DNA of 64,000 nucleotides from Macrostomum lignano. Lineage: Eukaryota. The position numbers and the translations under genes were made by a program. The notes under the pieces are model-generated. The model worked only from the letters and a program-made list of their open reading frames with translations, was not told where the DNA came from and did not search any database. Each line of letters starts with the position of its first letter. Within the stretch, counting starts at the first letter, position 1. The stretch spans positions 186,001 through 250,000 of the forward strand of contig NIVC01000114.1 of assembly GCA_002269645.1 (NCBI GenBank). Direction: 5' to 3'. Below, in pieces: positions 1 to 64,000 of the stretch.

Positions 1-470
1 CCAACAAAGAGACAGGGGCGCCCACCAAGAGACAGGGGCGCCCACCATGAGACAGGGGCGCCAACCAAGAGACAGGGGGCACCCACCAAGAGACAGGGGG
101 CGCCAACAAAGAGACAGGGGCGCCCACCAAGAGACAGGGGCGCCAACCAAGAGACAGGGGCGCCAACCGTGAGACAGGGGCGCCAACCAAGAGACAGGGG
201 CGCCCACCAAGAAACAGGGGCGCCCACCATGAGACAGGGGCGCCAACCAAGAGACAGGGGGCACCCACCAAGAGACAGGGGGCACCAACCAAGAGACAGG
301 GGCGCCCACCAAGAGACAGGGGCGCCCACCAATAGACAGGGGCGCCAACAAAGAGACAGGGGCGCCCACCAAGAGACAGGGGCGCCCACCAAGAGACAGG
401 GGCGCCCACCAAGAGACAGGGGCACCAACCAAGAGACAGGGGCGCCGACTAAAGATAGAGGCGCCCAATA
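1..470 (+). repeat. GC-rich minisatellite array, ~20-21 bp unit (CCACCAAGAGACAGGGGCGC-like); runs off the window start
   Basis: Unit directly visible about 20 times; ORF 169..606 is only a translation of it. Confidence 0.95.
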
Positions 471-769
471 TAGAGGGCTTACGAAAACGCTAGCAAGCAA
501 TGAACTGCATGCCTTCTCAGAAACTAAAGGCCCATACCTACTACTAACAGTAAAGAGTATAGACAGAAAAATGCCACATTCTCTTAAAATGTGTATACAT
601 CTGTGAAGACATCATCCGTGATGACTAATAGCAATTTAAAGTCTTGATAGCTAATTCATATGCCGCTTGGGTCCATTTGTGGGCTTTTGTCATTTATTGT
701 TATTTATTGCGAAATAGTCTACTGTTAGTAAGCTAGTAGTAATTGTATCGAAACAATAACAATTCCATT

Positions 770-2405
770 TCAAGACTTCTCCGACTTCTCCACCATTTCC
801 GTGTCAGGTGCATCGATAGCTTTGAGCAGAGCGTCGTTCGTGGCCAGCACGGATTTAATGTTCTCCATGATGCTCTCCAGGAAGTCGCACAGCTCTTCAA
901 CAAAGTTGGCCGACTTCAACGAACCGCCGTAGCTGATTGGCCGAATTGTGGACCAGAATACGAACTGGATGCACAGAGCCTGGGAGGGGGCTGCGGTTCA
1001 GGCAGATTGCGAGACATTCCCATTAAATGCTTTGAATATCATTCGAAAATCCCCACTTTACTTAGATATATCAGATTTTCGAAGTGTTCACAAAATTTCC
1101 TGGGATTTTCTGGAGCTTCTTGTGATTCTCCATACATTTATCCAGACTCTCCCAGATTTCCTGAGATTCTCCCAAACTTCTTGAGGCTCTCCGAGACTTC
1201 TTGAGACTCTCAAAGATTTCTTGAGATTCTCCCAGATTTCTTGAGATTCTCCCAGATTTCTTGAGATTCTCCCAGATTTCTTGAGATTCTCTTTGCATTT
1301 ATTGAGATTCTCCCAGATTTCTTGAAATTCTCAGAGATTTCGTGTGATTCTCCCAGACTTCTTGAAACTCTCAGATATTTATTGAGATTCTCCGTTTTTT
1401 TGAGATTCTTCGAGATTTCTTGAGATTCTCCCAGATTTATTGAGATTCTTCGAGATTTCTTGAGATTCTCCCAGATTTCTTGAGATTCTCCCAGATTTCT
1501 TGAGATTCTCTGAGACTTCCTGCGATTACTAACTGAGAACGCCCGAGATTCTAGCTCTGTGGCTTTCAAAAATTAGACTACCCAGCCGAGACGTAAGGAT
1601 TTACTATTGGATTCCACGAGATTCTTCGGGGCTTTTCCAAGATTCAGATTTTCTTGAGTTTTTTATTAAGATTCAGCGCCCCTCATGTAAAATGCGTTCA
1701 AGATTTTTATTGAAGGGCCTGCAACCCCTAATTTAGGGGCGCCAATATTTGACGGCATGGTTGGTGGGCGCCACTGTCTCCTGGTGGGCGCCCCTGTCTT
1801 TTAGTCTTGGTGGGCGTCCCTGTCTTTTGGTGGTCGCCCCGTCTGTTGGTGGGCACCTATGTCTTTTGGTGGTCGCCCTTGTCTTCCGGTAGACACCTCT
1901 GTCTCTTGGTGGGCACCCCTGTCTTTTGGTGATCGCCCTTGTCTTCCGGTAGACACCTCTGTCTCTTGGTGGGCACCCCTGTCTTTTGGTGGTCGCCCTT
2001 GTCTTCCGGTAGACACCTCTGTCTCTTGGTGGACACCTCTGTCTCATGGTGGGCCCCCCGTCTCTTGGTGGTCGCCCTTGTCTCCTGGTGGACACCTCTG
2101 TCTCTTGCTGGAGTTGCAGTTGAAGAGACCTCGCTCAATATTGTCACAAATTGGTGTCCAAACTCACAAACGTGGGTTGACAGCTCCATCACAGGTTTGT
2201 CGTTAATCTGCCTGTTGATCATGTAGAACTTGACGTGCGGATAACGCACCACATATCTGGCCGCGATGTACTGCAGCTGCGGCACTGTGCGCTTCAGCAG
2301 CAGATTGTTGTCAATCTTGGCGTAGAACAGCACCAGCTTGAAGCAGCTGGGCTGGTTCAGCGTGTCCTGATCGTCCGAGCTTAATATGGTCAGGTACTTT
2401 GGCAT
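770..2405 (-). CDS. Putative two-exon thioredoxin-fold protein (147 aa) lacking the CxxC motif; exons 2405-2172 and 979-770
   Basis: Exon 1 MPKYLTIL...KLVLFYAK...LQYIAARY..YPHVKFYMIN...ELSTH (234 nt). Donor GTTTGT, the same donor hexamer used by the C9orf78 intron here. Acceptor CCCTCCCAG. Exon 2 ALCIQFVFWSTIRPISYGGSLKSANFVEELCDFLESIMENIK...SEKS* (210 nt, in frame, GC3-rich). TATAAA ~55 nt upstream and AATAAA ~65 nt after the stop. The Trx-fold call rests on pattern resemblance only. Confidence 0.5.
1085..1530. repeat. 20-bp minisatellite (GAGATTCTCCCAGATTTCTT)n in the predicted intron
   Basis: About 20 near-identical copies visible. Confidence 0.95.
1745..2110 (-). repeat. Inverted, more degenerate copy of the 1-470 minisatellite
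   Basis: Units such as GTCTCTTGGTGGGCACCCCT are the reverse complement of AGGGGCGCCCACCAAGAGAC; a higher-order ~60-bp unit occurs 3 times. Confidence 0.9.
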
Positions 2406-2968
2406 TCCTATTCTCAATTTTTGTAAACGAATTTGTTTATAATTAATTAACTTTAATATTTATAAAAAAATTGAATTGCAACTTTGAAATTTCGATGAAC
2501 GGCGAGAGAAAGACAAATCAGAGTTCGGGTCTTTTTACATAGACAATTTTTGTCGACCGGTAAATTCTATATGTATACTCTTAATTTCAGCTGCATCTGC
2601 GTACGTCAATCTATAATTATTTTATGCGTATACATGTATGATCGAATGGCGAATTACAATCTAAATTAAAATGATATGCAGCTATATCAGTCGATGCAGT
2701 TTTACTTAAATTTATTTATAATAAGTATTGTGAACTGGGGCTACAGTCATCCCCGACCCTTCTTCAGAACCTTCGGGCAATGCATGATTTGGAGTGTAAT
2801 TGCTGCGATGTCGCGACGTAACACGCACCCTGATGGCATGCCTGCCATTATGGTGTGTCGCAGCGTTGCGGTTTGCAGCTGCATATGTTCAGGGAGCGCT
2901 CCTAATTTGTACCTAGATTTGCTTCTTTATCAGCGGCTGCATGACAGGTCAAGCCTGCTGATTGCACT

Positions 2969-3681
2969 TGTTGTGCTATAGGCCGGATTACTACCCTGAC
3001 TATCACAGTGAACGAGCTGACGATGGCGTCAGTCAACTGGCCGGACTGACTTCGGACCCTGAGCGGGGGATCGCGTCAGGAGACTTAATCAGCCCGTCCC
3101 TAATGCACAGATTAATTCCCGCCAGTCCCTCAAATAAGGAAGACACGCGACTCACTCTGTTTCTTCGGGTAACAGCGGTGGCGGCAGCAGGGGTGGCTTC
3201 TCTCAACGTTCTCTGTTCAGTCTATAGAATAGACAGGTATCTGGATTGCAGTATTGGACCTATGGCTGTGACTTACACAATTCCAAGGAAAGAGAGAGAG
3301 ATGCCTCCCCTACTGCCGCTCCTACATATATTTATGTATCGCTACCCCAGGCCCAGCTAGCTAAAATTACGATCGTCTTATCCAACAAAGAAAGAGTTAC
3401 AATTGTCGGGGTCGCGATTGGGGAGAGGAAACAAACCGATTGGCTGCTGGACCACCAGCTAATCGCAGGGTGAGCGAGGGGGCGCACTGGAGCCGCAGCC
3501 AGCCAAAGCCGGCTGGCCTAACAGGCAGTGGGGTGGGTGCAACTGGAGGGGGTTGACGCAGACAGAATGGGGGGGGGGTTGGCGCAGGCACGCGGCCGGG
3601 GGCGGTGGGAGTGCAGAGCCGGGCACACTTTGACCGAGAGCCAGAGATTGCTCATCGGTGCAAGTGCGACCGGGCACAACA
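2969..3681. mobile_element. Probable solo LTR (713 bp)
   Basis: Termini TGTTGTGC...GCACAACA (8-bp perfect IR, TG..CA). Flanks CACT/AACT form a 4-bp TSD with one mismatch. CCAAT- and TATA-like motifs on the minus strand. Confidence 0.5.
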
Positions 3682-4749
3682 AACTTTTCGCTACATGGCG
3701 GAATAAGGCGAAAATATATCAGTAGACAAACTCTCAATTGCAGCAGTAAATAAAAAAATGTTTAGTTGAAACCAAAAAGCTGGACCCTGGTCGATCTAAA
3801 TCCTTGAAGCCAGTTCTCTAAAAGTCCGTTTTTTCTTCTAGCGCGATCATGCAATTCTCTTCAGATTTAGCAGTGACTATCCCTGTCTCCGGAAGCCACA
3901 CAAGAAACCTTTTCTAATCTGCTGCATGCGAGTTCACGACAAGATTTTCTAGGACCTATACTACGTCTAAATAAAATTCTGTTCAAGATTTTACAATATG
4001 TTATATACAGTAAAGATTACGCCTTGATTATATTTACGAAGTTCACAAGTTTAAATAATTTTGTGCGTTTATTTTGGTTTAATGCATACAGTCAATTTGG
4101 ACAATAAGTGCTGTCTGTTTGAAACGAAAAATATTTGTTCGCCGCGCGATTTGTTTTTTGTAGTTGTTGTAGTACTGCAAACGTTGATACAACTCTGCAA
4201 TTATTTTCTCAGTGCATTACCACAATAATTTTCTCTATTGCTTTTCTGCTTATTATCAATTAAAAAGTTTTTATTCAATATTTTCGTTTTCAGTTTTCAG
4301 TTTTAAGCTGATACCTTCATCGACATTGCATTGGCATTGGCATTGGCTAAAAACAAAATAAGACAAGTGTATCTGCAGGAGCATGTTTGCACGATTTCAA
4401 TTGGCCTGAAATTATATTATCTAAATGATGCAATGTGATTTAGACGTGATTTAAATTTTTTTATTAGGCCTACCTAAATCTTTCAATTTGATTGCTCTTG
4501 AGTCTTGCCTTAACCAACAATATTTTGTATAGCCATAAGCCCTAGTTTGTTTCATTTTAATGTCATGAGGTATACCTTCAAAGTCAAAAAGTAGATCATG
4601 AAAAAAATTATTATATAATATCCTAGATTTTTATTGCCTTGCATGCTACATACAGGATGCATGAGACTTGAGTTTAGAATAGGGCTTAGGCCGCTTAGGC
4701 CTTATAAAGTTTAAAAAGCCCTTGATTTTGGTAGCCTAATTATTGTTTA

Positions 4750-5537
4750 GGGCTCATTCCATATAAGATGGACATATTTGGAAAATAGAAAAAAGTCAAT
4801 ATTTTTGCTTGCCATTGCCTAATTAGCCTATTTTTTTACCAAATGTTTATATTGTGCAATATATACAATCTAAGAATAAAGGAATGGTAAAATGTTGGAT
4901 TAGTATGTTATCAATTGGCAAAAAGTCATTTTTGTAAAAATTTGGACATTTTTCGAAGCAAAAGACATCATTAAGATTTTGTACCTTTTAAAAACAAACA
5001 GAAAGCTTTTGAAGGTTGAAACAAACTATAGATAAAAGTATAGCACTTGCATCATCAGAAAAAAGCATTGGTGACCAAATAATCTATTATATTTTTAATG
5101 TATTAGTACCTCAAAGTTACTGAATTGACAGAAAAAAATATGTTACGACCATAATGTTACGACCATAAGGCTGCCTTTTCTTTTGTATCTTTGTTGCCTT
5201 TTGAGTTTATATATTCTAATAAAAGAGTATGATTTCTAAAGATGTTCTTAGTCAAATTTTAAAAATGTATTGCAAAATATCAAAAATGAAAAATGTTATA
5301 AGACTTTTACCTTTTAGTTTCTATATGTCAAAAATCCTGTCGTTACAACTATAAGTGTCATTTAAGGTTTAATAGCATCTATACTAATGATGATATCTAT
5401 ATGAAACTCTATAAATATATTCTAGACAAAATAATCTTTCATTTAAAATATTGGTTTAGTATATTCTATTATTAGATTTCATTTTATAAGTAAAAATAAC
5501 CTGTCATGTTACGACCATGCTTATATGGAATGAGCCT
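4750..5537. mobile_element. Non-autonomous DNA transposon (MITE) with TA target site
   Basis: 18-bp TIRs GGGCTCATTCCATATAAG / CTTATATGGAATGAGCCT (one terminal mismatch), TA on both sides, internal TGTTACGACCAT x3. Superfamily not determined. Confidence 0.75.
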
Positions 5538-5986
5538 TAGTTTACAAATTGTTTTAGTCTATGGACTAGACTAGCTTAGTTTATTTGTGTGCAGTAGGGA
5601 TACTATCACATTTGACTATCAAAATTCATCTTGAAATTAGACCTTCTAGCCAAAGAGGCCTATGATTTTATATTGGCATTTTTTCATCTCATGATACCCA
5701 CAGCCCAATTGATTATTTGTGTCAATTTCATTATATTATACCCAATGGAAAATAGTAAGAGTTGAAACAGATAAGAAAATGGCAAAAATCTTAATTGCAA
5801 CAAAGAGCTTATATATGTATGGCAGCCATCCACCCAGTGTTTTAATTGCCTGCATGGCAGCCATATCTTAGTCACTAAGTCATATACTATTTGAATTAAC
5901 ATTTAAATTAATAAAAATAGCAATGAATTGAGATTTTATTAGGTATACATAATTGTACATGGATAAAACAAAACAATATAGTAATA

Positions 5987-6432
5987 GGCAGTTATTATTT
6001 GTTCGGTGACTGGACGAATAGCGATGTGGTTATTTGTTCGGTTACTAGATCCTGACCATGCTTTCCTATTCATCCAGTTAATACTGGATAAATAGACATT
6101 TTGTTATTTGTCCGGTTAAATTGATAATGCTAAAATATCTAGTTTATAAAAACCACAACGGTAAATATTCCTAGACTTAAAAGACTTCTTACTCGTGTCT
6201 TGATTATTATATTGTTATACTAGTGTGTGTTTTATATACCAAATTATGCCGAATTGAATACACTGCTTTGCTTACACTCAAGTAATACAAGAAAATATTA
6301 ATCAGTATATAAGAAAAGGTCTTAAAAGTCTAGAATATTCATCACGAAACAATAAGATATTTGTGTTAGCAATTTAACCAGACAAATAGCAAAAAGGCTA
6401 TTCGTCCGGTCACCGGACAAATAACAACTGCC
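5987..6432. mobile_element. MULE/Mutator-type MITE
   Basis: 36-bp TIRs (GGCAGTTATTATTTGTTCGGTGACTGGACGAATAGC, 3 mismatches) and a perfect 9-bp TSD ATAGTAATA (5978-5986, 6433-6441). Confidence 0.85.
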
Positions 6433-6721
6433 ATAGTAATAATAATTTTAATTAGGTTTAGTTAGTAGCAATGTGCAGATTAGGCTTATACAAGGGCCAA
6501 CTGCCTAGGCCCTATTGCCATGCATGTAATTAAAACATTAGGTGGGATGGCTGCCATGCATGCAAGCTCACCATAATTAGTGAGCTTACTAGACTCTAAA
6601 ACATAATCCTTAGGCCTATATTCACTTTTATTATATGATATCCTAAATGGACAATTTGTTAATAATAATATATTATAAAATGAAAGTAAACAAGTGTGGC
6701 AAAGAAATGAAAGACCTACAA

Positions 6722-7514
6722 TAGTGATGGACCAAATGTAGATTTTTGCAAGTTTCCGAAACCAAATCCGAATGTACAAAAAAATTCCAAATCCGAATAT
6801 CCAAATGTGTTTCCGAATGTAGAAAAAAGTAAAAGGTACACGGCGGGAGTAACTATGACACCTTTCAGTGACGAAAATGCCTTGTCATCTAATTAGTAAT
6901 TGTATTAGCGCTGTACATTAATTTACTGACAAGATTCAATCTAATCTCGGGCTTATACTATATCTATCTAGTATCTGAATTGAATTAAACTTAGAATTGA
7001 ACTTAATTCTTATATATCTAATCTAACTAATTCCAAATATTAACACTAACTGACATAACGTTTGTGCAATTTGATAACTTTACCGTGTGCACGTAAAGTC
7101 TGTGCACATTAATTTGCATTTTGAACAAAATGATGATTACACTTAAACAATGATTATTGTGATTAAATGTTTCTGCAACTTTAGGTTGAATGCCTCAAAG
7201 GTTCCGATGTTAAGTGACTTTACTTATTAACACTTTTTAATAATATACGTTATTGCAAAACAGACAATAGTAAAAACGAGCAATATTACGTTAAATTTTG
7301 CGTTGATTGTTTTTTAACTGACTTTCTTTTCAAAAAGTTGTATTTCTTTTACGTTAGTATAATTTTGTTTTTGGTTGTTTGCTTTTTTCATATTCGGAAG
7401 CACATTCGGATATTCGGAAAATAAAATTTTCGAATCCAAAACCTTTGGATTTCTAAAAAAGTGAGACTTTTTTTGGATTCGGAATCCGAATCCGAATATT
7501 TGGATCTATCACTA
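6722..7514. mobile_element. hAT-type MITE
   Basis: Imperfect ~17-bp TIRs beginning TAGTGAT, a perfect 8-bp TSD ACCTACAA (6714-6721, 7515-7522), and many subterminal CCGAAT/ATTCGG motifs in both arms. Confidence 0.88.
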
Positions 7515-7805
7515 ACCTACAAATTAAAAACCTATATCTGATTCTTATACTATCTTCTTTATTTTCATTTTCCCTCTTATATACTCCCCCTTCATTTTTA
7601 TTTTATAATGCATTGTTAATAATTTTTCTATTTAAGATATCATAATTTTTAGTATATGGAATATAATGAAAGTGAATATAAGGATTATGCTCTGGTAAGC
7701 TTTAATTATAGGATTTTTGTAATCATGGCTACATCTCTTTCAATTCTCACTATTTTCTATTAGGTATAAATAATGCAAAATATTGATATCATAACATACA
7801 TGTAG

Positions 7806-7943
7806 AACCTTGGGAATCACCCAGCCATTTTTATTGGCAACACATACATATAAACTACTATTGGCTAAAAGTAGTCACATGATTACTATTTTGTCTTACA
7901 TATATGTGTTGCCAATAGAAATGGCTAGGTGAATCCCTAGGTT
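7806..7943. repeat. Short palindromic element (~41-bp arms), MITE-like hairpin
   Basis: AACCTTGGGAATCACCCAGCCATTTTTATTGGCAACACATA pairs with TATGTGTTGCCAATAGAAATGGCTAGGTGAATCCCTAGGTT, with a few mismatches. Confidence 0.7.
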
Positions 7944-8134
7944 GCACCTAAGCATGTATTGTACAACTAAAAATGCCTTTATATTATATTAATAAAAGGA
8001 TTGATTAAACTTGCCCTATTTGGACCTGATATGCAATCAACAGCTTAGCCATAGCTATTGTAAAACATATCTAAAGGCTGTATATAGCTATTCAATCCAA
8101 GTAAAACTGTGGAAATTTATCTTATCTAACAAAT

Positions 8135-8493
8135 TTGTCAGGGCCCATTTAAAACAACTTAATTTATTATACCATTATATTTAAAAAAACAAACTATATA
8201 TTATAGTCTAAAAGCAAGTTAAAACAGTCCAGTAGAATTTTTAAAGAGCCTAAGCACAGAACTAAGGGATGGGAAAAAGAAAATAGACATGGCATTGCTC
8301 ACAGTGTTCTAAATACAAAACAAAGGGAAAAAGAGAGAGAAAATAGACATGGCACTGCTCATAGTGTTCTAAGTACAGAACAAAGAGAGAGAAAAAATAG
8401 ACATGGCACTGCTTACAATGTTCTAAGTACAGAACAAAAGGAGTGAAAGAGGAAATAGACATGGCATTGCTCAGTTTTTTAAGTACAGAACAA

Positions 8494-8541
<48 letters not shown>

Positions 8542-8722
8542 TAGCCACTAAGCAGTGCCATGTGCCATATGTAAAATTAGTATTTTCTTTCTTTCTTTTC
8601 ATTCTGTACTTATTCTCTTAAAATTCTACTAGACTGTCTTGATTCACCTTTGGATTCTACATAGTTTGTTTTCTTAAATATAATGGTATAATAAATTAAG
8701 TTATACTGAATTGGCCTGACAA
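8135..8722. mobile_element. Foldback-like element: long imperfect inverted arms around ~60-bp tandem repeats x4 and (AG)n
   Basis: 8135-8260 is the approximate reverse complement of 8600-8722; the internal unit GAAAATAGACATGGCACTGCTCATAGTGTTCTAAGTACAGAACAAAG is repeated. No TSD found. Confidence 0.6.
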
Positions 8723-8884
8723 TATCTTATGATTGACAAAACACATTGGCTAGAAAGAAAAATTGTATTATATGTTTTGTTGGCATTTATTTTCTTACTA
8801 TTTAATCTAAGAACTGGGGGTTGCCATATACTCAATTATCCTAGCTAATGCTGGTACCCATTTTATAGCTAATTGGATTAGTAA

Positions 8885-9050
8885 TTGACAAAATTTGGAT
8901 TTTTGCAAGTTTCCAAAACAGAATCCAACTGTGCAAAAAATTCTAAACATGAATCCAAATATCTGAATGTAAGCAAAAAGTAATAGGTAAACAGTAGCAA
9001 TAACTTGACACTTTTAAGTAACAAAAATGCCTTGTCATCTTATTGTCATC
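8885..9050 (+). mobile_element. Diverged fragment of the left arm of the 6722-7514 hAT MITE family
   Basis: Shares GATTTTTGCAAGTTTCC..AAAC..AATCC...AAAATGCCTTGTCATCT with 6740-6895. Confidence 0.65.
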
Positions 9051-9419
9051 CAATATGGTTACAAACCAATTGGCAAAGTGTTTTCTACCAAAATGGCTAT
9101 TGCCAAAGTGGTCTTTTTTCTTTTCTAAAAATGTTTTTTAAACTAAAACTTCCCTATAACATCTTTTAGAAAGTAAAAACATTGTAACCAATAGCTTTAA
9201 TTTAATTATAGAACAATTTTTGTAAAAGTTTATATTTTAATTAAAAAAATACTGCTGGTATTGTAAGCAAAATAGAATTTTTTAGAAACTCTTAAATAGC
9301 ATGTGTAATTTTAAAAAGTTACTTTAATGTGTGATTTTGTTTTTGTCAATGTTTAGAAGTTTTAGTGAGTGCAATTTGTGTAATTGAAGATGTACAAATT
9401 CATTTCAATTCTACAAATT

Positions 9420-9595
9420 AGCAAGAAAGATGATATGATCAAAGCATGATAACAACCATGAGAGTACTATATCCTCCAGCTGGCTTTCCAAGCAGGGATA
9501 GGCAGACTTTTACCCCAAAGGCTAGATAAAGAATCCAGCTCATGGCTAAGGGGCAGATAAGAGTGGAAAAGAATAGACAATTCGAAAAGAGATTA
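9420..9595 (+). repeat. Dispersed ~170-bp repeat (second copy at ~20605-20775)
   Basis: GCAAGAAAGATGA..TGATCAAAGCATGA..CTGGCTTTCCAAGCAGGGAT..GGCAGACTTTTACC..GAATCCAGCTCATGGCT..GAGTGGAAA occurs at both sites. Confidence 0.85.
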
Positions 9596-10263
9596 TTAGA
9601 GTATTAGCAACTTTAATCTAGCCTTAGTCTCATACCTGCGCATTGCCCCTAATTTATACTAGCCATGCAACTTACTTTTTGAACAAAAGTTTGACTTACC
9701 TATAAAAAAAACCCTAAGGAAAAAATTGATGCAATTTTGGATAAACAGCAGGAGTAACTTGACTATCTGATTAAGGATAAATGCCTCATCATCTAATTAG
9801 TGAAATTTTATCCATTAAACCTTTCATCTTTCATGCTAATTAGTCTTCTCAGGTCAGCATTTTGCAACTTACCTTGGCTAGGCCCATTGCCAGCCAGCTG
9901 GATTGGCCTGGTTGGCCAAGTTTTGCACATGTATGCTTTGTCTTTGCTATTTTACATAGAATAACATAACCAGAATTTCTATTCTAGTTATATCTTTTTT
10001 GTTCTCATATCTTGGAAAACAGACATTAACCAAGAGGGTATAAGTTAAAATGTTGAATATATTTTTAACAGTTTGCAGCATTTACCTGATTGTTGATTAG
10101 CAAAATATTGATGCAAGCCAAATGAAGAAGTTTAGCACACTTTGAACTTAAATTTTTGTAATAGCTTATAGCTTTTTTAATATTTTATTATGCAATTTCA
10201 ACTCGAAACATTTATTTGTTTTTGTCTAATTATTGTTTCCAATAATTTGAATTGCAGTACAAT

Positions 10264-13200
10264 ATGTCTGCCCCAAATCAGCCAGGCAGTGAAGGTCCAG
10301 GTGGTCCGCCGTGAGTAATCTGCATTACTTGATGTTCTTTCTTTCCATGGACATGGCGTGAAACCTAGTAGTGTTGCTTGATTCTCTGGTGTGCCAGCGT
10401 CCCAGGCTTGATTCCAAGTGCAATCACATTAATTTGGGGCTAAATTTGAATCTCTGCTTGTGTCTGCTTGTCACCTTGTGTAATTGATTCCATTGATGGC
10501 CAATCACCAAGGCACAGTGAAGTGTACATGCCTAACGATAAATAAAATCAGGGCCGCTGTACACTGCTGTGTGTATGGGTGCCTGTGCCTGTGCATATGA
10601 CTGCATATGTATCTGTGTGCTTGTGTGCTGCTCAGGGGAGCCAGCGTAATGGGCTGGGCAGTAATGCCTCTTGCCAGCTGTGACAATGTCGCTCCATGTC
10701 TCTAGTAATAAATAATAGCATAAATTGTAGGCAAGTCTATGGCTTCTTTTTAAAGCTTCAAGTCATTACTATAAGGCATCCCAAAAGTCCATTAGGCATT
10801 AACAAATATCTGGATAAGCTACAGAACTCTACAGTCCTTCAAAGTAGCATCTTTGGCAGCAATCAGGCGTTGCCAGCATTCTAGCAGCTTCATTTGCCAA
10901 TCCCTGAAGCGAGCATACCATTTGTTAACCACTAGCTCACTGAAAGCATGTTGCCAAAAAGGCTTCCAAAAGTGCTTTAAAGAGTGTGGACTGTGGATGC
11001 ATATGAAAATATCGGTGTGGCTGAGATTCTCACATTTTGTCTATGATAAAATCTGCCATTGTAGTTGTTTTAGTAAGCAAGCAAGTGCAGTTTTTTTCTA
11101 TATCTCAACAGTTTAAAATAGAAATAATCTTATTCTAAGTCTGTTACTAGAATTTTTACCTCTTCTTGGATTTTTTAGCTTGCATTGCTCTTTAGGTTGG
11201 GGGTAGTGTTCTTACTGTTAGTGTATTAATTAATATTGTATTCTGATATATAAGCTTTTATAATTTTATTTAGATCTGCTCCCGGAGCAGCTGGAGAAGG
11301 AGATACTGGTGCCCCGAAGTCAAACTACCAGCCAAATAGGCGCCTGCAGCAGACTCAGGCTCAAGTTGATGAGGTGAGTTTTTGTTTTAAAAAATAGGAT
11401 CTAGGAGTGAAATTGCCAGCTAGAGCTGTTTTTGCAATTGATAATAACCTGAAATCTGCAGGTTGTCGACATCATGCGAGTTAATGTTGAAAAAGTGCTG
11501 GATCGGGACGCCAAGATCACAAATCTGGATGATCGCGCTGGTGCGTTTCTAATATTATTTATTAATTATCTAATTTTAGCTAGCTACTGTTTCAGCCATG
11601 GCATCTCAGCAACTCCCCCATTGAGCCATGTACTCGTAATCTCAGCAACTCCCCCAATGAGCCATGGCATCTCAGCAATCCCCCATTGAGCCAATTGGCA
11701 TCTCAGCAATCCCCCATTGAGCCAATTGGCATCTCAGCAATCCCCCATTGAGCCAATTGGCATCTCAGCAATCCCCCATTGAGCCAATTGGCATCTCAGC
11801 AATCCCCCATTAAGCCAATTGGCATCTCAGCAACTCCCCCATTGAGCCATGTACTCGTAATCTCAGCAACTCCCCCAATGAGCCATGGCATCTCAGCAAT
11901 CCTCCATTGAGCCATGGCATCTCAGCAATCCCCCATTGAGCCAATTGGCATCTCAGCAATCCCCCATTAAGCCAATTGGCATCTCAGCAACTCCCCCATT
12001 GAGCCATGTACTCGTAATCTCAGCAACTCCCCCAATGAGCCATGGCATCTCAGCAATCCTCCATTGAGCCATGGCATCTCAGCAATCCCCCATTGAGCCA
12101 ATTGGCATCTCAGCAATCCCCCATTGAGCCAATTGGCATCTCAGCAATCCCCCATTGAGCCAATTGGCATCTCAGCAATCCTCCATTGAGCCAATTGGCA
12201 TCTCAGCAACTCCCCCATTGAGCCATGTACTCGTAATCTCAGCAACTCCCCCAAAGAGCCATGGCATCTCAGCAATCCTCCATTGAGCCATGGCATCTCA
12301 GCGATCCCCCGTTGAGCCAATTGGCATCTCAGCAATCCCCCATTGAGCCATGTACTCGTAATCTCAGCAACTCCCCCAAAGAGCCATGGCATCTCAGCAA
12401 TCCTCCATTGAGCCATGGCATCTCAGCAATTCCCCATTGAGCCAATTGGCATCTCAGCAATCCTCCATTGAGCCATGGCATCTCAGCAATCCCCCATTGA
12501 GCCAATTGGCATCACAGCAATCCCCCATTGAGCCAATTGGCATCACAGCAATCCCCCATTGAGCCATAGCATCTCAGCAACTCCCCCATTGAGTCACGGC
12601 ATCTCAGCAATTCTCAATTAAGCAATGGAATCCGAGCAACTCCCCAATATTGAGCCTCGATATCCATGCAAATCCCACTAATAATAATAGTGATAAAAAT
12701 AGACTAAAATTGATAAAATGTAAAAGCGTGTTTTCCCCAACGACAAACTCAACCCAACCAGACGCTCTACAAGCCGGCGCCTCGCAGTTCGAGGCCAGCG
12801 CTGGCAAGCTCAAAAACAAGTACTGGTGGAAAAACATAAAGGTAAATAGCTTTATATTTGTCCGTGTATCTTTACACCTGTAATCTTTTCGTGCTTGTAA
12901 TTCTTTGTGATGGGCCTAGTCTGCTGCTAGATGGTCTTAATTAAAAGCTGAGGAAGTCCGGAAGTTCTTTGATTAGTGTGTGGGCGTATGCCGTGTGTTT
13001 ATTAAAGAAATCCGCCATATGTTTTTGTATTCTAAAATTACGCTCGTATCTTACAGGCTTCAAACAGAATTCTATTTCGATTTTTAGCTACTTTCTCTAT
13101 CCTAGCCGACCTAGCGCCTTGTCGATTTATGAAGTATAAAATTTTCTTTTCAATGCAAACCCCCAATTTGCAGCCAATCTATCAGCTGATTCTGGGCAGT

Positions 13201-14248
13201 GTTTAACATTGAATACCAATAAAAGGTCTTGGTGCTTTTTCGGTCGAGTGCTGTTTATACAGTTTAAGAAAATTTTGTTGATTTAGTTTTGGAATTTTTA
13301 TATTCAAAGTTACTATTTTGTAAGCAATTAATTTTTCTATTTTCTATAGTTATATTTGATTTCCTTGCATTTCCTTGCGACTTGATAAGTTTGTAATTTC
13401 TGCATTGTTTAATAAAATCTCACTATATTGGAGTAAACTGATTGATCGCACAAGTGTCCAGGCTGCAGCACCAGTGATGATAATAATACTAAAACCAAGA
13501 ATTTTGTCAAACTAGATGAAAGTTCTTTTTAATTCAATGATTTTCAATCGTAATTTATGTCCCATCATATAAGAACTTTAGTTTGTCACAATTAAAAAAA
13601 AACATATCCTATATGCATGCGGTCTTTGCCTTGTGATGAGTTTACCTGCCACACTGCATCATTTAGATCTTGTTACTGTGGGCTAGTGAACATTCTATTT
13701 GTATTAGAGCTGTTTAACAGAGTCCTTCAAATCTCTAATTTTCAGATGATGATTGCTCTCGGAGTTCTGGCTCTCATTATCATCATCATCATTATTGGTG
13801 AGTGATATGCTTAACTATGTAATAACTTAGTAGATAGAATTGTTGATTTACTAGAAATTGAATTTCATAATACATTCTATTCGTAGCATTTTGAACTTTG
13901 TTTTTCACTTATTAATCCTTTAATTGAATTTTAAAAACATTTTTTTCTTTTAAAAGTGCATTTTGTACCTTATTTACAAGTAGCTAATGCGCATGATCAA
14001 CGACTTTTTATGAAAGACAAAGGCTTTTATTGTTAACAAAAACACAGAAATGTCGTTAAAACAGCACTTCTCCCGATTGTACCATTAATAAAAACTCTAG
14101 TGCGAATTTCAATCGAGAAATCAGATTATTCTTCCCTTACATACCTCTTTAAAAATGTGCCTATATTATTGTTGTTCTCATTCTCTCAATAAAATTTCTC
14201 CAATGCCTCAAAATCTGATTACCATTTTCAGTGTCTGTCTCCACTTAA
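10264..14248 (+). CDS. VAMP: Synaptobrevin / VAMP (R-SNARE); exons 10264-10310, 11274-11373, 11462-11540, 12762-12841, 13746-13797, 14232-14248
   Basis: All introns are GT-AG and phases are consistent. Spliced protein MSAPNQPG...[88 protein letters not shown] has the R-SNARE motif with central Arg (LDDRA), YWWKN and a C-terminal TM helix. Confidence 0.97.
11590..12640. repeat. ~30-bp minisatellite (GGCATCTCAGCAATCCCCCATTGAGCCAATT-like) filling VAMP intron 3
   Basis: About 35 copies with variant and higher-order units directly visible. Confidence 0.95.
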
Positions 14249-14599
14249 AAGCAGAACCGTAATCAGTGACAGGCAGTCAGGTCCGCAACTGCGCAGAGAT
14301 ACAGAGATAAAAGAGATTCTACTAATTACTGCAGATTATAAAAGTCGAAACAGGAACATCGTCGCATGGTCAATTTAACGTTAATTCATCGCAAAATAAA
14401 GTTTTAGCTTAAGTAAGAGAAACGCTTTTTACGTGTTTTTCTGTACAGTCAAAAGTTTTTTGCTTGTGTTGCAAATTTTGCACTGTGCCTAGTGATTCGT
14501 TCATTTAGTCGAAATTCTAAAGTAGTCAACTGTTTATGATCAGCAATGAGTCACGTGTCTGCTTGTGACTCATCGTGGATGAATGCATCACATTAGAAT

Positions 14600-14990
14600 T
14601 GGTACTTGAAGCCGTTGAAACGTGTTTGCGTGTTTGGCTGTGAAGTTGTTGAGCCTGTGTTTATATGTCTGTGTCTGCATGTATGCATGTCTTTTTATGT
14701 CTGACTGTCTATGTGCCAGCATCTTTACGAGCGTATATGTGCTTGTGTGTGTCTGCATGTGTAACTGCATCTGTTTATGTGTCTGTGTGTCTGTCTGTAT
14801 ATTTGTATTTATATGTGTGTCTGTGTGTCTGCCTGTTGTGTCTGTGTCGATTGTTTATGTCTGTCTGTTTGTGTTTGTGTGTCTGTATGTGCCTGTGCTT
14901 TTTGTCTGTATGTGTCTGGGTCTATGTGTCTGCCTATGTGGATATCTATCTGTTTGTGTATATTGCGCAAGTGTACATGTGTAGTGTCCT
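14600..14990. repeat. Degenerate (TG)/(TGTC)-rich microsatellite
   Basis: Low-complexity GT-rich run; the overlapping V/C-rich ORFs are artefacts. Confidence 0.9.
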
Positions 14991-15901
14991 AGCCGAATCA
15001 TCCTAAGCACATCGCAATTTCAATTCCTTTATGTGAATTACAGCTGCCAGACTTTTATTTCTGTTTTTTTTTAATATGCGCTAGTCGCTTTTGTTATATT
15101 AAAATACTAAATGTTCATAACCATAAATAAGTGGATAGTTATGTACCTGAATTGTTCAATAGTGCACTCACTCCAAGTGTGCCAAAGTGGACAGTCCGGT
15201 TGTGTTTAGTTCCGCGTCTACGTTTGAACTTTACCCAGATTCTTGCCTAGAGACAACTGAGTGACATGAATTTCTGTAAAAATGTCTGGTTGCATAACTT
15301 CAATGTTCTTTTTAATAAAGCACCGTAGTTGGCAAATACCAGTCAAGACCCTCGTTGCTGTATGCATTTTTTATTACGCACCAGAACTTTGTTGTCGTGG
15401 CTGTTTCGTAACTATACTCAGCAACATGGAAAAGTCGTCATCACAGAAGATTCCGTCTGTGGTCGCCACTTTTGAGAGTGCAGGTAAAGTCTCTCTCAAT
15501 CTTTGCGAGTGACGCAACTCAGCTACGCCGCGGCAAACTTGAGTTGAGGAATGAGGTGGGGGGTGGGGAGCGGTGTGCGAGAGTTGAACGGATTTAGGCT
15601 ACTCCACAATTTTCTCGCTTCTTTTATTTCAGAATAGCCCAAGAAAAAATGTTCACTGGCGCATATAGTGACGACTTTTTACTGTTGCTGAGTTAATATT
15701 AGCCAAAAATATTAACAGTTTTTGTCCTACTGTGTTTTTTGGTATTCCCCTAGTGTGTTATTTCTGATCCATCTAGCTGATCCGCTCTTAACCTGCTATT
15801 AAAGTATGCTGCTTGTGCATCTGTAAAAGTATAATTTTTTTATAACAATCCATCTTAGCAATGGTTAGCTGCACTGATTGTCTTTCCTTAATTAACTCCA
15901 G

Positions 15902-16059
15902 TTTCCGTTACTGGCGGCGGTGGAGGCGGAGACGGTGGCTCTTCTAGCGGCGGCGGCGCTGGTGGTGGCGGCGCTGGTGGTGGCGGTGGTGGCGGCGCTG
16001 GCGGAGGTGGCGCTGGCGGTGGCGGCGGCCAGCCCTCTCCAAAGCCTTCTTCAAAATGA
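15902..16059 (+). CDS. VAMP: Candidate alternative terminal exon of the VAMP gene encoding a glycine-rich luminal tail
   Basis: Acceptor ...TTAACTCCAG at 15901. Phase 1 matches exon 5. Reads VSVT-GGGGGGDGGSSSGGGAGGGG...GGQPSPKPSSK* (52 aa), and its start parallels the VSVST of the proximal terminal exon. Confidence 0.75.
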
Positions 16060-18641
16060 GCATCTCTACAAAAACAATTTTTTTTCTCTGTGATGAAGTA
16101 ACGTAATAGACTAACTGCAATTTTATCAGGATTAGTAGGGCTTATTAGAGTAGAGATATTAGAGCAGGTGTTCCATCTGAAGCAATTTTTAATCGCCCCA
16201 TGATTTTACTAATCTTCTGTCGCTTTTGATTCACGACGTAATAACTGATTTTGAATTTATTAGTCTGCAATTTATTAAGAAAATCTCTTAGTATCTAGTC
16301 GCGTCGCAGCTGCCACTGACTACTGTCTGTCTACTGATCAGTAAGGTATAGAAAGCGTTTTATTAATATTTAGCGTGTGTAAGCAACGGTCCTTACCAAA
16401 CCATTTTGTGTCTGTCTAATTTGGAGTTTTTCGTGCGTTTAAAAATCACCAAAATCTGGTCTATTGTGTTTAGTTTCACAAAACTGTGTAAATCCTGTCT
16501 TTTTGGCATAATATATACTGATTGTTCTTTATGTTATGACCCAGTTAATTATTATTTGATATGCAACAAGTGTTCTAAAAAAATACCGTATCAATATTTA
16601 ATGTAGGTATTAGGAAGTTTATGCTTATATATTGCACAGTTAGTTTGAAACTTCGTGTTGTGATTAGTTGTTAATCAGTATATATAATCAAAGCTTTGGT
16701 ACACATTTATTAATGACACAGGCTTTAGTTTACTTGGGATTATAATTTAGGCTCTACCAATGCTATTCCAGACACCTCACTATACGTTTCCTATTGTCTT
16801 GTGATCTATTTGTGGAGCTGTCGTCTATTGTTGGCAACGAATATTAAAATTTGTGTTTTATGCAAACTTTTTTCATATTTCTATATATTATATAATATTT
16901 GTTTTATACTTGTCAGTTGTGTGCTTAGTAGGCAACGAAGATAATTATTTGTCTCGACTTTTTGAGTCACATATACAAAATATTTCTATAATAATATTTG
17001 CTTATTTGGTCTAGTCGCGACTATTGCAACAGCTGCAGTTATAAGCATGCTATTATCAAGTTTAGCTTTGTAATACAGCTGCTCTGTTTTACCGTCATTC
17101 ATCCGTTCTAGTCTAATTCAGTTTCTGTTTGATTTTTATTCATTTAAGTGTTCTTTTTATCTGGTCTACACCCCCCTTTTTGACACATTAAACCTCACTA
17201 TTGCTTTAATAAAGTTATAATTCAATATTTGGAAGTTTATTGTATCTTGCACCTCTAGACTGCGGGTTACCTACAAAGTATTATCAGACAGGTGTGATAA
17301 ATGATAATGGTCTGTATCGAATGGAGAGCTCACGTTTTTTTACCTGACCATAGGTATGTGAAAAAAAATTAATAGAAAAAACGAACTGCTTTTTGTCAGT
17401 GCTTCTTAGTTACTGGCTGCTGCGTAAGAAATTTATTTGAAACAGTTAAACGGAGGGTTTCTTCTATTATTGCTTTCCGTTTCATTTAGACTGACCTTTA
17501 TGACTTACCGATGAGGTAATTTAATCAGAGATTTTAATTTGAAAATTAGTTTTTGAGTATAAGTCTCTGACCTTACTCTGCAGTCTAGGGGTTTATAAAC
17601 GGGTTTATGTTTTTTGTTCGTGCTAATCTGTGCTATTGAGTAGATTGCGTCTCTTTAACTATTGTTTACAGGGAAAACATGCTATTCCCGGCCACTTTTT
17701 TTCCAAAGCCTGACGACGCTAACAGTTTATTCGCTCGTTTCAAACTATTGATTTAGGAGCTGTTGTTATTTTAGCAGTGGAAATAGTTTACTAATCTATT
17801 AATAATGTATCCATTCGTTTATTAATTTAGTCAGGTATAATATATAACTTCTAATCTAGTTGTCTAGAGGTCAGTAACAGTACAACATAAACGAATTTGA
17901 TCAAGTACAGCTAATGATACAAACATTTGTTATTTTGTTCAAGCAACTAGATTAGAGTTCCGGTTTTAATGCACAGTTATGTAGTGTGTCGTTAGTCTTG
18001 TCCGCCATAAGCACATCCTATGAAACTTTTATTAATGTGAGGCACCTGTTGCGTTATATATCGGCATATGTCAGTTATATGCGCAGTATGTCATGAAATT
18101 AAATAAATAAAATATTCAACCTCGAAGCTTTAAATGGTCTTAGTAGTAAGCAGTTACGTAGTACAGTTCATGCATACACTTAATCCCTCTTAATAGTAAT
18201 TTGTGGTTAAATCATTACTTGTTGTCGTGTTGATTTTGTTATTTCAAGTTATTTCAATTTATCTAGATGTCTGACCAGGAAAGCGGGTGCAATTTTGCCC
18301 TAACATTCGTAAGGGTGACTAATATAGGTTTGTTTGCCTTATCTCATAATTCACTATCTATGAGTTATCAGACCTTTCGACAAAATATAATAATCATATA
18401 AACTAGCCTTATAGAAACCCATCGTCAAAGGTAATCCCTCGAGTACCCTTGCAAAGTTCCAGTCGCTGATACGACCTGTGAGAGAATTTCTAGGCTTCCT
18501 TGCCTCCTTGCTAGCTTCCGGCTTATATCAAACTGAAATAGTCAAAAAGCGTATTGAAATAATTTCTCTGCTGATGGTTATAGAAAGTTGTATTGGCTCT
18601 TCAATTGCAAATATAAATCTTTTTATTAATTAACAAACCCC

Positions 18642-21600
18642 ATGCCTCGTTGCGTTCGTCAGCGCGTTACTGAAAGCTCGTCCGAGAGCGAGGATGAATC
18701 GGCTACGGGCGCCGCAGCGGCAGCACCCGACGGCCAAGCAGATGCTGCGCCCCCTCTTAGTCGTGCCGAAGAGATGCGGCTGCTGCTGGAGGCCCAGCGA
18801 ATGCGTTCCCGACCGCACGGTTTGACAGACGCTGAATTGGTGCAAGGCGTTCGCCGTCAGAGAACTCGTCGCGGTTTAGGCGACGAAGACGATGTTGGAG
18901 GCAAGCGTCGCCGCGAGGTTGGTGGCATTCAAGATTCGACGCTACAGTTTGCGCAGGAATCGCGCGCCCAAGAGCAGGACGCCGCTATGCAGCAGTTTGT
19001 AGAAGCCGAGATGCGCAAGCGTAGACCAGCTGGCGAGGGCGACGACGACGGCGCGTCTGGCGACTCCGCGGCGATGCACGATCCGCTTTTGGCTGTCCGG
19101 CCGGAGCTGCGACCGACTGTCAAGCAGCAGTCGGAGGCTTCCCAGGCTGTTCTACAAGGCATTCCCGAGGTTTGTCATAAAACTAGCTTGTAATTGCTGA
19201 TTGATTGCTGAAAATAATAACCAACTTTTAACAATGCTTGTGAGTCCAAAATATGAAAAAATGAAAAAGTGAATTAAATTCAGTGCTGCAAGTCTAATTA
19301 GAATACCAATTTTTTCTGTTGCTAATTGCCGCATTCAAATAAAGATTTACTGTGCAAAGTCGATTTATTGAATTATACTGACCCTCAGTTTTTGGCAAAA
19401 CTTACAATATATGATTTACTGCAAGTTCCTCGTCTCAGCCTAGTTTATTAGTAAGGAAATGAATAAGAATCCATTTTTAACTTAACATAAGAAAATCTCT
19501 ACATATAAAAATCAAAACTCTGTGTGTCTGTCTGTCTTTCTGTGTGTCTGTGGACAATTTTGATCGCTATGGACTCCCAAACCGCTCAACCAAATGACAC
19601 CAAACTTTACACCCACCCTAAACTTACTACGGAGAATGTCTTAGGCTAACTTAAAATTTCCTAAATTTGAGTCTTCCCACCTAAAAGTGCAAAAAACTGC
19701 TCAAAATGCGCGATTTTTTCACTTAATCCTCCATAGCGCCGCTTCACTTCTACCGATTCTCTTCAAATTTGACACAGATAATCTTAAACTATTTGGGCAC
19801 AATCATGTAAAATTTCGAGTCTCAAAGTTAATCCTGAGCGGTGCGCTGTGCACTTTTAAAGTTAGGCTGTTTTTCTCAGCGTAGCAACCACCCCAACCTC
19901 CGCCCGCCTGCCTCTCTTTCCCGATCTGGGCCCAGATGTGTAAAAGGGTTTCAAAATTGACTAACTTTCAGCTGCCATAAGTTTGCTCCACGTAAAGCGA
20001 TTGACTTCAAATTTGACACAATTCTTTATTGACTCATTCTCTGTCTAATTGTAAAGTCTCAACTTTGTATCTCAACCGAAAAAGAAACTGTAAGCATGTG
20101 AAGTTTGTCTGCTTTTTCTGTTGTTTGTGCCACTCACTCACTCATTCTCCCAGAGCCAGACGAAGGGTCAGGCGATAGGACTGAATGTACATAGCAAATG
20201 TACAGTGTTTTGGAATAACTTTATTTATAGCCTTCTCTGCACCCCGAGAGTGGAGAGGCTACGTTTAGCCATAACAGTTTAGTGAGAAATTCTAACCACT
20301 GCCATCCCCTCTGTATAGGCAAACTCTGCAGCAGTTTAACAGTGGATGGCAATTGGCAAATCGAGGGAATCCACTATCCAGCATGGTTTGTAAAAGCGAA
20401 AGATTTATGAAAAGGCGATGCGATGCAATGCAATACAACCCTACTAAATTAGGCACACCATGGAAATTTTAGGTTTCTTTTAAAGGTAATGTGAAAATTT
20501 TAAATGGCCTCCTAAGAAATGCGTATTTCCTTGGTTGTTAGACTGATGCAGACTGCAGTGGAGCTGAAGATACACAAATTCCTTTCAGGGCTGCAAGAAA
20601 TTGGCAAGAAAGATGACGTGATCAAAGCATGAGAACAACCATGAGAGTACTACGTCCCACAAACTGGCTTTCCAAGCAGGGATGGGCAGACTTTTACCTC
20701 AAAGGCCAGATAAGGAATCCAGCTCATGGCTGAAGGGCAGATGAGAGTGGAAAGAAGAAGGAATAGACGATTCGAAGAGAGGAGAAGCGAAAGAGGGGAT
20801 AAAAGATAATAGGAGAGATGAGTGGGGTGAGGACGATGAGAGAGAGGGGGAGAAGAGGGGAGAGAGGAATAGCGAGAGGAGAGAGTAAAGATGAGAGAGC
20901 AGAGAGCTGCAGATGAGGGGAGAGAGGAGACAGCTGAGAGGAGAGCAGAGATCAGGAAACAGATGAAAGAAGAGATGAGATTGTAAAGGGAAGAGAGAAG
21001 AGATAAGATACATCTCTACATCTCTAAGGTTGTAGAGATGAGAGAGCTGGAAGGAGATATGAGAAATGAGAGATGAGAGATAAAGGAGAGAGGAGAGTGG
21101 AGAGAGAGAAGAGAGGGAGAGAGAGTATAGAAAAGGGAAGAGAAGACAAAAGAAGAAAGGAGAAAGGAAAGTGAGGAGTCAAAAGAGGGGAAAGAAAAGA
21201 GTACAGAGGAGAGAGGTGAGAGAACATATAAGACAGAGATGCCAGATTAAAGAGGGGGATGAGAGAGCAGAGACGAGAGTGAACAGATGTAAGATGGGAG
21301 AGTAGAGAGAACAGACGAGAGATAAGAGAGAAGAGATTACAGAGAAGAGAGGAGAGACAAAGGGAGAGAAGTGAGTGAGGAGAGAGGAGAGAGGAAAGAA
21401 GAGATGAGAGGAGAGAGAGAGGAAAGAGTAGAGAGGAAAGAGTAGAGAGGAAAGATAAGGGAGTAGAGGAGAGAGTTAAGAGAAGAGAGAAAAGAATAGA
21501 GAAGAGAAGGAAGAGATGAGAGATGAGGGGGAGAGAGGAGAGAGGAGAGGAGAGAGAAAAGAAGAGACAAGAGATGAGATAAGAGAGATGAAAGAGAAGA

Positions 21601-22482
21601 GAGATGAGGGAAGATACGAGAGAAGAGGGAAGAGAGAAGAGAGAAATTTTAAAGGATCTAAGGGACGTAGGGAGAGTCAGGGAGAGGCCAGAGTTTGCCA
21701 ATACATGTTTTAGAGTCAGACAGACATTGTCTGACATTCTGCGCGGTACTACAACCAACAATATCAAATGTTTGCCTCAAATTCTAATATTACACGAATG
21801 TGCTCCATTTTATGTCTACCTCTATCCTACTAACTATTAACAAGTTTTTGTTTGTGTATGGCCTTAGATTTCAGAATACATGCAAAAGTAGTTCCGGATA
21901 TTGGAATTCCCCGGGTTCAAAATCCGCGAGTTTCAACAGCTTGTCTATATTAAAGCTGATTTTCGAGTACACTTGCTCATTTAAAACGTGCACTTAGAAT
22001 CCAATAAAAATTTATGCATTTTTACGACTACGACAATTCTATTAATACTTTAAATTTATTCTTATTGACAGGTAGATCTTGGCATACAAGCTCGAATTCG
22101 AAACATCGAGGCCACAGAGGAAGCTAAACAGAAAATGTTAAACGAGCGAGCGGCAGCTGCTGCCGCTGCCATAGCCGCCGGCGGTCGACCCGATTTAGTG
22201 CCGGCAAACCTGGCATCGAACTTCCAATCCAATGCCACCGAACAGTTTGTTCAGCATCAGCGTTGGCGAAACCGTGTTTCTGGACCGTTTTTCCGTCGAC
22301 GCGACGTTGCCGCCGCCGCCCGACCGTCGGACAATCGTGGCGGCGGTGGTCATCATCGTGGTCGAAGTCGCGGCGGTTACGCGGCTACTGCTGGTTCTCA
22401 GCTGACGAGCGAGATTCGGGAACTACTTGAACTGAAACGATCTGGCGGTGGCGGTGGCGGCGCCGGAGGATCTAACGACTGA
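18642..22482 (+). CDS. C9orf78: C9orf78 / TLS1 (HCA59) family spliceosomal protein; exons 18642-19169 and 22072-22482 (312 aa)
   Basis: The phase-0 join gives LQGIPEV-DLGIQARIRNIEATEEAKQKML...LVPANLASNF...FVQHQRW, matching the family motif GIPEVDLGIxAKIxNIxxTExAK...FVPTNxAxNxVQHNRF. The N-terminal EEMRLLLEAQRMRSRPHG segment also fits. Confidence 0.88.
19496..20185 (+). mobile_element. Non-autonomous Helitron-like element in the C9orf78 intron
   Basis: Starts A|TCTCTACATATAAAA followed by (TGTC)n; ends in an imperfect CC.GAC-GAAG-GTCAGG hairpin. The canonical CTAG end is not clear. Confidence 0.5.
20760..21650 (+). repeat. ~0.9-kb polypurine (GA-rich) low-complexity tract
   Basis: Overwhelmingly A/G on the + strand; the L/S-rich minus-strand ORFs are artefacts. 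Confidence 0.92.
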
Positions 22483-24579
22483 AAGAGTGAATCCCGTCCT
22501 AATAATCCTTCGGTTTAATCTTAATTGCGTGTTAATTGATGTTTATCAGTACAGTAGTATAATTGGAAGCTTTGTAAATTCACAGAAATGTTACGTTTTA
22601 GTCAAGCGTGGAATCATCAAAATTTAATTTCTCATCAACTTGTGGTAAGATGGTTGTAAACCTTGCTTAACATTTTTAGCTTACTTTGTTCCTGTGAGGT
22701 GATCTAAATTTTGCATGCTTATTTTCTCTGTATTGCTCTGTATCTCTACATGTACCTGTATAGATATTTCGATCTTAAATTGATAAATATACATGCTCAA
22801 ATGCTTTTATTATTATCAGAATATTGTTAATACACCGGTATTACCGGTATAGTTATATTTAGGTGCATTTAAAAATATTTTCTACTACCTTTCCGTGGCC
22901 ATATAACTGGTTGTATACTTTATACAACAGAAAAAAATGTGCAAGACAATAGTAGCTAAAATTCCACTTATTTAAACAATCCTGCTGTCCAAAGGGAACA
23001 CAGTTCAGAAACTTGCAACACCCCTTGTACTTCGTAAGCCAAGCCAAACAGGTCATATTTAAACTGTTTTGCATGCCACTACTCTAGTTTATTTGTTTTA
23101 TTTCAAGAATTTAGATGTCAGGTAAGTTTAGTTGTCTGCTATTTAGAATTTGATACACCATGAACTATGTTGCCTAAATTTTTGGGTGTCACAACATTCG
23201 CTTTGTGGTGCCATACTAGTTTAAACATAGGTGTACAGAGTATGCATCCGACAGCCCAATTTCGCATTCCAGACTGTAGGCTCCTACTCTTTGGTCCTAG
23301 GTTATTTTTTATAAGTTTATTAGGTCTAAATTTTACAAACTCCAATCTATCTATCTATTCTATCTATCTAGGTAGGTTTGTGTGTGATCGATTTACGAAA
23401 AATCTTTCCTAAGCCTTCAATTATATTTTGGTCTGCTTCATGTTTCATACGTAATTCGTCTTTTGGTGATTGTTTATCAGCTCGATAAGCTAAGTCGTGG
23501 TTATATGCTAACCAATGATTAACATGCAATCAGTTTAAAACTCATCCGGATTTAACCGGAGATCAAGACGACTTCCAAGCCTGGATACCACTACTTTCAC
23601 AGTGGAGTAGACTGTATCTCAAGATTTTATTTGTATTAACCATATCCTTCCAGCCCACAAACGTAAAGTTGTTGAATTTCAACCCTACTTTTTTAGCGAT
23701 GTTGGGTTTCGATTTACACTCGTCCATTGTGTTGTCTTCAAGCCTGTTACCTTCAGGATGTGGAGTTATCACAGATCATTTGTAATCTTTCAAAAACAAA
23801 GTCGTACTTATCGCTTTATGATTTCGAGTCAGCGGTTAGTGCCGCCACTATCAATGCGGTGTGAATTGAATAATTAATTGCAAGCGAGTGTATATGGGTA
23901 AATTAATACGCTTGTAAGAACATGGGTGTGGACAGGTGTGAAAAATGCAGCAATAAATGCACGTAAGTGTAAATATGATTAAAAAATAATGTGAGAAAAT
24001 AAATAGGTATGAGTATGTTCTAATTATTTGTTTATTAGCAGCGGAAATGAATAAACAAAACGGTCGAGCACAGGCTACTCCGACTCCCGTATAACAATTG
24101 TATGTATCGGGAAATAACGGAGGCGTCCCAAATTGAGTTATATTGATACGTTAAAGATGCGTTTATTTTTGAGGTCACAACTACGCCCCCAGCACGAACT
24201 ATTTAGACGTTTCCGGAAGGTTGTAAATGTACGTAATGGATACCAATAATAATTGATTACTTAGAAGACTTGCAAATCAGGAATTCTAAGATAAAAATAA
24301 AAAAGCTTTTTCACGACAAAAACGAGCACAATTTTACTGCATGGGACTGTGGCCTCACTAACTGACACAGCATGATTATAATTATAGTGGTTAGTTTGAA
24401 TATACGCTCGTATATATATTTTTATTGAATTCAAAGGTACAAAATGGAATGCAATGAGTTGTAAAGCACAAAACAGTCAAACAGACGTGTGACAACTTTA
24501 ATTTACTAATGAAACTTTTAAAGCAATTTTACACATTGGAAGGGCCAATAATACACACGATTTTCCGTCATTTCACATA

Positions 24580-25450
24580 CCTCAGTGCTCATCGAGAAGC
24601 TCTTGAAGTTCAGCCGCTAATGGAGGTCTTGTTGGGGGAGTCGGATCTAGCCAATCTGCTGCATCCGTTTGCCACCATCTTTCGCTCCGTGAAGAGTTGA
24701 TTCGGGAGGTGATCAGTCTCCCGAAAACTCCCACTTCCAGACACTTAAGCCTGGGAACAAAATCAGTGATCACTTACTGTTGCGGGCTCCTCTTTTTTGT
24801 AGTGCAGGTTCTCCGAGCTCGTTTCTTCAAATCTTCTTTTCTTCTCCGGAGGAATCTTCTTGAAGTCTCGAATCGGCCGAATGAGAGCGTGACAATCCAA
24901 TCAGGCGACGTCGCAGTATTTCTCGAATGCAAATCAATATAGGCCTTAAGCTCAGTAATCAATATCAACGATGCGCCCTTGTAATAAAATCACCTTCTGT
25001 ATTAACAACGAGGTCCTCCAAGAAGGGCGTCTTCTTCTAAAAATAACGGAATCGGAGTCGTGTGCTCCTATCGGTTAATCTAGGATAACCAAAATCAATT
25101 AATCGATAATCCTCTAAGGGTATCGGAATCGGTCCGCAGATCCTATCCAATCCCTTAGGAAAACGGGAGGCCTCAAATTCAATGAACTCAGTCAAATCGA
25201 CTGGACAGTAACGGCCGGCAATAAATCGCTCTCAAAATCAATAACAAAGGCTCTAACCAGAGCTTACCGAACGGTAGGTATTTCCTCAGAGATATGGCCT
25301 CGCTTAGCTGCTCCAGCAAGCTTCAAGATCTTCAGAGGCTGCTCCGAGTCTGAGATTTCAGCTCGGATTTTGCGTTTGTATTTATACACAATTTTTCGGC
25401 CTTGAGTCGACCTTGCACTCAAAACCGGTTTTTTTGATGAGTTCACGAAA
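24580..25450 (-). pseudogene. Decayed coding-like sequence downstream of the gag-like ORF of an LTR element; product unidentified
   Basis: Interrupted minus-strand frames such as LTEFIEFEASRFPKGLDRICGPIPIPLEDYRLIDFGYPRL; no protease/RT/RNase H/IN motif recognised. Confidence 0.3.
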
Positions 25451-25823
25451 GGAATTTTTTATTTGACAGGTGGGGTTTTTGAATAGAAAGAGTTGAGACT
25501 TGAGTTACATTCAGGCTAACATTTACCATATTTGGAAGTTCTAAAAATAGATGTCGAGAACCGGTTTTTTCGAACAATAGCATAGCCACTCGCTGTTTGC
25601 GTGATATGACTGGTATTACTAAAAATAGAGTATGACACATGGCTATTTTTAAATTTGTGTTCATAATTTTATGTTACTACTTTTAGTAGGCTACTGTGTT
25701 TGGAGATCTCTACATCCTAATTGTCCTAGAGTTGTCATGCAGGAATGTAGCCGAAACAGAGCAAAAGCGGAGCCGTAGAAGCTCGGTCACCAGAGTATAG
25801 ATGTTATGGCGGGATTGCACGTG

Positions 25824-26300
25824 TTAGTAACTCACGCTGAACAGTTCCGCCAGGCTTGTTAATGTCTGCTGATGCCTCGTAATAAATTGGTCATACACTT
25901 TTCCAAAAAAAAATGCTGCCACCCAAGTTCGCCGGTTGTAAATTTGGTCCTGCTTAACCAAGTTTTCATGCAGTTCCGGCACCCCATTGTCAACAGGACC
26001 TCGGCGTGTGATGTCGTTGCAGATGGCTTCTAACTCCCCCTCACTAATTACCTCTGCCTGAGCCGCTTGCTCGTTCTCATATTGAAGCGAACTTTGAAGT
26101 TTATGGAATAAATCCGTGGCTTTCTCCTTCATCTTCCGTATTTTCATTTCTTCACTGACTCGCAGATGCCTTTCTGCATCTTTAGATAATCTTGCCCAAA
26201 GTTCTCGAACCATGTCTTTAACGTCATCCTTATGCTCCTTAACAATAAATTTGATCGATGAAACCGATAAAACCTGTCAGATCTTGCGTGGTGATTCTGG
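25824..26300 (-). pseudogene. gag-like first ORF of an LTR retroelement
   Basis: Helical, charged 129-aa ORF (25824..26213, extendable upstream across a stop) lying ~250-350 nt 3' of an LTR + PBS. Position is the main evidence. Confidence 0.4.
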
Positions 26301-26555
26301 CTGTAGTTGCATTAAACATTTTGTCTACAAATATATAAGTAGACTGTTTTAAATAGTTAATATTAAATATTAAATATTAAAAAGCAACTGAAAGTTACAG
26401 AAAATGGTTCAAAGTAAGTCAGGATTTACTTACAAAGATACAATGCGATATCGAGCGTCCGCTAGAAACAAATTTCTTCTATTTCTCCTATTTCTTTCAG
26501 CAGTCTGCCTATTTCTTTACTGGGTGCGTGCAATAGAAAACCTAACCGCCTTGGA

Positions 26556-26573
26556 ATCCCACCGCTAACACCA
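26556..26573 (-). promoter_or_regulatory. tRNA-Leu primer-binding site
   Basis: TGGTGTTAGCGGTGGGAT(TC) lies 1 nt after the LTR end (...ACTACA) and is complementary to a tRNA-Leu-type 3' end (AATCCCACCGCT..CACCA). Confidence 0.75.
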
Positions 26574-26574
26574 G

Positions 26575-27425
26575 TGTAGTAGCTGAGCTTTTTTTGCTCC
26601 GGCTAGGTGGACTGCTGTCGTCCCGGACAACCTTAGTGAACACTCTTACGGGGGCTGAGACTGAAGAGAAATCTAGGATCAAGGGTAGTGCTGCCTCCAG
26701 CGTGGGAACCGTAGGATCCGCAATGAAGGGGTCTGATTGGTTTCTACGCAAATAAATAACGCTAGAACAACTAGTCTCAGATATTTCAATGTCCAAGTGA
26801 CAGGACTCAATGGTAGCAATGGCCTGAGCGGCGCAGTCCTGGCACTGACAATGTCCGCGCTTGAGCGTGTCTGAGTTTAGCTCTCAGAGGACCCCTAACT
26901 CGTACTAACCTAACAGCTAAGTCTCGCGCAGATGGGCGGCGAGGAATGGTCTATGCGCCCGAAGCAGCAATAGACTCACGCTAACTAACCTATCAGCTAT
27001 TTCTTAGAATCGCGCACGAGTGCTGCGACTGCACACTCACTCTCACTCTTATTCGCGCCTGTGTCGCGAATGGACAACAGCAGAATGGCCTTAGCCAACT
27101 GATTTCCTGCCGATAGGGTAGGCTGGAAACCAGAGCTATAGCACTAGCAATGCTCTACCAAGACCTGCTCAGGAGCTTGCGGCTGCTTCTAGCGATGCTT
27201 TGCTCTACCAAGACCTGCTCAGGAGCTTTGCTTCGCTGTTAACCGGCGCTAGAGCGCTTGACTTGGAGAAGGCTCTCGACAAGTCCTCACGAGGCGGTTC
27301 TGAGGAGAAAATTCAGACAACGGCCTGCAAGCATTGATATAGAACGCGGAGGGTGGAACGTTTGGGCATTCCGTGGCTTGACCATGGAACGGCAGCCCAA
27401 AAAGTGCGAATAATGATGCACAACA
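26575..27425 (-). mobile_element. 5' LTR (851 bp) of a truncated LTR retrotransposon
   Basis: TG...CA termini (TGTTGTGC...ACTACA on minus), adjacent PBS, TATA-like motif at ~27340 and a duplicated ~33-bp motif (GCTCTACCAAGACCTGCTCAGGAGCTT). No partner LTR in the window. Confidence 0.7.
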
Positions 27426-27712
27426 GATATTGATTAAACATGGGGGGAGAGAGTAGCTTGTTCAAAGCGCCGACAGTCGCCTCAAGCCACTAGTGAAAAA
27501 AGCATGAAAAATACGTGGCAAGCTAGTGAGTCCACGTGTGGACCCACACAGGCTAGTCCTTGAGAGTCCACACAGTGCGCACAGTGATAGTACGCTAGAT
27601 ATGCCAAGGAACGCTGCTATTGGTCCGTGTGGGCTAGGGTGGGCTGGTCGAGTGCACCCGCGGACGGGAATGAGAACTCTCGGAATTGTCTGAGTGCTAA
27701 AAATAGACACCG

Positions 27713-27900
27713 CTAAAAATTGGTCGAGTGGCCAGTGGGCCTGACTTGAAATTGGAAGGTTTGAGGTTCGAATCCTGCTAGACAAAATATTATCCTAATG
27801 TAAATATTGTGCGTGTAAAAAGTAGAACATGCAGAAAAGCTCTTCTGTCTCTGAGTTAGTCTGTCTGTCTGTCTGTCCGTATGTCTGTCTGAAAAAGTTA
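27713..27900 (+). mobile_element. tRNA(Ser)-derived SINE-like element
   Basis: A box TGGTCGAGTGG (27721), anticodon-loop-like GACTTGAAAT, B box GGTTCGAATCC (27765); no intact acceptor stem; followed by a (CTGT)n tail. Confidence 0.6.
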
Positions 27901-28299
27901 TTTTCAAATGTTTTTAAAATTCCGAAAACTTCCCTACAATCAGATAGCCCAGCCCAATCAGTTACAGTCGTTTTTCTGTAACTTCTCATTCTCATCAACT
28001 TCACTGTTACTTCTTCTGTAGACGAAGGCCGTCGCTGTGGAGACGCCGGAGTCGTCGTCGCCGTCGCGGCGGCGGCGGCGCCGTCGGAATAGCGTTCATC
28101 TGGAAAATAAACCAGAGGTGTGAGTGGAAAAAGGCCATTTTTTCGCGCCATCTTAAAACTATAATGATGAATTGCGTCATTTACAACATAATGCTAGTGT
28201 ATGTCTAGAAACCATAGTGCACATGTTCCCCTCATACTACTTTTATGAGCCTACTCTTCCTAGTTGTCTACAATGTAGACAATGGGAGAGAAGTGGAGT

Positions 28300-28490
28300 A
28301 AGGAGAGACACTAGGACAGACACTAAGACAGACTGTGACTGACACTGAGACAGACACTAGGACAGACACTGCAACACTAAGACAGTCTAAGAAAGACACT
28401 AAGACTGAGACAGACACTGAGAAAGACACCAAGACCGACACTAAGACAGATACTAAGACAGACACTGAGAGAGACACGAGACAGATAGAT
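28300..28490. repeat. Short tandem repeat (GACACTAAGACA-like 12-mer)
   Basis: Directly visible. Confidence 0.85.
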
Positions 28491-28504
28491 ATTTGCCAAG
28501 CGAC

Positions 28505-28947
28505 TAAGCAGATTCACTAAACAGACAGCTGAAGAGCTAAAGCTAAAAAGTGGCCAATACTATACCAAGTGGACAGAAAGTTTCCCCACTGTAATTAATC
28601 AACTGAACAATGAAGTGAAATGAAGATCTCGAATGACAAACCTGAAACCAATCACTGCCATCAAACAAGACACAGTTGAATCAAAACATCAGATTCCCAA
28701 CCCTCACTATCCAAAGCTCCCAGGAATATATTCTCCGGACATTCTTACTAACTCTGAATTCTTTCGCTCTCTCCTTTACCTTTACTTAAGGAAAGGTAAG
28801 AATTCTTTAGCTCTCCTTTACTTACCAGGAGAGCTAGAGAAGGACACAAAGAAAAGAGCAACAGACCCATACTTTAGTCTTGATGTATATAAGATAGACA
28901 GGTATTTCACATCAGCATCCGGTGATTACTATTTCTATCCCAAGTGA
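28505..28947 (+). pseudogene. Isolated 3' fragment of a Polinton rve integrase, closely related to 46980-47360
   Basis: Long shared nucleotide runs (CAGACAGCTGAAGAGCT..AAAAAGTGGCCAATACTATACCAAGTGGACAGA; CCAGGAGAGCTAGAGAAGGACAC) and peptide YLPGELEKDTKKRATDPYFSLDV. Confidence 0.9.
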
Positions 28948-28957
28948 AGTAGAACGC

Positions 28958-29543
28958 TGTTTGCTACCCGGTTTAGGCCCTTAAGATTAGCTTAAGTCTC
29001 GAGCCTCTTCAGTGGGAAGTTCTCTTAGCTCTCAGTAGCGTAGGTAGTGCTGCCACCAGTTCCTTCAGGTCTCGGCCTTCGGTGAGGTGAGCTTCCCTTC
29101 GGAACGAAATAACGAAGTCAACGAACACAGCACCAAGTGCAGATTTGCAGCTCAACGTACTAGGCGTCTCGTCAGCAGCACCTGCCGGGCTTGGTTGACA
29201 CAGGGAGGGCTGTGTTAGTCTCTCTTAGATTCGGGTTGGTTTCAGTTAGGTTTCATTCAGACCAATAGCAGAGAGATGTTGTACGCAGAACAGACACTTA
29301 GAGAATGAGTGACTTAGATTCAAGCTTAAAATCGGAAGATCGAAAACTCAACCAGAAAACTCCTTGACGGAAACAAGGGGAGAGGGGTCCTATTTATAGC
29401 GCGGGATTCACCTCTGTTTCATTGCACAAGACCTCGTGACTCGTTCTGACGTCACTGACGTAACTGACGTCACTCAGGACATCTAGGCAGAGTCCCAATG
29501 TGCTCCAGACCTCGTGACTGACGTCACTTGGGGTGTCCAAACA
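28958..29543 (-). mobile_element. LTR-like element (586 bp)
   Basis: TGTTTG...CAAACA terminal IR, TATAAATAG on the minus strand (~29395) and three TGACGTCA palindromes upstream of it. No TSD or PBS found. Confidence 0.45.
29447..29526. promoter_or_regulatory. Cluster of CRE/ATF-type palindromes (TGACGTCA x3 plus TGACGTAA)
   Basis: Motifs at 29447, 29465 and 29519; function not demonstrable from sequence. Confidence 0.45.
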
Positions 29544-30735
29544 TTGCAGTCAAGCCCATCGGGGATATTTTCCGATTTCACTCTGTTCTCTAACTCTTGT
29601 TGTTTCAAGCGGATTTTTTCTTCCAGATGGAATATAGCCTTCAAATTTTGAGAAATGAAACAATGATATAAATAGCAATAAAAAGTACCAGAAAAATTCA
29701 CAGATAAAAGTACACAGATTTGAGTCTTACCTCTACTTACTTTAAGAAATCACTGTTCCTTTTCAAGGAAGATCTATTCCAAGTTCTTTAATGTTCAAGT
29801 TAGCTATATCACTATTGCTGTGTAATATTTTTGCCTTCTCTTTTCCTGCTCTAACTTAGCTTCGAGTTCTTTTAAACGTTTTTGGTATGTCGCAAAAGAT
29901 GGCATGCATGGTAGTGAAGAGTTCTGGGTTGTTTATGCTTCTAGTTTAATATAGCCAGCTGGGGTGACGGTTTCTAGAAGTTTCTAGAATGTACGATCCA
30001 CAAGGTAAAATCGATAGTATTGTCTAGAGTAGGGTGAGTGGTTGCTTAGTGGGGGGTTGGGGGTTTGATCTCTCAGTACACATGGCTGTGGGCATCGCGT
30101 GCGTGGGGGATTGATTTTCATTTTTACTGAGCGGAGGCTAGCCGAGGAAAGAATTCAGTCTTGAGTAAAGGCCAGTTTGCGATAAAATTTGGCTCTTAAA
30201 AAGGCCGAAATACAAATGATTTTGGCCTCAAGTGAAGGCCAGATTGAAAAGGATTTTAGCCTTTCAGTTTTTTGGATGCATACTATTAATTATAAGTCCT
30301 GTAACTTAAGTGAGAATCCGCTACTTCTCGCCCTTAGATTATGTAGATTTTTTTGCTGTTCCAGGGAGGGGGTGGTGGTAGACTGATGTTATCCCCTTTA
30401 GATGAGTGGTTGTAAGTGTTACAGACTTCTTGGCTCTCTTTTTAACAATTATACTGCTGTAACCGAATTTGCTATAAGAGGGGTCGGGGGTTGCCGGGGA
30501 TTTTCGGGAATTTCTTAGGATTTGGGAAGAAAGATGCAATTACTACCACTAACAGGAGTAAGCCTTAGGTTGCTCCTGGTGGCGTGGTGTGTCCGAGCGG
30601 CAAGACACTATATTTCTACTCAGTCCGGATATCTAGAGAGGGGAAGGGGAATAAGGGCTTCGCGATGGATCAGAGTTGCCTGGGAAACTGGCGCACTAGG
30701 GGGAATTCTAATAACTGATAAGGGATGCTGACATA

Positions 30736-32039
30736 CCGGGTGCGCGCATTGAAACGTTACACTTTTACAAAAAATATATTTTCATGCACAGTGACCAAAT
30801 GACACTTCTCACAATGCATTAAAATATACTCTATATGTTAGTCCATCATATATAGTAAAAGGTTATTCGATAAATCCTCGACCAGCTTCCACGACTCTCT
30901 GAAGACGCTCCCGAAAAGTCCTCACAGCTCTGGCAACCTCCTGGTTTGGAATTTTTTTCCCATGCCCTGCAGATGGCAGCACGCAGATCCGCCGCGCTCC
31001 CATGTTGAACTCGGCAGGCCTCCTTCTCCACACGCGCCCAGAAATAGAAGTCTAAGGGGTTCAAATCAGGCGATGAGGGAGGCCAGATGTCCTTATTCCA
31101 GAAATTGCTGAAGTTGGCCGCCAAAAACGCCTACGTTGTCCTCGCAGTATGAGCTGGAGCGCCATCCTGCTGAAACACGTAGTCACCTCCTGGGTACCTC
31201 TGCTGCAACCAGGGCAAGACTCGTGTCCTCAGCAGCTCCTGGTACGTTGCCGAGTTAATTTTCACACCAGCCTCGATGAAGATTGGTGGGCACTTTTGGC
31301 CATCAGACGTGATGACGCCCAGAACCATCACCGAGGCAGGGTGCTTGCAGTGTTGAATCACCCGAACATTGCTTGGGATCTCCGACACTGGCCCAGAGAC
31401 GATGCAGCGATCATTTCTCCTGTTGACGACAGCATCGATGGTGAACAGCTTCTCGTACGAGAAGACGTGCACGAGTCCACCATGGGACTTCAGCCAGTTC
31501 AGCAGACCTCTGGCCCTCTCTGCACGACAGCGCTTCTGGTTGGCAGACACACTGTGCCGGGTAACAACAGCCCTGCTGTGCATGCCCAGGTCATCTTTGA
31601 TGAGTTTCCTCATCGTGGACTCAGCCATGCTAAAGTCACGTGACAGCTGCCGGATGCTCCTCCTGGGATTTCGACGAATCCGTTGTTTATTGGCTCGAAT
31701 CGTGGCAGCAGTGCGAGATGTGCGGGAGCGCCCACCGCCATGCCGAGCTTTCGTGTCCCCAGTCTCGTTAAGGAGCTTTTTGGTTCGGTAGACTCGCATT
31801 CTTGAGACACGAAGCTGTCTTGCAATTGACGCTGGCTTCTCATCCGCGCGAAGCTTTTCGACTATCTTTTTTCAAATCTCCTCGTACTTGGCCATTTCAA
31901 GAGCAAATGGAATCAAATTTTGTATGCAAACTTTAGACTCTCTAAAGTCACTCGTGTCTGAATTTATAGGCCCCAAAGACGAAAAACGAAAAACGAAAAC
32001 GAAAAATAGTAAGTGTAACGTTTCAATGCGCGCACCCGG
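30736..32039 (-). mobile_element. Tc1/mariner transposon, DD37D (maT) family, 1304 bp
   Basis: Perfect 29-bp TIRs CCGGGTGCGCGCATTGAAACGTTACACTT and TA TSD on both sides (30734-35, 32040-41). There are 37 residues between the D of QQDGAPAH and the final D of SPDLNPLD. Confidence 0.95.
30863..31895 (-). pseudogene. maT transposase pseudogene
   Basis: ATG at 31895; TGA at codon 8; first catalytic motif reads FSYEK (expected FSDEK); TAG at 31131; frameshift in an A-run near the C-terminus. Confidence 0.92.
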
Positions 32040-33053
32040 TAGGAGGGATGCGCTTAATAGGGAATTGAATGAGGGCCGGGCGCCTAATAGTAGGGGGAGT
32101 TAAGTGGGTACGGAAAGTCTAATGGAATAAGGAGGTAGAGTAATCTTAAGGGAAGGGCCTGTTGATAGGCAAAGACCTGGGCAGACAGTGCGTCTGGATT
32201 GGGAGTTGGCAGATCGCCAGGTTAAATTAGAGATCTGGGGAAAAGGGGAAAAAGGCGGTACGCCTGCTCAACTGGAAAGGGGGTTTGAGATAATTACTCG
32301 GGAAGAGACTGTACGTTCTCTTGGGGAGAAGGGAAAAGGGCTGTACGCTTATAGCTGAACAAATGCCTTAAAGGGAAGAGGAGAGAGGCGGTTGTACGCT
32401 TAAAGCTGAACAAGACCTCTTGGGGAAGGGGAAAGGCGGGCGCCTTCAAAAGAATGACACAGAGTCTGATCTATTTTTAGACCAAGTGTTCATTTTGGCC
32501 GAAAGGCAAAGCCCACTACAAAGAGGCGGCCACAGAAGTTCGGCTCTCTATCGATTTATTTTGCTCGTATTTATACTAATTTTAGTGAAAAAGGCGGACA
32601 ATTTTAAACAAATTTATACTATATATTATGTGTTGTATGCAGATTATGGCAAGATACATTATTAAGACAGTTCTTAATAGACAAAAGAAATAGAATACTT
32701 CGGTTAAGAGAGCATACAATTTGTGTTACGAGTTTAACGAGTACTAAGGCATTTGAGATAACTCAATGATTTACTGCTGCATCAACTGGCTTTCCTTAAA
32801 GAATTTTTCGAATGTTTAATAGTGAGACAAAATTCTTATTACATGTATAAAAGCAGGCTATAAAAGAAAAATAGATAATAAATGATTACGCAGCAGCAAA
32901 TTTATTAGGCAACGAATGCATGCAAGAAAAAGACAAAAAAAATGCAAAAAAAAATTCAAATGTTTACTAGGCACAAAGCTGTTAAAAAAATTGTGAGTGA
33001 TTTTTCGCAGAAAATAAATGTTCGGATGTCATGCAATAATAATGCTTCTTCAG

Positions 33054-33962
33054 CTAGTTCCACTGGAAATTGCACGGTAGGACGTCCGGATCGGGCCAAC
33101 CGAAGCTTTGGCCCAGCCAATGCACCTCGGTGGCCACATTATCTCGAGTGTACTGTCTGTTGCCTCTAGTCAGATCGTGCAGAGCATGATTGGTGGCGCG
33201 GCGCCAGGCAGCGATGGCTTGCGCCAGCTGCATGCGCTGCAGCTCTTCTATGGCGACGGCGACTTCTACTCTCTGTGGGAACATGCGACCGTCAAGGCGA
33301 AATATGCCAACCTTTACTAAGTAGACCTTCAGCGTTACAATCTGTTGCCTAAACTGAGCACGGCGGAATTCTGGCATCTCCGAAATGATTCGGTTAAAAT
33401 CCTCGCCTATTTCTTGACGTGGAGGCTGGCGTGGCACTGTATTGGCCATCAATGGCGGGATCTGCACACGCAGATCGATTGGCACAGGAATCGACGGTCC
33501 TGGCCTGGCCTGATGGGATGGCCTTACCCCATACTGCGGAGGCGGCTGGACGATGGGTTTGGCCGGAGACCTGGAGCGCTCTCTGGGCTCCTGTTTATTG
33601 ACTGGCTTCTCTCAAACTCGGCGAATGATGGGCGGCGCCTCACTTGGGGGCAGAACTTGAGCGGCGCGGGAGCCGGAGGGCTGGCGGCGGACAATGTCGG
33701 CCGAGGGCTCCACGGGGGCGGTGGCTTGGCGCTCCAGCAGTCGTTTGCGCTTCTGGGGCGAGCTGCTAATCGGTTTAGCTGGGGGGGGGCGAGTAACAAC
33801 TGACGCGATCTTTGGTTTCGGTCCGGGGTTGCTTGGGCGAGTCGGCTGACGATTAGGGGGGCAAGGCTCATTCTCTTCTTCCTCATGGTCGAATTCACTC
33901 GCGTTGCTGTCTGACAGAGCAAGCTCTTCTTCTAGTCGTTTAAATTCGTCGTCGAAGGCCAT
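33054..33962 (-). pseudogene. Intronless ~302-codon orphan ORF with a single in-frame TGA
   Basis: ORFs 33612..33962 and 33054..33485 are in the same frame, separated by one TGA and 42 open codons. Acidic N-terminus, Pro-rich linker, globular-looking C-terminus. AT-rich flanks; AATAAA ~150 nt downstream. Confidence 0.6.
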
Positions 33963-34907
33963 TTAATCTTTTTAATTAGATCAAATCAGGAAGGTAAAAA
34001 TCACAAAGGTAGTTTGGGAAGGCTTGAGTCAAGCTGGCTGTTGAATTTAGTTGTGTAATCTCATTTTAATTTTTTTTTCATTTTATAGGTACGAGCGCTT
34101 TAGCCCTATTCAAGGGCTCTTACGCTAATGATATAATTTGGATTCACGATTAGTATTGGTATAAAGTTTCGATTTTGAATAAAACAAATAGATAATCAAT
34201 CTTAATTTTTTTACAGAATTCAATAAAACAAATAAGAGATTACAAGTATTCTATAAAACAAATTAAGCAATTAAAATAGTTAAAACAGTTGATATTGAAA
34301 TAGGTATTTACATAAAAGTCACAAAGAATCACAAAGCCTAGTGAGTATTTTTGCAGGTGCAAATCTGTTCGAAATTTTTGTTGATTAATATAGTTGAGTC
34401 TGAATGCCACTACTATGAGTAAGTTAACGAAAACGAAGTTTCCGTAATAGTCAAGTCAAATTTTTGAAACTATAAATAGGTCTCTGACTGTTTTTACCCT
34501 GGTTGCCTCTCTGGTAGCTTGTCTAAGGGTTGTGCGCAATCCGATTGGCCTAGCTTCGGCTAGCCCAATAACTAAGGGTCCGCCCCGGAGGGGCTGTGCC
34601 CAGTCTAAAAATAACCCTATTCTTTTTCGTACTCCAATTATTTTGGCCATCGGCCCTGGGTTAGGGGGGGGTGCCCGGAGTGAGTTGGATATCTGGACTG
34701 CAGTGTGGCTAGGACGGGACTGAGCCCCCCGGTCGTACCCGCCCTGCAGGAAAGAATGACCAATTCACAAAGGTGTACGGTAGACCCAGTAGACTGCCAG
34801 CCCTGAGGCTGAGCACCTACATTGATTAATGGCTTTCCTGAATTTAGTCGTGACTGGTTCTCTAAACCCTGGTCTGCTCCAGATTTTTTGATCAGAGTGA
34901 AAGTCAG

Positions 34908-37170
34908 AGGAGTTGGGGTGTTCGGGCGGTTTGTCCGGCTTGGGATCATTGTCACCGCAGCCTTCTTCCAGGCGCTGGGGAAAATCCCTCGACCGTAGCA
35001 GGCGTTGAAGAGGTTTGTGAGTCTCGTGATTGCCACCCCCTCTAAGCCCAGCTTGAGGACTAGCCCGGGTGCTCCATCAGGCCTCAGGTGCTCCAGTTCC
35101 CACACTGTGTCTGCCACAGAGAATGCAGCATCAAGTGGGTGGGTCTCAATGGGTTCGATTCCCTCAGGTACGGGAAAGAACGAGGTGAGCTGTGCAACAT
35201 CGGCCACCTCACGTTTGAGCTGTTCGCATGTGGAAGGGACTGGGCGCATCTTTGAGTCCAGAGTCTCGGCTAGAAGGTTAGCCTTCTCCAGATCTGTGTG
35301 CGCAGTTGTTTGACCCAGGGTGAGGCTGGGGATGGAGGTTGGCTTAAATTTGCCCATCAGCTTTTTAGTATCGTGCCAGAAATTCTTCACTTTTTTGTTT
35401 TTGCTATTCTCAACTATACTCTCACAGATTTTGGTTAGCTTTCCATTCTGGAAGGCGCTAATTTCTCTTTTTATGCGATTTGCGAGCTGGTTTGTTTGGG
35501 TTTTGAAATTTTGATCCCGTGTGCTGAAGAAGAGGCGTCTGAGTCGTCTGCGCTCTTTGATCAGGTCGAGGATGTACTTGGGTAGGGCGTTTTTGGCACC
35601 ACAGTCTGGTACTGTAGAGTCAATCACGGTGTGAATGGCCTTTGTGATGTGATCCACTTCGGCATTGATTTGAGCAGCATTTGATAACTGAATATCATGA
35701 TCTGAGCTCAAAGCTTCACTGATTTTGAGTCTGAACTCATCCCAGTTTGTTTTTGAGAAGTTTTTGGGTCTGGGGGACCTGCCCATTTCTTAGACTGAAT
35801 ATTGAGCGTGAGGATTATAGGTAAGTGGTCACTGCCCAGGTCAGGACCAACCTCAAAGTCCTGCACAAATGGGAGAAAGTCCTCATTGGCCAGAGCGAGG
35901 TCCAAGACATTCCTAGAAATCAGCCCGTTTTTAGTGGCCAGTCTGGTGAACTGACCGGCCTGATTGAGAATGGTGGGCGAGGTGGGACCCTCAGACAGCC
36001 AGTCGTGCAACTGGTAGCCAGCCATGTTGTTGCTGCTGTCACCCCCAAGGAAGCGGTGTCTGGCATTGAGGTCACCCATGAGCACACTGCGCCTACGGGA
36101 GAGAAGATTTTTGAGTAGGTTCAGGTTCAGGTGGTACGGTGCTGGAGACCTGTACACCAGAGCGAGATTGAAGTCAGGACCAGAGTTGTCAGACAAGCTG
36201 ACGGTGCAGGAGATGGCTTCATGGTTGACATTGTCATACTGCAAGCGCACATTTGTGAGTTTGACGCGAGGAGAGTGAGCAAGGAGTAGCCCGCGTCTGA
36301 CTTGCGGGGTATCATACCTAATGATGGAGTACCCGGGAATCTGGACAGTGTGACAGCTTTAAAGAATGGTCTCAGAGAAGAGGGCAATGTCTAGCTCCTG
36401 ACTGACGACCCACTGTGTCAGCTCTCTGATTTTCAGGTTGAATCCCCTGCAGTTAAAGTGCATAATCTTCAGGGCTGTGGTTTGATTGTTTGAGTCTACA
36501 GTTAACGCACTGAAGTTTCAATTCAAGTCTTGAGTTTAGCTGCCTGAGACTAGGACTCAGTGGTCAAGCCAGCCATGCCCGGCACTTCCTGGAGTGCAGC
36601 CCGCACAATGTCCTCAACCATTTTACTGGTTGATTCCACAGTGAGGACCTCCCCAGGCGGTCGGGACAGGGCCTGCACAACCACTTGAGTCAGACAGCGG
36701 GTGATCAGTGGCAACAGCATGCTCACCACCGACATAAAGTCACTAAGCTGCAGCTGCACCGCTTGGCCGGCATCAGCTGACGGAGAAGTCGCATTGGCAT
36801 CATCGCTGGCAGCTGCTGCTGACTCGGTCTCTGCCGCCGGAGCGCTCCTGGCATCGTCGGTCACGATGACAAGCGGCCGGATCGCGGCGGGTACCGGCAA
36901 TGTGCGTCTGCCTCAGCGGATCAGCCAGCCGCTGTCGGAGTCATCGGCGGCGGCGGTGTCGTCGGTCTCACTTGACGCTGGGGCGGCAGTAGCCGCAGCT
37001 TCCGCAGCTCGCGCCGCGGCTTTGGCCTCAGCAGCCACTCTGGTCGCCTTTTGTGCTCCGCCTTGGCGACGGTGCAGGCTCGACTAGTGGTGCGATGCGA
37101 GCCGCCGCAGTTGGCGCAGACCGCTGGGCCCTCGTGCTGGCACTCCTTCCAGGAATGCTGGCCGCCGCAA
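34908..37170 (-). mobile_element. Non-LTR retrotransposon (Jockey/I-group LINE), truncated at both ends
   Basis: ORF1 zinc knuckles CGGQHSWKEC..CANCGGSHRTTSRAC (~37165-37075). APE motifs LKIMHFNCRG, DIALFSET, MGDLNARH, DLGSDHLPII. The RT begins (FPSAWKKAAVTMIP) and breaks off before YRPISL. Stops and frameshifts present. Confidence 0.9.
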
Positions 37171-37171
37171 A

Positions 37172-37866
37172 TCCTATACAGCTACCCACAGCCCTTCCCG
37201 ATCCACTATTACCCTCCAACCCAGCCTACTCACTCATTACAAGCTTTCAGCCAGGCAGAGACAAGTTTCACAGGAGTGACTGCGGTTAGGCGCCTCTGTT
37301 GTTAAACGAGTGGTGCTGAAGGCACCTCGGGTCAGCCCGGGTAGGGCTCTGCCGATATATTTAAATTTAAAAAAGTTATGCTAATTATTAGTTGTACGAA
37401 GGTTAAAAAATTCGATTTAAATTTATTATGTACGTTTAGGAATAAAAGTGAAGTGTTCGCAACTGATAAAGGGGGGAGCTCTACGGAAAATGGGACGGGT
37501 CCTCACAAAGATATTTTGGACCGAAAAGGGGATCAGCGCGAAGGTTTCAAAGTCAGTATTTAAATATTTATATTTGGTATAAAAGTATAAAATAGTAGAG
37601 TATAAAATAGTAGCTAAGCGGCAGGAACTACTACTAGTAGCAGCCCCTACGCAAAGTATATTGGTTTGGCCTGGTTGGCACATATGACTAAAAGTTTATG
37701 TATAAAAGCGTTATTTGTATATTTGGGTTTTGTCTCGCATAGAGACGCCTAACCGCAGTCACTCCTGTGAAACTTGTCTCTGCCTGGCTGAAAGCTTGTA
37801 ATGAGTGAGTAGGCTGGGTTGGAGGGTAATAGTGGATCGGGAAGGGCTGTGGGTAGCTGTATAGGA
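37172..37866. repeat. 126-bp near-perfect inverted repeat (37172-37297 / 37741-37866) around a 443-bp AT-rich spacer
   Basis: Arms are reverse complements with one mismatch near the inner end. Confidence 0.92.
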
Positions 37867-38559
37867 AGGCAGGCCTATACCTGTACCAAGGTGCTCTGAC
37901 GGTATCCCTCAGGCGCCCTCTGAGCGTACAGCCAGCGACCCTATTAAAGCTAGAGTGTGCCAGAACCAGGACTGAGTCTGAGCAGGACGAGACCGTTGGC
38001 ACGGTCACTATAGAAATGGCGGGTTGGCGAAGCAAAGGTTGAAACAGTCCCGGCGAATAGCCCTCCTGCCGCTTCAAAGATAAGAGACTGTCTGGCAAGA
38101 GTACCCGGGGTCTAGTTGGGGGGGGGGGGGGAGGCTCCTTCGGGTTGCCACGGCCGTGGGGGCGGTCAATTGACCGGTTTTTTGGCTTTACTAACCCAGG
38201 ACTAGGCACGGGCTTCCCTGATTGGTTCTCTCAACCCCACGGGCCTCGGGAGGTTTATGATTTGTACCCGGGGGTAGAGGGGCGGTCGGCCCCAGCATGG
38301 ATGCCACGGCTCTTGGCCTTCGGGCCTTCCTAATAGGCTGAGGGGTCTATCCAACCTGGTTTTTGGGCACGGGCTCCTGACTGGTTCGTCGAACCGCTAC
38401 TGTCCCCCGGGGAGGTTTGGTTTTTATGATTTTGCCCTGTACAGTCCTCTATAGTCTAACTTGGCTTTTAGTGTACATTAGTACACTCCCTATTCAGGAA
38501 ACTTATTTATATCTAGTGGCGTAAGAGCCTATTTCAATGGCTGAGGCGCCGGAGTTACT

Positions 38560-41500
38560 TATTTAGTTAGGTAGTTAGTTAGTTATATTTGGGTTAGGAT
38601 AAAAATAAGAGTAAAATATAAACAAGGCAAAAGCCAGGTGTAAAAGGAGCATTTGCAGTTTTAAATAATTGGATTGTAAAAAGGTAAAGAGAGGCGGAAT
38701 CAGGAAGAGGTCTACAGCGGATCACAGTATCACCAGCACTACTAACAGGTAGGCACAGCTGTTCTTACTGTATGGTTACTGGGTCGTAGGCCCACCCGCC
38801 TGGTCCAGCACTTGCCGCTACCATTCACGCCTATTGTTTATATTAGTTCTTTTGTTTGTGCATTGACAGACGGCTTAGTCCAGAGTAAAAGAGAAGGGAA
38901 GCCACTGTCTTGGGGGCACTCTAAGTTTTTGGGGCAGCTGACCTAGTAGATCTAGGGCGGGTTTTGGGCCGCACGGGCCGCCGCATTTGCAGCAGCTTGT
39001 CTATTTGCTTGTCTCCTCTTCAGGCTGTCCCATAGCAGGTTCAGCACTGGGGGGCGATTGCGGGCAGCTCTAGAGAGTTCCGGCTCAATGAGGAAATCGT
39101 GGTGCCCAGCAGCCTTCACCTTGGAAAGCCAGCCTACGCCCAGGGCACGAATCCTGTCTGCCATCATGGGCATGGCTGCCAGCTCATGCAGGTAGGCTAC
39201 CTGAGTGTAACTAGGGGCACCATAGCAGATCCTAAGAGCTAAGTTTTGGATTTTCTGGAGCTTATTGAGATTACTGGGTGCTATGATGTTCAGCACCGGG
39301 GCACCGTAAGTCAGCGCACTCTCAACATAAGCCCTATATAGCATTTTAAGGGTATTGCTGCTTAGCCGGGTCAGCTTAGCAATGCGGTTAATGGACAGAG
39401 CAAGCGCCCGGCCATGGCTGACTACTCTTTCAACATGCGAGTTAAGAGTCAGCCTGTAGTCCAGGTTCATACCAAGGAACCGGACCTCTTCTTGGTATTC
39501 AAGACTCGAGCCACCAAGTTTCAGCTTGGGGCGAAGATCGAGCCGCTGAGTTGGCTTATAATTGAATGCGATAACCTGACTCTTGCTGGCGTTGATCTTA
39601 ATCCCCTGCCCCCACACCATTTCCACACGCGGTCAAGGTAGGGTTGCAGGAGTGTCTTGAGGCCAGCAAAGGAGTCCGCCGAGGCCCAAATGGCCATATC
39701 ATCGGCAAATTGGCTTCGCTTAAGATTTGGTTGTGCTGGCCGAGGCATGGTGCTGATAAAGAGCAGGTACAGGAAGGGGCTCAGAATGCCGCCTTGGGGG
39801 ACGCCCGCCTGCAGCTCCTACGGCTGGCTGAGCTCCCAATTTACCTTCACCTGCATTAGCCTATCTGCTAGGTAGTCAGAGCAGATCCTGACGAGGGCGT
39901 CCGGCGTGTTGACTTCATACACCCTGAACCTCAGGTAGTCATACCACACCGAATCAAACGCCGCTTGTACGTCAAGGAGGATGGCCAGAATCCTTTTTAG
40001 TTTAGCTTTGCCCACCTGGACGTCCTGGACGAGGCGGGCAAGATTATCATAGGTTGAGTGGACCTTCCGGTACGCACATTGATCCGCGCCGAGGATACCC
40101 TGGCCCTCAAGATGCTTCATCAGCCTCCCCACCAATAGTTTCTCAAAGACCTTACCGAGACAGGAGGTCAGGCTGATGGGCCGATAGGATCTCGGGGATT
40201 CAGGAGGTTTTTCAGGTTTAGGAATCATCGTCACCACCGCTTTTTTCCACTGCGATGGGAAGATGCCCGTACGATAGCAATCATTGAAGAGTTTAGTGAT
40301 GCGGGTGACCGCAATGGGCTCCAGGCCACGTTTAAGGACGCAGTTCGGAACTTTGTCTAGGCCCGAAGCACTATCAACTTTTAGGTGGTCCAGCTCCCAG
40401 AGGGTGTCTGTAACAGAAAACGGAGCCTCCAGGGGGTGGCCCATGTATGGATCTACGCCTGAGGGAACTGGTCTAAAGATGGGGAGCTTTATAGCCTGCT
40501 CAACCCTCTTCTTCAGATCCTCATCGGTCGATGGAATCGGGCGCATTTTCACATCTAGTGCTCTCGCTAGCATATCAGCTTTATCTTAGTATGTATGTGC
40601 GAGGGTGGCGCCATCATTCAAGGACGGAATAGTGGTGCCCTTTTTGCGCCCCATCAATTTTTTTGTGTCCTGCCAGAAGTCCTTGACATTCCGGCATTGA
40701 CTTTTTTCAACTATTTTCTCGCACATTTGGGTAAACTGGCCTTGCTCAAACGAATGAATAGCGCTTTTTATTTCATTCGCCTTTCTATTCGCGAGCAGCC
40801 TAAAATTTTCATCCCTGGTACTGTGGTACAGACGCCGGAGCTTCCTCCTCTCCTTGATCATGGCAATGATCCTCTGGGGGAGGGCTCTACGGCCTTTTCT
40901 GACCGGGACATTTTCCTAAATGGTTTTCTGGATCGCATTCGTGATGACGTCGACCTCCGCATCAATTTGCTGCCTAATACTAAGGTCTGGAGGCCACGCA
41001 TATACCAGTTTTTCCATCAAGGAATTTTGGAAGTCTTCCCAGTTAGCTTTGGCGAAGTTTCGAGCCTTCTCTGGCCCTTGCCAGTCTGGGGAGTTACTCG
41101 CCAGGGTGAGTATTATTGGGAGGTGGTCACTGTCCAGGTCAGAGCCATGAACATATGAGACGAGGTCGCCGGAGGCTAACCCAAGGTCAAGCACATTCCG
41201 GGACACAACGCCTTGCCGGTGGGCTATTCTAGTGAACTGGCCTGGTTGGTTGAGAACGGTGGGGCGGTGGGATGGATCGCCGCAGAGCCAATCATGGAGC
41301 TGCTGTCCTGCTCTGTTGTTGCGACTTTCACCCCCCCAAGAAGCTGTGTCTAGCATTGAGGTCTCCCATGATGAGCGAGTATTTTGCCGAGGACAGCCTC
41401 GTCAAAAGTCCGGTGTCGAGGTTGTCCGGCTACGGGGACCGATAGACCAGGGATAGTTGGAAAGGTGGACATGCGCCGTCAACAGGAGTGACTGTGCAGG

Positions 41501-42430
41501 TAAGGACCTCATGGTTGACGTTGTCGTACGAGAGCTGGACGTCTGCTACCTTAACCCGTGGGGTGTGAACAAGGAGTCCGCGCTTCGTATTCGGAAGGTC
41601 AAACCGCACTGCAGCATAGCCCGGGAAAGTGCATACTTGGGTATTTTTCAGAATGGCCTCAGAAAACAGCGCAATATCCAATTTCTGGTCTGAGACCCAG
41701 AGCCTGAGTTCTTTTAGTTTCGGTATTACCCCCCTGCAGTTTAAGTGGCCGATCTTAAGCCCTGAGGCAGTGGGGTTCGAGCTATCGTGCCCGTTATTAC
41801 CGAACATATCTATCCTATATTATTCTAGGTCTGGCCACCCGCCTGTCGCCGGGAGGCGCCAAGCAGCTGACCAAGGCCTTGGTGACTGTTCGATTCGCCT
41901 TCGAGGACCCAGGCCAGAACCCTACTTACTACGTCCTGCACCGTTTGACGGGAGCTTTCGGTAGTAGGCGGCCGTTCAGCCGAACTCTGCCAGAGAGTCG
42001 ACAGCACCTCAACAAGTGCCTGGACCATGAGGGGAAGGAACCCACTCACCAGTCCCTGAAGCTGGGAGACCTCTGGCAATTGGCGGCGTGTCATTATTAG
42101 AAGATTCATCCGGCCCAATTGTCTGCGTCTCCGAGTCAGTCGATTCGCGTACAGGGCGCTTTCGGCTAGGGAGGCTTGGGCCGGTAAGCCATGATGAGTC
42201 GTCATCGCCTCCTGTCGCCATTGGCGCCCGTGCTGCGGCGTCGGCCGATCTCGATGCTGCCGCCGGTGCTAGTCTCAGTGCGGGGGCGAGGGGCGCCGCT
42301 GCTGCTGCCGCCGATGCTGGTGCTATAGCTGCCGCTGCCGCTACTGCCGCAGTGGGTGGAGGAGCGATCGACCTGTCCATAGCTGCCGCTGCTTCTTGGG
42401 CGCCCGCTGCGTAGTATGGCGGTCCAAGTT
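38560..42430 (-). mobile_element. Second Jockey/I-group LINE (APE-RT, no RNase H seen), 5'-truncated in ORF1, ORF2 frameshifted
   Basis: LKIGHLNCRG, DLDSDHLPII, YRPISLTSCLGKVFEK, LLDVQAAFDSVW, QFADD, YLGM-like RFLGMNLD; stop at 38952; (TAAC)n-like tail at ~38560-38585. The ORF1 C-terminus resembles that of the 34908-37170 LINE. Confidence 0.93.
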
Positions 42431-42632
42431 GTCTCTTTATATAATCGTTGACAAAGGAGGGGGGGTGAACATAAGACATTTAAACAAAAATAAAAAGGAA
42501 TTTTTAACAAAGTATCGTTTTAACAAACCTGTAATTTAAACAAAAAGGGGAAGAAATTTGCTGATTGGCCAGGATAAAAAGTTGCGATTAGCTACTGCTA
42601 TAAGTAATATAGATGATTTATAACAAGCTGCC

Positions 42633-42809
42633 TCAGCTGTTATGCGACTTCAAAATCACTCTAGGTTCGGGATTTTCGGTTTCCATTCTTCTTATGCGGT
42701 CCTGCAGTTCTCTCACTACCGTTCTCAAGTGTTCGGCCTCATCCACTTCGCCTTCGTTCCTAATCTCAGCTGACTTCGATTCCTGACTATTTTCTCCGTC
42801 TTGCGCCAT
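42633..42809 (-). pseudogene. Short ORF (58 aa) in the gag position downstream of the 43339-44515 LTR
   Basis: MAQDGENSQESKSAEIRNEGEVDEAEHLRTVVRELQDRIRRMETENPEPRVILKSHNS*; positional inference only. Confidence 0.3.
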
Positions 42810-43318
42810 TGCTAAGTTTCAACCAATTAGAATTTCTATTACTGCAACTTCAGAAAGTACAACTTGAAAAGCTATAACAAATTCAATATTCTAGCTTTCT
42901 ATTTTATCTAATGAGCGGAATCGGTCGCCTCGCTCGCACTGGCAATAACTGATAAGAAAAACTGAATGTACACTGAGACAAATTCAACCAATGTACTCTC
43001 TAGTGCGCGCACTCGCAGACTATGCTGATAAACACTAACGAAATTTTCAACTGTAAACAAAATCTACTTTCACACGCAAAGTTTCTATTAAAGTGCTAAT
43101 TTTAGTTTTAGAAAGTCAAGTTTTATTTTTCCCGCTCCTAAATCCTATTCAGTATTTTGGGGTAACTGGCCAACCGCAAAACCACACTTAATGCGGAATT
43201 GCTGCACACTGCGTGGTTGACGAAATAGCCGCTACGAGCCTGGAACAGACTCGTTGAGTTTTAGTCTAAGCTTGCTCACTTAGAGCGCCTACCAATAAAC
43301 TGCCGCCTGCTAACTATT

Positions 43319-43336
43319 GGATTCCCAGGGGCTCCA
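43319..43336 (-). promoter_or_regulatory. PBS-like sequence
   Basis: TGGAGCCCCTGGGAATCC lies 2 nt after the LTR end; loosely resembles the complement of a tRNA-Thr 3' end. Confidence 0.45.
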
Positions 43337-43338
43337 CT

Positions 43339-44515
43339 TGTGATAAATACAATATAAATATATTGCATGCACGATAAGCAATTATTTAGGCCCTAGACAA
43401 ACCTACTTGGAGCGTCAGAGATTTTAAAGCTGTTGGCCCTAATTGCCTATCGCCGGTCGGCGAGTTCTACCAGTCTTCTCCAATAGCCGCAGGTACAGTA
43501 CAGGAAAAGAAAGAACACGAGGGAACACGAACCGAAAGATTTAGAGAGTGATAATCCTATGTGATACAAACTGATAATTGGCTAGACGATTTAATTTGAT
43601 TACTCAAGTTACAGGATTCAAGCAATTCGCGACGCAGATAATTAGACTGATGATAACAAATAATAACGATTAATAATAATGATTATATTACGCACTGACA
43701 AGCGGATCTCAGCTGAGAAGAAGAAGAAGGAGGCACCGAACACAGGACCACGGAGAAAGACTCCTAACCCCTGGCCTAAGCCAGAACCTACACTCAAACG
43801 AGAGCCCTGCCGAACCGACCGTTCAACGGAGTACCGACTAAATTCTATCGGCACTGCCCTTCAGTGTAACACTGAGGCCCTCGGGGTCGAGGCCGCGTAC
43901 TTGATCAGATCCGACAGTCTATCTAACCCGCGCTTGATAGCGACGACTTCAGACAGGAATTTGCCGTAGACGTTACGCTACAAGACTGAAGCGGTTGGGC
44001 GGGGAACAAAGTATGGACCGGGGTGACGAAATCAAAACGCCTCAAAGCGCGAACCAAAGGAAAAAGGCCACCGGCCGGGAACTGGACAAGACAAAACCGG
44101 GGAAAGGGAGAGAGCGAGATCCGACTGCCAAAACACACTTTCATTTATAGTCAGAGTCACAACCCCTCAAAACCCCCCTCAAGCCGGGTGGTGGTCGTCT
44201 GGCCGGCCGCCCACTAAGCCGATTTGCACTGTGCCCGCGGCGCCGGGTAGAATTGAAACTTGCCACGTGCCAGGGTCCAGGCCGGTTCTGATTGGCTGGC
44301 CGCGCAAAGCTGGGGTTCGCAGAGAACTCAACCCTCCGCTGAGTCACAAATGGCGTCTGACTTCTAACCTGTTTACGCAAAATTGATTCTAACTAACAAG
44401 AAAAATGTACACCAAAAACGTATGACTAAACTAAAGCAAAATAACACTTCAATAACTATAATGCAAAACCTAACTAATAGAATACAAGGCTATCGCAAAA
44501 GATGCTCACACTACA
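43339..44515 (-). mobile_element. LTR (1177 bp), probably a 5' LTR; same family as 61569-62757
   Basis: TG..CA ends, long identical runs with the 61569 copy, CCAAT (~44290) and TATAAA (~44148) on minus; no TSD; PBS-like sequence on the low-coordinate side. Confidence 0.85.
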
Positions 44516-45210
44516 AATCCCTCAGATCCTCGACAGCCGGATGCCATTTTTCATTTGGTTCTAGAGGTACGCCCGAGTACGAATATCCTGGGCCGAACCA
44601 CACAACTTTACGCTGCTCATGAGGCCGGTGCCTGATCGCCTTTGGCAAGAGATCGGCAATGAGGCAGTCGTAAAGCTGCTTGGAGACTGACTCAATAAGC
44701 TTAGGATAGTATTCTAGCACAACGTCGCCGTAGCGCTGGATATTTTCACCGGTGCGGTCCGGGTGAATAGGGAAGCCGATGGGATTGCGGAGATACTTGG
44801 CGTTGTCCTCATCGACTTCATTTTCCACAGCGTCGCGACTGTTCGAGCTATTCGGATCAACATAGTGCGCGTCGTTATCTTCAGCATCAAGGTCGACGTT
44901 TGCAGCACGTACCAAATCGTCCTCGCCGGAGGCTTCAGATGCTGGGACGGATGCGGCTGCATTGGGGTCTTCGGAGCCGGCTTGGCCAGCTCCTTCCAGT
45001 ACAGTCGCAGAGCCGCTGTCCGACGTATTCGATGTGGCACTGCCCGATGACCTGTGCTGCTCTGCCGTGATAGCGAGGACCGGAGACTTTGGAATTGTGG
45101 ACGCATTGATACAGCTTGGTTGCTCTGCAGGTACTTCGGCTGGATTCGGCATTGAAGCCGGCGTTGCTACATTTGCCTTTTCCCTGGGAGATGGTAATAA
45201 TCGTATGCTC
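44516..45210 (-). pseudogene. Fragment of an AlkB-like 2OG-Fe(II) dioxygenase (acidic linker plus N-terminal part of the domain), cut by the LTR
   Basis: GDVVLEYYPKLIE...EQRKVVWFGPGYSYSGVPLEPNEKWHPAVEDLRDL matches the ALKBH2/3-type pattern R.V.W.G..Y.YSG...P..W.P....LR. The stop codon is supplied by the LTR (TTG TAG). The HxD...H catalytic part is absent. Confidence 0.62.
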
Positions 45211-45966
45211 ATTGCCACATACATCTGTGGTGTGTGGCTTAACCACAACGCAGCGAAACATAGAATAGAAAATCCTGAAGAAACTATTAAATGTAAAAGT
45301 TGTGATGATCAGGTTTTGGAGTTTTTGCAACGACATGGGATAACATATGCTAAAAGCACCATTAGAAAAATTCTGTCTCTTAGTAAAGCATTACATGATT
45401 ATCCTCGTTTTTTTTAAGCTAAATATAACATTTGAGGAACTTTACACCTTAAAAAATGATATTGAAGACATGTTAATGTGTTCGCTTTAATATAAAACCT
45501 ATTGAAGCATGGATGTTATTAAAATAAAAAAAGAATAGTAAATGAAAATAGTAAATATAGTAAATAAATACAACTTTTCTTTTATTTTCTTTATCTTCTT
45601 AATAATTTTCGCATTCGCTTTCATTCTCATCTTCTCTTCTCTAAATCTTCTTCTTCTTTTTCTTCTTCTTCTTCTTCTTCTTCTCCACTCTTCTTTTCTC
45701 TTCTTTAAATCTTCTCCTTCTTGTTTCAGACAAGTTAAAAAATTTTCCATTTTTAAAAGGAAAAAGAAAGTAAGGAGATTGCTAATATCAAATTACTTTT
45801 TTCTTCTTTTAAAGATGCGCGGGCTGTAGCAGCGGCCTTCGAGTGGCACCCTGTGTGAGTACCAAATTTGAAAAACTAACTGCTGCTCAAAAGTATCATG
45901 TCATTCATTTATTTTTCTTTTGCTGTTATTTTCTTAAAAAGTTTCTCTTGAATTTTCTTGCTTGAA

Positions 45967-46417
45967 TCATTCTGCTCTCTCAACCCCCAACTCTTTCAGC
46001 AGTCTTCCTAGTTCTTTACTTGGCGCGTGCAATGCAAAACCCACCCAACCCTCGCCGCCAACCCCCAACTCCAACTTTGTCTTACCAAAAATAACAGCTT
46101 TAACTAGCTTCCGAGCGATCGATTCCTTCCACCCGCTTAAAGTCCCCATATTGTCTAGTCTCCTAAGCATTTCTTTGTCCCAGCGATTCTTCTCCTCAGT
46201 AAAATCTCTATATTTAACGTCGTGCCACATGCAGACAGAGTCTAGCTCGTTCACAGGCTCATGCCCAGGATTTGGATTATTGTTTTTATCTAACTGTATT
46301 TCAAGTGGATTCAAAGGCCCACAATATTTGTAGCCGGGAATCGTCCAGCCTTTGTTTGGATGAGAAAGCTTTTCTATCAGTCCATGTAAATCTATTTTAC
46401 CACCAGAGCGTTGCGTT
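45967..46417 (-). pseudogene. Parvovirus-type phospholipase A2 domain protein (PLA2X-like)
   Basis: QRSGGKIDLHGLIES/(frameshift)HPNKGWTIPGYKYCGPLNP...PVNELDSVCMWHDVKY contains the Ca-binding loop YCGP and the catalytic HD. Confidence 0.85.
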
Positions 46418-46445
46418 ATTTTATTTAAAATTTTATTTTAAAAAA

Positions 46446-47443
46446 ATGACAGATCAAAAACTTCAAAAGCTCTACTATAGTGACAAAGGATTCTTTGTAG
46501 GAAAAAATGCAGTCGCCAAACTCGCAGAACTAAGTAATGAATCAAAAGCTACAGTAGAAAAGTGACTCTCTAAGCAAGCAGACTACCAAGTCTATTTCCC
46601 ACCTGTTCAATTTACAAGACCTCACTTTAGCATCTATAAACCTAATGAGGCGCACCAAGCAGATCTTCTGTTTCTCCCCAATGACTCAGGCTACAAGTAT
46701 GCTCTCACAGTTATAGACATTGCCTCCAGATATAAAGAAGCGAGACCGCTTAAGACAAAGAAGTCAGAAGCAGTTGCAGCCGCCCTCCAAGATATATTTA
46801 TAAAAACTCACTTCTAAGTTACCCTGAAATCTTTATGACCGACCCGGGTAAAGAATTCCTAGGTGCGGTGAAATCACTTCTACATAAGTATGACACAAAA
46901 ATTCGCTACGGAAGAACTGAACTCCACAGAGACCAAGCATACGTGGAAAGATTCAATCTAACTCTAGCCAAGAGACTATTCACTAAGCAGACAGCTGAAG
47001 AGCTGAAACTAAAAAGTGGCCAATACTATACCAAGTGGACAGACCGCCTCCCCACTGTTATAGAGCAACTGAACAATGAAGTCACACGCATGACTGTATT
47101 GAAACCGTCCCATGCAATTAAACAAGACACTGTCGAACTTAAGGCATCTCATAGAACAGACACCTCGAACTACCCTAAGCTTCCAGGAGTTGAATCACCA
47201 TACATACTGACAAACTCAGAGTTTTTACGCTTTTTATATCTACCTGGAGAGCTAGAGAAGGACACCAAAAGAAGAGCTACAGATCCATACTTCAGCCTTG
47301 ATGTACATAAAATAGACAGACATTTTACCTCCAACTCTGGAGAGTATTACTTTTTATCTCAGGCCTTTAACCCTAAATCCCCCACGCGGTCATTCACTAG
47401 AGCTGAACTCCTAGTGATACCAGCTGACACAGAAATTAATTAA
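46446..47443 (+). pseudogene. Retroviral-like (rve) integrase
   Basis: HQADLL, YKYALTVIDIASRY, MTDPGKEF, YVERFN (D-D-E). TGA at 46563-65 and a frameshift before 46835. Confidence 0.95.
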
Positions 47444-47459
47444 AATATTAAAATAAGAA

Positions 47460-47906
47460 ATGACAAAGATTGAAACCAGAACCATCAATAAACTCAATAA
47501 AATCATTGAATCAAAGAAACCAGGTCTTATATCAATTAAAGGTGCCAAAGTAAAAATCGATCCCATACAGCAAATAGTTCAATATAATGAGCAAAGACAC
47601 AGCATCACAGATGAAAAGTCAGGAGGAATCCTACCATTAGCAGCTCTTATCCCAATCATTGCAGGCGCTGTAAGTGCCGCAGGTGGTGTAGCTTGAGGTG
47701 TAGCAACTGCTGTTAAAGCTGGGAATGATAGAGCTCACCAGCTAGAATTGCAAAAGATTGCAAGAGACAAAGGTATAACAATTAAGGCAGGAGATGGTTG
47801 CCCTGATTGTGATGCTTGTGAGCATGAAAATTCTGTAAGCAAGTCTGACATTGTCAAAGCAATCATGACACTGCACAATGCTGGGTTTACAATAATGCGC
47901 ATGTGA
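47460..47906 (+). pseudogene. Small virion core/membrane protein, adenovirus pX-like
   Basis: KSGGILPLAALIPIIAGAVSAAGGVA*GVATAVKA: one in-frame TGA, and the frame stays open 70 codons beyond it. Confidence 0.6.
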
Positions 47907-48030
47907 TGAGATTTAAAATCCCATTTTATCCAGCTTCATAAACCTAACGCTACTTATAGGATGTAGAAACAGTTCAACTTTTCTATCAGGATTGTCACCC
48001 TCAAAATTTTTTTTATATTTTAGAGAAAAA

Positions 48031-51000
48031 ATGCCAAAGCCAATCCAACAAAAGATTTAGTCAACAAATATTTTTCAAAAGGCGTCTCCTTTCAAGACAA
48101 AAGTTATTTACTAAGAAAGCATGTAAACAAAAGTTTAACACCGACCATGGTCACCTGGGAAGCTATGAAAAACAGTTGGAAATCATCAATTAATTAGAAT
48201 CCAACAGTATGCGCCTATAAAAAATCCTGCAAAGGAACACCAAGAGAGGAGTCGCAACTTAGTTAACAAATGCGAAACTCTCACTGGTGAAAAAGCAAAG
48301 TACCCACAAAATAAGCAGGAAAAGAGAAATTAGAGCAATTAATCCATTTAAAAGAGTCGGAGCTTGCCATTGAAGAGATTAATTTTGCACAGAGGAAGTT
48401 TACAGAACATTACATAGAGTACACAATCCCGATTAACAACACCAACGGCACCAACCAAGTTAACGACACCAACGGCACCACTGCAAACATCTACGACTAT
48501 AAAGACATCATCCAATCAGTTGTTGATCACACACTCAAAACACGCAAGACCTTTAAACTACAGATATCATTCAAGATTGCGTTTTATATGCCTGCAAAAC
48601 CTACTGAGCATCTCGAGTATTACATGACAACAAAGGCAAAGCCATTCACCCCTACAGACACACTGGATCCTTTCTTCAAGATGTCACTAAGAAAATTGAA
48701 GCGTTTACATCCAGAGGTTCCGGATGGGTCGTGGGAGGATTCAAAGAGCGACTGTCATGGTCATGAAATATGACCCACTTAAAGCCTCCTCTTATATAGA
48801 GCTCCCGCAAAGCTAGCCGGCAAAAAGCTTGCATAAATGTTAAAAATAAAGACAATTGCTGTGCTCTATGGGCAGTTCTTTCTGCACTTCTTCATGATAG
48901 TGTCCCTCACCACCCCGAAAGAACCTCAAATTATCAAAATTATTTCAACTACTATCTCATTGAATGCGAAAAGAAGGGAATCAGGTTTGACAAAGCAGGC
49001 TTGGCGATTTCTCAGATCCCTAAGCTAGAAGAAGTGTTTAATAACAAAATTAGAATCACAGTCTTTGAGTGGAGTGAAAAAACTGAGAAAGTTCAACCGG
49101 TCAGATGTAGCAAAGACGTTTTAGATCCTGAGGGGAAAAGGCGGACTGAAGTGGATCTTCTAGTGATTGGTAATTTACTAGAGGAGGCTCACTATGTTTG
49201 GATTAAAGATCTTTCAAGACTCATTCACAAGCAGTTGAATAATCATCACGAGGCTGTTGCCATCTGCCGCTTGTGCCTTAAGCATTACAGTGGACCTGAG
49301 CGCTTTGAAAAACTAGCAGAGCATGAATTATCATGTGATGATCACCCAACCAACTGCTCTCTTCCTTCAGCTGAAGAGAAGTATCTCCGGTTTAAGAACT
49401 ATCACAAGATGAAGAAGCTCCCATTTGTTGTATATGCTGATTTATAATGCTCAATCATGCCAGAAACTCAAAAACAAACTCAAACTCAAAAACAAACTCA
49501 ATCAAAAACAAACTCAAACTCAAAAACATGTCCCCAATTCAGTAGCATATGCCTTTATTAATACAAAAGGACTTGTTGAGTATAATTATTTCTTTGGAGA
49601 GCAGTGTGTGGAGCAGTTTATTGCCAGAATGTTAGAGTTGCAAAAAGTGATTAGCACCCTTCAACCTGTTCCAATAATGATGACTGAGGAGGATGAAAGC
49701 AATTTCCTATCAGCAACTCATTGCCACATCTGCAGGAAACAGTTAACTTGCACTGATATTAAAAACCCCACCGTTAGGGACCACTGCCACTATACTGGGA
49801 AATTTAGAGGTGCAGCGCATAACACCTGTAATCTAAAGCTAAAATCGAACATTCATGATCTAACGATATTTGTCACAACCCAAAGAACTATGACATGCAT
49901 TTAATAGTTGAAAAAATCGGCATGATTCCAGACATACACCTTGACTGCATCGCAGAGAACAAGGAGAAGTTTAAGTGTGTTGATATTAAACAGGATAACT
50001 CGGGTGAAGGTAAGATAAGACTGAAGGATTCATATCAATTTCTTGCTGCCAGTCTAGACGAACTAAGCAAGAATCTAAAAGATGAACAATTTACATATAC
50101 AAAGATGTTTGCAAGTAAAATTAACAACACTGATGAATCATTTAAACTTTTAAGAAAGAAAGGCTTCTACCCTTATGAAAATATTACTGGGTATTCAGTA
50201 TTTGAACAAGGTTTACCACCACAGGAGAAGTTCTTTTCAAAGCTAACAGACTCTGGAATCTCTGACAAAGACTATGAGCACGCGAAGCATGTCTATAATT
50301 ACTTTAATTGTCAAAACTTCTTCCAGTATCACCTGCTTTACCTCTTCACATATGTTTTTCTGCTGGCTGATGTGTTTGAAACCTTCAGATACACCTGGTA
50401 CACAGCATATGGCCTCGATCCAGCACATTATGTGTCTCTGCCTGCCACTAGCTGGGAATCTTTGCTTAAAATGAAATGGGATCAAGATCCAGATTGGTAC
50501 ATTGAACTTCTTACAGACATTGACATGTACAATTTTGTCGAATCGTCAAAGCGAGGGGGATCTCAATTTGCGTTAACGGGTATGCAAAAGCAAACAATCC
50601 CTACATTGAATCTTACAATAAGGAGCAACCCTCAAACTACATTACTTGGACGCTAATAATCTCTACGGGTGGGCGATGAGTCAAGATCTTCCAGTTAGAG
50701 ATTTTCGATGGCTACCCTCATCAGAACTAAAGTGGGACTTTTCATTGGCTGCCATTTATGAGGTTGATGTTTATATTCCACCAGAGCTTCACGACTATTT
50801 CTCTGACTTTCCACCCTTCCCAGAGAACATCAAGTGTCCGAAAATAATCAAAACTCCCAATGGAACTTGGCACCTGTCAGGAACAGAAAAAGAACATACA
50901 GAGAAACTAACACAGAATCTAAACAACAAGACACGTTACAAAATCCATTACAAACTGCTTCATTATTTTATCTCACTTGGTTGCAGGGTAACCAAAGTTC

Positions 51001-51911
51001 ACCGGGCTCTTACATTTACAGAGGAAGCGTGGATGAAACCCTACATTGATAAGAACACCCAGTTTAGGACCAAAGCAACCAACGACTTTGACAAGAACCT
51101 CTTTAAGTTGGCCAACAACTCTGTCTATGGCAAGACTCTTGAGAATGAGCGGAAAAGAACAAACCTGAAACTTGTTACCTCATCAGAGCCTGCTGTTATT
51201 CAAGCAAATATGTTAAAGCCAACATTCAAAGAACTCCATATCTTTAATAGCTACTTAGGTGTGATCATATTTTACAAAACCAAGGTGACGCTGCGCAAGC
51301 CGATCTATACAGGTGTCACTGTACTCGACGAATCAAAACGTCTGATGTACCAGTTCCATGGCATGAAGCAGCGGTACAATGATAAAATGAAACTCTTGTA
51401 CACTGACACAGACAGTTTTATTATGGACATTCAAACAGAAGACATTTATCAGGACATGCTGCAGCAAAAAGATTTGTTTGACTTGTCTGAGTATGATGAA
51501 TCTTGCAGGACGCTGAATGGCGATCAAGTGTTTGACGCCACTAACAAGAAAGTGATTGGGAAAATGAAGGACGAGATTGCTGGTGACATAATCACTGAAT
51601 TCATTGGGTTGAGAGCAAAGTCCTATTTTGTAAAATGTGAGTCGTCAGACCCAATTAAAAAATGAATGGGAATTCCGAAACGCGTGGTTAGCAAGGAAAT
51701 TAATGAAGCTGAATACAGAGACGCCTTGAAATGCAACAAAAAGACATCACATGAGTTCTCAAAGCTACAATCTAAAAACCATAATATTCACACAATTCAG
51801 CAAAAGAAGATTGGACTGTCAGGTGCAGATAACAAGAGATTCATTTTTGATGACAATATTAACAGTCTACCGTTCGGGCATTGGAGATTAGGTTTAGGAG
51901 GTTGGGTTTAG
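48031..51911 (+). pseudogene. Protein-primed family B DNA polymerase (several frameshifts and stops)
   Basis: RDHCHYTGKFRGAAHNTCNL, DSYQFL, KGFYPYE, YGLDPAHY, DANNLYGWAMSQ, KLANNSVYGKT, YTDTDS, IGKMKDE, EFIGLRAKSY. Confidence 0.97.
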
Positions 51912-51974
51912 GAGGTGGAGGTTGGATATAGGTTTAGGAGAAAGTTTAATAAACCTCATAAAAATGACATAAAA

Positions 51975-52369
51975 ATGACTACAAATAACTTTCTTGAAGA
52001 TTTGGCTAACTAACTGGAAATCCCAAACTTTAGAGGAATATTTATGAGGGACACTCTGCCAGATTTTCCTCTAAGAAAGGAATGCGGCATCATGAACTTT
52101 GACACCACCGATAAACCAGGATCTCATTGGGTTTTCTGGGTGATTGATCCCGATCGCAAGCACAAATGTTATTACTTCGATAGCTATGGGACGGCAGTAC
52201 CAGAAGAGCTAAGATATGAAGGGAAAAAATAAAAAAAAATTATCGCTCAGACTTTATTCTCCAAGGTCTTAGCAGTGATATTTGCGGTGAGCTGTGCATG
52301 ACTGTTTTGTATGCAATGACCAAAACACGAAAGACCTACAAGGAAATTATTCTTGGTTGTGTTTCATAG
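51975..52369 (+). pseudogene. Adenain-like cysteine (maturation) protease
   Basis: FRGIFMRDTLP, GSHWV (catalytic H), YFDSYG (D) and, after a frameshift, QGLSSDICGELC (Q, C); TAA at codon 13. Confidence 0.93.
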
Positions 52370-52373
52370 GGGT

Positions 52374-53041
52374 TCATTGTGCATTTCTCGTCGTCCTTCT
52401 TGCCGAATTTCTTGCCGACTTTCTTTCCACATAATGTTGAAGAAAGTTATCGAGTTCATTTCTCAGCTGACTCATGTCATCAGTACCGACCATGTTCAAA
52501 TTCATTCGAATTGATTGTTCATAAAGATCCTGAATGGTTTTGAACTCATCCTCTGAAATGGACTTATCCTCGATTGCCCTTGAAATGTACCCTATGATTG
52601 AAGTGTGCACCCCTTTCTCTTTTACTTGCTTCTCCTGTAGCTGCTTTAGTTTTTTTCGCCTGTTTCGCGCTACTGCTCCAGTAATTGCTGAAATAAGTCC
52701 ACATGCAGCACCTACTGAACCAAGTGGAATTGCGATTGGGACTGTGATGGCTGGCAACACTGAGACAGCTGCAGCAGACCCAGTTAGAACAGACACAGAT
52801 CCTAGAATCATATTGCTGTAGTCGAAAAAATTACAGTGGCTATTATAGCGCTTAATTTTCTTTGTGTTGTGGAAAGTATTTTTTCAAGATCATCGCGCAT
52901 TTTTTGAATCTCCACCAGTCGAAACTGCTGAGAGTTACATGTGATGACGGGGTAGAGTTTTTGCTGCTCATATTGGGATGCACTAGGTGCTGTGGGTGCT
53001 GTGGGAGCGTTCGGATCATAAAGATAATTTTGAGCATCCAT
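52374..53041 (-). pseudogene. GasderminX-like / DUF-type hydrophobic membrane protein of adintoviruses
   Basis: LYP...QQFRLVEIQKMRDDLEK, then (after a frameshift) a G/A-rich hydrophobic hairpin and RAIEDKSISEDEFKTI. This layout is typical of the family; recognised by pattern only. Confidence 0.7.
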
Positions 53042-53290
53042 TTTTTAGGGAATTTTTAAAAAAAATCGACAACTAGTTGGTGGTGGTTAGATTTGTTTTA
53101 CGTTTGGTTACTTTGTCTGCAGTGACGGCAACGGGTCTATTCGAATCTGCCTATTCATTGTCTGTGAGCTCCATTCTACGTCTGATCTCAAACAAGTCGG
53201 TTGGATCACTTATTTCCCTTGTGGTCTGTGGTGCCTCTTCAGCGTCAATGTTTTTGAGATTATGCAAGCGCTCAAGACGACCGATTCTTC

Positions 53291-53644
53291 TCACCGATTT
53301 CTGCCATTCGGTAAAATTAAATCTACAAAGACTTTATTTGCAGTAATTCTTACTTTGATTTGATCATGCAACGCTGTTGACTGAGTCATGAACTCTTCTA
53401 AATTCCTCACTTTAACTGTGTTTGTGAAAACTCCTTCTTCAAGAATGCGCATCCGCCTATCAATGGAGTTTCTCAGAAGATTAATTTTCGATGTCAACCC
53501 GTAGATTTGCGAGACCGCCGAAGTTATTTCTGACCTAAGTTCATTAGTTGCGTGTACAACCTGTACATAAAGCTTATCACTTTCAAACTTCTGCCTGGCT
53601 ACTTTTATGCGGAGATCTTCTATGTTTATCTGTAGCTGGTGCAT
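53291..53644 (-). CDS. Hypothetical coiled-coil protein of the Polinton (probably longer before decay)
   Basis: 117-aa ATG ORF with heptad-like composition, co-oriented with its neighbours. Confidence 0.5.
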   Translation of the reverse strand: MHQLQINIEDLRIKVARQKFESDKLYVQVVHATNELRSEITSAVSQIYGLTSKINLLRNSIDRRMRILEEGVFTNTVKVRNLEEFMTQSTALHDQIKVRITANKVFVDLILPNGRNR

Positions 53645-53812
53645 GGAGCGCTCTAATGGTTTCAGTCTGTTTTTATTCAGTTTGATCTCTGGGATCTCTT
53701 CGTCGCTGTTGATATATCGCCTGTCTAGGATGGATATTTGAGCTGATGTAAGAGCGTTGTTGCCAGAAATGGATCACCTGCAAAACTGATAGAAATCTTT
53801 TAATAGCAAATT

Positions 53813-54613
53813 TTAAATTACAGTTCTTTTTTCTTTGCTGATAATCACAAACTGGTAAGGTTGATTCCACTTGTCATAGCAAAGATTAACGAATTCCTCC
53901 TGTGAAATCTTTCTGTTTGAGTTTTTTGTTGGATTTATAAAATAGGCAGGCGCAATGACCTCATTCTAAAATCTTTTTAAACTGTCCTGTGGAATGGTTT
54001 GAAACAGGAGAATCAGATTGCAGTTCCCACGAATTGTTTTGTTTGGGAGCTCGAACCAATTCTGTGCAATGTAAATTACATTACAATTGTTATGTCGTCC
54101 TCTTGTAAAATAGTTTTCTATCTGCTTCTGTGGGCCTGTCATACAATCATCAAAGACGATCAAATGTTTTCTCCCCTTTTCTACCTCATCTGGTTGGAGT
54201 AGAAGTTTGGTCTTTGGATCAGCATGTGGATCTCCATAGGTGAACACCTTAATGTTCTGCCATTTTTCATTGTCTTTGAGGTGCTTTGCATATTCAGCAG
54301 CTACAATTTCTGGGTTACTGGGAAGGTTTTGTTGGTTATTTAAACATGCAATAATGTCCACTTTATGCAGTTTGTTTTGCAATCCAGAAATCAGCATTTT
54401 ATACTCATCTTGATACAGTGTGGGAGAGTAGATGTGCAGAGTGTCATAGTCGATAAAGCCAGGTCTAAGAAGCATGTTAAAGACTTTGAATGTTTTACCT
54501 GAACCTGATGAACCAACAACAATGCATCTGAAGTGACTCGGGATTGACTCATGATGAGAAAACTTAATCTGATTACGCGTCCAGTGAGGATTGAAGTCGT
54601 TTGAAAAGTCCAT
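53813..54613 (-). pseudogene. FtsK/A32-like DNA packaging ATPase
   Basis: Walker A GSSGSGKT, Walker B LIVFDD, TRGRHNN, IAQNWF, IRGNCN. One in-frame TAG at 53966-68, then 51 further codons ending EFVNLCYDKWNQPYQFVII...VI*. Confidence 0.95.
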
Positions 54614-54654
54614 TTTTTATGATAAAAATTTTTTTAAATAATAAATCATTTAGA

Positions 54655-54735
54655 TGTGTCGTTTTGGGACTTGGATGTGTCATTTTGGGACTTAAATGTG
54701 TCATTTTGGGACTTGGATGTGTCATTTTGGGACTA
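54655..54735. repeat. 21-bp tandem repeat x4 (ATGTGTCATTTTGGGACTTGG) upstream of the ATPase
   Basis: Directly visible in an intergenic spacer. Confidence 0.85.
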
Positions 54736-54776
54736 GTCTTGTACCTTTACATTTCTTGTACCCTCGGAAAGTACCT

Positions 54777-55166
54777 TTAGTCAAATTTGAAACCACTTCC
54801 TTTTTTAATGCTAGCTCTCATCTTCTCATAGACTGCAAGGTCCACACTGTCTGTATTTGAGGCCAGCGGAGCCAGCGGGGCCAGTGCAGGTTGAATCTTT
54901 TGTTTAGGTGTTACAGTATCCTTTATTTTTTTGGCTGCTGTGGCTACACTGCCAGCCGCTTCGGCAACGTTCTTGATGTTCTCTTTGTTCTCTCCAATGA
55001 CCTTAAAAATCTTGGCCCCCTGAGCGATCAAATCGGCAAGGCCATTCCCAGAGCGTTCTTTTCTTGGATAGTGGCCTGCAGGGAAAAGTCCAGATCCGCG
55101 TTTCATGAGATTAAGTTCCTCTTTGTCATAGTATTTGTCAATGTCTTTTTCGAAAATAAGTGGCAT
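54777..55166 (-). CDS. Small basic Polinton protein with repeated GxG motifs (putative virion core precursor)
   Basis: Intact 129-aa ORF containing KRGSG-LF, RSGNG-LA and KKGSG-FK. Confidence 0.6.
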   Translation of the reverse strand: MPLIFEKDIDKYYDKEELNLMKRGSGLFPAGHYPRKERSGNGLADLIAQGAKIFKVIGENKENIKNVAEAAGSVATAAKKIKDTVTPKQKIQPALAPLAPLASNTDSVDLAVYEKMRASIKKGSGFKFD

Positions 55167-55914
55167 TTTTTACTTGAAATAAATTGTGTTTGTTGAACCG
55201 CGAAAGCAGAAGCTCTCTCGCCCTCTTATCGATGTATTTTCTCTTAAGCATTTTGTCCAGGATGTTGACAAATTCTTTTCTATTCTCGTCTTTCATTCCA
55301 GTCTTTGCCGCTCCTAGAAGAACCGCTACTCGCTTGTAGATTTCAGAAATTCCTTTTCCAGTTGAGGGCGGTTGGTCTTGGGGTTGTGGAGTTGGTTGGG
55401 CTTGTAGCTGCTGGGGAGGTGATGCAAAAGACTGCTCACTTTCAGAGATAGAACTGTCATGTGGTGCCTGTCTTTGTTGAGGTGTGAAAACTCTTTGATT
55501 GATTCTATTCATTCGATCTGGGGAGATATTTTCTAGTTGTTGCCAGGCATCTGGGTGATCATTTTTATATTTAGCTACTTGAGCCGGATCTGCATTTTCC
55601 AGTTTCCTGAGTACTTCTGTAAAATTTTGTTGCTGTGGTTGTGGTTGTTGTTGTTGCTGTTGTTGTGGTTGCTGCTGTGGTTGTTGTTGTGGTTTTGGTT
55701 GTTGTCTTATGACCTCTTCTTGATCCGGCAAACCAAACCATTGTTTAAAGTATTTGTATTTTCTAAACCTGTTCAAGACAATCCCGTTTTCATGTAAAAT
55801 TTTCAAAACACCGTTGTTCTTGAGCATATCTACGTCCCTATCGAGAGCAAAGGTAACAAGATCTTTGTAATTTTTGAGCTGCTTTTCAGACGTTTTCTCT
55901 AGATTTTTAGTCAT
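55138..55914 (-). CDS. Gln/Pro-rich Polinton protein (258 aa) with a conserved-looking C-terminal helical motif
   Basis: Open ORF; the C-terminus ISEIYKRVAVLLGAAKTGMKDENRKEFVNILDKML resembles the R..LL.G...G....E...I...L motif seen in Polinton ORFs. Confidence 0.6.
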   Translation of the reverse strand: MTKNLEKTSEKQLKNYKDLVTFALDRDVDMLKNNGVLKILHENGIVLNRFRKYKYFKQWFGLPDQEEVIRQQPKPQQQPQQQPQQQQQQQPQPQQQNFTEVLRKLENADPAQVAKYKNDHPDAWQQLENISPDRMNRINQRVFTPQQRQAPHDSSISESEQSFASPPQQLQAQPTPQPQDQPPSTGKGISEIYKRVAVLLGAAKTGMKDENRKEFVNILDKMLKRKYIDKRARELLLSRFNKHNLFQVKNATYFRKRH

Positions 55915-55919
55915 GTACT

Positions 55920-57060
55920 AGCAATCTACGCCCCCCGTTGGGGAGCCAAAGAAATGCAATGCACGTTTTTTTAATAAGCTACATGTATCCTTGAAATCCT
56001 AAAAAAATCTCCTGTCAAATCTTGTAAGCCTTGACATGTCAGTAATCCCCCCAACAAGCTTTAACATATCAACTTCCCCCCTTGACATCTCAGCAATGCC
56101 CCCAATAAGCCTTGGAAATATAAAAATATCTGTCAACCTTCTAACCCTAACGCTAGCCTAACCCTAACCCTGACCCTAACCCTAACCCCAACCCTAAGCC
56201 TAACCCTAACCCTAACCCTAACCCAACCCTAACCCAACCCTAAAGCATTGAAATTTCAGTAATTCTCTCTAAGAGTCATTATAGCACTACTACAGCATTA
56301 TAGCGATTCCCTGCAAGCCTCAACATCGTAGGGATTCCCAAATTTCTTAAAAAATCTCTTAACTTCGACATGAAGCTTCTTTTATTTTTTACATTACGCT
56401 TTTTTTATCAGCAGTCCCTCCCCTGAGGAGGCATCAAATAATGTAATAAAAAGTTTTCAATAAACTACATGTAGCTTCTGACTTTAGCCTTGAAATCTCA
56501 TTTATACCCCCGTGAGCTTTGAGATCTCAGCTATTCCCCCCGTAAGCCTTGACATGTCAGCGATGGCCCCCATAAACCTTGAAATCTAAAAAATCCCCTG
56601 TTAACCTTGAAACCCGATAAAATATAACCCTCAACCCACACCTGACCTAAACCTAACTTTAACCCAACCTAAAGCCTTGAAATCTCAGCAATTCTTCTCC
56701 CCTAAGCCTAGACATTTTAGTGATTCCTTCTTTAAGAATCACAGCACTATAACGATTTCCACCAAGCTTTGACATCGTTGCAATTCCTAAATGAATCTTT
56801 TAACTTTGACATGACTTTTATTTTGTGTATAAATAGTGCTACTTTTATTTTTACATGACTCTTCTTCTATCAGCGCCCCCCGTGGCGAGCCAACAAATAA
56901 TGCAATAAAAAATTGAGTAAAGTACATGAACTTTGAAGTAGCTTCTGACTTGCTTTGACATCTCAGAACCCCCCCCCCCCGTAATCTCAGCTTCTGACTT
57001 TTGCTTTGACATCTCAGAAACCCCCCCGTAATCTCAGTTATTCTCTGACAGCCTTTACGT
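55920..57060. repeat. ~500-bp tandem module (about 2.2 diverged copies) at the right end of the Polinton gene array
   Basis: Blocks recur in order, e.g. CCTTGAAATC(C)TAAAAAATC.CCTGT, AGCA.TATA.CGATT.CC, TATCAGC..CCC.CC..G..GAG.C.ACAAATAATG.AATAAAAA, GTAGCTTCTGACTT. Confidence 0.75.
56141..56243. repeat. Interstitial telomere-like (TAACCC)n block, ~17 units
   Basis: Mostly perfect TAACCC with variants; a more decayed block sits at ~56625-56670 in the next module copy. Confidence 0.9.
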
Positions 57061-57189
57061 CTCAGTTTTTCTCCCCAGCACAGCATTATAGCTGCATTTA
57101 ATTTTTACATGACACACTTCATGTCTGACATGTCGCTTCTTTTATCCTACCATGATGCTTCTTGATTTTTTAAATGACACTTTCATTAG

Positions 57190-59350
57190 TTTTTAAATGA
57201 GGCTCCTATGATTTTTTCATGACGCTTCTATGATTTTTACATGATTCTTCTATGATTTTTTATATGACGCTTCTATGATTGTTTATATGACGCTTCTATG
57301 CTTTTTACATGACGCTTCTATGATTTTTTTACATAACGCTTCGATGATTGTTTACATGACGCTTCTATGATTTTTTTACATAACGCTTCGATGATTGTTT
57401 ACATGACGCTTCTATGATTGTTTACATGACGCTCTATGCTTTTTGCATGACGCTTCTATGATTTTTTACATGACGCTTCTATGATTATTTCATGACGCTT
57501 CTACGATTTCTGCAGGACGCTTCAATGATTTTTACATGACTCTTCTATGATTTTTACATGACGCTTCTATGATTTTTATATGTCGCTTCTATGATTGTTT
57601 ATATGACGCTTCTATGATTGTGTACATGACGCTTCTATGATTGTTTATATGACGCTTCTATGATTGTGTACATGACGCTTCTATGATTGTTTACATAAAG
57701 CTTCTATGATTGTTTATATGACGCTTCTATGCTTTTTACATGACGCTTTTATGATTTTTTTACATGACGCTTCTATGATTGTTTACATGACGCTTCTATG
57801 ATTGTTTACATGAAGCTTCTATGATTGTTTATATGACGCTTCTATGATTGTTTATACGACGCTTCTATGATTTTTACATGACGCTTCTATGATTTTTTAC
57901 ATGACGCTACTATGATTTTTACATGACGCTTCTATGATTTTTACATAAAGCTTTTATGATTTCTTACATGACGCTTCCATTATTTTTTTAATGACGCTTC
58001 TATGATTTTCACATGACGCTTCTATGATTTTTTACATGACGCTTCTAAGATTTTTTACATGACGCTTCTATGATTTTTTACATGACGCTTTTATGATTTT
58101 TTACATGACGCTTCTATGATTTTTTACATGACGCTTTTATGATTTTTGACATGACGCTTCTAAGATTTTTTACATGACGCTTTTATGATTTTTTAAATGA
58201 CGCTTCTATGATTATTTCATGACGCTTCTATGATTTCTGCAGGACGCTTCAATGATTTTTACATGACGCCTCAATGATTTTTACATGACGCTTCTATGAT
58301 TTTTACATGACGCTTCTATGATTTTTTATATGACGCGTCTATGATTGTTTACATGACGCTTCTATGCTTTTTACATGACGCTTTTTTTGATTTTTTTACA
58401 TGACGCTTTTATGATTGTTTATATGACGCTACTATGATTGTTTCATGACGCTTCTATGATTTTTTACATGACGCTTCTATGAATTTTACATGACGCTTCT
58501 ATGATTGTTTATATGACGCTTCTCTGATTTTTTTATGACGCTTCTATGATTTTTTCATGACGCTTCTATGATTTTTTACCTGACGCTACTATGATTTTTA
58601 CATGACGCTTCTATGATTGTTTACATGACGCTCCATGATTTTTTCATGACGCTTCTATGACTTTTTAGATGACGCTTCGATGATTGTTTACATGAAGCTT
58701 CTATAATTTTTTACATGACGCTACTATGATTTTTACATGACGCTTCTAAGATTTCTTACATGACGCTTCCATTATTTTTTTCATGACGCTTCTATGACTT
58801 TTTAGATGACGCTTCTATGATTGTTTACATGACGCTTCTATGATTGTTTACATGAAGCTTCTATGATTGTTTATATGACGCTTCTATGATTGTTTATACG
58901 ACGCTTCTATGATTTTTTACATGACGCTTCTATGATTGTTTATATGACGCTTCTATGCTTTTTACATGACGCTTCTATGATTTTTTACATGACGCTACTA
59001 TGATTTTTACATGACGCTTCTATGATTTCTTACATGACGCTTCCATTATTTTTTTCATGACGCTTCTATGACTTTTTAGATGACGCTTCTATGATTGTTT
59101 ACATGACGCTTCTATGATTGTTTACATGAAGCTTCTATGATTGTTTATATGACGCTTCTATGATTGTTTATACGACGCTTCTATGATTTTTACATGACGC
59201 TTCTTTAATTTTTACATGACGCTTTTATGATTTTTTACATGACGCTTCTAAGATTTTTTACATGACGCTTCTATAATTTTTTACATGACGCTTCTAAGAT
59301 TTTTTACATGACGCTTTTATGATTTTTTACATGACGCTTCAATGATTTTT
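57190..59350. repeat. ~2.2-kb satellite, 21-22 bp unit (TTTTACATGACGCTTCTATGAT)
   Basis: About 100 head-to-tail copies with no unique spacers. Confidence 0.97.
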
Positions 59351-59689
59351 TAGTTTTCTTGGCGTTAAAAAGCTTTAATTAAAAAACTCCACTCTTTCAA
59401 AATTCGAACCATTGTCCCTGCATTTAGCAGTTCAGTCTGTTTACTCCAAGCATAGAGTAAATCACACGAGGCAGTTATGATATAATCAATTTCTCAGTCA
59501 GTCAGTATCAGTTAACAATATGGTTAGGCAATCTAAATCAAGTCTGGTGCTACGCTTCCACACTGCATTTTCAATACTGTGACGCAATTCAAGTCGCAGT
59601 TACAATTCAGTTATGATGCAATCTATTTCAGAATCAGAATTCAACCAGTCAGTTTTTTCTCTAGCATTCTTACAATGCATTTCAAGTCG

Positions 59690-59890
59690 AAAAGTTTGCT
59701 TGACCTTTGCAAAAAAGCATGTTTTTCGAATATTTAATCACTTTAAAATGGAGCAATTTCTTAGCCAAGATGCATGTACCGTCACGGGAAAATTTCTGAT
59801 CGAACAGTGCAAGTTCGAAGAAAATCGGTCCAGCCATTTTTTCTCTAATCGATTGCGTACAAACAAGCAAGATTTTCATTTTTAGTATAT
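59690..59890 (-). mobile_element. Helitron-like/SINE-like non-autonomous repeat fragment ending at (GAA)n; related copy at ~63270-63490 ending at (GAT)n
   Basis: Both copies share TTTTTCGAATATTTAA...GCAAGTT.GAA.AAAATCGGT.CAG.CATT...AGTATAT and then a microsatellite. Confidence 0.55.
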
Positions 59891-60234
59891 GGAGAAGAAG
59901 AAGAAGAAGAAGAAGATGGAGAAGAAGAAGATAATCTAGTAAAGTTTTAGTAAACTGGACTAGCCATTTAGCCCCCCTCCGGGTGTCTTCTTAGCAGTTT
60001 AGTGCTTGTCTATAAGCAGTTTTGCTCAGTCGCTGAGCAAATCTCACTAATCTCCGAGCAGTTCTGCAGTAGCAAATCTCTAAGCAGTTGTACACCAATT
60101 TTACTGAGACTAAAAAGTTCTAAAAAGTTACATTTCTTAATTTTTGAAACTTTGCAATGTCAATTCATTTATAGTTCTTTTAATGATTGTTCCTTATTTT
60201 CAAATCCTCACCAGGTTAGCACTATTCTCCCACA

Positions 60235-60635
60235 TTAGCCCTACACCCCCAAATTAGCCCCACTTCCCCCAGATTAGCACTACTCCCCCCATATTAGCCG
60301 CACACCCCCAGATTAGCCCCACTTCCCCCAGATTAGCACTGCGCCCAGATTAGCACTACGCCCAGATTAGCACTGCGCCCAGATTAGCACTGCGCCCAGA
60401 TTAGCACTCAGCCCAGATTAGCACTCAGCCCAGATTAGCACTCAGCCCAGATTAGCACTCAGCCTAGATTAGCACCGCTCCACAGATTACCGCCGCTTCC
60501 CAGATAGTTTCACCTTAACAGATTAGCACTACTTCTCCAGATTCGCACCACTCCGCAAAAATTCGCACCGCTACTTCCTCCAGATTAGCCCCAATCCCCC
60601 AGATTAGCCCCAATCCCCCAGATTAGCCCCCCCAC
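60235..60635. repeat. 17-bp minisatellite (CAGATTAGCACTGCGCC and variants)
   Basis: Directly visible. Confidence 0.9.
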
Positions 60636-61568
60636 TCCTTTATATTAGCACCACTCCCAAACTGCTAAAAGGTGACTACTATTATCGCCTCAGAAGTTTA
60701 AAGTTAAACCCTCCCCAGAAATTGGCTGTTATCCCCACAACAACCTGAAGTTATCCCTTCTAATTCCGCAAAACAGACTGCAGTCATACAACTCATTTGC
60801 ACTCTACAACTTTTATTATTATTATTCATTTATCCCTCAGGGACCCAGAATTGTCCCTTCTGCAAGCTACAATTATTCACAGTTAGATATCCTCCTCAGA
60901 AGTCTGCCATTATTATCCTAGCAGTCTGCAGCTATCCACTCGGCAGTTTGCAGCTTATACGCTCATAAGTCTCGACTCGAGAAACTAACCAACGTCAGCA
61001 GTTTGCAGTTTGTCCCCTTTGCAGTCTGCAATGATCTCTTCAACAATCTGCAGTTCCCCTCAGTAGTCTGCAGTCAATTCATTTGCAGTCAGCAAGTGTT
61101 TCCTTAATAATTCTCATTTATCCCCTCAGTAGTCTGCAGTTCTCTCAGCTGGCCCCTCAGTATTCTCAGCAGACTGCAATGATCTTTTCAATTATTTAAA
61201 AATTTGTTCAGCATTTACGACGGCGCACTAATCAATTTTCGATACATATTGGCAGTCTTGCGCAACTCAGCATTTAGCAATACCTCAGCAGTTTAGCAGC
61301 ATCGTCTACTGCAATGATCCTTTCAACAATGTAGAAATTAGCTCAGCATTTTATGGCTAACTAATCGATTTTCAATACATATCGGCAATCTCTTGCACCA
61401 CTCAGCATTTAGCAATACCTCAGCAGTTTAGCAGCATCATCTGCAGTTTAGTAATTTAATCCCCTGCAGTTTACTAATATCTACTTCTATAGACCTAGAT
61501 AATAACAATTAATGGGATCTTAGGATTTTACAAATCAAATCAAATTTGTTTAGTGGCTTGTGCGAGTA

Positions 61569-62757
61569 TGTGATAAATAGGCAATTAGATAATAGCATGC
61601 ACGGTAAGCAATTATTTAGGCCCTAGACAAACCTACTTGGAGCGTTCGAAGATTTTAAAGCTATTAATCCTAATCGCCTATCGCCGGTCGGCGAGTCCTA
61701 CCAGTCTTTCTCCAATAGCCGCAGGTACAGTACAAGAAAATAAAGAACACGAGGGAACACAAACCGAAAGATTTAGAGAGTGATAATCCTATGTGATACA
61801 AACTGATAATTGGCTAGACGATTTAATTTGATTACTCAAGTTACAGGATTCAAGCAATTCGCGACGCAGATAATTAGACTGATGATAACGAATAGTAACG
61901 ATTAATAATAATGATTATATTACGCACTGACAAGCGGATCTCAGCTTGAAGAAGAAGAAGGAGGCACGGAACACAGGACCACGGAGAAAGACTCCTAACC
62001 CCTGGCCGAAGCCAGAACCTACTCTCAAACGAGAGCCCTGCCGAACCGACCGTTCAACGGAGTACCGACTAAATTCTATCGGCACTGCCCTTCAGTGTAA
62101 CACTGAGGCCCTCGGGATCGAGGCCGCGTACTTGATCAGATCCGACAGTCTCTATCTAACCGCGCTTGATAGCGACGACTTCAGACAGGAATTTGCCGTA
62201 GACGTTACGCCACAAGACTAAAGCGGTTGGGCGGGAACAAAGATATGGACCGGGGTGATGAAATCAGGCGCCTCAAAGCGCGAACCAACAAGAGAGGAGA
62301 AATCGGGCCACCGGCCGGGAACTGGACAAGACAAAACCGGGGAAAGGGAGAGAGCGAGATCCGACTGCCAAAACACACTTTCATTTATAGTCAGAGTCAC
62401 AACCCCTCAAAACCCCCCTCAAGCCGGGTGGTGGTCGTCTGGCCGGCCGCTTGCTTAAGCCGAATTGCACTGTGCCCGCGGCGCCGGGTAGAATTGAAAC
62501 TTGCCGCGTGCCAGGGTCCAGGCCGGTTCTGATTGGCTGGCTGCGCAAAGCTGGGGTTCGCAGAAAAACTCAACCCTCCGCTGAGTCACAAATGGCGTCT
62601 GACTTCTAGCCTGTTTACGCAAAATTGATTCTAACTAACAAGGAAAAAGTACACCAAAAACGTATGACTAAACTAAAGCAAAATAACAATTCAATAACAA
62701 TAATGCAAAACCTAACTAATAGAAAACAAGGCTATCGCAAAAGATGCTCACACTACA
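61569..62757 (-). mobile_element. Solo LTR (1189 bp) with 4-bp TSD
   Basis: TG..CA ends, AGTA on both sides (61565-68, 62758-61), highly similar to 43339-44515. Confidence 0.9.
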
Positions 62758-62874
62758 AGTAGCAAAAATAATTTATTGTAATTAATAAAAAAATTAATTA
62801 CAATTAATAAAAAAATGTTCAAAATAGTCCTGGCAGAAGCTACTAATGAATGAATTTATTTAATTTTAATTATC

Positions 62875-62965
62875 CACCGGGGAGGCGGACTCGAACCTTG
62901 GACCTTATGCCTATCCTAAACCTAGTCCTAGTGCCTACACTGCGGCTATTCCGCCTACTGATCGG
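62875..62965 (-). mobile_element. tRNA-derived SINE head / tRNA pseudogene
   Basis: B box GGTTCGAGTCC and an A-box-like TAGCCGCAGTG on the minus strand; no proper cloverleaf. Confidence 0.4.
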
Positions 62966-63552
62966 AGGGCGCAAAAATCAGCCATATATGCTTCGGCACT
63001 GCAGTCAAATACATAGCAGTGATAGGCTGCTCAGTGTGCACAGGTTGTGTGCAGGCAGAGCCAATGCACAGTTGAGTGAAATCTATAAATAGCAATTGTC
63101 TATGCAGTCCGCCAGTCAGCCAGGGTCAGAATGTACACACGCAGCCACTGAGCATTATTTTCCTCTCCTTTATTGCAGCCAGTACTGACTCCCTTATTGA
63201 GTCTTCACGTACACAGTGAACAGATAAAAGTTGTGGCGCAATCTTAATTGGAATTGAAATTCAGTTAGTAAGATTTTGACCTTTTCTAGCCTCCAATTGA
63301 AAGCTTTGGGAAAACTCGTTTTTCGAATATTTAACCATCTTCCCATTCGAATTTTTAAATGCAATTACACCCACACAATCTCACAAGAATTTGCAATTGA
63401 ATGAAGCAAGTTTGAAAAAAATCGGTTCAGGCATTCAGGCTGTAGACTGGAATACCGGTCAGACAGACAAACCTTAGAGATTCAGTATATTGTGATGATG
63501 ATGATGATTCTTTTAGTTTTTGCGCCTTTATTGATTGAAATATTTTCCTTTG

Positions 63553-63963
63553 TCACTTCCATGTTGTAATCCGCTGGTTCCCTGTAATATATTTTCGCCA
63601 GGCGCTAATTCCAAAAATATATTTTCCATCATCCACTACGGGACCAAAAAAGTTATCCGTCACTTTCATCTGCACCGGTTGTGCTTCTGGTTGTCCTGGT
63701 TCCTGAGCCTGTGGTTGTCCCGGTGAAGATGGGATTTTACCCAATGTGTTTTGCAAGTGGCTCTCTTGAATATCATCAACTGCTTCCTTCACAGTGTCGA
63801 TGTTTTTCTTCGCTTCTGTGTATCCAGGTTTGTGAAATTCGGTGGCTGCTTGGACGAATTCATGGTAAGATTGTTGTTCTTTGTTGATTAGTCCGGTTAC
63901 TCGTTTCTCTGCTTGTGCTAGCTTCTCCAATTCAGATATCTGCTGTGTACTTTTTCGCTCCAT
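63553..63963 (-). CDS. Hypothetical protein, Polinton-like in style (136 aa, probably truncated)
   Basis: Intronless; charged helix, then QP-rich linker, then FGPVVDDGKYIFG. Composition resembles 55138-55914 but no alignment is evident. Confidence 0.4.
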   Translation of the reverse strand: MERKSTQQISELEKLAQAEKRVTGLINKEQQSYHEFVQAATEFHKPGYTEAKKNIDTVKEAVDDIQESHLQNTLGKIPSSPGQPQAQEPGQPEAQPVQMKVTDNFFGPVVDDGKYIFGISAWRKYITGNQRITTWK

Positions 63964-64000
63964 TTCTTATTTTATTTTATTTTTAGTTAAAAAATGAACG

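Follow-up and report, generated by a model that had tools for sequence, protein, structure and literature searches.

Introduction

Polintons, or Mavericks, are about 17 kb long in vertebrates; the part of PMC8097293 drawn on here gives a core set that includes the pz and pw genes and describes 96% of vertebrate copies as defective. For the adintoviruses, the portion of PMC8502044 used here ties parvovirus-like PLA2 to Alpha-class virion modules, in which pX is fused to the C-terminus of PLA2 (PLA2X), and gives the Beta-class module GasderminX, a homologue of the gasdermin C-domain with a pX-like tail. Some Polintons have an HNH-containing pPolB2, and the extract of 10.1101/2023.08.22.554363 consulted describes the HNH insert in nematode and oomycete elements.

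The element considered here is of this known kind, an adintovirus-type Polinton/Maverick. It lies in a window of 64,000 nucleotides (the whole stretch of Macrostomum lignano DNA that was analysed), where a first-pass annotation had placed it between 45.2 and 57 kb and described it as lacking capsid genes. The assignment is borne out by the integrase, pPolB, protease, ATPase, PLA2 and pX genes. The copy is almost certainly a decayed member of an ordinary capsid-encoding family of about 16 kb, its capsid genes pushed past the right edge of the window by two later insertions. Capsid genes seemed absent because the window edge cuts the element; the capsid-less finding as first written therefore carries no weight.

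Extent of the copy

The copy starts at window position 45,189 and reaches extended position 81,716 (C114:231,189-267,716), adjacency beyond window position 64,000 being as assembled in contig C114 (G000:C114). Once a 7.6-kb insertion and a nested Polinton of 14.3 kb are subtracted, its order matches that of full-length sisters; the colinearity holds across both insertions against C869, C2059, C2080, C1664 and C2787. A search of the genome for sister copies found full-length elements of about 16 kb with terminal inverted repeats (TIRs), target site duplications (TSDs) of 6 bp and capsid genes at the right end. Among them, C869 measures 15,991 bp (TSD GAGATT; TIR 638 bp, 92.8%) and C2059 16,060 bp (TSD CGCATG), and C2787 has the TSD GGCAGG. 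The window copy itself is dead: its integrase, pPolB, ATPase and capsid genes are all disrupted, and it has lost one TIR. Nested insertions can shift half a Polinton outside a 64-kb window.

Core genes

All of the core genes listed in the first-pass annotation are present, with Pfam scores below cut-off for the integrase and the protease. The parvovirus-type PLA2-like gene (45,967-46,437, minus strand) has a PF08398 domain match at 45,970-46,437(-) that scores 52 bits (cut-off 23.9) with E 8.6e-14, and its YCGP and HD motifs are both there. On this ORF there is no PF05829 match at E<=0.1 that would mark a pX domain, and Pfam may miss a divergent pX; a stand-alone pX-like core-protein gene with one in-frame stop is located at 47,460-47,906(+) (PF05829, 26.9 bits against 25). 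The retroviral-like integrase (46,446-47,443, plus strand) is interrupted once by an in-frame stop and once by a frame change; PF00665 matches an 83-aa piece of it with E 5.8e-6 and 26.9 bits, below the 32.6 cut-off, and the sisters have natural integrase ORFs of 345 aa. The protein-primed DNA polymerase B, pPolB (48,036-51,911, plus strand), is recognised by PF03175 (29.2 bits against 25.8) and its EndoVII/HNH-like insert by PF02945 (28.5 bits against 23.6), while a Pfam search of its N-terminal pieces gave no match. The earlier statement that each core gene bears one to a few lesions is right for most genes but not for pPolB, which is in at least six ORF pieces.

The adenain-like (C5) maturation protease at 51,975-52,366(+) has one frame change; its PF00770 match is weak (E 0.008, 16.3 bits, below the 21.3 cut-off, on a 72-aa piece), and His, Asp and Cys motifs are readable in its sequence. 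The A32/FtsK-type packaging ATPase (53,816-54,616, minus strand; PF04665, 28.9 bits against 22.8) is cut short by a premature stop, and the sisters have natural ORFs of 266 aa. ORF listing, Pfam search and sister comparison define a broken coiled-coil ORF at 53,151-53,785(-), and ORF listing and sister comparison a small conserved ORF with GxG motifs at 54,777-55,169(-), which may be core-protein-like.

The gene at 52,374-53,044(-), with one frame change, encodes a conserved protein with a coiled coil and a hydrophobic hairpin, from a family about 200 aa long with 202 relatives at E<=0.001. The earlier label 'GasderminX-like' finds no support: gasdermin was matched by none of nine family members in Pfam, by neither the 9- nor the 70-sequence profile at E<=10 in the PDB, and by no Atlas neighbour of one homologue, in a comparison that covered these three sources. 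No longer fused form appeared at E<=0.001 among 1,664 candidates, which is weak evidence, and none of the clusters of ten relatives checked for names has one (0/10). The best PDB match of the 70-sequence profile is AopB (E 0.0021), covering the coiled coil and the hydrophobic part, and is not accepted as a homologue.

The Helitron-type insertion

The Polinton does not end near 57 kb, as had been supposed; its sequence halts at 55,917 and restarts at about 63,507. Sister comparison shows that the break falls within a Gln-rich ORF that is some 400 aa long, with its 3' part at 55,138-55,917(-) and its 5' part at 63,507-63,963(-). The DNA between is a 7.6-kb repeat (55,918-63,495, minus strand) with CTAG and a GC hairpin at one end and TC at the other; it holds a 23-bp satellite (2.2 kb, at 57-59 kb) and other repeats. 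Helitrons have a 5' TC, a 3' CTRR with an upstream hairpin and an A/T target, and make no TSD. At the CTAG end the hairpin is visible and an A precedes the terminus in six of six other copies; the other end is approximate, no TSD is seen at either, and no Rep/helicase gene was seen inside. The insertion is a putative Helitron, and its right boundary would lie at ~63,495.

It is very improbable that the two halves, 45.2-55.9 kb and from 63.5 kb onwards, are separate partial copies of one family. The family is abundant, clustered and often rearranged (C27, C1604, C2787, C1098), as such a reading would have it, but the halves share one orientation and, placed on the sister map, come within ~30 bp of each other in a single gene (element position 4306 at 55,914 and 4277 at 63,507). 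Furthermore, the intervening DNA has one end of a high-copy repeat at each of its edges, and neither inner edge shows a TIR or TSD. A single copy split by an insertion is the preferred reading, and 63,507-64,000 is matched by all 30 of 30 capsid-bearing loci.

Capsid genes, the nested element and the right end

The gene for the double-jelly-roll major capsid protein (MCP) has only its first 7 bases, start codon included, inside the window (63,994-64,000, plus strand): in tblastn, MCP residue 1 maps to 63,994, and identity to the sister MCP is 93-100%. The gene body, with two frame changes, follows at C114:250,001-251,151(+) and is split by a nested second Polinton of 14.3 kb (C114:251,152-265,467) with a perfect 6-bp TSD, CCTACT. 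Beyond the nested element are the tail of the MCP gene and an uninterrupted 287-aa penton-like ORF (C114:265,468-266,488; tblastn), then the right TIR (C114:267,089-267,716; 92% over 637 bp), the only one left since the left TIR is deleted. In the window, tblastn with a sister's two capsid ORFs gave nothing better than E 1.4.

The MCP is 428 aa long. PF21738 matches the window copy's own MCP with E 0.0029 and a sister's with E 1.5e-5 (24.8 bits, below the 27 cut-off), and it is found in all nine homologues. For a model of the sister MCP, the top Foldseek matches are the capsids of Sputnik, mavirus and PBCV-1 (E 1.3e-8 to 7e-7), and double-jelly-roll proteins, either capsid or scaffold, fill the top 13 rows of VIA-align (best Z 9.2, rmsd 6.5, 258 aligned). 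The model, built from a 10-sequence alignment, is of middling confidence (pLDDT 58); a single-sequence fold (pLDDT 32.5) was discarded. Profile and modelled fold together indicate that the window copy encodes a double-jelly-roll major capsid protein.

The 287-aa ORF is a penton candidate by its position and size. It is stop-free, with 287/287 residues aligned and 94% identity to the sister; it has neither a Pfam profile match nor a PDB sequence match, it does not resemble the candidate penton of the nested element (E 2.0), and none of 106 pattern matches in metagenome contigs was confirmed as a relative. Three sister left arms bear short 3' ends of the penton-like gene.

The left end and the abundance of capsid genes

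To the left, a retroelement piece outside the Polinton (44,511-45,195, minus strand) carries an ORF that matches non-Polinton loci and, by its motif, is a putative fragment of an AlkB-like ORF; in the gap of the paralogous locus C45, an endonuclease/RT element begins with a related ORF. Comparison with C45 and C2059 identifies the left junction (45,189-45,195) as a microhomology deletion, the shared bases being a short AGATG. About 8.6 kb of the C45 sequence, the left end of the Polinton included, is absent here; against C2059 the element itself has lost ~1.65 kb, comprising the left TIR and half of an accessory ORF. The 3' half of this left-arm ORF, broken here and 255 aa in sisters, remains at 45,189-45,517(+). 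The 6-bp TSD of the window copy is beyond checking, as the left end is deleted.

These findings bear on the earlier proposal of a lineage whose capsid module was lost at the left junction or whose capsids were borrowed in trans, to which we give next to no credence. It is correct that no capsid gene lies within 45.2-57 kb and that the left end is truly deleted, but the copy's capsid genes sit at its right end, beginning at 63,994. What the sisters possess left of the junction is limited to a TIR and accessory ORFs (in C2059, 1,656 bp with a TIR and one accessory ORF), and no capsid gene was found left of PLA2 among the matches listed (sister stretches of C1604, C869, C27, C187 and C2059). Borrowing in trans is countered by at least 104 MCP loci in the genome (104 scored of 650 candidates), each matching the query at 97-100% identity, 103 of these with a stop-free match.

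The capsid-encoding family is preferred on this evidence also. The penton-like ORF adjoins the MCP in each of 30 loci fetched and is uninterrupted in 27. As the family is young and high-copy, with capsid genes mostly uninterrupted, the host is a reasonable place to seek natural Polinton particles.

Proposed history and life cycle

Nothing in the paralogous locus C45 corresponds to the DNA running from the satellite to the right end of the nested element. The 55,917 junction is present there too, and the sequence picks up again at the nested element's right junction, the left part remaining connected, at 96-98% identity, with the MCP tail, penton-like ORF, TIR and flank found in C114. An assembly artefact, in which the satellite at 57-59 kb would bridge pieces that do not belong together, can be practically discounted, for although the insertion contains 2.2 kb of 23-bp satellite and C45 lacks the stretch that follows it, C45 connects the left part to the same right end and a mis-join would not bring back gene order to ~30 bp. 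The order of events would be integration of the Polinton, insertion of the Helitron-type repeat and the nested Polinton, duplication of the locus to give the window locus and C45, and separate deletions in each duplicate. Duplication is placed after both insertions because the break at 55,917 and the right edge of the nested element both recur in C45.

By analogy with Polinton biology, the family would insert through its own integrase with a 6-bp TSD, be copied as linear DNA by the protein-primed polymerase from the TIR ends, and be packaged into double-jelly-roll capsids with the help of the ATPase and protease. PLA2 may aid membrane entry, as in parvoviruses.

Palindromic derivatives

Four divergent capsid pairs were examined. 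C1652 and C633 are palindromic elements independent of each other; C276 is a duplicate of C1652, the two being one insertion. Each palindrome has TIRs and a 6-bp TSD, with two copies of the capsid module on arms that measure 4.7-4.9 kb and are 99.3-99.9% identical. Integrase, PLA2 and most or all of pPolB are absent from them. The pair in C1098 was rejected as a clean palindrome, its arms being 85.6% identical.

It is possible, although we hold it only tentatively, that the family was amplified recently through particles and yields snap-back defective genomes. On this reading the palindromes would correspond, among Polintons, to the defective-interfering genomes of viruses, and would depend on functions supplied in trans for their copying and integration. 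Such trans-copied palindromes would be the mirror image of the capsids-in-trans idea. If they formed before integration, they would be a footprint of linear, end-primed replication. A literature search for Maverick snap-back forms with capsid found no paper, and one for non-autonomous or defective Polintons with inverted duplication listed general papers only; absence from print is not implied by either.

Comparison with known systems

As far as the consulted part of PMC8097293 describes Polintons/Mavericks, the ~16-kb family shares with them the int, pPolB, ATPase, protease and major capsid genes, the TIRs with AG..CT ends and the 6-bp TSD. Most copies there are defective, as is the window copy. 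The family here differs in its extra accessory genes, namely PLA2 and a variable left arm.

With adintoviruses, as set out in the corresponding portion of PMC8502044, the element has in common PolB, integrase, adenain, an FtsK-type ATPase, a hexon-like capsid protein, a parvovirus-like PLA2 and a pX-like protein. In contrast with the modules described there, PLA2 and pX are separate genes here, with no PLA2X fusion seen in the Pfam search, and the similarity to gasdermin was not found in the Pfam, PDB and Atlas-neighbour searches. The EndoVII/HNH-like insert (PF02945) in pPolB resembles, in domain content, the Polintons with HNH-containing pPolB2 in the extract of 10.1101/2023.08.22.554363.

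Capsid genes of the family and of the studied copy

The decayed Polinton copy that runs rightward from window position 45,189 and past the window end had been read in the first-pass annotation as adintovirus-type and capsid-less. That observation is partly confirmed, but the capsid-less reading is refuted: the family encodes capsids, and its sisters carry capsid genes at their right-hand end. A DNA search finds these sisters in the host's own genome at 92-94% identity, full-length copies with TIRs and 6-bp TSDs among them. Sister C869 (C869:388,047-404,037; 15,991 bp) has ends AGTAG..CTACT, TIRs of 638 bp at 92.8% identity and a 6-bp TSD; C2059 (16,060 bp) and C2787 also have TIRs and a TSD at their bounds. 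The end of C869 that matches the window's right side contains open frames of 399 aa and 297 aa. The 399-aa frame matches PF21738 (E 1.5e-5, 24.8 bits against a cut-off of 27), as do 9/9 of its homologues. Its model, built from a 10-sequence alignment (pLDDT 58, pTM 0.58), has as best Foldseek matches the capsids of Sputnik, mavirus and PBCV-1 (E 1.3e-8 to 7e-7, TM about 0.3), and the top 13 VIA-align rows are all double-jelly-roll capsid or scaffold proteins (best row: Z 9.2, rmsd 6.5, 258 aligned).

Major capsid protein (MCP) loci are numerous: 104 were scored, the best-scoring of 650 candidates, at 97-100% identity each, and 103 have no stop. The second ORF adjoins MCP in 30/30 fetched loci and is uninterrupted in 27. 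It is called penton-like from position and size only, profile and PDB sequence searches having given no confirming match. Among pPolB loci, 4 of the 117 scored (best-scoring of 1,120 candidates) lie in an open frame of at least 1,150 aa without a stop in the match; the contrast with MCP is only a lead, both sets being best-score selections and pPolB three times longer.

In the case of the studied copy, no capsid gene lies at 45.2-57 kb, as had been noted (the sister's two capsid ORFs reach a best E of 1.4 against the whole window), but its MCP gene begins at 63,994. Judged from sequence, the copy has capsid genes of its own past the window edge, separated from the rest by two insertions. The match to the sister map ends at 55,914 and restarts at 63,507, about 30 bp onward in the same gene. 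The intervening 7.6-kb insertion has high-copy ends (at least 40 and at least 41 matches listed). It starts with CTAG and a GC hairpin, and in 6/6 other copies an A stands before the CTAG, features that would fit a Helitron-type insertion; no Rep/helicase gene was seen in it. A 1.2-kb high-copy repeat occurs at 43,339-44,515 and again, inside this insertion, at 61,569-62,758.

Over the next 19 kb of contig C114 (extended positions, C114 position minus 186,000), the MCP gene continues with two frame changes to 65,151, where a second Polinton of a different family splits it (C114:251,152-265,467; local positions L054:2152 to L055:6467). This element measures 14,316 bp; its ends read AGTAGT, and the CCTACT duplication that flanks it is perfect. 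It carries a 1,112-aa pPolB frame, integrase, ATPase, a protease-like ORF, a TBP-like gene (PF00352, 73.9 bits) and a PC4-like ORF; its 457-aa capsid-like and 262-aa ORFs have no Pfam match. Beyond it the last 45 MCP codons resume at 79,468, followed by an uninterrupted penton-like ORF (287 aa, 94%) and the right TIR, which ends at 81,716. Less both insertions, 45,189-81,716 spans about 14.6 kb; adding back 1.65 kb lost on the left gives an original size of about 16.3 kb, that of the sisters.

Left junction and left arms

The proposal that a capsid module was lost at the left junction fails: C2059 has only 1,656 bp left of the equivalent of 45,189, a stretch made up of the TIR plus the first half of an accessory ORF that is 255 aa long. 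On this sequence comparison, the deletion removed no capsid gene. Window 44,300-46,100 has 46 matches, 16 of which begin exactly at 45,189. C45, a locus paralogous to this one, aligns on both flanks and has 8.6 kb extra at the junction, among it a retroelement and the Polinton's left arm including a portion of the TIR; a short AGATG is shared at the join.

Left arms vary. The stretch from left TIR to PLA2 differs among copies (L009:7067-7381; left arms of C27, C187, C869 and C2059), and that of C1604 has a RING-finger ORF (PF13445, 38.5 bits). The left arms of three sisters (L021:4710-4878; L018:8128-8296; L009 about 7600-7659) have a 3'-terminal piece of the penton-like gene beside the TIR; the inverted repeat looks as though it had grown by copying from the right end.

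Elsewhere in the window, weak sister-element matches at 28,512-28,942 and 30,097-30,264 (66% identity with the integrase region and 72-80% with a subterminal repeat) are possibly remnants of another Polinton. The ORF at 31,131-31,871 is presumably a Tc1/mariner-like transposase, and 34,638-41,819 holds what we take to be several endonuclease/reverse-transcriptase fragments, both labels coming from sequence motifs.

Palindromic derivatives

Four divergent pairs of closely spaced capsid genes were examined. Those on C1652 (G000:C1652:28604-39932, L056-L057) and C276 (C276:289398-300645) are a single palindromic insertion present twice, with arms of 4,707 bp at 99.85% and TSD CATCTA. C633 (G000:C633:134497-147607, L058-L059) is a second palindrome, with arms of 4,854 bp at 99.3% and TSD CCACTG; the C1098 pair was rejected as not palindromic. 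Both arms of each palindrome contain TIR, penton-like ORF and MCP, and the palindromes end at TIRs with 6-bp TSDs; integrase and PLA2 are absent, and pPolB is absent (C1652) or reduced to its 3' end (C633). The palindromes may have originated as snap-back genomes that were inserted in trans, of which a limited literature search found no description among Polintons, a weak negative. They may also be rearrangements after integration, which would likewise preserve the TSD.

Gene content and the hydrophobic protein

The gene inventory of the first-pass annotation mostly holds up. Six-frame ORFs, with Pfam run on 24 ORF pieces, delimit a Polinton-type cluster at 45.9-55.9 kb: a PLA2-like gene (PF08398, 52 bits), an integrase fragment (PF00665, E 5.8e-6, under the score cut-off), a separate pX-like gene (PF05829, 26.9 bits), pPolB (PF03175, 29.2 bits), which carries an EndoVII/HNH-like insert, an A32 ATPase (28.9 bits) and a C5 protease that matches its profile weakly (E 0.008). 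Lesions are few, one or two breaks in most genes, but not in pPolB, which lies in at least six pieces.

The hydrophobic protein has genuine relatives: its family, about 200 aa long, is conserved (8 matches in one search, 202 at E<=0.001 in another) and is arranged as coiled coil, hydrophobic hairpin and basic patch. Its GasderminX label is so far unsupported: no gasdermin was found by Pfam in 9/9 members, in the PDB at E<=10 with profiles of 9 and 70 family sequences, or among the Atlas neighbours of a homologue, one cluster of which is mostly viral, with Preplasmiviricota commonest. In PMC8502044, PLA2X goes with virion modules of the Alpha class and GasderminX with those of the Beta class, so that both in one element would be unexpected.

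Proposed mode of life and likeness to Polintons

Anatomy, TSDs, copy number and breaks are observed directly. By analogy with established Polinton biology (PMC8097293, PMC8502044), insertion would be made by the integrase, replication would be protein-primed from the element ends, genomes would be packaged into jelly-roll capsids and PLA2 would serve membrane entry. The studied copy is a dead relic; PMC8097293 gives 96% of vertebrate Mavericks as dead. Features shared with Polintons are pPolB, integrase, ATPase, a protease that matches weakly, the major capsid and, in the family, TIRs and a TSD. The HNH-type insert in pPolB recalls pPolB2 (10.1101/2023.08.22.554363).
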